A stretch of DNA of 64,000 nt, from IMG/VR virus record IMGVR_UViG_3300037859_000002, positions 1 to 64,000 of that record; one strand, 5' to 3'. The translations under genes and the position numbers were made by a program. Shown piece by piece: positions 1 to 64,000 of the stretch (the first letter of the stretch is position 1; each line of letters opens with the position of its first letter). The stretch is from a virus. The notes under the pieces were generated by a model, which was not told the DNA's origin, searched no databases, and worked only from the letters and a program-made list of their open reading frames with translations.

Positions 1-1407
1 ATGAGCAGGATCGCGGGAGGCCCGGTCACGGGCGAGACCCTGATCGCCTGGGGGTTCAAGCCGGGCAGCTGGTTCAAGGCCGCGATCGCTCGCGCTGAAA
101 CCCTGCGTGCGCAAGGTTCCGACGACGAGCAGCTGTTCGCTGCCCTGCAGGCGATGATGCCGGTCGAGGCGACGCTGCGCACCAACGGCCTGGAATACGG
201 CATGTTCCTGGATGCGGAGACCGAGCAGGAGCGTGCCAACGCAGCCGCCGTGCAGCAGCACATGGATGCGCTGATGCGCGTGCCGACGATCGTGGGGGGC
301 GCGGTGATGCCCGATGCCTGCCCTTCCGGCACCGCCATCGGCACCATCCCGGTGGGCGGGGCGGTGGCGACTCGCGATGCGATCCATCCGGGCTTCCACT
401 CCGCCGACATCTGCTGCTCGATGGCGATCAGCGTGTTCAACCGGCAGGACGCGCCGGGGAAGCTGCTGGATGCCGTGCAGGCGGCGACGCATTTCGGACC
501 TGGCGGCCGCGCCCATGTGCTGCAGCCGCCCGCCGCGCTGTTGGCGGAAATTGCGACAAACCCGTTCCTGCGCGGGCTGGAGAACCTGGCAATCGGGCAT
601 TTCGGCTCGCAGGGCGATGGCAATCACTTCGCCTACGTGGGCCAGCTGCGCTCCACCGGCCAGCCGGCGCTGGTGACGCATCACGGCTCGCGCGGGTTTG
701 GCGCGCAGCTGTTCAAGCGCGGCATGGCGGTGGCGCGAAAGCATACCGCGATCGCAGCGCCCCGCGTGCCGGAGCACAGCGCCTGGATCGACGCGAACTC
801 GGACGACGGGCGCGCCTATTGGCAGGCGCTGCAGCTGGTGCGGCGCTGGACGCGGGCGAACCATTACGCGATCCACGACCTGGTCGCGGCCGCAGTGGGC
901 AACCGCGTCGCCGACCGGTTCTGGAACGAGCACAATTTCGTCTTCCGGCGCAGCGACGGCCTGTTCTATCACGGCAAGGGTGCGACGCCGTCGTGGCCGG
1001 GTTTCTCCGAGGACGATGACGGCCGCACGCTGATCCCGCTGAACATGAGCGAGCCGATCCTGATCACCACGCACCGCGACCGGAAGGAGGCGCTGGGCTT
1101 TGCGCCGCACGGCGCCGGCCGCAACATGAGCCGCACCCAGCACCTGAAGTCCGGCGACCCGGTGCAGGAGCTGGCGGGGCTGGCGGCGCGGGGCCTGGAC
1201 ATCCGGTCGTTCTGCGGTCGGCCGGACCTTTCGGAACTGCCGTCGGCGTACAAGAACGCGGCCGCGGTGCGGGCACAGATCGGCAAGTACGCGCTGGCGG
1301 AGATGATCGACCAGGTCGAGCCCTTCGGGTCGATCATGGCCGGCGACTGGGAGTATGACGCGCCGTGGCGCAGGAAGAGGCGCGCGGCGGTCGCGGGTGA
1401 GGCCTGA
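1..1407 (+). CDS. rtcB: RtcB family RNA 2',3'-cyclic phosphate/5'-OH ligase (host side of att)
   Basis: RtcB motifs MPDACP..IPVGG, SADICC, GDGNHF, HHGSRG, NEHNF, HGKGA, PHGAGR, ELPSAYK. Confidence 0.93.
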   Translation: MSRIAGGPVTGETLIAWGFKPGSWFKAAIARAETLRAQGSDDEQLFAALQAMMPVEATLRTNGLEYGMFLDAETEQERANAAAVQQHMDALMRVPTIVGGAVMPDACPSGTAIGTIPVGGAVATRDAIHPGFHSADICCSMAISVFNRQDAPGKLLDAVQAATHFGPGGRAHVLQPPAALLAEIATNPFLRGLENLAIGHFGSQGDGNHFAYVGQLRSTGQPALVTHHGSRGFGAQLFKRGMAVARKHTAIAAPRVPEHSAWIDANSDDGRAYWQALQLVRRWTRANHYAIHDLVAAAVGNRVADRFWNEHNFVFRRSDGLFYHGKGATPSWPGFSEDDDGRTLIPLNMSEPILITTHRDRKEALGFAPHGAGRNMSRTQHLKSGDPVQELAGLAARGLDIRSFCGRPDLSELPSAYKNAAAVRAQIGKYALAEMIDQVEPFGSIMAGDWEYDAPWRRKRRAAVAGEA

Positions 1408-1463
1408 AATGTTGGCAGCTTGAAGCCAGCGGGACGTTCAGCTATCACCCGCGCCTGCCTCGT

Positions 1464-1540
1464 GCGTCCGTAGCTCAACTGGATAGAGCACCAGACTTCG
1501 GATCTGGGGGTTGAGGGTTCAAATCCTTCCGGGCGCGCCA
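1464..1540 (+). tRNA. tRNA-Arg(TCG)
   Basis: Cloverleaf GCGTCCG..CGGGCGC-G-CCA, anticodon loop CTTCGGA, T-loop TTCAAAT. Confidence 0.95.
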
Positions 1541-1576
1541 AGCCTGCGGCACGTTCCGGAATGGTCGCTTGGCGTT

Positions 1577-1653
1577 GCGCTCGTAGCTCAGCTGGATAGA
1601 GCACCAGACTACGAATCTGGGGGTCAGAGGTTCGAATCCTCTCGAGCGCGCCA
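1577..1653 (+). tRNA. tRNA-Arg(ACG); probable prophage integration site (attL)
   Basis: Cloverleaf, anticodon loop CTACGAA, TTCGAAT, CCA end; integrase gene ends ~200 nt downstream, convergent. Confidence 0.95.
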
Positions 1654-1847
1654 ATCCTTTCAATCAGTTGCCGACATTTTCCAGAAATTCTGGTGCTTCG
1701 TTTTCCAGTCGTTTTCCAGATAGTTTCCGGGCCGGCAGACTATGTGACAATCGGCTGTGCCGACCACACGGCAAGCACACCGACGCCCCGACCCTGCCCG
1801 GGAATTCGTTCCGTTTTCCAGCCAGGGTGGAAAACGCCCGCAAACCG

Positions 1848-2888
1848 CTATTTCAGATGACGCATCCCAGCCAGGGCCATCAGCCGATTTCGGGGGATGT
1901 AGACCTCGAGGATCCGCATCGTCGTCTCGATCGTGTGTCCCGAGATCGCGGCAATCTGGATCGGCGTGGCCCCGCCCTCGGCCAACCGCACCATGGCCGT
2001 CCGCCGCAGATCCCGGAACTGCAGACCCGACTTCGCCAGCCCCGCGGCGTCAAACACCCGATCCCAGGCCCGGTGGAAGCTCCAGCGATCCATCTGCAGA
2101 CCCCGGGGCGAGGGCAGCAGCAGCTCTGCGGCGGCCCCCTTGGTGCCCAGGGCCTTGAGCAGCCGCTGGTGGACCGGCACGTCCACCGGCGCCGCGGTCT
2201 TCGCCTGGAGCAGCCGGATCCACCAGATGGTGCGGCCCTCCTCGCGGGTGCGCACCATCTGCTCCCGGCGCATCGCCAGGATGTCCGACAGCCGCTGGGC
2301 CGTGTATGCCCCCAGCAGCAGCGCCAGACGCATCAGCGGCTCTCCCTGTGCGTCTGCGGCGGCAAGGAAGCGCTCCTCCTGCTCCATGGTCCACACCTGA
2401 TCGCGGGCGCCGATGCTGGGCAGCCGTACCTCGAAGAGGCCGCGCGGGATCTCGAGGTCGATCTCGCGCATCGCGAATCGCAGCAGCAACCGCACGACGA
2501 CCAGGCGGTGGCGGGCCTTGTGGAGATGGCCCTGGTCAACGATCTCGTCGCGCAGCTCGCGCAGCCACTGGGTGCTCATCAGCACCACGGGCAGGTCCCC
2601 ATACACTTTTCTCAGGGGTTCGATGTGCTCGCGGTAGAACGTCTGGGTCCGCGGTCGCCGTGCGGTGAAGTCAGGGTGGGCGTAGTAGCGCCTGATCAGG
2701 TCTTCGAAGGTGCCGCTCTCTGGCGCTCGGGCCAGGCGCTCTCGGCGGCGCAGATCCTCGACCACGGTGGCCCGAGCCGCCGGGTCATCGGGCAGGCGTC
2801 GGCCGGTTGCGCGGTCATAGAGGTAGGCGCGCTCGGTGCCGTCGGCGAGACGGCGGCGAACGAGCTTGATGCCCTGGTCACTGTGCAT
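1848..2888 (-). CDS. int: Tyrosine recombinase / phage integrase
   Basis: TAQRLSDI (R), FRDLRRT, ISGHT, C-terminal Y; position beside tRNA. Confidence 0.92.
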   Translation of the reverse strand: MHSDQGIKLVRRRLADGTERAYLYDRATGRRLPDDPAARATVVEDLRRRERLARAPESGTFEDLIRRYYAHPDFTARRPRTQTFYREHIEPLRKVYGDLPVVLMSTQWLRELRDEIVDQGHLHKARHRLVVVRLLLRFAMREIDLEIPRGLFEVRLPSIGARDQVWTMEQEERFLAAADAQGEPLMRLALLLGAYTAQRLSDILAMRREQMVRTREEGRTIWWIRLLQAKTAAPVDVPVHQRLLKALGTKGAAAELLLPSPRGLQMDRWSFHRAWDRVFDAAGLAKSGLQFRDLRRTAMVRLAEGGATPIQIAAISGHTIETTMRILEVYIPRNRLMALAGMRHLK

Positions 2889-2922
2889 GACCAGGAGCGT
2901 GGCACAATGAAATGTGGGTGGA

Positions 2923-3495
2923 CTAGCGGCGCCCGAACACGGTGATCAGGCGAAAGCGGTGGTTCGTCGAGCGGACCATGCCGATCACCGCCTCGATCGC
3001 CCACTGGTCCTTGCGGTACATCGGCAGCACCTGGTCGAGCCACACGACCCTCGCGCCCGGCCGCAACCCCTGGGCCAGGGCGCGCAGCACCAGGTTCCGA
3101 TTCACCATCGACGTCTGGTAGCGCTCGGCATCCTCGATCGAGTAGGGCGGGTCGGCCAGGACCAGGTCATAGTCCGCCAGGGGCACGCCCTGCATGGAAT
3201 GCGCATCGGCCACGAAGGTCGGGTCCACCTCGGCGCGAAGATCCAGGGTGTCTCCGGCGAGGGCCTGGGTTTCGACCCGCCCGCTGAACAGGTGCAGAAC
3301 GCGCTGCCGGTCGGGGAACAGGGCGGCGACGCGGCGCAGGTAGCCGGCCGGATAGCCGCCGTAGTAGCCGCTCTTCACGCGATAGTCGTTGCCCATGATC
3401 CAGGTGCCGACCACGCGCCCGTCGCCGGCGACGAACAGGCTGCGCGGAAAGCCGGTGACGCGGTCGTAGTTTTCGATCCGCGCGGGCCAGTCCAT
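2923..3495 (-). CDS. Putative amino-DNA methyltransferase-like protein
   Basis: VLHLFSG SAM-binding-like motif and ADPPY catalytic motif. Confidence 0.65.
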   Translation of the reverse strand: MDWPARIENYDRVTGFPRSLFVAGDGRVVGTWIMGNDYRVKSGYYGGYPAGYLRRVAALFPDRQRVLHLFSGRVETQALAGDTLDLRAEVDPTFVADAHSMQGVPLADYDLVLADPPYSIEDAERYQTSMVNRNLVLRALAQGLRPGARVVWLDQVLPMYRKDQWAIEAVIGMVRSTNHRFRLITVFGRR

Positions 3496-3800
3496 CAGGC
3501 GGCGGCCAGGCGCTCGCAGAGCGCATAGCCCTCGAGGTGCCAGAGCTGCTTGATCGCGTCCTCATAGGCATAGCGCTCGCCCACCTGGGGATCGTAGTTG
3601 CGCGGGTCGGCCGGGGCGGCCTTGCCCAGCACCATGAACCCGTTGGTCATCTCGACCACCGCGATCGTCAGGTGCTTGTGCCGCAGGTAGGTGACCTCGG
3701 CGATCTTGGCCTTCATGCTCTCGAGCGTCACCCTGGGGTGAACCTTCTCGGCCACGGTCGCCTGGGCCTGTTCCAGGGTCATGTGCGGTTGGTCGTTCAC
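3495..3800 (-). CDS. Phage Gp49/Gp66 family protein
   Basis: PRVT..LTIAV..NGF.V.G..A..DP.NYD..G...A...LW.LEGY pattern. Confidence 0.8.
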   Translation of the reverse strand: MNDQPHMTLEQAQATVAEKVHPRVTLESMKAKIAEVTYLRHKHLTIAVVEMTNGFMVLGKAAPADPRNYDPQVGERYAYEDAIKQLWHLEGYALCERLAAA

Positions 3801-4591
3801 GATGGTCCTCCTTGTTTCAGTTTCACCCAGCCCGATCCCAAATGTCGGCGCCGGTCGTCGTAGATGCTGGTCCAGCGGACCAGGCCCTCGCGCTCAAGGC
3901 GCTTCAGCACCCCGGAGGCAGCGAAGCCCGCGCCCTGGGCGTTGCAGAATCGCGCCTCAGGCCAGATGGCCTGGGCCACCATCGAGGCCACCGTCGGCTT
4001 CATGGTATCGAGGGTCGCCAGAGCGCGGTGTCGGCACGCTTCGAACGGCACCGTTTTCTTGACCCGGCGCACCATCAGAGTGCGAGGCGCAGCATCGTGA
4101 GCGCCCACATCAGGGCGAACCACAGGGTCCACCGTTCGACCAGCGCCAGGCGACTGCGGGCGAACCTGAGATCGAGTTTGACCTTCAGCAGCTCGCGACA
4201 CAGACCGTCGGACCTGCTCTCGCTCCGAAATCGCCACCACGAGTGCTCGACCAGGACGTTCCCGCGCTCATCGACAAGCTCCAGCCAGTCGAGGCGCTTG
4301 CCCTCGGGGGTCAGGCGTTGCAGCACCTGATTGTAGCTGTCCTCGTACAGATAGTCGGACACGGTCACTCGCCGCGCGCCGAGTGGATCATCTGGACCAG
4401 GTGCCGCAACAAATCCGATGCATCCTCGGCCGACATCTCGATCCGGATCCTTGTGAGCTTGTCCATCGGCCTGTCGGAGAGGTAGGCCAAGCCGAGCATG
4501 ATCACGCCACCGGGCTGGCCAGTCTGGATATCTGGGAGCCTGGCCGCCACCGTCAGCGGCCCCGTGTAGAGATCTCGATCGCCCACGGCGC

Positions 4592-4890
4592 TCAGTCCTT
4601 GAACGGGTCGATCTCGTTGGCGCCGGCCATCAGCACCGCCAGGGGCCGCAGCCGGTGCAGAACCCGAACGCTGTCCGCGTGGTGCTCCAGCACCTGGTCG
4701 AGCCTGCGATAGGCCATGGGACTCTCGTCGAGGCCGCCGCCGACCAACAGCACGCCGCGCGCCCCGAGCCAGGTTTCCATCTCGTCGCGGTCGAGCGTTT
4801 TCTTCGCCTGGAAGCGGCCCATGACGCGGCGGCCTGGGCCAGTTCACGGGCACGCTGTTCGTGGCGGTCGGCACGGCGCTCGAAGCTCAT
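4592..4890 (-). pseudogene. rtcB: rtcB remnant (C-terminal ~80 aa only; internal deletion/frameshift)
   Basis: 4592-4840 encodes GRRVMGRFQAKK..GGGLDESPMAYRRLDQVL..H..V.VLHRLRPLAVLMAG..DPFKD, an RtcB C-terminus; upstream ATG at 4890 is in another frame. Confidence 0.8.
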
Positions 4891-5333
4891 GCGCCCTGTT
4901 CCTCTGGCTTGTTCATCGCTCTCCGGATGCGCGCCTGACGCGGTCCTTCGTCCTGGTCTTCCTGGTCCGAGCCAAGCCTGAACTTCAGGCCCCGCAGCTT
5001 CATGTTGAGGTAGAGTTCGTGCGCCAGGTGCTCGGGCTCTTTCTTCATGTACGCGCGGCGCACACTCTCGGGGCTGTCGGTGATTGTGTCCTTGATCGCC
5101 TGCAGCACGATCCGCTCGGTTCGCCCCACGACCTTCATGGGCATCCCGTTCAGCCAGGCGTCGAGAGTTTCGGAGAGCGTCACCAACTGCGGGATCGTGA
5201 ACACCATCTCGAGATCACCGACCCTCAGCGCCGGGTGGTTGCCCGTCAGGGCGTCACTGTCCACCACCGAGACGTCTGCATTGCCGCGCCAGTGATCGTC
5301 ATCGGCTGCAAAATCAATGTAGATCGATGGCAT
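4887..5333 (-). CDS. Hypothetical phage protein
   Basis: ORF translationally coupled to neighbours. Confidence 0.55.
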   Translation of the reverse strand: MPSIYIDFAADDDHWRGNADVSVVDSDALTGNHPALRVGDLEMVFTIPQLVTLSETLDAWLNGMPMKVVGRTERIVLQAIKDTITDSPESVRRAYMKKEPEHLAHELYLNMKLRGLKFRLGSDQEDQDEGPRQARIRRAMNKPEEQGA

Positions 5334-5903
5334 CAGTCGCCGTCCTCACTGTCGGGTTTGCTTCCTTTGCTCGGGCGGATTTTCGCGCTGTCGGGAAGGT
5401 CGATCACCAGGGCCAGCGAGTAGCCGTTCTCGTGGAGTTCGAATTTCATCGGCCAGTCTGGAAACTGCTCATCCTCGTCGAGCGGCGCGACCCCGACGAC
5501 CCAGACGCCGCCGTCGATCTCCTTGGGCGCGTAGGTGCCGAAGACCTGGAGGCCCTGGTTGCCGAAATCCTCGATGACCCAGGCGGCCGTCTCCTGGCCG
5601 ATCTCGTCGCCGCCGCCCCAGCGACCGTCCTTCCATTCGTCATAGGCGAAGTTGTCGTCGGAGTAGCCGTGGAAACGAACGCGCTTGGTCACGGACGGGC
5701 CTCCGCTGCATCCGGGATGATTGGAAGCGAGAAGGCAGCCACGATGCTTCGGGCCATCCACTCGTCGAAGGCGTCCATAAGCTCGGCTCCGGTGATCATG
5801 GGCGCGACCGTCCTCACCTGGATCACGATCGGCTCCGGGAGCGCGGTCGCGGCGACCCCCACCAGGGGAGCCGCCGCGACACCAAGGAGAAGGGTCCGGC
5901 GCC

Positions 5904-7277
5904 TCATGCGCCGTCCCCCTGCTCATCACCCTCACGAGCGTCCAGGCCCTCGCTCTGCGCGATGTAGCGCAGCACCTGGGACGACCAGCTGTCCACCCGG
6001 TTCCAGCCATCGCGGTAGCTGACCCCGTGCTGGTAGGGCGCCACGTTGATCATCCAGGCCAGGCAGTCCCGCCCGGGCGGCGTGACCTGATCGCTCGTCT
6101 GCTCGTCGCTGATGACGATCAGCCGGCGAGGGCCGGTCTCCATCACCGTGCGCACGGCCTCACCGAGGCGGGTGCCGCCGTTGTAGTGCGGCGACTGGCG
6201 GATGGCGTTGAGCAGCTGGAATCCCGAGGGCGGCCGCTCGATCTCCGACACCCCGGTCCCGAACGCGAAGATCCGCGGCCGGTCGCAGAGCTCGCGCGCC
6301 GCCATCGCCACGCCCGCGGCCGCGTGCAGCCGATCCATCTTGGACCGGGCCGACACCGGGGTGCCGACCATCGACCCCGAAACATCGACCAGCACGGCGG
6401 TGGTGCCCAGCAGGCGAGGCAGGCCCGCCAGGGCACGCAACATCGCGGCCTCGAGCGGCACCGCATAGTCGGGCGCGTGCTGCCAGGCGGCCACGAACTG
6501 GAAGGGCCACATGCGCGCGAACTGCGCCTCGTCGATCGCGGCCGCCACCTCGGCGGTCGGAACCCCGGCCTGCTGCAAGTTGCGCAGGTTGCGCACCAGG
6601 GCCAAGCCACCGAGCTTGCGCTCGCGCACCAGCCGCGCCCAGGTCTCGCGCTTGGCATCCGGATCGGAACCGGCGGCCGAGATCGCGACCTCCCAGGTGT
6701 CGGGCACCGGCAGCTCGTCCTTCACGGCCAGGCGCCAGAGCGCAGCCTGCGCAGCCCCGTGAGGCTTCGCGTGGATCAGGCGCAGCAGGTCGCGCAGCCG
6801 GATCGCCGAGCGCGCGTGGTCATACTTCGCCAGCTGGTAGGCATCGAAGGTGCGGAGCGCCGCGGTCAGGCCCCGACGCATGGCGTAGGGCACCGGGCGC
6901 CGGCCGTTCTTGAACCACAGGGCCAGGACCTCGGCCGGCTCGTCGGCGCGACGGAGAACCGCGCCGAGGGCGCGCTCGCCCGCGGCCGGGCGCTTCTGCT
7001 CGAACAGCATGACCGCGAGCCAGAGGGCCGCGTGGCGGATGCCCATCTGGTTGCGTGCCTGCTCGGCGACGGCCACGACCTGGGCGTCGGTGCAGCGCCC
7101 GACCAGATCGGCCAGGCGCTCGGTGATCGCCACCCCCTCCTCGTAGAAGGTGTCCTCCCAGAGCATGCAGGTCATCACCGTGCGACGCAGTTCGTCGACG
7201 GCGCTGGCCCTGGTCGCGGGCGCGCCCTCGTGGGTCACATGCCTGTGGGTGTCGCGGACGGCCGTGTTGGTGCGCAT
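5904..7277 (-). CDS. rsr: Ro60/Rsr TROVE-domain RNA-binding protein with C-terminal vWA
   Basis: LWEDTFYE, FDAYQLAKY, LRDLLRLIHAKP, TWEVAIS, ALVRNLRN, VDVSGSM MIDAS, ISDEQ; start moved to MRTNT. Confidence 0.93.
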   Translation of the reverse strand: MRTNTAVRDTHRHVTHEGAPATRASAVDELRRTVMTCMLWEDTFYEEGVAITERLADLVGRCTDAQVVAVAEQARNQMGIRHAALWLAVMLFEQKRPAAGERALGAVLRRADEPAEVLALWFKNGRRPVPYAMRRGLTAALRTFDAYQLAKYDHARSAIRLRDLLRLIHAKPHGAAQAALWRLAVKDELPVPDTWEVAISAAGSDPDAKRETWARLVRERKLGGLALVRNLRNLQQAGVPTAEVAAAIDEAQFARMWPFQFVAAWQHAPDYAVPLEAAMLRALAGLPRLLGTTAVLVDVSGSMVGTPVSARSKMDRLHAAAGVAMAARELCDRPRIFAFGTGVSEIERPPSGFQLLNAIRQSPHYNGGTRLGEAVRTVMETGPRRLIVISDEQTSDQVTPPGRDCLAWMINVAPYQHGVSYRDGWNRVDSWSSQVLRYIAQSEGLDAREGDEQGDGA

Positions 7278-7340
7278 GATCGCGCTTCCCCCCAAAACAA
7301 GGCGGCCGGCTCCCCCGAACCGGCCTGACATACGCACGAA

Positions 7341-7405
7341 GGGCCGGTAGGGGACGGTTCGGGTCTGGCCTTTTACAAGAAGGAACCCGAGCCTGCGCCA
7401 AGCCC
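7341..7405 (-). ncRNA. Minimal Y-RNA-like hairpin 1
   Basis: GGGCTTGGCG..GGTTCCTTC..ACCGGCCC bulged terminal helix just upstream of ro60; same ends as the YrlA at 54062. Confidence 0.65.
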
Positions 7406-7447
7406 TTATCTGAAGCCGGAGGCCGGAGCCCCCTTGGAGATTCATCG

Positions 7448-7511
7448 CCGCCGGAAAGTATGTTGGACCGGTTTCCTATTTCGAGAAGTAACCGGTCTGA
7501 ACGCCAAGCGG
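7448..7511 (-). ncRNA. Minimal Y-RNA-like hairpin 2
   Basis: CCGCTTGGCG..GACCGGTTACTTC..AACCGGTC..TTCCGGCGG; same architecture as hairpin 1. Confidence 0.65.
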
Positions 7512-7529
7512 TCAGGCTCTATCTCACAT

Positions 7530-7889
7530 CTAAATGTGTTTGGCAAGCGCCTTTCTGTCGACCTCCTTCCATTCGGTGAAGCGCTGCATGCGCTCGCGCA
7601 GGTCGCCCTCGCCATACTTGCGGATCAGGTCCTCGACGCGTTTCCAGTTGGGCTGCGTGTGGGTCCGCTGCTCGATACGAGCGAGGGCGCGCCCGCGCAG
7701 AAACCCATAAGCCAGGCTGGCGGAGCGGGCCTCGCTGCGGACGTCCCGGGTGCGGTGATGATGGAGGCCCCACCAGACGTCGCTGGGGCCACCCCGGCCC
7801 CGGTTGCGATGTCTGGCCTGTTCGGCCCGGATGATCCTGGCCTCGGCGGCCAGGGACATGATCTTGATCTTCAGGTAGACGGTCGACAT
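7530..7889 (-). CDS. Conserved hypothetical phage protein (LKIK..LAAEARIIR..HR..VR.EAR..LAYGFLRG)
   Basis: Good RBS AAGGAG; recognisable phage family of unknown function. Confidence 0.75.
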   Translation of the reverse strand: MSTVYLKIKIMSLAAEARIIRAEQARHRNRGRGGPSDVWWGLHHHRTRDVRSEARSASLAYGFLRGRALARIEQRTHTQPNWKRVEDLIRKYGEGDLRERMQRFTEWKEVDRKALAKHI

Positions 7890-7963
7890 TGGTCGCTCTC
7901 CTTGAGGGTTGCATCGGCGTCAGTCGATGCGGAGAGCGGTGGTGCGCGGGCTTGCTACAGCAT
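7871..7963 (-). promoter_or_regulatory. Leader ORF M-L-amber-Q-A-R-A-P-P (readthrough/arrest peptide candidate)
   Basis: AGAGGA RBS, ATG CTG TAG CAA GCC CGC GCA CCA CCG, then hairpin GCATCG..CGATGC before next RBS. Confidence 0.55.
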
Positions 7964-7983
7964 GGTTCTGGTCCTCTGGTTGG

Positions 7984-8059
7984 TGGCGCCCCTGTCCGGA
8001 ATCGAACCGGCTCCACCGATTTTAGAGATCGGCACCTCTACCATCGAGGCTCCAAGGGC
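7984..8059 (-). tRNA. Amber suppressor-type tRNA (anticodon CTA), Trp-like
   Basis: GCCCTTG/CAGGGGC-G-CCA acceptor, CCGAT-CTCTAAA-ATCGG anticodon arm, CCGG-TTCGATT-CCGG T arm. Confidence 0.8.
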
Positions 8060-8078
8060 ACTATTCAAGGCCTATCGC

Positions 8079-8163
8079 GGAGGGTGGCGCCCGTGGCGGG
8101 TAACTGGTCCTGAAAACCAGGCCATCCGAGAGGATGATGGTTCGATCCCTTCACCCTCCGCCA
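8079..8163 (+). tRNA. 8/4 allo-tRNA-like tRNA, anticodon TGA (Ser)
   Basis: 8-bp acceptor GGAGGGTG/CACCCTCC, G73-CCA, CTGGT-CCTGAAA-ACCAG, long variable arm CATCC-GAGA-GGATG, short imperfect T stem. Confidence 0.7.
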
Positions 8164-8381
8164 GACGCGCTCGCCCGGGTGACGCCGAGCTTGGCAAGCT
8201 CATCGTCGAGGGCCGCAACCTGGCGAGCCATGATCTCGATCGCTTCGGCGCCAGGCATGATCACATCGACCTCCGTCTTGTCGTTCTCGGACAGGAGGTG
8301 CCTCACCAGAGCCTGCCTCTCCGTGAGGTATCGGTGGCGCGACAAAAGCCGGGCGGCCAGATCCAGTTCACTGTGGTCCAT
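8151..8381 (-). CDS. Small hypothetical protein (paralog of 8368-8616)
   Basis: RBS GGAGG; C-terminus QVAALDDELAKLGVT. Confidence 0.6.
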   Translation of the reverse strand: MDHSELDLAARLLSRHRYLTERQALVRHLLSENDKTEVDVIMPGAEAIEIMARQVAALDDELAKLGVTRASASGGG

Positions 8382-8616
8382 GGTGGTCCTCCTGTGTCGG
8401 CGCGTCGGCCTTGGTGATGCCAAGTCTGGCGAGCTCTGCATCAATGTCGGCAATCTGGTCGGAGATGATCGCGAACGCTTCGGCGCACCTGACGGCCACC
8501 AGCATGATGTTCTTCTCCGACCGGGCCATCATCGCTCTTGCGGTCTCTCTTTTTTCTGCAAGCATTTCGCGCTGTTCAGACATGCGCACAGCGTCACGGA
8601 ATTCTTCGTAAGTCAT
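8368..8616 (-). CDS. Small hypothetical protein (paralog of 8151-8381)
   Basis: C-terminus QIADIDAELARLGIT. Confidence 0.55.
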   Translation of the reverse strand: MTYEEFRDAVRMSEQREMLAEKRETARAMMARSEKNIMLVAVRCAEAFAIISDQIADIDAELARLGITKADAPTQEDHHGPQ

Positions 8617-8657
8617 GAGCGGTTGTCCTGAATGATGTGTTGAGGGGGCCGCGCCGA

Positions 8658-9266
8658 TCACGCGGCATAGCTTCCCGACCAGGGCTGCACCGGAACGGCG
8701 TAGCCCACCCGCGTCGGATGGCGCGGTAGGCCCTCCTGGGTGGTGCCCAGGCACTGCAAAGGGTGGCCCCGCCCCCGGAGCAGCAACTCGACCTCGAGGG
8801 CCCTGTGGCGCAGCCTGTGGTCGCTCCCAGGGGCAAATACGATCGGCCCGCCCCCCGATCGATCAACGGCGCACAGGATCGCCTGGTTGCCGACCAGGCC
8901 GCCGCCGCGACGCTCCTCGGGCAGCTCGAACATCGGGGTCGGCAGCGTCGAGATGAAGCCGTAGAGGTTGACCATCTCGAGGCCACCCAGGCCGAGCGCC
9001 GCGGCGCGCCGGGCACAGCGGGTGACCGTCGGGTCGGCTCGCCGGCAACTGGCGGTGCTCGGGTTCATTCCGATCACCACCAGGAACGGTGGCGGCCCCC
9101 AGGCGTAGGAGAGCCGCCACCGGTAGGTATAGTCGTCCGAGAACTCGTCGACCGAGAAGGCGCCCCGGCCGTCGGCAAGCAGGCTCCGCACATGGCCATC
9201 GCCGCGGAGTCCCACGGTGTCGCCCAGCCCGATGAACGACTGGCGCATCAGGCCGTCAGGGTTCAC
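8658..9266 (-). CDS. DUF1643 family protein
   Basis: YRWRL..W..IGMNPSTA..DPTV.RC..VNLY..PRHP. Confidence 0.85.
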   Translation of the reverse strand: MNPDGLMRQSFIGLGDTVGLRGDGHVRSLLADGRGAFSVDEFSDDYTYRWRLSYAWGPPPFLVVIGMNPSTASCRRADPTVTRCARRAAALGLGGLEMVNLYGFISTLPTPMFELPEERRGGGLVGNQAILCAVDRSGGGPIVFAPGSDHRLRHRALEVELLLRGRGHPLQCLGTTQEGLPRHPTRVGYAVPVQPWSGSYAA

Positions 9267-9478
9267 TGGGCGCTTCCTGAATCAGGTCTGCGATCTTCGA
9301 CCATGCGGCAGTCCTGAGCGGCGACCAGTAAGTCGTACAACGGCAATTGCTGTCGAAATAGGGCATCTCTCCGATGACGCGGTATCCGATTGTCGTGTTG
9401 CAGAGGCTGCATTGCCTGAGCGGCCACCAGGCCTTGCCCGTGGCCAGCACGCGGGTCCGGGCCTCCTCCTCCTCTGGA

Positions 9479-10093
9479 TCAGCCATTGGACTGCGCCAGG
9501 TCCTGCTTCTGCGCGTCGGTGAAGCCCATGGGAGCGCCCGTCGTCGCGTAGACGGCCCGCGATGCAGCGACGTTCGTGGTCGCGACGAACAGGTTCTGCC
9601 TGGCCACGGACGCGGTGGCGAACGACGAGTTGCCGTAGCCGGCCGCCTGCTTCGCGTTGTCGAAGTTCGCGCCCAGGAAGATCACCTGCCAGCCCTTGGC
9701 CCGGCACCGATCGAGCGCCGCCTTCGCCTGGTCGACCGAGAGCTCCTTGCTCGCGTTCTCATGGCCGTCGGTCATGATGATGATCGCGACCTTGTCGTAG
9801 GGGTGGGCCTCGGCGAGCGCGACGATCTTGCCGACCGCATCGTTGAGCGGCGTCGATCCCCGCGGGTTCGCGTCGGCATCGCTGACCGGCCGCCAGGTCG
9901 AGGGCGTGATCCGATCGCGCAGGATGTCGAACGACATGGTGGTGTCGGCGAGGTCGAAGCACGCGAGCGTGACCCCGGTGTCGACCCCGCTCTCGGCCAG
10001 TTTCTGGACGTAGCCGTTGATCGAGCCGAGCGCCTCGGTCCAGAGCGTCTGCATCGAGCCGGAACGGTCGAGCAGGATGAAGTCATGTTGCAT
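9479..10093 (-). CDS. vWA domain protein
   Basis: LLDRSGSM, PRGSTPLNDA, MTDGHENAS, IFLGAN. Confidence 0.88.
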   Translation of the reverse strand: MQHDFILLDRSGSMQTLWTEALGSINGYVQKLAESGVDTGVTLACFDLADTTMSFDILRDRITPSTWRPVSDADANPRGSTPLNDAVGKIVALAEAHPYDKVAIIIMTDGHENASKELSVDQAKAALDRCRAKGWQVIFLGANFDNAKQAAGYGNSSFATASVARQNLFVATTNVAASRAVYATTGAPMGFTDAQKQDLAQSNG

Positions 10094-10874
10094 CACGTAC
10101 ACTCCTCGGGTTGAAGATTCACGGGGTCTTGGTCGCCGCCTCTCGCACCATCGCGACCGCATCGTCGATCACGCACTGCGGGACGCCGCCGAGAGCCAGG
10201 CCAAAACTCAGAAAAAAATGGGTCAGCAGGCCGCGCACTTCCGCCGCCTGTACGGGCGACAGGTCGGCGGGCAGGTTTTTTATGTCGCCAAGCGGCTTGT
10301 CTTTGAGATAAAGAAGAAGTTGTTGGTTGCTTACCATGCGCAGCGCCTCCGGTTCTGGTGATTGGGCGTGTCGTTGTGCTCGCGGCCGCCGGCGCTCTTG
10401 CCGATGCGCTGCCACAAATTCATTGTGGGCCGGCCCTTAGTCATCGGCTTCGCCCCAGGTCTCGCACCAGTCGGCCACGATGACGAAGGGCCAGCAGCAT
10501 ACCAGCAGGGCCACGGCCGCGACCGCGATAGGGAACCCCAGCGCCCTGGCGACCACGAACAGCGGAATGCGCCAGGCAAACGACCAGGTCCAGCGCATCG
10601 GCCACATCCACCAGAAACTGCGCGGGACCACGCGCGCGAAGGTCATGAACCCCAACAGGTGCCAGGGCTCAGCCACCGGCGCGCTCGCTCTTCTTCTCGG
10701 CGTCACGGGCGCGCATATAGGCTAAGCAGGCCAGCGCCAGCGCGACCTCGCCCTGGAGCGGAAGCTCGCCCTTCATGAGCCAGAGGATGCAGGTGGCGAA
10801 CAAAATGGCGCAGACGAGTGATGCGACGTTGCCGGCAAGCTTTCGGACGCCACGCCAGAAAGGACAGTGGGCGT

Positions 10875-11141
10875 TCATCGGTGTTCTTTTCCTTCCTGCC
10901 GGCGCTGTCTCCAGGCATCGTGCAGCTGGTTCATCCCGCGACCGCGGAGGCCCGACAGCCGGTCGGCGTGATTTTCCAGCACCCTCAGGTCGTAGAGCAC
11001 CCTGGCGCCGACCTTGATGGTCGGCAGCGCCCGGAACTCGCGTCTGAAGAGTCCGGCGCTCAGCCCGAAGAACGCGGCCGCCTGGGCGGTCGAGAGCAGC
11101 CGCGGCGACAGGCCGTCCGGCAGGGCGTCGGCCTTCTTCAT
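10875..11141 (-). CDS. Excisionase/AlpA-like HTH protein
   Basis: PRLLSTAQAAAFFGLS..IKVGARVLYD. Confidence 0.7.
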   Translation of the reverse strand: MKKADALPDGLSPRLLSTAQAAAFFGLSAGLFRREFRALPTIKVGARVLYDLRVLENHADRLSGLRGRGMNQLHDAWRQRRQEGKEHR

Positions 11142-11541
11142 TTGGCGAAGATCCGGGCGCGCACTTCCTCCTCAAGAACATCCAGCAGGTCGCGCTCGTT
11201 CTGCGACCACTCGAGGGCCTTGCGCGCGCGCCACCAGGGCGCGCAGCTGTGCATGCTCGCCAGGTGCGGGGGCAGACCGAGCATACGCGCCTGATCGGCC
11301 CGCATGGCGTGCTGCCCCCTGCGGACCCTCATCAGGCTGGCCCACAGCTTGATCTTGTCGGGGTCGTAATTCTGGCCCTTTTCGGCATGGGCTCTCGGTC
11401 CCTCGACGGGCATCTTGCCGATACCTTCGACGATAGGCTGCCACACCGAAACAGTGGGCAGCCGCGCGGTTGCGCGGGGCGCGACCGTGCCGATCGCGAC
11501 CAGGCCGGCCACGCGCTTGAACAGGCTGCGGCGCGCAGAGC

Positions 11542-12300
11542 TCATGCGGCTTCCTTGGTGAAGGTGATGACCACGACCCAGGGGTTGGCGTCCCAGGAGC
11601 CGTGGCCGTGGATTTTGTCCCACAGCAGTTCAAATGACTGCCGGGCCGTGCGCGCGCGGGCCAGTTCTTCGCCAGTGATCGGATCGCAGTCGAAGCTGAA
11701 ACTTTCGGGGCGCGGCAGGGTGGTCCCACCCGTTGATGCGGTGATGTGCCTGCGCCGTATTGCCCCCTCGGCGATGGCGTCCTCCTCGGTGATGTCGTGC
11801 AGGCGCTCGACGCGCACGCTGGTGACGGTCAGCGTCAGGCGGCTGGCCCGGCGCGGCATGTAGATGGGCGACCACCACTTCGACACCAGGCCATCTGCCA
11901 GCGCATCATCGGCGCGGTAGACGACGGATCCATCCGAGGCATGATCGACGTCGCGAATTTCCCAGACGCCGGTGCCCGTGTGGGACCATGTCTCGCGCAC
12001 CCACAGGCGGTCGCCGATTGCATGGCGCGCGTCATACACGGCGGGGAATCCAGCGTTGCGAGCAACGCCAACCGAGCCGCACAGGTCCCAATGTGTTGGG
12101 TGCTTCGGCAGTCGCTCGTAATCGTTCTGGCTATACATCTTCACGCCCGCCGCCACGGCGGGGCACAGGCTGAACTGGGCACCAAAGAATTTCTCGCGCG
12201 TCGGCGGCTGCGGCTTCAACACCCGCCGCGTCTGCGTCTTGGTGCCGGCCAGCAGCGCGCGCACCATCGGGGCGCTGAAAATGATGGGGCGGTCGGTCAT
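11542..12300 (-). CDS. ASCH-like phage protein
   Basis: RPIIFSAPMVRALLAGTKTQTRR, GDRLWVRE, VERLHDITEEDAIAEG, NPWV. Confidence 0.85.
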   Translation of the reverse strand: MTDRPIIFSAPMVRALLAGTKTQTRRVLKPQPPTREKFFGAQFSLCPAVAAGVKMYSQNDYERLPKHPTHWDLCGSVGVARNAGFPAVYDARHAIGDRLWVRETWSHTGTGVWEIRDVDHASDGSVVYRADDALADGLVSKWWSPIYMPRRASRLTLTVTSVRVERLHDITEEDAIAEGAIRRRHITASTGGTTLPRPESFSFDCDPITGEELARARTARQSFELLWDKIHGHGSWDANPWVVVITFTKEAA

Positions 12301-13094
12301 CGCCTGATCGCGTTCCGGTAGACCTCGCGGCCGTCGATCTCGACGACCAGCAGCGCCTCGACATTGCCGGCCGGCAGGTCGTCGGGGCCCGGCTCATCAT
12401 TCATCGTGCTGCGATAGGACAGGTCGAAGAAGTCGCTCGCTGCGGTCATCACCCCCTCGGTGCTCGCCCCTGGATGATGCGTACCGAACCAGGCAAAGTA
12501 TTTGGTCCCGCAGGCTGCGCATTGGGCATCCTTGCCCGTGATCGGGGGCGCTCCTGATGACACGCGCATGGGCGCGGCGCTGACCACTCGCACGGGGCCC
12601 GTGCAGATGGCGCAGTCGGTGCGGCACAGGTTGCGGCTCATGCGACGGCGTCCGGAAAATCCTCGCCGCATAGGCTCTCGCCCGCGCGCAACGACAGCGC
12701 GGCCCCCGCCCGGGTGAGCACGAACAGGTCATCGCCCCCGGTTAGCGGTCTGCCGTCGTAGCGACGGGCAAACCCGGCCTCGACCATGTCCATCCACAGG
12801 ACGTGATCGTCGCAGCCGGGGCCGACGACGTAGCGGTTGCGATAGCTGCGCTTGCGCTTGTTGGGCAGGCCCAGTGCGTGGCGGGTCAGCGCCAGCTCGT
12901 CGAGGGTCAGGGCCAGGCGGGTCATGGGTGCCACATCACGCAGGCCGCGGTGCGACCGGTTTCGGTCTCTCGGATCCGGCGGGCCTCGGCGATGCAGGCG
13001 CCCCGATCTTTCTGGGGCAGCGCCTGGCGCGTCGCGGGATCACACTCCAGGGCCGGCCCCAGCAGCGTGCAGACCCAGACCACCACCACCCAGG

Positions 13095-13841
13095 TCATGC
13101 CGGCATCGCCTCACCGCGCGCGGCGGCAAAGCGGTGAACCGCCTCGGTGGCGCTGCCAACGTCCAGCGGCTCGGCCTGCCGCCCAATGCGCAGCATGCCA
13201 TCAAGGCCGGCGATCACCGCGTCGTAGACAGGCAAGGTGCCGCGTGCGTATGCGTGTACGGGCAAAGTGGCGTCGCCGACGAAAACGGCGGCTTCGGCGG
13301 CGGCTTTCGCAGCGTCGGCGGGGGCGCGGGCAAAGGCGGCGCGGGCGGCGGCGCGAGCAGCGGCAGTCCACTTCGCGGCGCCGTCGTGGAGAACGAACGG
13401 GCCGTAGGCACGGGTGTAGGAGGCGGCGGCGCGGTCAGCGGTGCCGGCGGCGGTACGGCAATCCGCCATGCTTGCGTCCGGCGGCAGCGCGCGCAGGCTG
13501 GTGGCCACGCGCGGCAGCCGCTCATCGAACGCCAGCGGCAGCAGCGCGCGCACGGTGTGACGCACCAGGAATTCAATGCGCGGGCGCACTGCATCCGGAT
13601 CGACCGTGCCCACAAGGCGCGGGATGAAAATCTTGAGCCGCTGCCGCTGGAGGTGTGGCAGGAAATCGTTCGCGAGCCGCGCGTAGGGCGCAATCGCGTC
13701 CGGACACACGCACGGCGGATGATCGCCCAGCGTGCCGTATTCAAGCCATGACACGGCATCCAGCAGGCACGCGCCGTGGCGCGGATCGGCGCTGCTGCCC
13801 CCCCGCAGTTCAAAGCGCCAGAGGTTGGCGATGTCGGTCAT
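13095..13841 (-). CDS. Hypothetical phage protein
   Basis: GACLLDAVSW..DHPPCV pattern; coupled ORF. Confidence 0.6.
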   Translation of the reverse strand: MTDIANLWRFELRGGSSADPRHGACLLDAVSWLEYGTLGDHPPCVCPDAIAPYARLANDFLPHLQRQRLKIFIPRLVGTVDPDAVRPRIEFLVRHTVRALLPLAFDERLPRVATSLRALPPDASMADCRTAAGTADRAAASYTRAYGPFVLHDGAAKWTAAARAAARAAFARAPADAAKAAAEAAVFVGDATLPVHAYARGTLPVYDAVIAGLDGMLRIGRQAEPLDVGSATEAVHRFAAARGEAMPA

Positions 13842-14499
13842 GCGGCCGCGACTTTGGAGGGCTCTGCAGAGGGCGCGGCCATGACCCGCATTTCGGTCCT
13901 GGGCGCGCCCGCCGCGATGCACGCCAGGTCAAGGCACTGGCCCCGGCCGCTGCACAGGACGCGGTCGCCCTGCCGGAGGATGTGCGCCAGCGCGTCCCAG
14001 AAATTCGGAACGAGCACGTCCTCGCCCGGCGTTGTGGCGTAGTGCCAAAGGGTGAACCCCTGTGCGTAGGACAGGGCTGCAAGTCGGTTGTGATTGGCGC
14101 TCATGGCCGGATCAGTCCGGGCGGCATCCGCAGCGCCCCGGTCGGGGTGTTCTCGACCTCGCGGCGCGCGCGCGCGACCCACTGGTCGAAGACGTTCAGC
14201 ACCTTGCTCTTGGCCTCGCCGTTCCGCACCAAGGTGCTGGCGGAAAACTGCAGCGTGAGGACCGCCGCGATGATCTGCGTCTGAATGCCCGCGCCCGGGG
14301 GCGTCAGGTGCAGCCACTGCTGGCACAGCATGTCGGCCGCCACCTGCAGGGCCAGGGCGTTGACGCTCGCCAGCGTCGGCTCGGGATCGGTCGCGGACTG
14401 GCCATTGATCGTGGGTTCGTCGTTCACGGAAGGGTTCTCACACTGTGGGCGCGCATATCACATCAAAATGTATCTGATGGCAAGTGGCTTCGTATCGGC

Positions 14500-15123
14500 T
14501 CAAAGCGCGTCGCGGGCGCGCGCGTCGATCCACCCGAGGCGGGTTTCCTGCGCCGGCCACGGCTCGCCCGGACCGCGGCGCCACACCAGCCAGCAATACT
14601 CGAAGACCCCCGAGATGCCCTTGGTGTTGGTCGTGCCCATCATGAAGGCGGGCCGGGCCGAAAAGACCCATGCCCGGTGGGGCGGGTGCTCCTTGTAGAT
14701 GGTGCGCCTTCGTTCCAGGCCGGCCAGGAAACTGAGTTTCACCAGCATGGCCACGGCTTCGATGCCGGGGAGCGCGAGCGCGTGCCTGACGAACAGCGTG
14801 GCGATCCCGAAGGGCGGATTGGTCATGATCGTGCGGCATACGACGCCGTCCACGCTCGGGACCGTATAGGCCAGGGTGAAATCCAGGCGCGGCTCGCCGT
14901 AGCCGTAATCGTTGAGATCCGTGCCTGCGACCACATAGCCATGTGATTCGAGGACGCGGGCCATCGTGCCCTCGCCGCAGGCGGGCTCCCACACCGGGCC
15001 GGGCAGCTTTTCGCGCGCCAGCAGGGCCTCGGTGATCCACGGGCTGGTCGGGTAGAACTGGGCGCTCTTGTCCTGCTCGGCCTTCTCGAGCCGCCGCCGC
15101 GCGATCGCGCTACGGGCTTCCAT
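14500..15123 (-). CDS. DNA amino-methyltransferase (NPPF)
   Basis: FYPT, WEPACGEG, TNPPF, YCWLVW. Confidence 0.85.
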   Translation of the reverse strand: MEARSAIARRRLEKAEQDKSAQFYPTSPWITEALLAREKLPGPVWEPACGEGTMARVLESHGYVVAGTDLNDYGYGEPRLDFTLAYTVPSVDGVVCRTIMTNPPFGIATLFVRHALALPGIEAVAMLVKLSFLAGLERRRTIYKEHPPHRAWVFSARPAFMMGTTNTKGISGVFEYCWLVWRRGPGEPWPAQETRLGWIDARARDAL

Positions 15124-15233
15124 CAGGAACCTCCTGCAGTTTGTGCACAGGCGCCTTGCATCCAGTGCGCCGAGATACAATTATCTTTGCATAGAGAGCG
15201 GCGATGGCGCCGCTCCACGAGGAGGAGGTCACC

Positions 15234-15578
15234 ATGACCAACACCACCTACACCATGATCGACACCAGCTCCGGCAAAATCCGCACCACCGGCCTGTCGC
15301 TGGAAGCGGCGGCACGCCGCCTGGTGACCAACGACGGTTCGGACTACGAGGTGCGCGCCGCCGATGGCAGCCGTGGTTGGGAACTGTGGCTGTATAACCC
15401 CCGCCGCGGCTGGCGGGTCAGCGTCATCTTCTCGACCGTGCGCGACGAAGCCGCGGCCACCGCGGATATCTACGCGCAGATAGTCAGTAGCGAGGCCTTC
15501 GTCGGTGGCGAAGAGGCCATGACCGACGAGGACGCTGCGGCCATGCAGGCCGAGAGCGACCGCGACGCGGCCGCCTGA
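15234..15578 (+). CDS. Hypothetical protein (counter-oriented moron gene 1)
   Basis: Strong RBS GAGGAGGAGG; opposite strand to flanks. Confidence 0.65.
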   Translation: MTNTTYTMIDTSSGKIRTTGLSLEAAARRLVTNDGSDYEVRAADGSRGWELWLYNPRRGWRVSVIFSTVRDEAAATADIYAQIVSSEAFVGGEEAMTDEDAAAMQAESDRDAAA

Positions 15579-15579
15579 C

Positions 15580-15948
15580 ATGACCGCCACCGACCTGGCC
15601 GTGCTCGGCCAGTTGCTGTTTGGGCCAGCGTGGGTAACCGCGCTGGCCCAAGCCATTTCTGTGCGCACCGAATTCATGAGCCGGGTGAAATGCGGCCACG
15701 AGCCAGTGCCGGCCGACTGGGAATCCCGGATCCTGCGCGTCGCGCTCGAGCGGCTCGACCAAGTGGCCGACGCTGCCGCCGGCATCCTGGCCGACCGCGC
15801 CCTGTCGGTCGCCCGCGAGCTGCTGGCCGGGCGGGGCGGCAAGCCCGACACGATCGCGCTCAGCAGCAGTGAGGGCATCCCCATGCTGGTGGTGGAGCGT
15901 GTCGCCGAGCGGCTGCGCGCAGCCGGCTGGCCGGCCGAGGTGACCTGA
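15580..15948 (+). CDS. Putative HTH protein (moron gene 2)
   Basis: LFGPAW..ALA.AI.V....MSR...G..PVP HTH-like pattern. Confidence 0.55.
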   Translation: MTATDLAVLGQLLFGPAWVTALAQAISVRTEFMSRVKCGHEPVPADWESRILRVALERLDQVADAAAGILADRALSVARELLAGRGGKPDTIALSSSEGIPMLVVERVAERLRAAGWPAEVT

Positions 15949-15958
15949 TCCGCCATCT

Positions 15959-17569
15959 TCATCCCAGCAACTCCGAAACCAGGGTGACGCGGCGCCTGAC
16001 CACCTCGACCAGGCCGTTCACGCGCAGCCGGCTCAGGTAGTTCGTGTAGGTGCCGCTGGTGGCGACCATGCCCACGCGCTCGGCCAGGTTCGCGCGATCC
16101 ATGCCGTCGGAACCGGCCGCGGCCAGTGCGTCGATCATTCGGGCCGGCCCCCCTCTCAGCAACTTGGTCGTCTTCCAGGTCTCGCGCAGCGCCGCGGCGC
16201 TCGCGGGCGCCCCCGGCATGACCGCGACGCCGGGCGCGACGCTGAAGCCCGCCTCGGTCTCCACAATGGCGCCCTGTCCGCGCAGCCGGCTCAGGTAGTT
16301 GCTGAAGGTCCCGGAGCTGGCGGACATGCCGGCCATGGTCGCCCACTGGCGACGGGTCAGCGGCCGGCCCGCGGCGGCCAGCACGCTCAGGATCCGCCGC
16401 TCCGCCCCCTTGGGTGTGCCCCCGCCGCCCGAAGCCGGCGGGGGCATCGCACGCGGTTCGCCAACCACCCCTTGGGATGTGACCTCGGGCCGCGCCGGGC
16501 CCTGGACCCGGAATTTCGCCAGGTCCAGGGCCTTTTCCATGGCGTGCAGATGCTGCTGGGAGCCCATGACCGCGGCGCGCATCTGCTGCCAAAATCCGTG
16601 GAAATTGTTGCAGCCCTGGGTGAAGCCCTCGGTCAGGCCCCGCTGATAGGCTGCGTCAACATCGGCCTTGGTGAGGCCGCCCACACCGGGTTGGCCCGGC
16701 GTCTCATCGGCGCGCCCTGGCACGCCCATCGCCGCGACCAGGGCGCCCACGTCGATCGCGGCGCCCGCGCCCGGCACCACTGGCTCGGGATCACCGTGCT
16801 CGGGGGTCCGCGAACTGTCGAAGGTCGTGATCGCCTGGAACGCCTCCTCGCGGAGCACGCCGCCCGCGGGCCACCAGACCCAGCCGGAGCCGACGGCCAA
16901 CTTGGGCAGCGCCGCCAGCAGGGCCCGGCCCGCCTCGCGGTCGGCCTGGCCCTCGATCCAGGCGCCGATCGCGTTGCGGTCCTGGGGCGCGGTAAGCTTC
17001 ATGGCCACCAGCGTCTGCGCCTGGCTCAGCACGTCCTTGTGCAGCACCGCCGGCCGCTGGGTGATCAGCATGCACCGGAAGCCCCGGGCACGACCTCGCC
17101 GCACGATCTGGTCGAGCCGGTGAAGCATGACCGTCTGGTCGGGCAGGGGGCGCTGGGGCGCCACGTCGTCGGCCTCGTCGACGACCAGGTGCAGGGGCTT
17201 CCGGCTCTTGTGGTAAAGCCTTTCGAGCAGTCCGGTCACCAGGCGACGGCGCGCGCCCATGGTCATCTCACCGACGTCGATGACGGCCGAGATCCCGCGC
17301 TCGATCAGCAGGTCGGCCAGGCGCGGGCCGGCCTCGTCGTCGATGGCGACGTCGGCGCGCTCACCGCCGAAGACCGCGACCGGGAAGCCCGCGCCCTTGC
17401 CGTCGGCGGCGACCCGAAGGCCCCACCAGACCGAGGTCGGGTCGATCACGATGACCTGGCGACCAAGGCCCAGCAGGTGTTCGACGGCGCCCTTGGCCGC
17501 GAAGGTCTTGCCCGACCCGCTGACCCCGCAGATGGCGACGTGCTGGTCCAGGGCCTCGACCGGGATCAT
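15959..17569 (-). CDS. HerA/DUF87-like ATPase with C-terminal winged-helix repeats
   Basis: GVSGSGKT, VIDP, VVDEAD, ITQRPA; two SGT(F/Y).NYLSRLR wHTH repeats. Confidence 0.85.
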   Translation of the reverse strand: MIPVEALDQHVAICGVSGSGKTFAAKGAVEHLLGLGRQVIVIDPTSVWWGLRVAADGKGAGFPVAVFGGERADVAIDDEAGPRLADLLIERGISAVIDVGEMTMGARRRLVTGLLERLYHKSRKPLHLVVDEADDVAPQRPLPDQTVMLHRLDQIVRRGRARGFRCMLITQRPAVLHKDVLSQAQTLVAMKLTAPQDRNAIGAWIEGQADREAGRALLAALPKLAVGSGWVWWPAGGVLREEAFQAITTFDSSRTPEHGDPEPVVPGAGAAIDVGALVAAMGVPGRADETPGQPGVGGLTKADVDAAYQRGLTEGFTQGCNNFHGFWQQMRAAVMGSQQHLHAMEKALDLAKFRVQGPARPEVTSQGVVGEPRAMPPPASGGGGTPKGAERRILSVLAAAGRPLTRRQWATMAGMSASSGTFSNYLSRLRGQGAIVETEAGFSVAPGVAVMPGAPASAAALRETWKTTKLLRGGPARMIDALAAAGSDGMDRANLAERVGMVATSGTYTNYLSRLRVNGLVEVVRRRVTLVSELLG

Positions 17570-17765
17570 GGCTTCACCCTGCCCACGCTGACCTTCTTCG
17601 CGCCACAGCGTGGGCAGAGCTTGCCGTGGGCCTTCATGACCCGGCAGGCCAGCAGCGCTTCCATCGGCAGCCAGACGCCCGGCCACTCATGCTGACAGGC
17701 CCTGCAGTGCACCCATGAAGGTTCGCGATCTTTCGGCTCGACATCGAAGGGGTCGGTTTTCACGG

Positions 17766-18461
17766 TCAGACCCCCTGCAGCTTCGTCAGCTGGATGCGCA
17801 CGTTGGCCACCTGGGCTTCGAGGGTTTCCTTCTGATCGCGCAGGCGCTGTACCTCGCTGTAGAGCGCCTGCCACTCGGTTTCGGCCCTGGCTGTCCACTC
17901 CTCGTAGTGTGGCAATTTGAGTGCGATCTGGGAGACCCGATGGGCGAAGGCCAGGCGCGACTGCCAGGCGATCTTGTGGGCCGCCACCGCACGCGGGCGC
18001 CAGGTGTTCATGCCCCGATCCAGCGCCTCGTCCGAGACGCTCATGGCCAGGCGCATCCACAGGTAGGGCGTCATCTCGGGCGCCCGCTGCCACCGGGGCG
18101 CGCGCTCCCAGCGCCAACCCCCGGTGTGGCGCACGATGGCCGCGCACTCCTTGGGAATCTCGGTGAGCTTGGCCAGGCCCATCGGATAGGCGAAGGCCAC
18201 GGCACCGTGCTGCAGGTACTTGCGCCACTTGCCCGAGCGCAGCTCTCCCGTGAGGTCGGCCCGGCTGGTCTTGACCTCGAAAAGCAGGGCCGTGCGCGCA
18301 CTGAACTTGCGGGGCAGGGCCATGAGGTCGGCGCGGGCGTGGCCGCGGTCGTCGAGCCAGACCTCGTTGCAGACGAGCCAGCGGTCGGCGCGCAGCCGTT
18401 CGTTGAGGTCGGAGATGATGCGGTCGGTGCCCCAGGAGAGGGGTTCTTCAGGTTTCGGCAC
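17766..18461 (-). CDS. MmcB-like PD-(D/E)xK nuclease
   Basis: RADLMA..FEVKTSRADL..KWRKY. Confidence 0.75.
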   Translation of the reverse strand: MPKPEEPLSWGTDRIISDLNERLRADRWLVCNEVWLDDRGHARADLMALPRKFSARTALLFEVKTSRADLTGELRSGKWRKYLQHGAVAFAYPMGLAKLTEIPKECAAIVRHTGGWRWERAPRWQRAPEMTPYLWMRLAMSVSDEALDRGMNTWRPRAVAAHKIAWQSRLAFAHRVSQIALKLPHYEEWTARAETEWQALYSEVQRLRDQKETLEAQVANVRIQLTKLQGV

Positions 18462-19135
18462 GGGCGCGTATCTCCTGAAGGATCTGGTGATAGACGGCCG
18501 GGTGACAGAACATCCTGCCGTCTGCGGTCACCAGGACGTCGCGGCGTGGCCGGTCCACGAAGTGCTGGGGGTGGCCCAGGCGGGCGCGCCGCTTGGCCCT
18601 GGCGGGGGAGCGCGAGTGCTGCGCGCGCTCGACCATGAAGTCGCTCGTGTAGATCGGCACGCCGGTGAACCCCCGGCCCTGGATAATGTCGCCGATCATG
18701 CAGGCACCAGGATGCGGAGTTGGTGCAGCCTGTAATCAACCTGGTGCCGGGCGATCCTGGCGTGCTCATCCGCATCATCGGCCCTCTTGCGATAGATGCG
18801 GGCCTGGCGGGCCTTCCGCGCCTCGTAGCTGGTCAGGGCCTCCTGGAGCGTGGCGCGCGCGAAGGCCCTGCCGACCTCGAAGAGTACGAACCGCTGGGGC
18901 GGTGTGATGGGCCTGTGGTTGATCTCCTCAAAATCGTTGAGAGCGGCATGGGCGCGCCGGATCTTGTAGGTGCCATCGCTGTCGACGAGCCAGACCCCCT
19001 TGGGCGTGACCTTGGCGACCCGAAAGGTGTGGATCTTCACGTCCAACACCGCGCCCGTGGGGTCGCCGCACTCGTCGGCCGGGCCGGCGTAGCGCGCGTC
19101 GTCGATGCGATACCAGACGTCACCCACCGCGGCGT

Positions 19136-20137
19136 TCACCGCTGCGGGTCCTTGGGCACAAGCGCGTCATTGGGGATCAGGCTGCGGTAATCGTCTTCCT
19201 TCTTCGGTTTGTAGAAACCGGTGCCCACGATCTCCTCGTGCACCTGGCGCATCTCGGAGAGCATGCACTTGACCCGCTGGGCATGGGATGGGCCGTGGGG
19301 GTCAAAGAGCATGCTGTCAGGCGATGCGTCGTAGTAGCCGGGGTGGCCAAGCGCGTGGTCCATGCGTATGGCCATGCTCATCAGCAGGCCCAGCGTGGGC
19401 TCCACCGGCACTGTAACCGTCGCCGGTGCCTCGGGCAGGGGTCCGTGTCGGGGCTTCGCCGCCTGCTTGGCCCTGATCTTCTCGATCTTGTCCCAGCAGC
19501 GCTTCAGCTCGATGTCGCCGTAGACCTCCATGTTGAGGCGGACGGCTTCACAGAGCGCGGCGAGCGTGACCATGACGCCGCCGATCTCCTGACCCACCTC
19601 TCCAGCGGGCCGGTCATACACGTAGTCGACCAGCTGCAGCGCCTCCCCGCGCGTGGTGCCATTGGCCTGGACCAGCTCGAGGGCCTCCTCGAGGAAGCGG
19701 TGATTGCGCTCGGTCACGTCGGCCGCGATGACGGCGCCGAAGCATTCCTCCATCCAGGCGGCCACCGCATTCTGGAAAGAGGAATGAAGCTGTGGCAGTT
19801 GCAGAGCTTCTGCGAACCCGCTCGCATGAGCGGCTGCGATCGCTGCCTCGCCTTCGGCTTGCTTGACCTCATCGGCAAAACCTCTGACCGCGTCCTGAGC
19901 ATCTCTCAGTGCGCGCATCCGGGTTATCATCCCCTCGACGGTTGCCATGGCTTCATCACGTTCCTCGGCCATGGCGCGAAGAACCGCGGTCGTGCGACGC
20001 GCGATCGCCAAGTTGACGAGCTCCGTCAAGGTGCCCCCACGGCGCTTAATCTCATCGGCGAAGTCGGCATCGATCCGCTCGCGCTCTTCGAGCAGCGTGG
20101 CCACGGCCTCGGGGCTGATGTCGATCTTGTCGGTCAC
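19136..20137 (-). CDS. Phage protein with MazG-like nucleotide pyrophosphohydrolase domain
   Basis: RFLEEALELVQ..QEIGGVMVTLAALC. Confidence 0.6.
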   Translation of the reverse strand: MTDKIDISPEAVATLLEERERIDADFADEIKRRGGTLTELVNLAIARRTTAVLRAMAEERDEAMATVEGMITRMRALRDAQDAVRGFADEVKQAEGEAAIAAAHASGFAEALQLPQLHSSFQNAVAAWMEECFGAVIAADVTERNHRFLEEALELVQANGTTRGEALQLVDYVYDRPAGEVGQEIGGVMVTLAALCEAVRLNMEVYGDIELKRCWDKIEKIRAKQAAKPRHGPLPEAPATVTVPVEPTLGLLMSMAIRMDHALGHPGYYDASPDSMLFDPHGPSHAQRVKCMLSEMRQVHEEIVGTGFYKPKKEDDYRSLIPNDALVPKDPQR

Positions 20138-20300
20138 GTCGCGCGCTCCTGAAGGTTGATCCCCCGCACCCTGGCCATGGGGGGAACTGCATTCGGTGGG
20201 GTGTCGGTGCCCGACCGGCACGCCGCGGGGACTTTCGCCGCCAAGGCCACCGAGCAGCCACGCGCCCATGTGGGGGGAGCGGGCGGGGCTGCTGTCTCGT

Positions 20301-20819
20301 TCATCCCTTGGGATCCCAGCCCTTGGGCCATGGGATGAAGCTCTGGTGCCAGTCACGCAGCGGTCGGGACCAGCGCTTGCGGTCATGATCGTGATAGACC
20401 ACCTGGGCGGGAAAGCGTTCGGTGTCGACCTCATTGGCGACGCCCTGGACGCAGTAGATTTGCCCCCGATGGTGACGCCAGAAACTCCCGGCCTCGGGAA
20501 ACTCAGGGCACGGCCCTCTGGGCCTGGGGATCGGATAGAACTGGGGCACGCGCTTCAGCAGGTCCGCCTGGGCGTCCCAGACATCTACGCAATAGATCCG
20601 GTGCCTCTCGTGATCATGGTTCCATGCCCCGCTTTGGTTGCGCAGCACCAGGCTTGAGCGCAGAATCATGCCGCTGGACACGATCGCCCCGGGCTTCAGA
20701 TCCACGGGGGGGTAATCGGTCCAGGTGATGATCGTCTCGCGCAGGCTCGTATTCAACTCAAAGCCCAGGAGCAGGCCCAGGAGTTGGCCGGTCTCGCGAC
20801 TGCGGACCTCGACGTTCAC
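20301..20819 (-). CDS. DUF1653-like domain protein
   Basis: WRHHRG..Y.V..VA..VVY..WSRPL. Confidence 0.6.
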   Translation of the reverse strand: MNVEVRSRETGQLLGLLLGFELNTSLRETIITWTDYPPVDLKPGAIVSSGMILRSSLVLRNQSGAWNHDHERHRIYCVDVWDAQADLLKRVPQFYPIPRPRGPCPEFPEAGSFWRHHRGQIYCVQGVANEVDTERFPAQVVYHDHDRKRWSRPLRDWHQSFIPWPKGWDPKG

Positions 20820-21466
20820 AGGCAGGCCTTCATGCGGGCCTCGAGCGTCGCGCAGGTCCTGCGCAGCTCGGCGAGTTCGGCATCGAATTTCGCGAGGCGC
20901 TCCATCGTCGCCTTCAGGTCGCGCTCCAGGGCCTCGACCTCGGGACTGACCCGGACCGGCCCGTAGGCGGCCTCGCGGATCTGCTCGACGAAGACGCGCG
21001 GCACCTTCAGCTCGTCGGCGATCTGCTGGTCCGAGTAGCCCTCGAGATAGCGACCCTTCGCGTCGTCGAAATGCCCATCCAGTTTGGTGCGGATGAGCTG
21101 GCGCTGATGTGCCGATGGCCGGCGGTCGGTCGGAATGGGCATCGGTACGGGATCGGGCACGGTGGCCTCCTGCTTGGCGGTCTGTTTTGCGGTCCAGGCC
21201 CTGAGCTGGGCCTCGGTGTCGTTGACACGCTCGCGCCGGCGCCGGACGCAGTCGGGGCACCTGGCGCTCTTCTGATCGATCTTGGTGTCCCAGCCGAGAT
21301 CGCGGGCCCAGCTGGTGATGAACTCCGGGACCAGGCGGTTGTTGGACTTCACCTTGTGCTCGGCGTGGGCGCCGCACTGGCTGCAGACGAAGCGCGCGAC
21401 CGTGACCGGCGTGCCGGATGCCCGGGACTGCACGAGATTGAACGCCTGCGAGCGGTGAGACGACAT
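20816..21466 (-). CDS. Hypothetical Zn-ribbon phage protein
   Basis: CSQC..CPDC; coupled ORF. Confidence 0.6.
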   Translation of the reverse strand: MSSHRSQAFNLVQSRASGTPVTVARFVCSQCGAHAEHKVKSNNRLVPEFITSWARDLGWDTKIDQKSARCPDCVRRRRERVNDTEAQLRAWTAKQTAKQEATVPDPVPMPIPTDRRPSAHQRQLIRTKLDGHFDDAKGRYLEGYSDQQIADELKVPRVFVEQIREAAYGPVRVSPEVEALERDLKATMERLAKFDAELAELRRTCATLEARMKACL

Positions 21467-22660
21467 CGTCCGGCGTCAGCGGCGGTTGGTGATCGCGTTG
21501 GCGACCATGGACAGGCCCGCGCTGACTTCCTGGCCGATCATCTTGCCCAGGATGATGGCCACCGCTTCCTTCTTCAGCAGTCCGGTGACGGCGGTCTTGA
21601 TCATGTCGCCGTTGGCGCTGACGAAGTCGGACACCGCGGCCTGGAGGATCGGCTGCGCCGCCTTGATCACCTCTTCCACGAATTCGGATGGTTTGTAGCG
21701 CTTGTCCCAGCGACCGTCCTCAACCAGCCTGGGCTTGAAGAACTCCTCCTGAATGGCGCGCTCGATCAGCCCGGTAATGACCTCCTCGGGCATCAGATCG
21801 CGGATGTCTTCGCGGATCCGACCGATCAGCTTCTCCTGAAAAACCTTCTCGGAGTTCTTCACCAGCTCGTTCATCGGGCCATCCTCTGCTGCATGGGCCA
21901 GGCGAATTTCAGATGCCCCACCACGGGCGCGACCTCGGGGATCCGCAGCCCGAAGTCGCGCTCGACATGCGGGCCGCCGATCATGGCGGCGAGCACGACC
22001 CAGCCCCTCGGGAACGGCGTGGGCACCAGGCCCTTGCTGCGAATCACCGGGCACAGCTGCATCGCCCGGTCGGCGCAGGCGCGGTGCACCGGCGCCTCGG
22101 TCGTCACCAGGTGGCCGCTCATCACTGTCCGCATGTCGAAGTGCCAGCGGTCGGCCGGGGCGGTCTTCTCGCCGCAGACGGTGCAGCGCCGTTCGCTCAC
22201 AGAGCGGCGCTGGCGCACCATGTGCGGGGCCGCGAACTGGGGCCGCCCCGTGCCTGGCGCGTGCGGCTGCCAGATCGCGGGGCGGCCCTGGGCCCAGCGA
22301 CATGGGCGCACCTCGTAGCGGTCCTCGCCGCTCCACGACGCATTCCAGGGCGCGATCTCGACGGCCATCATCGGGTGGCCCCGGCGCTCAGGCGCTCTAC
22401 GGCGGCCGTGCAGCGACGGCATCGGTCCTCGATGAACGTATCGAGGCCCCAGCCGTGTGAGGGCACCAGGCCGCACAGGCTCGGGTGCAAGCGCAGGCTG
22501 GACAGCTTGGTGGTCGGGCTGGCCTTCACCGCATGGAGCTTCCAGCCGCGCTGGCCGGCGTCATGCCCTGTTGCGGGCGACCGCGGGTTCGGTTGCGTGG
22601 TGAGCCATGCCATGGTCATGCCGCATAGCACATCAAAATGTGTTTTTTGGCAGTGGCGCA

Positions 22661-23245
22661 TCAGTCGTCTTCCAGCATCGGAAACGCCGGTGGTTGCGCC
22701 AGGCTCTTGGGCGTCGCAAGCGCGGCCTGGACCTCCTGCAGGTTCAGGGTGGGCATCAGACCCTCGACAGTCGGCAGCGACGCCAGGAACGTCTGTGCCG
22801 CGTCCGAGGTCAGCCCATCGGTCCACAGCCGCTCCTGGGCCTGGACCGAGGCGCGCTCGATCTCAAGCCGGGCCGAGGCCTCGATCTGTTCGATCCGGCG
22901 CTTGGCCAGGCGGCGCATCTGCTGGCGCTCGCCCTCCATGGCGTTGCGGCCCCTCGCATACCACTGCACGGACAGGTCGGGGGCGAATTGGGCGGGGATG
23001 CCCAGCTCGCCGCAGCGCTCGGCGATGCGACCGCGGGCCATGGCCACGGCCTCCTTCGCGAATTCCGCCGCGGCCTGCCAGATCGCGTCCTCGTCATAGG
23101 CATACTGGCGGTCGAGCTGGGCTTCGAAGTCGGCCATCAGGGCGGCGGAGCGCGCCGAGGCCATGCTCTTGGCCACCCGCTCGCGCGAGCGGACGAGCTT
23201 CAGCATATCCTCACGGTCGCGACGGGACAGCGGTTCGGCGCTCAT
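22661..23245 (-). CDS. Hypothetical phage protein
   Basis: Long coupled ORF. Confidence 0.6.
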   Translation of the reverse strand: MSAEPLSRRDREDMLKLVRSRERVAKSMASARSAALMADFEAQLDRQYAYDEDAIWQAAAEFAKEAVAMARGRIAERCGELGIPAQFAPDLSVQWYARGRNAMEGERQQMRRLAKRRIEQIEASARLEIERASVQAQERLWTDGLTSDAAQTFLASLPTVEGLMPTLNLQEVQAALATPKSLAQPPAFPMLEDD

Positions 23246-23444
23246 TCAAGCCTCGTCACGTCGACGCGCGCACCCATGACGGAGGCCAAGATCTCGACCA
23301 CGCCTTCGGCGTCCTTGGCGTAGTGGGATGAGACCGTCCTGAACGAGCCGCCGGCAATCAGTTCGACCAGGTAGCCGTTGTTGATGGTGCGGATCCTCAG
23401 CTCCCATTTTTCTCCAGCATCCTTCAGCGTGCTGTTGTTCATGT

Positions 23445-24044
23445 TCATGCCGCCTTCAAATCGAGCCTGTGCCAGAGACGCATCAGGGCGACGAACCGTT
23501 CTTCGAACAGCGCAGTGTCCGCCCAGGGGCCAAGGTCAAGCCTCTGTTGAGACGGGGCCGGCAGATCCATCCATGGGCGCGGTGGACGGCTCATCAGCTG
23601 GTCCTTTTCCGTCGCGAGCAGCACCAGGTCGGCGCGCTTGATCTCCACGCAGGTCGCGTCCGGGAGCAGGCGGGGCAAGCCGAAGCGGGCATGGATGGCC
23701 TGCTGCACCATCGCCTGGATCGTCTTGATGCCCGATCCACTGAGGGCCGCCTGCATGGGGCTGATGATGTCGCCCGTATAGGCCTCGTGCGCATCGTGCA
23801 GCAGCGCAGCCAGGCGCTCGGCCTCTAGCGGCAGCGCCCCGGTCGGCACGAGCTCGCGCTCCACCGCGACGGAGTGTGCCGCCACCGACCATGGCAGAAG
23901 GGTGTGGCCGTTGAAGCGCGGCAGGCGGTTCAGGGCCATGGCGATGTCCTTGATGTCGATCTGCTCGAGCTGGGGTGCCAGCAGATCGACGGCCCTGCCC
24001 GAATAGGTCTGCGCCCAGGGCGCGCACTTGATGTCGTCAGGCAT
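23445..24044 (-). CDS. HD-domain phosphohydrolase (YfbR-like)
   Basis: RFNGHT..SVAAHS..LLHDAHEAYTGDI..IKRAD. Confidence 0.88.
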   Translation of the reverse strand: MPDDIKCAPWAQTYSGRAVDLLAPQLEQIDIKDIAMALNRLPRFNGHTLLPWSVAAHSVAVERELVPTGALPLEAERLAALLHDAHEAYTGDIISPMQAALSGSGIKTIQAMVQQAIHARFGLPRLLPDATCVEIKRADLVLLATEKDQLMSRPPRPWMDLPAPSQQRLDLGPWADTALFEERFVALMRLWHRLDLKAA

Positions 24045-25137
24045 CGATGACCTCGTGCGTGCGCGGCGCCTCGTTGTGCTCGCGGCCGTCGAGCAGGCGG
24101 CCGGCGGCGCGCTTGCCGACCCGGATCATCGCGCCGCCCATGCGGTCGTCCGGATCGTAGAAGTGCCACCGCGGCCCTTTCGGGTCGCCGTCCGCGTCGA
24201 ACATGTCGGGGCCTGGTGCGCGACCTGCCGCGGTGGCCGCGCGCTCGTCCAACCACTCGCCGTTCTGCTTGTGAAAATACGCCACCCCGTCTGCCTGGCA
24301 CTGATTGCGCAGGCTTCGGAACCAGTCCGGGTGTGAGGGGCGCGCGCCGGGGCCGCTTTCGCCGCCGGCGATCACCCAGTCGATGCGGCTGCCATAATCG
24401 AACTTGAATCCGTGGTCACGCTGGAATGAGCGATGACTGCCGCACTGAGGGCAGGATGGTTTGGCCTGCTGATCGTCAGCGTCGCAGACCTTGCAAGCGT
24501 CTGCCGGAAATGCGTCGCGCGTTCCGCACTGACCACAACCATCCGGTCCAGCGTCATCCTCACAGCCGTGGAACTCGCAGTCGGCGCAGGTCCAGGGGGA
24601 CAGCCACTTGCGCAGGTCCATCGGCCCCAGCAGCGGCTCGCACGACAGAAACCGCACGGCTGCCGGAACCGCCAGCAAGTGCGGGATACGGCGGTCGGCC
24701 TCGGCTTGGTTCTCGACCGTGGTGCCCAGCCGGACGTTGGGCCAACCGTCGCCCCAGTCCGCCGGCAGGTAGCGCTGGATCATCTGCGGGCGCTTGGTCA
24801 GCAGCAGCCAGTCGAGCCGCGGGGTGTCTCGGATCGTTTGCCACAGGCGCGCCCGCGACGCCTCAAGTTCCGGGCGGTTTTCGAACACGTCGGCCATCGA
24901 CGCGCAGAACACGCGGTAGCGGCGGCCAAGGCGCTTGGCTTTGCGGTTCCAGGCATGCGGGTTTTCCCACGTGGCGTCGCCGGCGATCCGGCGCTCCGCG
25001 TGCGGTCCCCACTGTACGCCCCACCGGCGCGCCCAGGTCTGGGCGTAGCAGTGATCGCAGGCGGCCGAGACCTTGGTGCAGCCCCACCACGGTGAAAACG
25101 TGTGGTCGGCCCATTCGATGGTGGTGTTCTGGCCCAT
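24037..25137 (-). CDS. Phage Gp37/Gp68 (DUF5131) radical-SAM-like protein
   Basis: TIEWADHT, GCTKVSAACDHCYA, LLTKRP, SCEPLLG, WVIAGGESG. Confidence 0.92.
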   Translation of the reverse strand: MGQNTTIEWADHTFSPWWGCTKVSAACDHCYAQTWARRWGVQWGPHAERRIAGDATWENPHAWNRKAKRLGRRYRVFCASMADVFENRPELEASRARLWQTIRDTPRLDWLLLTKRPQMIQRYLPADWGDGWPNVRLGTTVENQAEADRRIPHLLAVPAAVRFLSCEPLLGPMDLRKWLSPWTCADCEFHGCEDDAGPDGCGQCGTRDAFPADACKVCDADDQQAKPSCPQCGSHRSFQRDHGFKFDYGSRIDWVIAGGESGPGARPSHPDWFRSLRNQCQADGVAYFHKQNGEWLDERAATAAGRAPGPDMFDADGDPKGPRWHFYDPDDRMGGAMIRVGKRAAGRLLDGREHNEAPRTHEVIDA

Positions 25138-26639
25138 CAGGTTTCGATCTCCGGTGCGTAGTCTCCGGGGCGTGCAAACATCAGCGCGCCATCGGGCCCG
25201 CGCCACGTTGAAGCGACCGCCGCCAGAACGTTTGTGCCGGCCCGGCCGTCGTAGGCGTTCGGATCGACGCGCAGCTGATACCGTTTCGTGCTGCCATCCG
25301 GCTCGGGGGTCGAGTTGAGCAGGTCGACCATCACGATCACTTCGTCGTCCGCAACCTCGCGGCGGAGCAGGCGCGCACTGCGCAGGCCCTTGATGGGGTG
25401 ATCCGCCGGCGCCTCTGACACGACGGTCGTGCCGGTCTCGGTCAGCCAGCGGGCAAGACCGAAGCGATCAAGCATGACGCGGCGCACCTCTGCGTTGGTT
25501 TCGTCTTCGATGTGCTGCTCCGTCAGCTTCTCCGGCTGCTCGATCACCCAGGCTGGCACGCGCACTCCATGAACCGAATAGAGCGCGGCCCCGTCGCGCC
25601 AGCGGCAGAACGGGCCATCGTCGCGATGGGGGCGATGTTCGCCGTCAACCATCAGGATCTCGGGGCGGTCGCTGATCATGCAGAAGTCGGGGTGCATGAT
25701 GCGCGGTCCGCTGTGCAGGGACAGGGTTTCCCAATGTTCCCAGGCGGAGTAGTCGATAGGCAGGCGCGCAACGTGACGGAAAAAACTGAGATAGCTGTCA
25801 TATGCGGACCACTGATTGCCGCCCTGCCACATCTGCCAGGTGCGCGCAGCGCACTGGATTCCGAAGTCGCCCAGGCCCATGACTTTGGCCAGGGCGCGCA
25901 TGTCGGCGCCGACGAAATACCATTGGGATAGATCGTCTGCGGCCATGGTCGCGACCATGGCCGCGTCCCTGGCCGCGGCCTTCGTCGCGGCCCTGGTCGC
26001 GTCCGTGGTCGCGACCTCGGTCGCCTCCCTGGTCGCGGCCCCGGTCGCGTCCCACGTCGCGGCCGTGACCGCGTCCCTGGTCGCGCGCCACGTCGCGGCC
26101 GTGGTCGCGGCCTCAGTCGCGGCCTCAGTCGCGTCCGTGATCGCGGCATCCGTCGCGTCCGTGGTCGCGTCCCTGGTCGCGGCCTCCGTCGCGGCCTCCG
26201 TCGCGGCCCACGCCGCCGCCTCAGTCGCGTCCGTGGTCGCGTCCGTGGTCGCGGCCCTGGTCGCGGCCCTGGTCGCGGCCCGCGTCGCGGCATTGGTCGC
26301 TGCCGCGGTCGCGACCCTGGTCGCGGCTATCGTCGCGGCCGTGGTCGCGTCCGTGGTCGCGGCGCTGGTCTCAACGTCATCTTTTCTCAGATGCCAGATC
26401 GCCGCCGAGAATCCGCCCGCAAAGGCGAGCGTCATCGGCGACGGCACAAAAACGATGTGCTTCGGCGGCGGAAGCTTTGCCGCGGCGTAGAGCCCGATGA
26501 CCGCGCGACGGCAGATCTCACGATCGGCTTCGGTCATCGCCTTCGTAGACATGGCGTTGGCGATCCACCGATCGCACCAGGGCGCAAGCTGCTCGCGATG
26601 CCCTGGCGTCAGTTCGTATAGAGCCTTGTGCCTGGCCAT
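25137..26639 (-). CDS. DUF6745-like protein with Ala/Thr low-complexity tract
   Basis: ISDRP..HRDDGP..W.DG..VHGVRVP, ETNAEVRR, NSTPEPDG. Confidence 0.8.
   Translation of the reverse strand: MARHKALYELTPGHREQLAPWCDRWIANAMSTKAMTEADREICRRAVIGLYAAAKLPPPKHIVFVPSPMTLAFAGGFSAAIWHLRKDDVETSAATTDATTAATIAATRVATAAATNAATRAATRAATRAATTDATTDATEAAAWAATEAATEAATRDATTDATDAAITDATEAATEAATTAATWRATRDAVTAATWDATGAATREATEVATTDATRAATKAAARDAAMVATMAADDLSQWYFVGADMRALAKVMGLGDFGIQCAARTWQMWQGGNQWSAYDSYLSFFRHVARLPIDYSAWEHWETLSLHSGPRIMHPDFCMISDRPEILMVDGEHRPHRDDGPFCRWRDGAALYSVHGVRVPAWVIEQPEKLTEQHIEDETNAEVRRVMLDRFGLARWLTETGTTVVSEAPADHPIKGLRSARLLRREVADDEVIVMVDLLNSTPEPDGSTKRYQLRVDPNAYDGRAGTNVLAAVASTWRGPDGALMFARPGDYAPEIET
25946..26366 (-). 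repeat. Degenerate 12-nt tandem repeat encoding xxAT
   Basis: (GTCGCG(G/T)CCnnn)n. Confidence 0.85.
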
Positions 26640-26641
26640 GG

Positions 26642-26980
26642 TCAGTCATCCACGCGACGGATCTCTGCCGGCGTGTATTCCACCTGCACGGGCATCTGAT
26701 AGATGCCCGGCGGCAGCATGATCGTGTCGTGCTTCTGATGCTCGAGCGCGACCGCCGGCCCCTCGGCCACGACCAGGTAGGCGCCGCCGGCGGGGTCGTG
26801 GAAAAGCGCGATGCGACCGTCGCTCAGATCCAGGCTGTGGTGGTGCCCGGTGGCCTCGCCGTAGGCCAGCACCACACGCCCGGGCACCGTGCCCTGGTGC
26901 GCCAGCGCTGCGCCAGCGGGCAGCCTACCGATCGTGTTCAGCAGCACGTCCCCCTGGCGGAATTGGTTGGTCTTGGTCAT
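26642..26980 (-). CDS. Conserved partner of DUF6745 (RQGDV..GEATGHHH)
   Basis: RQGDVLL, LAYGEATGHHH, H.KH..LPPG.Y..QVEY. Confidence 0.75.
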   Translation of the reverse strand: MTKTNQFRQGDVLLNTIGRLPAGAALAHQGTVPGRVVLAYGEATGHHHSLDLSDGRIALFHDPAGGAYLVVAEGPAVALEHQKHDTIMLPPGIYQMPVQVEYTPAEIRRVDD

Positions 26981-27438
26981 GGCGCGTCTCCTTCGGTGAA
27001 AAAACATTCTCGCTCGAGCGCGGCGGTTACCACACCTGGCCGCTGCATTCGATGCACCTGGCGCCGCGCTTGAGCAGCGCGACCTGCTCGCGCAGCTCCT
27101 TGCGGTCCTGCACCACGCGGCGCAGCAGCGTTGCCAGTCGCACCATGTCGGCGCTGGTGCGACTGACGAAGCGGGCGGCTTCCTCGCATTCTTCGTCGGT
27201 CGGCGCCGGACCGCGGATCATTGCGGGCGCTCCTGATCGCCCGCGGGTGCGGTCACGACCAGGGAGAGCCTCATGGTCCAGCCGTCCTTGATGTTCCACT
27301 CGACGCGATCTTCAACCTCCGAAATGAATTCGTTCAGAGCGCCGGCCAGCTCTGGCAGTCGCTCCAGCATCTTGTTCAAGGCGGTGCGAACGGCATCGTT
27401 CAGCCCGTTGATCGGGAACGGATGATCAGGCATTCGGC

Positions 27439-27693
27439 TCACACCTCCAGCGCGCGGCGATAGAGCTCGAGCAGCGTGTCCTGCTCCTGCAGCGTGTCCG
27501 GATCGAGCGCCCGCAGCTTGATCACCAGGCGCAGGATCTTGACGTCGAAGCCCGCGCTCTTGGCCTCGGCGAAGACGTCCTTGATGTCGGCGGAGAGGGC
27601 CTTCTTCTCCTCCTCGAGACGCTCGATGCGCTCGACGATGCTCTGCAGCCGGTCGGCCGCCACACCACCGACGTCCTTGGTCTTGTCAGCCAT
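27439..27693 (-). CDS. DUF2312 / GapR-like nucleoid-associated protein
   Basis: LQSIVERIERLEEEKKALSADIKDVFAEAKSAGFDVK. Confidence 0.92.
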   Translation of the reverse strand: MADKTKDVGGVAADRLQSIVERIERLEEEKKALSADIKDVFAEAKSAGFDVKILRLVIKLRALDPDTLQEQDTLLELYRRALEV

Positions 27694-29418
27694 GGTCGGG
27701 CTCCTGCAGCGCCTTGGTGAAGGCGGCGCTGTCTTCGTGACTCAGCCTGCGCATCTCGACGGCATTGAGCAGGGCCGGCAGCGCGGTGATGCCCGCCGCG
27801 ATAAGAGCGGCGTCGTGCTGGTCAATGTCCTCGCCGTCGGGATCCGAGCAGTCGCAGACCGTGCGGCCAGTTTTGTCATGCTCGATCGCGCCCGGCGTGT
27901 TTTTGCTCACGATCCCGCTGACCACCAGGCCGTTCTCAACCCAATGGGTCCAAGGCGTGGGCGTCGCGCGCGACAACAACGTCCTGAGCTCCGCGATCTT
28001 CTGGGTCGTGACGCAGGGCGGGCTCGCCTTGAGTGCGCGGTGTGCCTCCAGCGCGGCGTGGGCGCGACCGCGGGCGGCATGGAGAGCCATGGCGTCACTG
28101 CTTTGGGTCTCGAAATCGCCGGACCTCACAGACTGCTGCGCGTCGACTGCGGCCAGCAGATCGGCCAGTGCGGCGGGCAGGTCGGGGAAGCTCACTTACC
28201 TGCCCCTTCGCCGCCGAAAAGATGACCTTCCAAAATTCCGTTGGGGCCGAGCGGGCTCTCGGGCCGCCCCCTCCCGCGCGGCACTTCCGGCGCGATCGTC
28301 TTCATCGACGAATCTGTCGGCGCCAACTCGACCCTGACCTCGTGGGCAAACACCATCCACGAGGGGACCTTCACCATCAAAATGCCGCCGAACACGGTGT
28401 GGTTGACCTCGACCATGCCGCTGCGCTCGATCGTGTAGCTGTAGAGCTTCAGCCGCCTGGTCCCGGTCTTCATCACCAGGGCCATGTCGCTCTCGCTGCC
28501 CCGGCTCAGGCGTTTACCCTTGGGATCGTGGCGCAGCTGCAGCACCCCGGCGTCGCGACCCGTGCCCTGGTCGACGATGATCAGCTCGCCCGCGGTCCAG
28601 CCGAGGCTGGCCACGACCTGGGCGCCGAAACGGAAGCACAGCGCGCGCTCTCCCCCGCTCGGGTACAGCCCGATGCAGACGTTGTGCTCGGTGCCGACCG
28701 TCGAGCGCGATGCCCGCCCGGTCTCCATGGGTTCGAACGGCATACTCAGTCCTCCGGTGTGGGATCGGTTGGGGGTGGCACGTCGCTGCCGACGGCGGCG
28801 GCCACATCGGCCAGGAGCTTGCGCAGCTCGGGGCTCTGCCGCCGCGCCTCGCTTCGGCTCGCCCGCTCCTGGGGGATCGGTCGAGCCGGCACCTCGGGCG
28901 TGCCCCGCGGCGTCAGCAGGGTCACCAGCTGGGCGGCCGCGGCGAGAAGGAGGCCATCGCGCTCGGCCAGCCCGCGCCTCGACAGATCGGAGGCCAGGGC
29001 CATCGTCCGTTGCTCGATCTCAGACACGGGCGGCCCTCCTGGTGGCCTGGATGGTGCGCCAGACCTCGATGCGGATTTCGTGGAACTTCTGCTTGGCGCG
29101 GCTGACCTCGTAGGCGGCCGCGGACTCCACCTGATCTTCGATGGCGCGGCGGTATTGGTCCGATGCCTCGGCAATGCGCGCCGCCGCCTCCAGGCCCAGC
29201 CTCTTGTACTGGTTGGCGACCTGAGAGCGGACCCGGCGCCGGAGCTCCTCGTTGCGGATCATGTTGCCCTTCTGGTCGCCCAGGACCTCGGCGACGTCGC
29301 GCAGGAAGTCCAGGCTCTCATCGACATCGGCGTCGGTGACGATGTCGCGCACCTGCGTTACCACATCGTTGTGGGGTTCACGGTCGCGCTTCGGACTGCT
29401 CCAGTTCATGGCCCTGCC

Positions 29419-29886
29419 TCAGAAGGGGATGTCGTCGTCGTGCGCCGGAGCGCGCTTGCGATCCCAGCCAGCCTGGCCGTTTCCGTTCTTCGTTGGCGCC
29501 CTCGGCGCGGGCCGCTGCTGGCCACCGTCATCCGCCTTCGGGTCGAGTACCACCAGGTCGCCACGAAAGCGGCCGACCACGACCTCGAAGGCCTCGCGCT
29601 CGGTGCCGTCCTGGGCCTGGTATTTTCGGCCCTCGAGCTGGCCCTCGACGTAGACCTTGCTGCCCTTGCGCAGGTACTTCTCAGCCACATCGGCCAGGGT
29701 CTCGTTGAAGATCGCAATGCGGTGCCACTGGGTTTTTTCCCGACGCTCGCCGCTGGCCTTGTCGGTCCAGCTCTCGCTCGTCGCGACCGAGAAGCCGACG
29801 ATCTTGCCGCCCGCCTGGGTGTTGCGGGCCTCGGGATCCCGGCCGAGATTGCCGACCAGGATGACCTTGTTGATCGAGTAGCTCAT
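29419..29886 (-). CDS. ssb: Single-stranded DNA-binding protein
   Basis: INKVILVGNLGRDPE..DDDIPF. Confidence 0.97.
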   Translation of the reverse strand: MSYSINKVILVGNLGRDPEARNTQAGGKIVGFSVATSESWTDKASGERREKTQWHRIAIFNETLADVAEKYLRKGSKVYVEGQLEGRKYQAQDGTEREAFEVVVGRFRGDLVVLDPKADDGGQQRPAPRAPTKNGNGQAGWDRKRAPAHDDDIPF

Positions 29887-30824
29887 GCTGCATCCTTCTG
29901 CGTCGCCGGTTCATCCGGCTCGACGAGCTTGCCATCGATCTCGGCGCTCGCGACCTCGCCGGTCCTGTCGTTGGCGCGGTTGAATTTCACATTCGGCCAG
30001 GTGTGGGCCGCCGCCTCGGCCACCATCTCGGCGTACCCCGTGTTCTGGCGCGCGATGGCCACCAGATCCGGATAGCGCCGGATCCAGAGCCGTGCGGCCT
30101 CGACCTGGTTGTCCGCCTTCGTGAATTCATCCATCAGCTCGCGCGACCTGGCCTCGACGCCGTCATCGGGTTCCGCCCTGGGCTTGGGCGCCGGCCGCTC
30201 ACGCGAGCTGGTGCGCCTGGGCGCCGGGTCGTTCGCGGGAGGTGCCTCCTGCTCATCGCGCGCGGGGCGGAGCCCGGTCTGGGCCTCGTTGCCCTGGCTC
30301 TTGTGACCGTCATCATCCTCCTCGGCGGCCAGACCGGTGATCATCTGAACGCCGTAACGACGGGCGTAGGTGGCCGCCCCCCCGTAACGCTGCGCGTTGA
30401 CGAATTCGCCCAGGAACATCGGGGTCTCGCTCTCGATCCACTGTCCGGACGCGTGGATCAGGCGCGTGAGCATCACATGCTTGCCCGGTCCCACCTGGAC
30501 GGGCGCCTGGACCAGAGCGATCTCGTTCTCGGAGAGGGGCTTGCGGATGCACGCGAGCACGTCCGCCAGGGTGGCATACGTGTAGGTCTCGGCCCGCTTG
30601 GTGCCCGTGGCGCGGTCCTTGAACTCCACGGTCGCCTGGGCCGCGCGCTTGAGCTCCGGGAAGGCGCCCTGGGCCCTGGCAAGGGCGCCGGCCACCTGGT
30701 CGAATTCGGGGCTGGTGCGAATTGTCGGCGCCGGCTTCTGCACCGAGACATGCACGGGGGCGCCAGCGGCGGGCGCCTCCTCGGGATACGCGGGAGGCGG
30801 CCCCGGATCGTTGTCGTAGCTCAT
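29883..30824 (-). CDS. ERF family ssDNA-annealing protein
   Basis: YATLADV, TRLIHASGQW, GGAATYARRY, EDDDG. Confidence 0.9.
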   Translation of the reverse strand: MSYDNDPGPPPAYPEEAPAAGAPVHVSVQKPAPTIRTSPEFDQVAGALARAQGAFPELKRAAQATVEFKDRATGTKRAETYTYATLADVLACIRKPLSENEIALVQAPVQVGPGKHVMLTRLIHASGQWIESETPMFLGEFVNAQRYGGAATYARRYGVQMITGLAAEEDDDGHKSQGNEAQTGLRPARDEQEAPPANDPAPRRTSSRERPAPKPRAEPDDGVEARSRELMDEFTKADNQVEAARLWIRRYPDLVAIARQNTGYAEMVAEAAAHTWPNVKFNRANDRTGEVASAEIDGKLVEPDEPATQKDAA

Positions 30825-31690
30825 GCGGCCTGTTCCTCGTTCTGTGATTCGATGGCGACGATGCGGAGCTTGCCGCCCTTGTCGCGCTTGATCTCGATGC
30901 CGTGACCCTCGGCCCGCTTGCTGTTGGGGGGCATGACCTTCTTCAGCTCCTTGGCCGCGGCATCGAATTTCTTCGCCGCCTCCGAGCTCGCGAGCCAGGC
31001 GGCCGCCTGGTCGGCCCAGACGTTGTTGCCGGTCATGTCGGTCGCGGCCTCCATTTCCTCCCAGGCGATGGGCGGCGGCGGCGGCGCGATGTAGTGGGGA
31101 TCGCGATCCTCCTGGACCGCGGTCCAGAATGCTTCGGCCGCGTCGCGGATGCGCGAGAAATAGAAGGGATCGAACTCGATGGGGGCCCACACGTGTGTGG
31201 TGTTGCCCCGGATCATCGAGATCAGGCCCCAGCGCCGGCGCGTGACCCCCAGCTCCCAGTGCATCTGAGGCAGATAGTCGGCGAACTGATCGCGTTCCTT
31301 GGCGAAGGCGTTCAGGTGCTTCGCCTGGATCAGGCACTCGCCGTAGACCTCATCGGTGGCATAGGCGTCCGGGGTGCAGGCCATCCAGGGGCGCTTGGCG
31401 TCCAGCACCGTGGTGCGGTTGGCGACCAAGGTCAGGCCAGGCCGCGCCCGCTGCATCCAGGCCAGATTGAACGGCTCGGTCCACTTGCCCAACATGGCGG
31501 GCAGGCTCTCGCTGGTGTCTTCGGGCTCAAGGCGACCGCGCTTGATCAGTGCCAGCTGGTTCACCGCATCGGGGTCGCCCGACGCGATGATCTTCATGTC
31601 CGAGCCGCCGATGAAGGCGCGGCGCGCCTGATGGATTTCGGCACTCCAGACCATGCCGGCCAGATCGGCCAGCCCCGCTTCCGTGAGCAT
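30821..31690 (-). CDS. YqaJ/lambda-exonuclease-like protein
   Basis: RRAFIGGSD, CTPD, QAKH, YLPQMHW. Confidence 0.88.
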   Translation of the reverse strand: MLTEAGLADLAGMVWSAEIHQARRAFIGGSDMKIIASGDPDAVNQLALIKRGRLEPEDTSESLPAMLGKWTEPFNLAWMQRARPGLTLVANRTTVLDAKRPWMACTPDAYATDEVYGECLIQAKHLNAFAKERDQFADYLPQMHWELGVTRRRWGLISMIRGNTTHVWAPIEFDPFYFSRIRDAAEAFWTAVQEDRDPHYIAPPPPPIAWEEMEAATDMTGNNVWADQAAAWLASSEAAKKFDAAAKELKKVMPPNSKRAEGHGIEIKRDKGGKLRIVAIESQNEEQAA

Positions 31691-32457
31691 CGTGCGTTCC
31701 CTTTCACGACGATGTCCACATATCACACTCAGATGTGTCAGAGGTCAAGCCCAAAAAGCAACAGGGGGCGTCACCCTGGATCAGGATGACGCCCCCTGCG
31801 TGGCTGGCGCCGGCGCTACAGGATCAGCACCGCCGCGAGCAACCAGACGGCCGTACCCACGGCGGCGCCCATGGTCTCGACCAGGGCGCGACGCCAGCGC
31901 CGCGCCGTCTCCAGGGCGCGGACGCCGGCCAGACGGAATACGCGCATCGCCTCCTCCTCGGATTGCCCATCCCTACATTGAGATGGTTCAGGAATATGGA
32001 GATGAGCGGAAACGACAACAGGGCCCCCCGTCGAATTGACGGAGGAGCCCTGTTGCTCATACCACTTTCACGTGCCTGTAGGCCCGCTCCAACCACTCCT
32101 CGGCTGCGGTCAGCAGATGATGGCGGTAGCGGTAACTGCCCACGGCATCCCGAGCCTGCTGGCCGGTCGTGCCGTTGAGCATGATCAGGCTGGTGGGCGG
32201 GTAGTCCGCGTAGGGTCGGGCCAGCAGCTCGCGCCACCCGACGTGAAACCAGATGATCGCCCCCGAAAGCCGATCGCCGAGCGCGCGCTCCACCAGGCGG
32301 AGGGGCAGCGGCATCAGCGTCCGGATGTTCGTCTCGGGCAGGTCGACCAACAGGATGTCGGTGCTGGTGTCGATCATGCGCTGGATCGCGACCAGGAAGT
32401 GGGCGGGATCGTCGTCGGATCCCAGACGCACGGTCATCAGTTCAACGTTCATGGTGT

Positions 32458-32532
32458 CTCCACTGATCACGCGCCCCGTGTGGGCGCGAGGCACGACCCA
32501 CCCGGATGGGGGTGGGCCGGCCTTTCGTGGAG
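32458..32532 (-). ncRNA. Hammerhead ribozyme type II (G3-C8 covariant)
   Basis: CTCCAC-GAAA-stemIII-TC-GCGCCC/GGGCGC-GTGATCA-GTGGAG. Confidence 0.8.
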
Positions 32533-32533
32533 C

Positions 32534-33703
32534 CTAGGCCTTGGCCATCAGGTCGCCCGCGCGGCGTTCGAAGGCCACGCGTTCGTCCTGATAAGGGATG
32601 GTCCGCGCGTGCGCGGTCATGCCCTGCACGACGTCCCAGATAGACGTCATCGGGTGCCCCTCCTCGCGGAGAACGGTCTCGATGATGTCTTTGGTGGTCG
32701 GCTTCGGCAGGCCGAGCTTCTTGTGCAGAAACTCGAAACGCTGATCATCGTCCTTGGCGACAACCGTTGCCTTGGCGTCGATGACCTTGCTGGTCACCGC
32801 GTTCGCCGCGGTGTGGGCAAAGCTCTCGATCTGGGGCTGTACCTCGTGGATGAACCGGTCGGGTGCACCGCTCGTGTGACGGATAGTGATCGACTTGTGG
32901 TTCTCGGTGCCCCAAAGGCAGCGGTTCTGACAGACGGCGCGCAGATACATCGTCTGGATGTTCAGCGCTCGGCTTCCGGTCTCCGAATTGGAGACGATGA
33001 TGCCCGGGAACAGCAGGTCCGGCTGTCCGTCGGGGAGTTTGCCGACCTCGATCGGGAACTGATCGCGGCACAGGAAGATGAAGACATCGCGGTCCGAGGC
33101 GTACAGTGTGGTCGTCGCCTTGGTGACATCGACGTTGGGGTTGTAGGTCATCCGGCCCCAGTCGATGACGCCCGGCACCTTCCAGCTTTCGTCGAGACGC
33201 TCGTTGATGGCGCGGGCCACATCCAGGTCGAGGATGCGGCCATAGCCCGGGCTGGTGGCGGCTCGCAGCTGATCCGGCCCGCCCGCCTGATCTTCCTGCC
33301 AGAAGAGCTTCAGCACCTCGGCCGGGCTTTTGACCAGGCCATGCTGAAGACAGAGCCCGGAAAGAAAGGCCGGGATCTTGCGCAGGTAGGCGGCGGGCGA
33401 CTGGGTCCAGGTGCAGAGCTGCCCGAAAGCCCAGTGCGTCATCTGCATCTGGGCTCCACCGTCACGCTCGAGCAGGAGCGTATGGTTGTCGTCCGGGTTG
33501 GCGCTGACGCGCAGCTTCTTCGACTCGAAGGTGTTGGTTCGCGACAGGTCGGTCCGGTCGTGGAGGCTCGAGATGAGCGCATCCATCGACAGGAATTTCT
33601 GGTCATCAGGTCGTGAGAACCATTGCTGGCTCACGCTGGTGTTCAGGCTGCCGCGGGAGGCGGTGACAGCACGTACCCCAACGAGTGTGGTGTCAGTGTT
33701 CAT
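32534..33703 (-). CDS. DUF932 family protein
   Basis: QWFSRPDD, HWAFGQLC, LYASDRDVF, SNSETG, RAVCQN, IRH. Confidence 0.85.
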   Translation of the reverse strand: MNTDTTLVGVRAVTASRGSLNTSVSQQWFSRPDDQKFLSMDALISSLHDRTDLSRTNTFESKKLRVSANPDDNHTLLLERDGGAQMQMTHWAFGQLCTWTQSPAAYLRKIPAFLSGLCLQHGLVKSPAEVLKLFWQEDQAGGPDQLRAATSPGYGRILDLDVARAINERLDESWKVPGVIDWGRMTYNPNVDVTKATTTLYASDRDVFIFLCRDQFPIEVGKLPDGQPDLLFPGIIVSNSETGSRALNIQTMYLRAVCQNRCLWGTENHKSITIRHTSGAPDRFIHEVQPQIESFAHTAANAVTSKVIDAKATVVAKDDDQRFEFLHKKLGLPKPTTKDIIETVLREEGHPMTSIWDVVQGMTAHARTIPYQDERVAFERRAGDLMAKA

Positions 33704-33749
33704 CGGTAGCTCCTTGTTGGGTGCGGCGGGTGGCGCGCCCAGGGGTGAT

Positions 33750-33833
33750 CCCGCGGCGCCGCCCACACAACCATGTGGTTGTGGGGCGCGCGCTTCGGCC
33801 GCCCCCGGGGTTGGGGGCGCCTCGTCAGGCGGG
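33750..33833 (-). ncRNA. Hammerhead-like type I (GAAG/CC variant)
   Basis: CCCGC-CTGACGA-stemII-GAAG-stemIII-CC-GCGGG; upstream stop TGA lies in core. Confidence 0.55.
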
Positions 33834-34193
33834 TGGTGCGCTCCGCTTCAGGATCTTGTCGGCGTTCCGGAGGAAGTGCGTTTTGTTGTTCAAGAAGGGA
33901 GTGAACAGGTCCTCGCTCTGACTCTCGGTAAGGCCAAAGAACTTGGCCAGCCTGGGGTCATCGCATCCGTAGATGGACCGACCGTCAATCTTTGGGACCT
34001 TGGAAGGCCGGATAAGGGTCAGGCCCTCGGCTTGCATTTCGGGCGTAAGGCCCGCATGGCCGATGACACAGCCAACGGTGCCGCAGCCTCCTTCAACCCC
34101 GAAACGGTAGATCCAGGTGCTCATCCTGACCTGGTCTTCGGGTATGCCGTCGATCAGGTCGCGCACGAATTTCAGTCTCTCGTAGGGTGTCAT
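33825..34193 (-). CDS. CGxxxCxxGH family protein, paralog 1
   Basis: CGTVGCVIGHA..PEMQAEGL. Confidence 0.75.
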   Translation of the reverse strand: MTPYERLKFVRDLIDGIPEDQVRMSTWIYRFGVEGGCGTVGCVIGHAGLTPEMQAEGLTLIRPSKVPKIDGRSIYGCDDPRLAKFFGLTESQSEDLFTPFLNNKTHFLRNADKILKRSAPPA

Positions 34194-34203
34194 TTCGTGT
34201 TTC

Positions 34204-34254
34204 CCTTTCGCCGCTGCTGGCGGCTCATCAGCTCGCACGCGGTGTGCGAGAAGG
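34204..34254 (-). ncRNA. Hammerhead ribozyme type III
   Basis: CCT-T-CTCGCAC/GTGCGAG-CTGATGA-GCCGC/GCGGC-GAAA-GG. Confidence 0.8.
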
Positions 34255-34931
34255 CCCGGGGGCGGTGCCCCGGGGGCTCAGTCTTCGGCTGTTAGCGGTC
34301 GGTCCGCGTCATTCCAGGCACTCAGAGCGCTCATGAAGGCCCCGTGGGTCTCCAGGGCCCTGCCCTCGGGCTGGTGGCGCATCTCGCTCGCACCGCTCGA
34401 GAATTCTTCGACCAGGTCCGCCGACCAGGCGGCCTCTGCGTCCAAGACGCTCTGGTAGAGCGGATGCCGCTCTTTCGGCGCTTCCGGTCTGGCGTATTCC
34501 TCGGCTTCGAGTTGCTTCGCGATGACGAGTGTCTGCGCGGGCGTAACCTCAGAGCAGAGGTATTCATCCAGCGCGGTCTGGGCCAAGAGGCACGCCAAGC
34601 TGAGTGGGCACCGGGTCTCCACCGATCCCGGCAGGGATGCCTGCACGAGTTGGAGTGCCCGCGTGGCGCGCGCGACCTGCAGGAGGTCGTTGATGTCAGG
34701 ATCCAGGTTGCTCATTGAGGGAGCCCCAGATTCGCTTTGTCGACGAAGATGCGTACTTTCGGATCCAGCCGATACACATGCACGTCGAGCATGCCATCGT
34801 CCTGGCGGCGGAAACTGATCAGGCCGCCAAGGCCGGTCTTGCGATCGGTGAACTCAACGATGCGCTCTCTCGACTTGTCGGTGAAACTATCGGCCTGACA
34901 CTTCGTCAATACGAGAGGTCTTGGCATGGTC

Positions 34932-34992
34932 TTGCCTTTCGCGCGCCCGGTCTGGGGCGCTCATCAGCGCACATTTATATGTGCGAAGGCAA
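34932..34992 (-). ncRNA. Hammerhead ribozyme type III
   Basis: TTGCCT-T-CGCACAT/ATGTGCG-CTGATGA-stemII-GAAAGGCAA. Confidence 0.9.
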
Positions 34993-35587
34993 TGCCCCCA
35001 GGGCAAGGTCCCCGGGGGCATGGATCAGCGGGCCGGGATCTTGCCCTTGTGGGCCTCGACCCGTCGGCGGATCGTTGACGCAAGCTCCGCGTACTCGCGG
35101 TTCACGGTCGCGGTCGCGTCGTTCAGCACCTGGTCGTCGGTCGGGCACTGGATGCTCGCCGTCGCCGGGTTCTGCTCGAGATACTGCGCCAGGGACACCC
35201 GCTGCTCATAGGCCATGCAGGTCATGCTGGCCCAGATGAAGAGCCGGCCCAGCCCCTCAGGGAGCGGGGCCTCCAAGCCTGGTGCATACAGGGCGCAGCA
35301 GATCTCCGCGGGGGCGCAGATCCAGGGCCGGAACCCGTAAACGATTTCCAGCCGCTGCGCGCGCACCTGTTTCGGGATGAAGGGCGGAATGTCCTTCTCC
35401 CAGCCGCCGCCGGGCTGGATGATCACGGGCCCGGTGACGTAGTGCTGATCGGCCTTGCTGAGGCCGGCGATGCCCATGGCTTCGTTGAGCTGCAACAGGA
35501 AGGCGGCGCTCATGCCCATGTGGGCCATGGCGCTCTGCAGTCGCAGGACGTCCATCGACATCGGCGTCTGCTGTGGTTTCATCGGAG

Positions 35588-35659
35588 TGATCCTCATCAG
35601 CGCCGGCGGATCGCCGGCCGAGCTCGCGGCCGCACGCGGCGGCCGGAGCTTTCGGATCA
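35588..35659 (-). ncRNA. Hammerhead ribozyme type II
   Basis: TGATCC-GAAA-stemIII-TC-stemI-CTGATGA-GGATCA. Confidence 0.85.
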
Positions 35660-36031
35660 GTCTTCAACAGGCTCTTCGAGCAGTCGGTCCATCAGAGCGA
35701 GCTGCCGGGCCTTGGTCAGTTCGGAGGTGCGGTCATTTTCGATGTAGAACAAGGTCCGTGCCGCGGCCTCACTGATGCCAAAGAATACGGCCAGGGCCGT
35801 GTCCGTAGCGGTCCACCCATGAAGGGTAAGGAGCCGCTGCGGGGACAGCTTCAGTCCTTCGGCTTGAAGGACCGGATCCATGCCGCCGTGGCCGGCGATG
35901 CAAGCCACGGTGCCGCAAACGGATTGCCACTTGTTCATGTCGATCAACATGGCCGGCGTCTCGGCAATGATCTCGCGGAGGCGGGCGAGACGCTGCCGCG
36001 GCCTCAGGCTTGGAATGGTTCCACTTCCCAT
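35657..36031 (-). CDS. CGxxxCxxGH family protein, paralog 2
   Basis: CGTVACIAGHG.DPVLQAEGL. Confidence 0.75.
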   Translation of the reverse strand: MGSGTIPSLRPRQRLARLREIIAETPAMLIDMNKWQSVCGTVACIAGHGGMDPVLQAEGLKLSPQRLLTLHGWTATDTALAVFFGISEAAARTLFYIENDRTSELTKARQLALMDRLLEEPVED

Positions 36032-36035
36032 CGGG

Positions 36036-36107
36036 TGATCCTCTTCATGGGGATGATTCCCCGACCGTTCCCCCTGAGTCAAAGCCCAGGGGGCCGGTTT
36101 CGGATCA
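36036..36107 (-). ncRNA. Hammerhead-like type II (A3 variant)
   Basis: TGATCC-GAAA-stemIII-GTC-GGGGA/TCCCC-ATGAAGA-GGATCA. Confidence 0.7.
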
Positions 36108-36600
36108 GTAGCCATTGCCCACTTCGGTGACGTGGGCGTGCCGCACGTCGTTGGGGCTGAGCTCGACCGCCGCGCGGTCGCGCAGGTGGTCGAGCATATC
36201 GGCCCAGACGCGGCTGGACGGATCGTCCATGCCGGCCTCTGCCAGGTCGGCGGCCTTGACCCGGTCGGGAGCCTCGATCGTGGTGGTGAAGCGCAGGACC
36301 GTGGTGAGCGTGACATCGATGGTCACCTCGTGCCTGGTCTTTGTCGTCCCCGCCACGATCTGCGCGCACAGTGCCTCGAAATCGAGGCGGTCGAGCATCT
36401 CGTCCCCAGCCTGGTAGGCGCGAACGATGAGGACCCTGTTGTCGGACAGCAGGGTCGTCGGGACCGCGCCGGTCTTGGCCCTGAGATAGGCCGCGACCGG
36501 CGCCTCGGTTCCGTCGCTCATGCGCGCCAGGTAGGTCTTGAGGTCCATCGCCGACGGGCAGTTGCTCTCGTCGACGACGGTGACGTCGTAGTTCATGGGA

Positions 36601-36669
36601 TGAGCTCCTCTGGTCCGTTATTGGACGAGGCGGGCGCCGCCCATCGGGCGACGGCGCGCCTTTCGCTCA
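36601..36669 (-). ncRNA. Hammerhead-like type II (A4 variant)
   Basis: TGAGC-GAAA-stemIII-TC-GTCC/GGAC-CAGAGGA-GCTCA. Confidence 0.7.
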
Positions 36670-37376
36670 CTCCTCTCGACCATGGTGCAGCTCGTGCTGC
36701 AGCAGGTCGCGATGGTGCAGGTACTCCGAGTGGTGGGCCTCGAGGATTGCGTCGCTGGCGACGAGCCTGATGTTGTTGCCCAGGCCGGCGCGCTGATCCA
36801 GCAGCAGCTGCTGCAGGCAGGCGAGCAGGTCGAAATCGACGTGCTCGCTCTGCTTCGACGCCCGGGACCAGGCGGTCATGCGCGCCTTTGCCTCCTCGGC
36901 GGAGGAGGCGCGCACAAACACCGGGTAGGTGAACTCGGGGAGCTGCAGGGTGGCGGTGACCGCGTAGAGGCGTTCACCCCCTCTGAGCTGGCCGAGCAGG
37001 CCCTCGGTGGCCCTGTTTTGCGGCACGGCCTCGAAGGGCCGGTCGCCGTGCTCGGGGTGATCGTCGATCGCGCTCATGTTTGCGATCGAGGCGATCGGGT
37101 CGGGGTTGTCGTCGTCGCCTTCCCTGGATGTCCAGTCGGTACCCCGGAGCATACGCCAAACCTGGCGGAAGCTGGGGTCTGCCATGGTGTCTGGCGCGAC
37201 GCTCATTTGTCGGCCGTCATGGGTGGCGACGAGGACCGGGTCCCCGGTGGCGGTGGCGTTGATCACCGCGAGCTTCTCGCGCGCGGTGGCCGCCAGTGCG
37301 ATCGCCTTGTCGAGATCGACGTACTCGAAATCATCGGGCCCGTCCTCGAAGGCGATGGTGCAGAGTTCCATGCGGT

Positions 37377-37444
37377 CCTCTTGTCAATGAGCGGGATTGC
37401 TCATGAGCGCCAGGCCCCGCATTGGGGGCCTGGGGCTTTCGAGG
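37377..37444 (-). ncRNA. Hammerhead-like type II (U3-A8 covariant)
   Basis: CCTC-GAAA-stemIII-TC-stemI-TTGACAA-GAGG. Confidence 0.6.
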
Positions 37445-37944
37445 GTCAGCGTGGCTTGGGCGCCTTGCGTGGCTGGCGCCTGGGCGCCGAGCGACGAAGG
37501 AGCGGGGGCCAGCCCGGGCTCATGGTCCGGGATGGCTGGGCGAGCCGCGTGGCCAGCCGGATGGGCTGGCTCAGTCGCAGCGTCGGTGGTCGGTCTGGGT
37601 CCATGGGTGACCTCATCGGCGGCGCGGGATTGCGCCGGAGCGCCTGGGCGCTTTCGGTCACATCTCTGATATGGGGATTGGCCCGCTCGGGTGCAACCGC
37701 GATTCCATGGTTGTGGAATCAGTGGTGGAGGCGTAGGGTCTGCGTCTCGCCCAAAGAGGCGACGGCCCCGGTTTGAACGCCCGGGGCCGTCCATATCTCG
37801 GGCCGGAGCGACATCCGGCGGCGAGCGCGCTGGCCCAGTAGACGCTGGGCTTGGCCCATACATATTGCGTGTGGACCGGGCGTGCAAGTGAAAATCTGGT
37901 ATCAGGCCGCGTCTACGGCTCACATTTAGATGTGAGGTGCTGCC

Positions 37945-38991
37945 GTGAACGTCTCGTACATCAATTTCGTCGCCACGGGCTGGGCCTGGGCGCAGCCGAC
38001 CGCGAATGCTGGGGCCAAGCTGCTGCTGCTGGCCCTGGCCGGCCACGCTGACCCGTGGGGGAGCGCCCGCCCGGCGCTGCCCCGGTTGCAGGCGCTGACC
38101 GGGCTGTCGCGCTCCGGTCTGTTCAAGGCCATGGCCGAACTCGAAACCCTGGGCCTGATCAAGAAGCGCTCGGGCGGCGGGGTCGTCAATGAATACATTC
38201 TCAAGTGGGATGGGGAGCCCGGCCCGTTCGTGGTGCTGACCGAGCCTGCGGCACCCGTCCCCCCAGTGGACGGGGGGGTCCGCCCAGTGGACGGGCCTCC
38301 CCAGAGTGAACGGGTCCACTCGGTGGACTCACCCCGTCCACTCGGTGGACTCCACCCGTCCACTCGGTGGACTCAACCCGTCCACTCGGTGGACTCCACC
38401 CGTCCACCCAGTGCACCCGAAGATATTAGAGAAGAGATAAGGGAAGAGATAAGGGAAGAGATTAGGGAAGAGAACAACAGCGCGCGTGCGCGCGCGACCA
38501 CTCTCGCGGGGGCGCCCGAACCCGCCGCCGGTCCCGCGGTGACACCCCCTGCCGCTGAGGAGGTCTGCGACGCGACCAGTACCCCGGAAAAACCGCGAAG
38601 GTCAAAGATTCCTAGTCGCGTGCCTTCGGGCGACCTGCCGGCCGAATGGCTCAGCGCAGCCAACGCCGGTCGCGCCAAGCTCGGCCTCCCCGAAATCGGC
38701 GCCCGCGAGGCCATCGCCCGATGGCTCAACTTCCAGGCCTTCTGGGAGGGCGTCACCGGCCCCAAGGGCCTGAAGGTCGACTGGCGTCGCTGCTGGCTCG
38801 AGGGTGCGCGCAACCCCAAGGCCGACCACCACTACGAGGATTTCGCCCAGCCCGACGCTGAGGAGCCGCCGGCGCCGCGGACCGACCACCAGGCGGACGC
38901 CGAGTTCCTGACCGATCCTGAATTCGGGGCCCGCAACCGCGCCAAGCTCGCGCTGCTCGAATCCCTGGTCGCCGGGAGGTCCCGCCTGTGA
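37945..38991 (+). CDS. Phage replication initiator (N-terminal HTH)
   Basis: KLLLLALA.HAD..P.L..L..TGLSRS..LE.LGLI; internal iterons; precedes primase-helicase. Confidence 0.8.
   Translation: MNVSYINFVATGWAWAQPTANAGAKLLLLALAGHADPWGSARPALPRLQALTGLSRSGLFKAMAELETLGLIKKRSGGGVVNEYILKWDGEPGPFVVLTEPAAPVPPVDGGVRPVDGPPQSERVHSVDSPRPLGGLHPSTRWTQPVHSVDSTRPPSAPEDIREEIREEIREEIREENNSARARATTLAGAPEPAAGPAVTPPAAEEVCDATSTPEKPRRSKIPSRVPSGDLPAEWLSAANAGRAKLGLPEIGAREAIARWLNFQAFWEGVTGPKGLKVDWRRCWLEGARNPKADHHYEDFAQPDAEEPPAPRTDHQADAEFLTDPEFGARNRAKLALLESLVAGRSRL
38314..38470 (+). repeat. Iteron-like 22-bp repeats (GTCCACTCGGTGGAC core) plus A-rich 12-bp repeats; probable origin
   Basis: Cores at 38314, 38336, 38358, 38380, degenerate 38402; then (ATAAGGGAAGAG)-like x4. 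Confidence 0.75.
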
Positions 38992-40853
38992 CGGCACTCG
39001 ACCTGCACGCGGCCCTCGATCGCGAGGGCATCCGGATCCCCGCGACCACGCCGGGCAAGACCTTCGATGCGCTGTGCCCCCGCTGCAACGGCGGTCGCGC
39101 CCGGGAACGGAACTTCCGGGTCACGATCGACGACGACGGCAAGGGCGCCGTCTGGCTCTGCAACCGGGCGAACAACTGCGGTTGGACCGACAGCGTCCGC
39201 ACCGGCCCCCGGGATCCGAGTGCGCCGCGCGCGCGCAAGGACCGGGCCCCGCCGGTAAAGCCCGAACCGATCCCGCCCGAGCAGCAGGATCGGCGCCTGC
39301 CGCTCTACGCCTGGTGGGCCAGGCGCCGGATCTCGGCCGAAACCGTGGACGCCCTGGGCGTGTTCACGACGTCCATGCGGTTGCCGCGTTTCGATGCCGA
39401 GGGGCGCCCCGTGCTGGATGACCAGGGCAAGCCCGTCTGGCAGGACCAGGAGGCCATGGTGTTCCCCTACGTGCACCACGGCGAGGTCGTGAACCACAAA
39501 TACCGCTGGTCGCCCAAGAAATTCCGCCAGGATCGACACAGCCGGCGCACGCTCTTCAACGCCGACAGCCTCGAGGCCGACGATCTGGGGATCATCGTCG
39601 AGGGTGAGGCCGATGTGCTGGCCCTGTGGGAGGCCGGGTACCGTCAGGTCGTCTCCCTGCCCGATGGGGCGCCCCCCCGGGTCAGCGACACCTATGACCC
39701 GGAGAATGACGATGACGACCGGTATGAGGCGCTGCGGACCGAGGAGCGCTTCCAGCGTCTGAAGCGCATCGTCATCGCCGTCGATACCGACGACGCGGGC
39801 CGGGCGCACGCCGAGGAGATCGCGCGCCGCATGGGCAAGGAGCGCTGCTGGCTCGTGGAGTGGCCCCGCAAGGACGGGGGCGACGTGCTGCGCGAGCTTG
39901 GGCCCGAGGCCGTGCGTGCCGCGGTCGAGGGCGCGCGACCCTATCCGATGCCGGGCATCCTCGATGGGCGGGCCCTGGGCGAGCGCGTGGCCGCCGAGCG
40001 CCAGGGCCAGCGCGATACCGGCTATGCCTGCGGGATCGACGATCTGGATGGCCTGTTCCGGTTCTCGCGCGAGGAGGGCACCTTCGCGGTCGTCACGGGC
40101 GTGCCCGGCTACGGCAAGACCGTGACCACGATCGCCTACTCCGTGTTGTTGGCCGAGCAGGCTGATGCGCGGGGCGAGCCCTGGCACACGCTGATCTGCT
40201 CGCCCGAGATGCGGGCCGTCGATCTGGTGAAGAACATCGTCGCGGCCAAGGCGCGCCAGCCCTTCTACGATGGCAAGAGCGGCCCGGGCATTGCCCCCGA
40301 GGACCTGCCGGCGCTGATGGACTGGGTCAACGCGCACTACACGTTCCTGGAGCCTGACGATGCGGCCGATGATCCGACGCTCGACTGGATCATCGAGTGT
40401 GTGCGCCTGTCGCATCGCCGGAACCGGACCAGGCTGGCGATCATCGATCCCTGGAACGAGATCGAGATCGGCTACCCGCCCGACAGGAGGATGACCAACG
40501 ACGAGTGGATTGCGAAGCAGTTGCAGCGGATCCGCAAGCTCGTGGTCGAGCTCGCCTGTTCGGTCGTGGTGGTCGCCCACCCGAAGAAGATCGAGCGCGA
40601 GAAGAAGGGGGGTAAGCTCAGGGTGCCGACCGGCTACGACATCGCCTACTCGGCGGGCTGGAACAACAAGCCCCAACTGGGGATCACCGTGCACCGGGCG
40701 GAGCACGACAAGACCGACGAGCTGGAGTTTCACGTCTGGAAGGCCAGGCAGGGTCATCTGTCGAAGCGCGACAAGGTGGTCGTGCGGTTCAGCCCGGTGA
40801 CCAAGCGGTTGCTGCCCAAGATGACTCCGGTCGCCTATGGCGCGGTCGGATAA
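38988..40853 (+). CDS. Twinkle/T7 gp4-like primase-helicase
   Basis: CPRC zinc finger, TOPRIM EGEAD and DTD, GVPGYGKT, IDPWN, VAHPKK. Confidence 0.92.
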   Translation: MTALDLHAALDREGIRIPATTPGKTFDALCPRCNGGRARERNFRVTIDDDGKGAVWLCNRANNCGWTDSVRTGPRDPSAPRARKDRAPPVKPEPIPPEQQDRRLPLYAWWARRRISAETVDALGVFTTSMRLPRFDAEGRPVLDDQGKPVWQDQEAMVFPYVHHGEVVNHKYRWSPKKFRQDRHSRRTLFNADSLEADDLGIIVEGEADVLALWEAGYRQVVSLPDGAPPRVSDTYDPENDDDDRYEALRTEERFQRLKRIVIAVDTDDAGRAHAEEIARRMGKERCWLVEWPRKDGGDVLRELGPEAVRAAVEGARPYPMPGILDGRALGERVAAERQGQRDTGYACGIDDLDGLFRFSREEGTFAVVTGVPGYGKTVTTIAYSVLLAEQADARGEPWHTLICSPEMRAVDLVKNIVAAKARQPFYDGKSGPGIAPEDLPALMDWVNAHYTFLEPDDAADDPTLDWIIECVRLSHRRNRTRLAIIDPWNEIEIGYPPDRRMTNDEWIAKQLQRIRKLVVELACSVVVVAHPKKIEREKKGGKLRVPTGYDIAYSAGWNNKPQLGITVHRAEHDKTDELEFHVWKARQGHLSKRDKVVVRFSPVTKRLLPKMTPVAYGAVG

Positions 40854-41360
40854 CACACACAGATGTCTTTTCTGGCCTTGGCGCCACATTCAAGTGTGTC
40901 TATCATGCGCAGATGCTGGTTCTGGTTCTGGTGCTGATCTGCGTGCCCGCCCCGACAGACGGGGAGCGCGAGCTCGCCTGTCGATCCGAAATGAGCGAGC
41001 CCGTGGCCAGTGCCGAGACCTGGGTCAGCCTGCGAAAAGCCCGCCTTGGCCCCGACGAGGTGCTGATCCGCCAGGCCGTGGTGGCCGAGGCGGGTGCCGA
41101 GCCCGCTCCGGCTCGTCGGCGGAGGCCCTGATGCTCGATGGTTGGGAGGTCGGTGACCGGGTGTGGTCGACCACGTCTGGGATCCGTGGGGTCATCACGG
41201 GCCGTGAGGGCCAGCGCCTGATGGTGCTCTGGGAGGGCTACGAGAACGCCTTGCCCGCCTATGCTGGGCACCTTCGGCCCGATCGTGGGGAGCTCTTTCT
41301 CGCCCGGTCGGCGGCTTTGGGGGTGACCCGGCTGCCATCGCCGCAGGCCCGGGTGCGCGG

Positions 41361-50284: not shown

Positions 50285-50854
50285 GCGTCGTGGCCGTTTG
50301 CTGGGGCGCCATGGTGCGGACCAGTCGCTGGCGCAGGGCCTCGACCCTGTTCCAGGCCGTCCAGTCGGTGGCCTGGCTCTGGGTCGCCACCTGCTGACCG
50401 TAACTGGTCAGCGCCGTGATCAGCGTCAGCAGCTCGTCCTCGTCGAGGGCGATGTTCATGCGCGGGGCGCCGCCAGGTAGCGTGCGATCCGAACGGCCGA
50501 CTGCTCGTCCAGCCAGTCCAGGAGCTGGGCCTTCATCAGGTCCGCCACCGGGCCATCGTTGAGTTCGGGACGCTGCTCGCGCAGGCTTTCGGCCAAGCGG
50601 CGCCACGAGCTGGGCTGCAGGGTCAGGCCCTGCTCAGCGAGCGCGGCGCGAATGTCCGCGGTGCAAAGCAGGACGTGGCCCAGCCGGACCGCGAGTTCCT
50701 CGAGCAGGGCCCGGCCCTCCTCGATGGTGGGCTCGCGACCGAAGGTCGCGCACCAGATGCGCGCGCAGATTTCGGCGATGTCGGCCGCCCGATCGCGGAG
50801 CGTGCGCTCGGGCGCGGCCTCGAAGACGGATTGTTCCTCCATCGGAGTGGGTCC

Positions 50855-50919
50855 TCTCGTTTCGCGCCCACGAACCGGCGGGCGCTCGTCGGCGCCTCTC
50901 ACATGAGAGGCGAACGAGA
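50855..50919 (-). ncRNA. Hammerhead type III (C4 variant)
   Basis: TCTCGT-T-CGCCTCTC/GAGAGGCG-CCGACGA-stemII-GAAACGAGA. Confidence 0.75.
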
Positions 50920-51573
50920 TACACTTAAATGTGGTGAGCCGGGAGTCAAATGGAAAGGCCCCCCACCCGGAAAAGGGTAGGGGGCCTTGCGCGCGAGGGT
51001 CAGGCGCGGCGCATCTGGCGCAGACCCTCGCGGGTCGACCTGGCGCCGCCGCAGATGGCCCGATGGGCCACCGCGGCTGCGGCTCTGGTGCGCCGAAGCA
51101 TCTCCTGCTCGTCGAGCTTGATCTCGCCGGTCAGGCTGTCCTGCAGGTCCTGCAGGGTATCGCGGGCCGCGGCCAGCGCATCGCGCACATAATCGGGCTG
51201 CTTGGGCATGGTATGTGCTCCTGGCCCCGGCTGCCTCTTCGGCACAGGATGGGGGCCCACATCGCTGTGGATGCACGCCGCGGCTCCTTCCTCGCGGGAG
51301 GGGCGCGCGCGCGCATTTCGATCAGCCGCGCTCGGTGCGCGCGGTCCGGCTCGGATCATCCGGATCTGCGGCTTCGAAGGCGCGGTGGTCATAGGTCGTG
51401 GTCTCGCCCTGCTCGAGGTCCCAGTCGACGCCAAACTCATCATCGGCGGCGATCCTGACCGCCTCTTCGACGGTGCGGGCCATGACGATGCCCGTGTGAC
51501 AGAGACACTGGTCGACATAGCGGTGGACCACGAATTCTCGCTCCGGTGGGTCGGCGCTCATGCGCGCGTTCCT

Positions 51574-51629
51574 CCCTTTCGCCGGCGGCTGGCCGGCTCG
51601 TCAGCCCCCACCAGGTGGTGGGGAAAGGG
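51574..51629 (-). ncRNA. Hammerhead ribozyme type III
   Basis: CCCT-T-stemI-CTGACGA-GCCGGC/GCCGGC-GAAAGGG. Confidence 0.87.
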
Positions 51630-52161
51630 GCCGCCCCCCGCAGGGGGCGGTCGTCAGTCCCGTCGGTCGATCCAGTAGCGCGGCACCCGATGATCGGGTG
51701 GGAAGCCGAAGCTCCCATCCTGCTCGAGGGTGACCACGATGGTCTCGGGGGTCTCGATCGCGACGGTGTCGACCACGACGAGCTCGAACTGGAATGTCGT
51801 GTTCGTGCTGTCGGCGTCGGCGTAGCGGTCGCCCGCGAGGTCGATGACCGACCCCGGTGTGAGGTCGGCCACCCGAACCATTTCGGGCGCGATCATCCTG
51901 TGCGATCCCATCCTCCGGGATGGCCAGGACGTGGGGTGATCATCGTCACCCTGGGGCGTCGGCGCCGCCACTCGTGCAGCGCCAGCAGCCCGTAGAAGGT
52001 CGTGGCCGCGGCGCCTGTCGTCAGCGCCGCGGCCCACATGATCTGCTGCACCGTCGGGTCGTCCTCGAAGATGAGGAACACGCCGGTCGCGGCAAAGATC
52101 ACGCCGGCGACTCCGCTGATGCCCAGCAGGGCAAAGCCGAGAAGTCGGTACATGGGTCGTT

Positions 52162-52219
52162 CCCTTTCGCCGGCATGCTGGCCGGCTCATCAGTCCGCCC
52201 CATCAGGGAGCGGAAAGGG
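52162..52219 (-). ncRNA. Hammerhead ribozyme type III
   Basis: CCCT-T-TCCGCTCC/GGGGCGGA-CTGATGA-GCCGGC/GCCGGC-GAAAGGG. Confidence 0.9.
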
Positions 52220-52506
52220 CGACGCGCCCGCCCCAGCCTTGGGGCCAGAGCGGGCGCGCGTCGTTGGTTTCAGGCCGCCAGGGCTTCGTCAGAGGGCGGG
52301 GTCGCCCTGCTGGACTTGCGCCACTCGTAGACCGCACCTGCCACGCAGGTGACGGCCATCAGGGCGTTGACCGCGATGTTGAGGCCCGGTACCAACATGG
52401 TGCCCGCGCGCATCATCGGGAGCCAGGCAATGGCCAGGCCGGTGAAGCCCACCGCCGAAGCGGCGTAGATGCGGGCGTTCATTTTGTTGCTGGTCATGAT
52501 GTGTTC

Positions 52507-52561
52507 CCCTTTCGCCGCAGACTGGCGGCTCATCAGGCCCCACACGCTGTGGGGTCGAGGG
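52507..52561 (-). ncRNA. Hammerhead ribozyme type III
   Basis: CCCT-C-stemI-CTGATGA-GCCGC/GCGGC-GAAAGGG. Confidence 0.87.
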
Positions 52562-52837
52562 TGGGTGCCCCCACACAGGGGGCACCCAACAGGAAGATCA
52601 CGCGGCCTGCTCCAGGGCCTTGTCCTGGGGCTTGCCCAGGTAGCGGGCCGCCACGTTGGCGCCCACGGCGACAACGACGCCCCCGACCGCGATGGCGCCC
52701 AAAACGGGCGCCGTCATCGGAACCAGCGGCAGCAGCAGCACCGCCAACCGGTAGCCCGCCAGACCAGAGGTCAGCAGGCCCGCGGTCTCGGCCACGGCAG
52801 CGATCTTCTTCGTGTTGAAGGTCATCGGATCGATCTC

Positions 52838-52914
52838 CTGAGTGATGATGCGTTCGCCCCTTGCCAAAGGGGCCTCGTCAGCCGGGCTCATTGGCTACCC
52901 GGTCGCACACTCAG
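52838..52914 (-). ncRNA. Hammerhead-like type III (GAAC/GA variant)
   Basis: TGCG-A-CCGGG/CCCGG-CTGACGA-GCCCCTT/AAGGGGC-GAA-CGCA; outer CTGAGTG/CACTCAG. Confidence 0.55.
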
Positions 52915-53013
52915 AATCGTCGTTGACATACCGTATGTGGTGATTCTCCACATATATTCAACCACTTAGGCGCAGAAAAGCTCCGAAAATGCACCGAAAA
53001 TGGTCGATCCCAC

Positions 53014-53856
53014 ATGCCTAAGGGCCACCCGCCCTCCATCTGGGCCAGCATCCGCGCCGACTATGTCGCAGGCCTGGGCACGACCAACGACCTGGCCCGA
53101 ACCTATGGCGTCGACGCCTCGGGCATCCGCAAGCGCCGCATCCTCGAGGCCTGGCCCGAACCGGGCGAACGCATCGTAGACACCGCCCTCTACAGGACCA
53201 AATCCAAGCAGGGTGTGAAACCCGCAGATCAAGCCCCGCGCTCGCCAAAGCAGCAGGCCGGAACACATTTCACACCCGAGGGTGTGAAACCCATGGAACA
53301 CCCTGGAACACCCCCCCGGACGGGCGTGCTCCAGAAGCCCCGAACGCGAGAGCAGGCGCTGCTCATGGCCGCCGAACGCGAGTTCGTCCGAGACCTCGCC
53401 ATCATCGACGCCATCGCCCCCAAGGCGGCAGCCCTCATCGAAGACCACCTGGCCCGGACCGCCCAGCTCAAGCAGCACTTCACCCGGCTCCACACCCTCC
53501 TGGGCAACCTCATCCACGACGACCCCCAGAAGCGCGCGACCGCACAGGACGTGCTCGGCCAGGTGCCGCCCGAAACGGTGCTGAACACGATGCTCAACCT
53601 GGCCTCGTCGATCCAGCGGCTCGAGCGCCAGTCGCTGCAGCTCGACATGGGGCCCCGGCGCCTCGAGCTCACCGGCAAGGACGGGGCGCCGCTGCCCGCC
53701 ACCCAGGTCAACGTCGGTGTGGGCGTGAAGCTCGACGCCAAGACCATGACGACCGAGCAGCTGGCCGCCCTGGGCTCGGTCCTGGAGGCCGTGGACGGCC
53801 AGGCGCCGCGCACGGCGCTGAAGCGTCCGCCCCAGGGGCCGATGATTGAGGGCTGA
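53014..53856 (+). CDS. Putative terminase small subunit-like protein
   Basis: N-terminal HTH (WASIRADY..LARTYGV), ELTGKDGAPL C-terminal motif. Confidence 0.65.
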   Translation: MPKGHPPSIWASIRADYVAGLGTTNDLARTYGVDASGIRKRRILEAWPEPGERIVDTALYRTKSKQGVKPADQAPRSPKQQAGTHFTPEGVKPMEHPGTPPRTGVLQKPRTREQALLMAAEREFVRDLAIIDAIAPKAAALIEDHLARTAQLKQHFTRLHTLLGNLIHDDPQKRATAQDVLGQVPPETVLNTMLNLASSIQRLERQSLQLDMGPRRLELTGKDGAPLPATQVNVGVGVKLDAKTMTTEQLAALGSVLEAVDGQAPRTALKRPPQGPMIEG

Positions 53857-54061
53857 GCAGCGCCGGCCTTTCTTCGTGCGTCGGGCCCGTGGTAGAACGC
53901 GCGTCGCTACTGCCGAGGTCACGCTCGGCGTGAGTCCTGCGATGGCCTGGCCAGATCGGGCGGGGCGCTCCCCGCGGACATCGAGCACAGGGCGAACGGT
54001 GGAAGTAACGCCCCTCCAGTAGCCACTTGCACGGCACATCGAAGTGTGAGATACGGTGCGG

Positions 54062-54195
54062 GCTGCTTGGCGATCAGGCCCGTTACTTTGGAAACTGTAG
54101 GTCGTCCGTTCAAATCGGACCAGCGGTCGCAAGGCTGCTGTAGCTCAGCCTGGTAGAGCAACGGTATGAAACGGACCGCCCTAAATTCCGGCGGC
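54062..54195 (+). ncRNA. yrlA: YrlA-like Y RNA with tRNA-mimic domain
   Basis: GCTGCTTGGCG..GTTACTT, T arm GTCCG-TTCAAAT-CGGAC, closed acceptor CAGCGGTC-GCAA-GGCTGCTG, D arm TAGCTCAGCCTGGTAGAGC, ..TTCCGGCGGC. Confidence 0.85.
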
Positions 54196-54603
54196 AACTG
54201 CTAACCCATCCGGCCAGGGGTTGTGGCCGGGGACCGAGATGAGTGCCCCGCGAGGGGAGCCAAGCCCCCACAGGGGGCCGCCCGGTTGATCACCGGGCGC
54301 TCGGAGGAATTCAGTTCTGCGGTGGCCGGTACGAAGCGCGAGCAAAGAACCTCGTCGCCCCACGGGCAACCTTACAGTAGGGGCTGGCTACGCCCGGCAC
54401 ACGCAAGTGGGATGCCGGCAACGTCGCAAAGCCAGTTCGGCCGCCCGGGACGCCGGGGCGCTCGGCCGACGTGTTGGCCATCGCAGAAGCCAGCTGATTT
54501 GGGGTGGTGTTCTCGGCCCGCATTTCGTGGGCCAAAGCCTTGATAAAACGAGCGTATGTGCTGGTGCCCTTGAGCTGGTCTGGCCATCGCGGAAGCCTTC
54601 GGA

Positions 54604-54680
54604 TGCAGGGTAGAGCAGCCCGGTAGCTCGTCTGGCTCATAACCAGAAGGTCGCCCGTTCGAATCGGGCCTCTGCAACCA
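54604..54680 (+). tRNA. tRNA-Met(CAT), initiator-like
   Basis: GAGCAGCCCGGTAGCTC D arm, CTCATAA loop, TTCGAAT, ACCA. Confidence 0.9.
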
Positions 54681-55232
54681 CCCCGGCTCGGATTGCCACA
54701 CACAAGCATAACGTGAGCGCAAGCCGCGATGCCCATCAACAAAGCCGTGCTTCATGTCTTGGAGCAAATAGAGCGGTCGCTCCGTATCAAGCTGCGGCCG
54801 CCGCCGCTCTCCGAACACGAGTTCGTCGCCGGATTGGACCGACACTATCCCGATCTGCCTGCCGCGCGCCGCGCTGCCCTCATCCAGGAATTCGCGGCCA
54901 TGCAGAGGTTGGGGCCGCTCCGCAAGGAACGGGCCGCGGCCGCCCTCGAGGATATGCGGTCGGGCGCCAGCCGCGATCCCAGAGCGCAGGCCATCATCGA
55001 GATCCTGGATATTCTCGGCCCACCCCCTGAAAACCCAGGGGCCGTACCGCTGGTCGGCGGCTTCCGTGAGCGTGTGGCCCGCAATCGCCAGGAGAAGGAC
55101 CGGGAAAAGTGGCAGGACAAACTGCGGGAACGGTCCAAAGCCATGGCCAGAGCGAGATACAAGGCGCGCAAGGAGCGCCAGCTGGCCGAGTTGAATAACC
55201 TCCAGTCTGCTGGGTAGCTTCCACAGGCTTTC

Positions 55233-55307
55233 GCCCCGCTAGCTCAATGGCAGAGCGCCCCCTTTGTAAGGGGATGGTTGCCGGGTCGAAACCGGCGCGG
55301 GGCTCCA
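55233..55307 (+). tRNA. tRNA-Thr(TGT), atypical T loop
   Basis: GCCCCGC/GCGGGGC-T-CCA, loop TTTGTAA, T loop GTCGAAA. Confidence 0.8.
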
Positions 55308-55754
55308 CGCTTCCAAAACACATGAAAATGTGCGACAGGGGCGCCCCACCAGGAGGCTGCACATGCGCATCAAGGGCCGGCTCATCATCGACGAGTATGT
55401 GCCAGGCGAGCCGGTGGCACACCGATGGCCGCTCCGCTTCAAGATCACTGGCGAGGATCTCGATCATGAGTTCATGATCGACCGGCACATCCCCGCCGGG
55501 GGGCAGGCCGTGTTCGGCATCGACATCGAGGTCCTCACCCCGGCGCCCGATGCGGTGCCCCCGGGTGGTCTCGCCCCCACCGACTTTCCGCCGCGGCTCG
55601 GCGTCTCGAGCGTCGGAGGGATCAAGCCCGCGTCCCTTACCGATGCCTTGGTCGGAACCCTGATGAAGGTGACGCCGCTGCCCGACCCGGCGGTGATCAC
55701 CGAGGCGATCGCCGCGATCGCCAAGCCCACGAGGGTGAAGCCCCGGCGCCGCCG

Positions 55755-56024
55755 ATGACCGCGTCAGAGCGTCGGCGCCTGGTCTCGACCGCGATCCTCG
55801 AGGCCGCGGGCGTCGTCCCCGAGGAGGCCGCGGCCCGAGACCCGGTCCCCGATGAAACCGACCTGCAGGGCCTGGGTCTCGACTCGCTCGACATGGTCGA
55901 CATCCAGATCTCGCTCAACCTCGGGCTCGGCATCGACGTCCCGGACGCCGACATGGAGGGCCTCGAGACCGTCGGTCACATCTATGCCCTGGTGGAGCGC
56001 CTGTGTGATGGAACACCGGCCTGA
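55755..56024 (+). CDS. Acyl carrier protein-like
   Basis: LGLDSLDMVDI phosphopantetheine site; IDVPDADMEGLETVG. Confidence 0.85.
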   Translation: MTASERRRLVSTAILEAAGVVPEEAAARDPVPDETDLQGLGLDSLDMVDIQISLNLGLGIDVPDADMEGLETVGHIYALVERLCDGTPA

Positions 56025-56036
56025 TCGTCGCTGACC

Positions 56037-57602
56037 GTGCCGCTCGACCTCACCCAGGTGCAGGACCTGGCGCTCGCAAACCGCATCGAGATCGAGCGCG
56101 AGCTCGGGCGCCGCAGCTTCTGGCACTTCTTCCGGATGGCATGGCGCTACATCGATCCGGCGCCCTTCGTCGATGGCTGGCACCTGCGCGCGATCTGCGA
56201 CGCGCTCGAGGCCCTGGCCCGACGCGACTTCCGTGAGCTCGTGCTCTGCGTGCCCCCGCGGCACACGAAGTCGCTGCTCGTCTCGGTCTGCTTCCCCGCC
56301 TGGGTCTGGACCTGGGATCCGGCCCACCAGTTCATCACCGCCTCATACGACCAGCGCCTGGCCGTGCGCGACGGGCTCAAGAGCCGCCGCCTGGTCAAGA
56401 GCGCCTGGTTCCAACAGCGGTGGCCCGAGGTCCAGTTCCGCAAGGACCAGGACACCAAGACCTACTACGAGACCACCGCGGGCGGGCACCGGTTTCTCAC
56501 CACGCCGGGCTCGGGCGTGACGGGCCACGGCGCCGACACCATCCTGGGCGACGACCTGCACAACGCCAAGGAGGCGACCACCGAGATCAGCCGCGAGGAA
56601 GCCCGCGAATTCTGGTTCGAGAGCATCAGCTCGCGCCTCAACGACCAGATGACCGGCGCCTTCGGGGTGATCCAGCAGCGCCTGCACAACGACGACGTGG
56701 CCGGCCACTGCATGCGCAAGGGCTACCACAAGGTGGTGCTGCCCGCGCTCTTTGAGGCCGACCACCCGGACGCATACGCGCTCGACCCTCGCGTCGAGGG
56801 CGAACCCCTGTGGCCGGCGCGCATGCCCCTCGAGGCGATCGAGCGTCAGCGCCAGACCCTCGGGGCCTATGCCTTCGCTGGTCAGCAGCAGCAGCGCCCC
56901 ACGGCGCGCGAGGGCGGGCTGTTCAAGCGCGCCGACTTCATCATCGGCGAGGCCATCCCGCCCGGGGTCATCAGCTGGGTCCGCCGCTGGGACCTGGCGG
57001 GGACCGAGCCCAAGCCCGGGGGCGACCCCGACTACACCGTGGGCGTCAGGATGGGCCGCCTGCCCGACGGGCGGTTCGTCATCAGCTCGGTGATCCGGGA
57101 GCGCCTGTCGCCCCTTGGGGTGGAGAAGCTCCTTCTCGCGACCGCGCAGCTCGATGGTACGGGGGTCACGATCGGGCTGAGCCAGGATCCCGGTCAGGCG
57201 GGCAAGGCCCAGATCAGGGCGCTGACGACGATGTTGAACGGCTACATGGTCGTGTCGGAGCCCGAGACGGGATCGAAGTTCACCCGCGCCGAGATCCTGG
57301 CCCCCCAGGTGGAGGCGGGCAACCTGCTGCTGCTGCGCGCCGACTGGAACGAAGAGTTCCTGGTCGAGATGCAGATGTTCCCCAACGCCTCGCACGACGA
57401 CCAGGTGGACGCCGCCACGGGCGCGCACCGGCTGCTGACCCAGAACCAGCAGGGCATGCTCGACCTGATGCGCGCCGAATTCCGCGACGCGATGTTGAAG
57501 CGCGCGCGCGAGCTGATCGCCCAGGGCCAGATGGCCGACCCAGAGATTGCGGTCGCCACGGGGTTGGCGCTCGAGGAGATCGAGGCCCTTCGGCGCGCTT
57601 GA
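56037..57602 (+). CDS. terL: Terminase large subunit
   Basis: PPRHTKS, GHGAD..DD, IQQRLH, WDLA, FPNASHDDQVDA. Confidence 0.95.
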   Translation: MPLDLTQVQDLALANRIEIERELGRRSFWHFFRMAWRYIDPAPFVDGWHLRAICDALEALARRDFRELVLCVPPRHTKSLLVSVCFPAWVWTWDPAHQFITASYDQRLAVRDGLKSRRLVKSAWFQQRWPEVQFRKDQDTKTYYETTAGGHRFLTTPGSGVTGHGADTILGDDLHNAKEATTEISREEAREFWFESISSRLNDQMTGAFGVIQQRLHNDDVAGHCMRKGYHKVVLPALFEADHPDAYALDPRVEGEPLWPARMPLEAIERQRQTLGAYAFAGQQQQRPTAREGGLFKRADFIIGEAIPPGVISWVRRWDLAGTEPKPGGDPDYTVGVRMGRLPDGRFVISSVIRERLSPLGVEKLLLATAQLDGTGVTIGLSQDPGQAGKAQIRALTTMLNGYMVVSEPETGSKFTRAEILAPQVEAGNLLLLRADWNEEFLVEMQMFPNASHDDQVDAATGAHRLLTQNQQGMLDLMRAEFRDAMLKRARELIAQGQMADPEIAVATGLALEEIEALRRA

Positions 57603-58576
57603 CCCGATAACACATTTTGATGTTATCATGCCCCCATTGGTGGAATCGATAAGGGGGTGGCGATGGTCTGGAATCTCGAGGTGCTGTGCCCGATCTCGGA
57701 GCGCGAGATCAGATCGGCGGCAAAGCTGATGCCCATCGTGGCCATGAGCCACGTGGTCAGGGTGCTCACCCCGCCCTTGGTGGCCGCCGGCATCGGTTGC
57801 GTCTGGTTCGCGGTCATGTGCGGCCTGGTCGAGGCGCCGGTCCATGTGGTCGGCCCGCTGATGGGGATCGGCCTGGGCGTCATTTTCGGTTCGCTCGTCA
57901 CGGCCTCGACGGGCGTGCGGCTCACGCGCGTGTCCCGCGACTGCGAGGAGGAGTGGCGCGCGCAGCAGGGCCAGAGCAACTCGCGCCGGAGCGTGCCATG
58001 AGCGCCGCTCCGCGTGTGATCGAGCTCGGGGTTCCCAGTTACTGGAACGACGACCAGGTCGAGGCCTTTCGAAGCGCCTGGGAATACATGCAGACCGGCA
58101 AAGACTCACTCGGCCTGCTCGTTTGTAACGACCCCTCAACAAGACCGATCAGCGTCGCCAACCGCGAGCGCGCCCTTCACTGGGCGAAGGATTTCATCAG
58201 CCGCGGCTCGCTCAACGTCGTCGACGACCAGTCGTTCGACGAGCTGAAAAAACTCAGTCGCTCGATCGGCTTGTTCCTCGATTATGGCCACTGGGTGATG
58301 CAGATGCCCGAAGGCGACGGCCGATGAACGTGCTGGTCCGCTTCTGCCTCGCCCTGGTCGCGATGCCCTTTGTGGTCGTCGTCGCCTTCTGCGCCCTGGC
58401 CGCGGCGGTCGCGACCGCCGCATGGATCTTCATCCTCATGTGCGCGCTCTCGCTCGGCCTGATCGCGCTGACCATGTGCGTGCTCGCCATGCCGGACAAA
58501 GCGGTGAGCAGCAAGGTCGTGAACATGACGATCCACCGCGGTGGCAAGGACGGAAAGCCCGCGGCGTGATCCGCTG

Positions 58577-59272
58577 ATGCCGCGCGCACGCATCGATCCC
58601 GGTTGGCTGCGCGCGGCCCTGATGGATGAAATCCGCGCCTGCATCGCCGCCGGCCGGTCATTCCCGACCAACAGCGATCTTGGGGCGCGCTGGGACATCA
58701 ACGCCGTCACCGTGGTCGAGAAGCTGAACCAGTTGAAGGCCATGAAGCTGATCAGGGTCGAGCGCTTCGGCAACAGCCGGCGAATCACCCTGGTCGAAAC
58801 CGGCGGGCAGACGAGGCTGCCCAGCGGGGTGCGCGAGACACAACACTGGTCCGAGCGAGGGGGGCGCCCCCCCCGGCGCGGGACCGGCGCCCGATCCGGG
58901 GCGCCTCCAGGGGGCGCGTCGGCCGCCCCAGCGAACCAAGGGGGCCTGACGCGCCGCCCCGGCGCCCGGACGCCCCAGGCGCCGGGTGTTTTTGAGGCCA
59001 AGGCCCCCGAGCCGACACCGGTGCCAGATCAGGCTGAAGTCCGACTGCGGGCCAACATCACCAGGGCGAAGAACCTCGCCCAGCGCTCCGTGGCCGGCAC
59101 CTACAAGGCGCCGACGGTGTTGCCGGTCCCGCGACGCTGTGCGTTCCCCGTGCGTGACTGGCGCGCCCACCCGCGCGCCTGGTTCTGCGGTAGCCCCTCG
59201 GTCGAGGGGCGCCCCTATTGCGCCGCGCACTGCGAGGTCGCCTACCAGAAGCGCAAGGAAGAAACGGAATGA
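58577..59272 (+). CDS. wHTH protein with GcrA-like C-terminal Zn finger
   Basis: CAFP..WFCG.P..G.PYC..HC..AY. Confidence 0.7.
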   Translation: MPRARIDPGWLRAALMDEIRACIAAGRSFPTNSDLGARWDINAVTVVEKLNQLKAMKLIRVERFGNSRRITLVETGGQTRLPSGVRETQHWSERGGRPPRRGTGARSGAPPGGASAAPANQGGLTRRPGARTPQAPGVFEAKAPEPTPVPDQAEVRLRANITRAKNLAQRSVAGTYKAPTVLPVPRRCAFPVRDWRAHPRAWFCGSPSVEGRPYCAAHCEVAYQKRKEETE

Positions 59273-59943
59273 CCAATGAGGTGCGCCAGCTTCAGTCGCC
59301 AGAGCGGCCGGGCCTGACCATGGCGCAGGCGGGTCTGGTGCTCGTCTACCCGGCTGACAAGTCGGCCCCCTTGGTCTTTGCCCTGCACGGTCGCCAGACG
59401 GACGCGCAGGGCGACCCGAAGGTGATCGTCCACTCCCAGGGAGGCCTGGTCGCTCTGGATGCCAACCAGGTTTCGGACCTGGGGCTGATCGTTCCCAACG
59501 CGCTGTTCGCCAGCCTCGCCCCGGGATATGGGCATGCCTAAGGGGGCGAATTCACAGTGTGAACTCTGTTTGTACCCTAGGAGCTCGAGTGAGCTCCTGA
59601 AGGCCCTCGTGGGTGACAATCCAATCAAGAAGATGGCCCTGATGCTCGGCTGGGAGCATGTGCGCCAGAACCTGGGCTGGCCCGTCGAGTATGAGAAATG
59701 GCCTACGTTCCTGCAGCAGACCTACGAGGACGGCCGCCAGATGGCCGTCGAGGTCCGCGCCGCGCTCATTGGGAGCCGGTCAGGCTGGCTGGAGGCCTGG
59801 CCGAGCCTGGATTCACTGCCCCCGGAGACCCATCGCGTGCTGGCCGAGCGCGCTTGTTGGGAACAGGTCTCGCCGTTCTCCCACCGTGCACCCGATCCCA
59901 AGCTGACCTTCGCTAGAACGCCGCTGCCGCGAGGAGGCCGACG

Positions 59944-60198
59944 ATGCCGATAGATCCGTTCCCGATGTCGCCCGGCCCCGCTGGCCCAGCCGAGAACGCC
60001 GCGGCCGCCACCCCCTCGGCCTCCGACATGGCGGTCACGATCAGGGGCTTCCACTGCAACGTCGCCGGTGACGTCGTCTGCCGCATGAAGAGCGGCAGCC
60101 AGTCGGTGACCTTCGCCTGCTCGGCCGGGGCCTTCTACCCCTACCGCCTGGCCGCGGTCCTGCCCGGCACGACGGCGTCGATCATCCTGCTCTGGTAA
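59944..60198 (+). CDS. Small virion protein, GTA head-spike base (Rcc01079)-like
   Basis: DPF..GPA..A..TP..RG..GDV..GTTA..LW. Confidence 0.6.
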   Translation: MPIDPFPMSPGPAGPAENAAAATPSASDMAVTIRGFHCNVAGDVVCRMKSGSQSVTFACSAGAFYPYRLAAVLPGTTASIILLW

Positions 60199-60204
60199 GC
60201 CGCA

Positions 60205-61956
60205 GTGCCAGACGAGAACACGGGACTGCCGCCGGGATCGGCCCGCGGCATCCTTAGGCTCATCGCGCCCGAGTTCATCCGTCGCGTCGTCGCCGGCATC
60301 GGCTTCCCCCTGCGCGGAGAGGCGCGCCCCCCGATCCAGGGCGCCGACCTCGGCAGCCTCGGGACCGAGACCAATCAGCCCATGCCCAGGGTGCGGCGCG
60401 AGCCCTTCTTCGGGCCGGGCCAGCCGCTCACCCCGGTGGTGGCCGATCGCACCGAGGTCGAGGGCCGCGCCACCGACTACCCCTTCGCGCTCAACCAGAA
60501 TTACCGGCCCCGCTCGTCCGAGCCGATCTCGTTCGAGATCCTGCGCCGGATGGCCGACCCGACCACGGGCTACGACCTGATGCGGCTCGCGATCGAAACC
60601 CGCAAGGACCAGATGGCCAAGCTCGAGTGGTCGATCCTGCCCCGCCAGGAGGGGGCGAAGAAGCGCTTCCGTAAGGCGACCCCGCGGTGCGCCGAGATCG
60701 AACGCTGCCTGCGCAGCCCCGACCGGCGCCTGCCCTGGGAAAGCTGGATGCGCGAGCTCATCGAGGACCAGCTGGTGATCGACGCGCCCGCGGTGTTCGT
60801 GCGCAAGACCGTCGGCGGCGACCTCTACTCGCTCGACGTGGTCGACGGCGCGACCATCAAGGTCCTGGTCGATGGCACGGGCCGGGCGCCGATGCCGCCC
60901 GAGCCGGCCTACCAGCAGGTGCTCAAGGGCGTCGTGGTCGCCAACTACACGGCGGACGAGCTGATCTACATGCCGCGCAATCCGCGCAGCAGCCGCTTCT
61001 ACGGCATGTCCCCGGTCGAGCAGGTGCTGATGACCGTGAACATCGGGCTTCGTCGCCAGCTCAGCCAGCTCGACTACTACACGGCGGGCAATATGCCCGA
61101 CTCGATCATCTCGGTGCCCGAGACCTGGACGCCCGCGCAGATCAAGGAATTCCAGACCTACTGGGATGCGATGATCGAGGGCAACCCGAGCCTGCGCCGC
61201 CGCGCCAAATTCGTGCCCGCGGGGATCAACCCCGTGATGACCGGCGCCAGCGCAGGCACGGGCCTGATGGACCAGTATGACGAGTGGCTGGCCCGGGTGA
61301 TCATGTACGCCTTCAGCCTGCCGGCACTGCCGTTCATCCGGATGCAGAACCGCGCGACGGCCGAGACCGCGAACGCTTCGGCCCTCGAAGAGGGGCTGCT
61401 GCCGATGATGGCCTGGCTCAAGGGCCTCATGGATCGCATCATCGAGGTCGCCTTTAACGAGCCGGGCCTCGAATTCGTCTTCGACAGCATCCGCAAGCTC
61501 GACCAGGCCGAGCAGCTGTCCATGGACCTGCAGATGATGGAGCGGGGCATCAAGTCGCTCGACGAGGTGCGCGAGGAGCTCGGCCTCGAGCCCCTGGGGC
61601 TGCCGCACATCCGCATTGGCATCGGCCCCCTGGGCTTCATGACCGTCGAGGACATGAAGAAGGCGATCGCCCAGGGTCTGACCATGCCCCAGGCCCCGCC
61701 AGCGGTGGATGCGATGGGCAATCCGATCCCAGGGGGTGCGCCCGGGGCCGGCATCTCTGGCCAGACCGCCGCCCAGGTGCTGGAGCAGCTGCCGCCCGGG
61801 TTGCGCAACTTCGTCGACGGGGCGCTGACGCCCAGGGCGATGATCCGCGCCGAGGCCCTGGTCGATGAGGAGGAGTCCGACCCTCCGTCTGGTACGATGG
61901 CGGCGTTCATGCACCAGGCGATCGACGAGGCCTCGCAGCTCGCCCGTGGTTCATGA
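60205..61956 (+). CDS. Portal protein
   Basis: ED.LVIDAP, VDGATI, YQQ, YG.SPVE, NRATA, DEVRE.LGL.P. Confidence 0.92.
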   Translation: MPDENTGLPPGSARGILRLIAPEFIRRVVAGIGFPLRGEARPPIQGADLGSLGTETNQPMPRVRREPFFGPGQPLTPVVADRTEVEGRATDYPFALNQNYRPRSSEPISFEILRRMADPTTGYDLMRLAIETRKDQMAKLEWSILPRQEGAKKRFRKATPRCAEIERCLRSPDRRLPWESWMRELIEDQLVIDAPAVFVRKTVGGDLYSLDVVDGATIKVLVDGTGRAPMPPEPAYQQVLKGVVVANYTADELIYMPRNPRSSRFYGMSPVEQVLMTVNIGLRRQLSQLDYYTAGNMPDSIISVPETWTPAQIKEFQTYWDAMIEGNPSLRRRAKFVPAGINPVMTGASAGTGLMDQYDEWLARVIMYAFSLPALPFIRMQNRATAETANASALEEGLLPMMAWLKGLMDRIIEVAFNEPGLEFVFDSIRKLDQAEQLSMDLQMMERGIKSLDEVREELGLEPLGLPHIRIGIGPLGFMTVEDMKKAIAQGLTMPQAPPAVDAMGNPIPGGAPGAGISGQTAAQVLEQLPPGLRNFVDGALTPRAMIRAEALVDEEESDPPSGTMAAFMHQAIDEASQLARGS

Positions 61957-62719
61957 GCTGGCGGCATCCGAAGTTCTGCGGGCGTTCGCAGGGTGACCAT
62001 CGGACCAAGGATTTTGGAACCAGGGAAGGGGCGGCCATCCTGGCCTGCCGGATCGCTGCCGCCTGGGCAGAAGTGGGGGTGACCGTGATTCCGGAGATCG
62101 AGCGCATCAAGGCGACCGACCATCGGGTGCCGCGCTACCGCGTCGTGCTGCCCGGCTTCGTGAACGGCATACCCCCCCGATGATCAGGGCGCTCGCGCTT
62201 CTTCTCCTGGTGGTGCCCGCCTGGGCGCACCAGGCGCCCTCAGGTTGGGAGTATCCCAACGAGTGCTGCGCCGCGCACAACGACTGCGCGATGATCGAGG
62301 CGCGCTTCGTCAGCATCACGCCCCAGGGTTATCGGGTGGTGCTGCCCCTGGGGGCGCACCCTCGGCCCTATGCGGTGGACGACCTGTTTGTGCCCGCGGA
62401 TCCGCGGATCCGGCGCAGCGGCGACGGCGACTGGCATCTGTGCATTCGACCCAACGGGCAAGTCCTCTGTCTGTACGTCGCTCCTGGTTCAACGTGAGGA
62501 ACGCCCCGATGGAAGAGCGTCTGGCGCCCAACCCGTATATCGGTTTTCAGGGTCCCCACTGGTCCGACATCTACCGACCCGACAGCGCGCTGACCTCGGC
62601 GGCCCTCGCGGCCGCGGCGCCGCAGCTGATGCTCGAGGTCGAGCGCCTGAAGCGCGAACTCCAGGCATGCCTCGCGAAGTGAGGCGGCACCTGTTTCCAC
62701 ATCGATATGTGAGGCCATC

Positions 62720-63103
62720 ATGGAACTGACCGATCGCGACCGCCTGCGTATGCAGGGCCTGCACTCCCAGCTGGTGGCGGTGCTCGAGCTCGCGGCCAGC
62801 GAGTTCACGGGCGCCGAGGGCTGGTTCATCAGCGAGGGCCGGCGCAGTCTCGAGCGCCAGAAGGAGCTCTATGCGGCCGGGCGGACCAAGACGCTGCAGA
62901 GCCGGCATCTGACCGGCCACGCGGTGGACATCTACCCGATCTCGGAGAGGCCGATCCCTGAGATGGCGCCCGAGGATTTCGACTTCATCAACCTGGCTGT
63001 GCGCAGCGCGGCGCTGAAGCTGCAGGTGCCGATGAAGCACGGGATCGACTGGGGCTGGGACGCGCCCCACCACGAGCTCGACGCCGCCGTTTTCCCGGCC
63101 TGA
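62720..63103 (+). CDS. M15 family peptidase endolysin
   Basis: EGRRS.ERQ.ELY..G..SRHLTGHAVD..DAPHHE. Confidence 0.88.
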   Translation: MELTDRDRLRMQGLHSQLVAVLELAASEFTGAEGWFISEGRRSLERQKELYAAGRTKTLQSRHLTGHAVDIYPISERPIPEMAPEDFDFINLAVRSAALKLQVPMKHGIDWGWDAPHHELDAAVFPA

Positions 63104-63108
63104 CGCGC

Positions 63109-64000
63109 GTGCGCCTTGACCTGATCAAGAGCGATCTGGCCGAGGTCGGGGCGCTGCTGAAGATGTTCGACGAGGCGCGGGTTCGCCGCGACCGGGCCGG
63201 TCGCTTCGCCGACCAGGGGGGCGGCCCCAGCCAGCGCCAGCCCGGCCAGGTCCCATCTGCGGCGCCGGTGCGCACCCGCTACGCCTCGTCCAAGGTGTTC
63301 CGCATGGCCTCGGCGACCGAGGCCCCGACCAGCACCTTCGGTGAGGTCGATCACCTGCCGCAGCGGCCGCGCAAGATGGCCGCCGCGGAATACGCGGGGC
63401 TGCGCCAGGCGGCCCAGGCCATCGCGCGCGATCGCCGGCCAGCATACCTCGAGCGCGCGGCCGAGCGGGGTCTGATCCCCGAGGGCGCCACCCCCAGGGC
63501 CGTGCGCCTTGCCTATGCGCACGCGGTTTCCCTGGCCCAGCACGACGCTGGCCTGCACCGCTATGACTACAAGCTCTCGGCTGAGACCAAGGTCGAGCTG
63601 ACGCCGCTGCTGCCGTTCATGCGGTATGCGCGCAAGCGCATGGCCAACGAGCTCGGGGCCGAGCAGGGTCCGGCCCTGGCGAGCATCCGTGCCGCCTTCG
63701 GCACCCCCTTCGCGGACGGGCGGACCGACGTGAAGATCAAGGCCGTCGGCGCGGCCCGCGCCCGGCGCGATGGGCTGATCGAGGCCGCGCGCGCCAAGGG
63801 CCTCATCGGCGAGACCGATGATCCAGGCGACGTGCGCGCCGCCTATGACTACGCGGTGCGCCAGACCATGCTCGACCAGGGCACGCGCACCTATCGGGGT
63901 GCCCGCCTGGGCCAGCCCCGGCTCCTGCCCTTCGTCGAGATGGCCAGCGCCGATCTCAAGGAGGTGCTGCCGACCGAGGGTCAGGCGCGCGTCAGGATGG
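63109..64000 (+). CDS. Large phage protein (partial, runs off window)
   Basis: Open frame with FDE..V.RD..GRF motif typical of head-associated proteins. Confidence 0.55.
   Translation, partial: MRLDLIKSDLAEVGALLKMFDEARVRRDRAGRFADQGGGPSQRQPGQVPSAAPVRTRYASSKVFRMASATEAPTSTFGEVDHLPQRPRKMAAAEYAGLRQAAQAIARDRRPAYLERAAERGLIPEGATPRAVRLAYAHAVSLAQHDAGLHRYDYKLSAETKVELTPLLPFMRYARKRMANELGAEQGPALASIRAAFGTPFADGRTDVKIKAVGAARARRDGLIEAARAKGLIGETDDPGDVRAAYDYAVRQTMLDQGTRTYRGARLGQPRLLPFVEMASADLKEVLPTEGQARVRM

Follow-up and report, generated by a model that had tools for sequence, protein, structure and literature searches.

The question raised by this stretch of viral DNA is whether the folded elements that separate its small genes are hammerhead ribozymes and, if so, what so many of them would do within the same transcripts. 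The window analysed is the first 64,000 nucleotides of the IMG/VR record IMGVR_UViG_3300037859_000002, a 111-kb prophage that carries 30 hammerhead-motif elements. In the window, we find 21 hammerhead or hammerhead-like elements between 32458 and 52908, nine in array A (37661 down to 32458) and 12 in array B (52908 down to 46459), and nine further elements make up array C outside the window. The genes involved are small, mostly unannotatable prophage genes in three operons; genome GC is 67%. A sequence-only reading of the same DNA had described about 22 folds (8 in array A and 14 in array B), all on the coding strand and of types I, II and III. The elements are indeed present, and all 21 are on the minus strand, the one that encodes the genes of both arrays, but array A holds nine rather than 8 and array B 12 rather than 14, and a candidate at ~46244 was dropped as it has no hammerhead fold. 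Eleven elements are type II, nine are type III, and one (A8) is a doubtful type-I-like junction; type I is unsupported, with A8 having G15.1-C16.1 where A-U is expected and a search with RF00163 (type I) giving no match within the arrays. All features are listed in Table 1.

Table 1. Elements, adjoining hairpins and terminators of arrays A and B. All are on the minus strand; z compares dG with random segments of equal length; CM R1 and the descriptor are defined in the text.
Feature	Position	Description	Support
A1	37607..37661	type II, core CCGAUGA (U4C variant); stop TGA inside stem II; ATG 2 nt after element	CM R1 33.2 bits, E 5e-6, non-seed; MFE is three-way junction
A2	37375..37446	type II variant, core UUGACAA (U3...A8 double change); unpaired A after C17	CM R1 18.9 bits, E 0.023; core placed by CM alignment
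A3	36600..36670	type II, core CAGAGGA (U4A variant)	CM R1 22.9 bits, E 0.002; parsed
A4	36036..36107	type II, core AUGAAGA (C3A variant)	CM R1 36.4 bits, E 8e-7
A5	35588..35659	type II, exact core, G.G at 1.1-2.1	RF02276 21.6 bits; descriptor match
A6 hairpin	34993..35024	GC-rich, between stop codon and A6	dG -24.5 kcal/mol, z -4.7
A6	34932..34992	type III, fully canonical	strict descriptor match
A7 hairpin	34255..34277	GC-rich, precedes A7	dG -14.5 kcal/mol, z -3.7
A7	34204..34254	type III, fully canonical	strict descriptor match; RF00008 16.6 bits
A8	33750..33833	type-I-like three-way junction, doubtful; CUGACGA + GAA	MFE fold
A9	32458..32532	type II, core GUGAUCA	CM R1 17.8 bits, E 0.041; MFE fold and CM alignment
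Array A terminator	31761..31799	strong, intrinsic, downstream of array A	18-bp stem then T run
B1	52848..52908	type III-like, array B 5′ leader; C15.1-G16.1, site GA	RF00008 17.8 bits; MFE fold
B2 hairpin	52562..52597	GC-rich, precedes B2	dG -25.7 kcal/mol, z -3.9
B2	52507..52561	type III, canonical core, bulged A in stem I	RF00008 20.3 bits; parsed
B3 hairpin	52220..52269	GC-rich, precedes B3	dG -36.2 kcal/mol, z -4.2
B3	52162..52219	type III, fully canonical	strict descriptor match; RF00008 23.5 bits
B4 hairpin	51630..51653	GC-rich, precedes B4	dG -20.6 kcal/mol, z -5.1
B4	51574..51629	type III, fully canonical	strict descriptor match
Weak terminator-like hairpin	50959..50977	followed by promoter-like stretch	sequence read
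B5	50214..50284	type II, exact core; irregular stem II (G-C, then tandem G.A/A.G)	RF02276 22.7 bits; CM R1 40.1 bits, non-seed
B6	49758..49830	type II, exact core, G.A at 1.1-2.1	descriptor match; CM seed
B7	49191..49262	type II, exact core, unpaired U after C17	CM seed
B8	48757..48827	type II, exact core, G.G at 1.1-2.1	RF02276 19 bits; descriptor match
B9	48440..48510	type II, fully canonical	best Rfam match: RF02276 31 bits, E 0.003-0.01 (gathering score 37)
B10 hairpin	47977..48005	GC-rich, precedes B10	dG -21.1 kcal/mol, z -3.9
B10	47921..47976	type III, canonical core	descriptor match
B11 hairpin	47379..47397	GC-rich, precedes B11	dG -11.7 kcal/mol, z -3.7
B11	47316..47378	type III, exact core, G.A at 1.1-2.1	descriptor match; parsed
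B12 hairpin	46515..46548	GC-rich, precedes B12	dG -25.6 kcal/mol, z -4.4
B12	46459..46514	type III after last array B gene; core UUGAAGA (C3U, U.G wobble with G8)	MFE is hairpin plus three-way junction
Array B end	~45960..46000	terminator-like hairpin and T run	read directly; missed by terminator pattern scan

A search with the Rfam models, which had been proposed as a check, gave 13 matches to Hammerhead_II (RF02276, E<=1) across the 111-kb record, every one of them intergenic and on the minus strand, and four to Hammerhead_3 (RF00008) in the arrays, on the coding strand and likewise intergenic, but no copy reaches a gathering score (best RF02276 31 vs 37 bits, RF00008 23.5 vs 48.5). The copies share with these families the core, the three-helix junction and the permutations, and the alignments span the full model length; they differ in that type II copies have a long, bulged stem III and type III copies one of only 3-6 bp, and a search of these copies found neither the pseudoknot described in many members of type II nor a tertiary stem I/II contact. 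A twister-sister match to A2 (Rfam, 22.5 bits) was judged spurious. Using a strict descriptor (exact CUGANGA, GAAA, U16.1, H17 not G, and three stems), we obtained 15 matches on the minus strand vs none on the plus strand, and 40 dinucleotide shuffles gave a mean of 0.35 and a maximum of 2. Our own covariance model (CM R1), built on six canonical type II copies, recovered 12 of 12 other type II copies, variant cores included, and its best 22 matches are all on the minus strand. The stems differ and still pair, as had been claimed: among paralogous copies from one genome, some identical or near-identical, 91% of stem cells are paired vs 72% in shuffles (0 of 500 as high), pairing falls from 94% within copies to 47% once each strand is matched with its partner from another copy, and 14 of 20 stem pairs have changes on both sides. 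A search for the same junction motifs in related phages found no orthologous locus in other genomes and no close relatives, and the covariation comes from the paralogs alone.

The description of the core as CUGANGA with GAAA, or a close variant, stands with a qualification. The exact CUGANGA/GAAA/UH consensus is present in 13 of the 21 window copies, but five of these 13 are mispaired or unpaired at 1.1-2.1, beside the cleavage site; in the whole record, 9 of 29 parsed copies have a mispair there, which was a rejection criterion in an earlier survey (Perreault et al. 2011, PLoS Comput Biol, PMC3088659). The other eight window copies have one or two core changes (C3A, C3U, U4C, U4A, and 15.1-16.1 not A-U, among others), at sites ordinarily important for catalysis. 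Cleavage of such copies may be slow or absent, and this might tune expression or reflect decay. G10.1-C11.1 and A15.1-U16.1 are each kept in 28 of 29 parsed copies, and C3 and G8 have changed together in two copies, to G3-C8 in A9, which preserves the 3-8 pair, and to U3-A8 in A2, a covariation that occurs in natural hammerheads (PMC3088659).

The placement of the elements is as systematic as had been claimed. Every gap between genes of more than 10 nt holds one element, the sole exception being a terminator/promoter break that includes the weak hairpin at 50959..50977, and a pattern scan found no strong terminators inside the operons. The further claim that the transcript is cut into single-gene RNAs fits these larger gaps but not the overlapping gene pairs at 34715/34712, 51896/51893, 50459/50456 and 49463/49447 or the 5-nt gap at ~51320, which contain no ribozyme, and thus the products there would stay dicistronic. 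That the transcript is an early one is suggested only by where array A lies, which is upstream of the integrase and of YqaJ/ERF recombination genes.

The elements are also positioned regularly with respect to translation signals. For type II, the stop codon of the gene upstream lies within open stem II, on its 5′ strand, and starts -5 to +1 nt from the ribozyme 5′ end (18 of 18 copies), while in type III copies it is 12-53 nt away, beyond an extra hairpin, and therefore outside the ribozyme. In 26 of 27 copies, the start codon lies 2-14 nt past the ribozyme 3′ end; only B1, in the 5′ leader, departs from this (22 nt). The best anti-SD site falls at least partly within the open helix, the sole helix joining both cleavage products, in 22 of 27 copies, and the SD of the next gene lies in the 3′ strand of this helix and adjacent core nucleotides (G8 A9 in type II, A13 A14 in type III). 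The hairpins preceding type III copies are stable (z -2.2 to -5.1), and predicted product ends are alike for both topologies in 28 of 29 copies; thus, with the extra hairpin, types II and III would leave identical RNA ends.

The arrays are unusually dense, and their regularity suggests what these ribozymes do. We consider it probable that the elements are type II and type III hammerhead ribozymes carried within the RNAs of three operons, most of them predicted to self-cleave, in an insulator-like form of processing. Most copies would cleave after H17 during or shortly after transcription, dividing long transcripts into messages of one gene each, or of two for overlapping genes. The RNA upstream of the cut would terminate with a hairpin of 8-18 bp, a tail of 1-6 nt and a 2′,3′-cyclic phosphate, and the downstream product would start with a 5′-OH and the stem I hairpin. 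After cleavage, the products would be held solely by the short open helix (3-6 bp), and its melting would free the ribosome-binding site. With cleavage, release of this site and uniform ends, the ribozymes would act as built-in insulators, supplying all cistrons with identical protected ends and a common leader with no reliance on host RNases. The sequence-only reading was right about the structure, hammerhead-family elements placed systematically at gene junctions, and its interpretation as a whole is partly supported.

It is possible, though we think it unlikely, that the folds are mainly translational devices in which cleavage is secondary or lost, hiding the ribosome-binding site in structure. 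A ribosome terminating at the stem II UGA would melt the helix and permit re-initiation, and the elements would thus couple translation of neighbouring genes, in keeping with the stop codon inside or beside stem II in every type II copy and the SD within the open helix in most copies. The core changes or 1.1-2.1 mispairs in many copies also favor this idea, as they would weaken catalysis and spare the fold. However, CUGANGA, GAA, U16.1 and H17 not G are conserved far past the needs of a masking hairpin, double changes preserve the C3-G8 pair in two copies, and the type III stop codon is separated from the ribozyme by the hairpin.

Less credible is a role at the level of DNA, with the elements as portable cassette boundaries whose short homologies help to copy gene-plus-ribozyme modules and reshuffle them between arrays and between phages, and cleavage as a by-product. 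B8 is identical to a copy at 109625-109695, A4 has near-identical copies in array C at 107.4 and 110.1 kb (93-95% identity), and paralogous genes adjoin the duplicated ribozymes, but this proposal leaves unexplained the strand specificity, the core conservation, the compensatory stem changes and the stop/start spacing, and it is compatible with the ribozyme explanation rather than a replacement for it.

We regard as very improbable a scheme in which an RtcB ligase, whose gene is at 1-1407 on the left end of the record, rejoins hammerhead products into circular or re-spliced RNAs. The end chemistry of RtcB (2′,3′-cyclic phosphate and 5′-OH) matches that of hammerhead products, and ligation or circularisation was raised as a possibility, though undetected, by Perreault et al. 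(PMC3088659). However, RtcB adjoins tRNA genes, an integrase and a Ro60-like TROVE/vWA gene, which fits an RNA-repair module, it may fall outside the prophage, it is at least 30 kb from the arrays on the opposite strand, and the stems give no hint of pairing between successive products. Chance GC-rich hairpins or terminators merely resembling hammerheads can be dismissed, for although stable hairpins are common at 67% GC and all copies score below Rfam gathering, the strand and shuffle controls (15 vs 0; 0.35 per shuffle) refute this, and all elements are intergenic with invariant core nucleotides amid covarying stems.

The ribozyme explanation has precedents. Perreault et al. described prophage clusters of several coding-strand hammerheads of mixed types, flanking single genes or short blocks, and proposed that these process the long RNAs of the phage into mRNAs of gene length; cleavage was seen in vitro for clusters from C. 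scindens, A. caulinodans and A. tumefaciens, and for the last also in E. coli (PMC3088659). The belief that such an arrangement was undescribed at this density holds for the density when set against that paper, as the sets tested in 2011 had 2-3 ribozymes in ~2 kb and there are 21 in 20 kb here and 30 in the record, but clustered processing was already published. Here, moreover, non-overlapping junctions are all occupied save at the terminator/promoter break, and that paper makes no mention of ribosome-binding sites, stop codons or translation (PMC3088659). What goes beyond it is just the density and the regular design. In Desulfovibrio vulgaris, three hammerheads of type II that neighbour hypothetical and phage-like genes, a setting like that of our type II copies, cleave in vivo, as shown by cyPhyRNA-seq, which captures 2′,3′-cP and 5′-OH ends; they are at three separate loci, not in an array, and are not known to be linked to stop or start codons (PMC8782182).

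The arrays are a real, very dense variant of known hammerhead clusters. In function they may resemble RiboJ-type synthetic insulators, in which a self-cleaving hammerhead before the ribosome-binding site strips away upstream RNA context and standardises the 5′ leader. The natural arrays would work likewise, but RiboJ-type parts are engineered and have a separate hairpin that exposes the ribosome-binding site, whereas here the elements are natural, are found at each junction, and include this site in the open helix of the ribozyme itself.

We read all minus-strand junctions of the 111,211-bp IMG/VR provirus record (G+C 67%, the window being its first 64 kb), folded the candidates and then parsed them by hammerhead numbering. 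This places 21 hammerhead or hammerhead-like copies in two minus-strand operons of small genes, arrays A and B, and nine more in a third, array C, outside the window (table below; copies are numbered 5′ to 3′ within each array). The sequence-only reading had counted eight folds in array A and 14 in array B; both arrays are real, but the first holds nine and the second 12. A candidate near 46244 contains CUGAAGA but lacks a hammerhead fold. Array C extends to the right end of the record, where its last ORF is cut, and it may continue past it.

Arrays, ribozyme copies and neighbouring features of the record.
Feature	Position	Strand	Details
Array A	37661 to 32458	minus	9 copies in 5.2 kb
A1			type II, U4C
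A2			type II, core UUGACAA
A3			type II, U4A
A4			type II, C3A
A5			type II
A6, A7			type III
A8			type-I-like, G15.1-C16.1; doubtful
A9			type II, core GUGAUCA
Array B	52908 to 46459	minus	12 copies in 6.5 kb
B1			III-like, C15.1-G16.1; in the 5′ leader of array B
B2-B4			type III
B5-B9			type II
B10-B11			type III
B12			type III, C3U
Array C	110.75 to 107.0 kb (106990-110750), outside the window	minus	9 copies: 7 type II, 2 type III
Hammerhead_II match	48436-48508	minus	31 bits
Hammerhead_II match	50210-50283	minus	
Hammerhead_II match	48753-48825	minus	
Hammerhead_II match	35584-35657	minus	
RtcB RNA ligase gene	1-1407	plus	runs off the record start
Two tRNA genes	1464-1650	plus	
Tyrosine integrase gene	1848-2888	minus	
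Ro60-like TROVE+vWA protein gene	5904-7445	minus	
Weak tRNA-like match	7987-8059	minus	40.9 bits
Tandem repeats	25934-26370		inside DUF6745 protein gene; shifts ~72-108 nt, 74-80% identity
Direct repeats	38255-38420		~22 nt, iteron-like
Short tandem repeat blocks	41480-43560		72-86% identity
Stretch from B12 to terminator	45990-46458	minus	~470 nt
Promoter/operator-like motifs	52925-52960	minus	upstream of array B
Promoter/operator-like motifs	~50900-50940	minus	internal break of array B
Promoter/operator-like motifs	~31700-31740	minus	downstream of array A
phrog_889-like gene	35657-36031		array A
phrog_889-like gene	49828-50208		array B
phrog_889-like gene	109693-110094		array C
Terminase and portal genes	56-62 kb		

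The core strand C3 U4 G5 A6 N7 G8 A9 is exact in 13 of the 21 window copies and in 19 of the 29 copies parsed in the record. The remaining parsed cores carry a single change (C3A in three copies, C3U, U4C or U4A) or a paired double change (G3-C8 or U3-A8), and in the window 8 of 21 copies are altered at positions that matter for catalysis. GAA (G12 A13 A14) is kept in all copies, and A15.1-U16.1 and G10.1-C11.1, pairs that lie beside the core, are each present in 28 of the 29 parsed copies. B1, which is counted among the 13, and the unparsed A8 both have an exact core strand with a non-A-U 15.1-16.1 pair. The nucleotide at H17 is never G in the parsed copies (C in 23, U in five, A in one). The 1.1-2.1 pair is G.G or G.A in six of these copies and unpaired in three (A2, B7 and C6), and it is mispaired or unpaired in 5 of the 13 window copies with an exact core.

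The sequence-only reading had proposed running the Rfam hammerhead models on both strands. Matches to RF02276, of which there are 13 in the whole record at E<=1, fall on the coding (minus) strand only and include the third cluster at 107-110 kb, and RF00008 (type III) gives four matches in the record. However, gathering mode returned tRNAs and no hammerheads, the best scores being 31 versus 37 bits for RF02276 and 23.5 versus 48.5 bits for RF00008, where the gathering threshold is set by curation and is not itself a biological test. RF00163 has no matches in the arrays, so that the type I hammerheads claimed earlier were not borne out. The four Hammerhead_II matches listed in the table come from E-value mode, and each of their alignments contains a complete CGAAAC...GUC...CUGAAGAG core. 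A twister-sister match (RF02681) at 37394-37466 was rejected at 22.5 bits versus a gathering score of 34; this stretch aligns as the type II variant A2. Regional matches to miRNA, sRNA and IRES families are chance ones, arising from GC-rich repeats or hairpins.

We also used a strict descriptor that requires exact CUGANGA, GAAA, U16.1 and an H17 other than G in all three permutations; both closed stems must reach -4 kcal/mol or lower, and the open stem must span 3 bp or more. Over the whole record it matches 15 minus-strand cores and no plus-strand ones, while 40 dinucleotide-preserving shuffles give a mean of 0.35 and a maximum of two. A covariance model was seeded with six canonical type II copies only, which makes it an independent test of the variants chosen by eye. 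It finds every other type II copy, including C6 (E = 3e-10), B5 (9e-8), A4 (8e-7), A1 (5e-6), A3 (0.002), A2 (0.023) and A9 (0.041), and its 22 best matches are all on the minus strand. A stray match at 4101-4163 falls in a coding region and lacks the core. Neither the descriptor nor the covariance model found hammerheads in the other modules of the window.

MAFFT alignments of the type II and type III copies were structurally poor, and pairing was therefore examined with a covariance-model alignment and with numbering anchored at the junctions. Across 15 type II copies in the covariance-model alignment, standard pairs fill 91.2% of cells, compared with 72.3% in shuffles and about 40% with slid partners; 14 of the 20 pairs change on both sides, and none of 500 shuffles matches any of these measures. 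With the alignment-free numbering of all 29 parsed copies, positions 2-3 of stems I-III and positions 4-5 of stems I and II are paired in 83-100%, pairing at stem III position 4 falls to 76%, and each stem position shows two to five pair types. Pairing within copies is 94% versus 47% when the 3′ strands are taken from another copy, and none of 2000 permutations is as high. C3 and G8 change jointly in two copies, to G3-C8 in A9 and to U3-A8 in A2, and the U3-A8 covariation has been seen in natural hammerheads (PMC3088659). On this sample of paralogous copies from one genome, the three helices and their covariation are strongly supported. As for a tertiary contact between stems I and II, we found no covarying pairing between loop I and a tail and no pseudoknot signal between loop I and its flanks. 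Loop I is often AAUC(C/A) and type III loop II often begins CAG, and this recurrence hints at a conserved contact.

To place the gene boundaries, we used GC3-rich frames and the first start codon past each element. Family-type cores with covarying stems occupy each non-overlapping junction: each element of the window arrays has a stop codon ahead of it and the following start codon behind it, and every gene gap longer than 10 nt contains one, with the single exception of a stretch at 50.9-51.0 kb that has a weak terminator-like hairpin and promoter-like sequence. Junctions free of elements are overlaps or near-overlaps (34715/34712, 51896/51893, 50459/50456, 49463/49447 and a 5-nt gap near 51320). 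Each of the record's 18 type II copies has the stop codon of the preceding gene (17 TGA, one TAG) starting -5 to +1 nt from the ribozyme 5′ end, which places it within or directly beside the 5′ strand of stem II. Of these copies, 17 precede a gene, whose start codon comes 2-11 nt past the 3′ end; the remaining one, C4 of array C, has no downstream ORF. In type III copies the stop codon is 12-53 nt upstream of the ribozyme and the start codon 4-14 nt after it, and the space between stop codon and ribozyme contains a hairpin, rich in GC, with a free energy of -11.7 to -36.2 kcal/mol (z of -2.2 to -5.1 versus length-matched random segments).

The strongest candidate for base pairing to the 16S 3′ end is found 4-10 nt ahead of the start codon. 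In 22 of 27 cases this ribosome-binding site shares nucleotides with the 3′ strand of the open helix, the stem without a loop that joins the two cleavage products. It reads GAGGA across G8 A9 10.1-10.3 in type II and AAAGGG across A13-15.x in type III. Stop codons and ribosome-binding sites are thus built into the open helix, while hairpins equalise the product ends of the two topologies; the stop-codon and SD design of array C is the same as in the other arrays. When the products are folded, the upstream product is predicted to end with an 8-18 bp hairpin in both topologies, followed by a short tail. In type II that hairpin is stem III and the tail measures 1 nt; in type III it is the extra hairpin, with a tail of 3-6 nt. 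The predicted downstream product begins 0-2 nt ahead of the stem I hairpin. B1 is the sole exception to this equivalence, and it has no gene upstream.

We infer that most copies self-cleave after H17. Cleavage would convert long transcripts into messages of one or two genes, each with a 3′ hairpin and cyclic phosphate and with a 5′-OH and the stem I hairpin. After the cut the products would be joined solely by the 3-6 bp open helix, whose melting would free the ribosome-binding site, such that the elements would insulate, stabilise and license every cistron. The predicted convergence of product ends is the strongest argument that the selected activity is cleavage, beyond folding, because type III copies have a hairpin at the very place where their topology alone would provide none. 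Weighing against cleavage are the Rfam scores, which fall below the cut-off in every copy, the changes at catalytic positions in 8 of the 21 window copies, the 1.1-2.1 mispairs in five others, and the negative search for a tertiary contact. It is possible, and we propose it only tentatively, that the arrays constitute a self-contained system for mRNA maturation and translation licensing that needs no host RNase. The core would double as ribosome-binding site, efficient translation would follow only upstream cutting and helix melting, and both topologies would have converged on the same protected ends, type III by means of the added hairpin. Core variants and the purine-purine 1.1-2.1 mispair would then set gene-specific rates and hence expression levels.

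An RtcB RNA ligase gene lies at the start of the record, followed by two tRNA genes and, on the other strand, the integrase gene; a gene for a Ro60-like protein is nearby, as is a weak tRNA-like match that could be a YrlA-type Y RNA. Since RtcB joins exactly the types of end that hammerheads generate, it might rejoin the products in a cut-and-ligate scheme, but we give this low odds, as the neighbourhood resembles an RNA-repair module of the Rsr/Y-RNA/RtcB kind on the border of the prophage and could in part be flanking host DNA, with RtcB itself perhaps outside the prophage. The locus offers some 30 natural replicates of one design in one genome, with two topologies and graded core variants, and the overlapping gene pairs that lack a ribozyme serve as internal controls. 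The stop codon in stem II, the ribosome-binding site in the sole helix joining the products and the compensating type III hairpin lead to testable predictions for RNA stability and translation, and the locus would be a natural counterpart of the ribozyme insulators of synthetic biology.

The closest known system is the clustered prophage hammerheads of Perreault et al. (2011; PMC3088659). Like those, arrays A and B have several hammerheads within a few kilobases on the coding strand between flanking genes, and the prophage or phage context is common to both. Perreault et al. suggested that transcripts are processed to mRNAs the length of an operon or a gene, and found that tandem hammerheads were cleaved in ~2-kb transcripts, and a triple arrangement also in vivo in E. 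coli (PMC3088659). Transcript processing by clustered ribozymes, which the sequence-only reading had inferred, is therefore a kind of system and an idea already in print. Ribosome-binding sites, stop codons and translation are absent from that paper (PMC3088659), a 2019 review called the biology of bacterial self-cleaving ribozymes "largely elusive" (PMC6765202), and the literature searched gave no description of hammerhead arrays of such size. Relative to this literature, the new features are that the junctions are saturated, that the stop codon and ribosome-binding site are built into the elements, and that a hairpin compensates for the type III topology.

Hammerhead density is about 27 per 100 kb in the record and far higher inside the arrays. 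In 80 other viral contigs (958 kb) that have the DUF932 gene in common with array A, the descriptor has six isolated matches, and the five nearest full records have zero or one weak Rfam match; against this background the density is exceptional. No close relative of the phage was found and no orthologous junctions were obtained: terminase relatives are at most 41% identical, single-protein searches of viral contigs with two array proteins gave no matches, and motif scans of viral and metagenome contigs found nothing. A motif scan of genome contigs gave 10 matches, which are chance ones without a hammerhead fold.

Products of the array genes are short, at 52-389 aa, and hardly any has a match in Pfam or PHROGs, the exceptions being DUF932/phrog_1362, phrog_889 and weak DUF3846, DUF6332 and RusA- or beta-clamp-like matches. 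The record encodes an integrase, ERF and YqaJ recombinases, a primase-helicase, a large terminase and a portal protein. Array A heads leftward from iteron-like repeats beside the rightward primase-helicase gene, and past it on the same strand are the YqaJ and ERF recombination genes and then, far left, the integrase gene. In this placement array A is like the accessory segment of a lambdoid early-left operon, which makes the "early" transcript of the sequence-only reading plausible for array A. Array B and the packaging module run in divergent directions. A terminator pattern scan and reading of the sequence found no strong intrinsic terminators inside arrays A and B, and strong ones are located downstream of each array.

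The repeats between array A and the primase-helicase gene (GAGTCCACCGAGTGGACGGGTG and similar) give spurious Rfam miRNA matches and may be an origin or operator region. The stretch between B12 and the terminator has no convincing ORF, and if B12 cleaves, the cut would set this stretch free as an RNA of its own, bearing a 5′-OH end. Promoter/operator-like motifs (ATATGTGG...CCACAT, CACATNT...GTGT) recur at three sites and may be binding sites of a shared regulator. The phrog_889-like paralogues (71-80% DNA identity) number one per array, and because each adjoins a type II ribozyme, they suggest that the arrays grew by duplication of gene-plus-ribozyme cassettes. Elsewhere in the window, self-BLAST shows short tandem repeat blocks within and between plus-strand ORFs, several matches being shifted by 36 or 72 nt, and the DUF6745 protein gene contains tandem repeats of its own.
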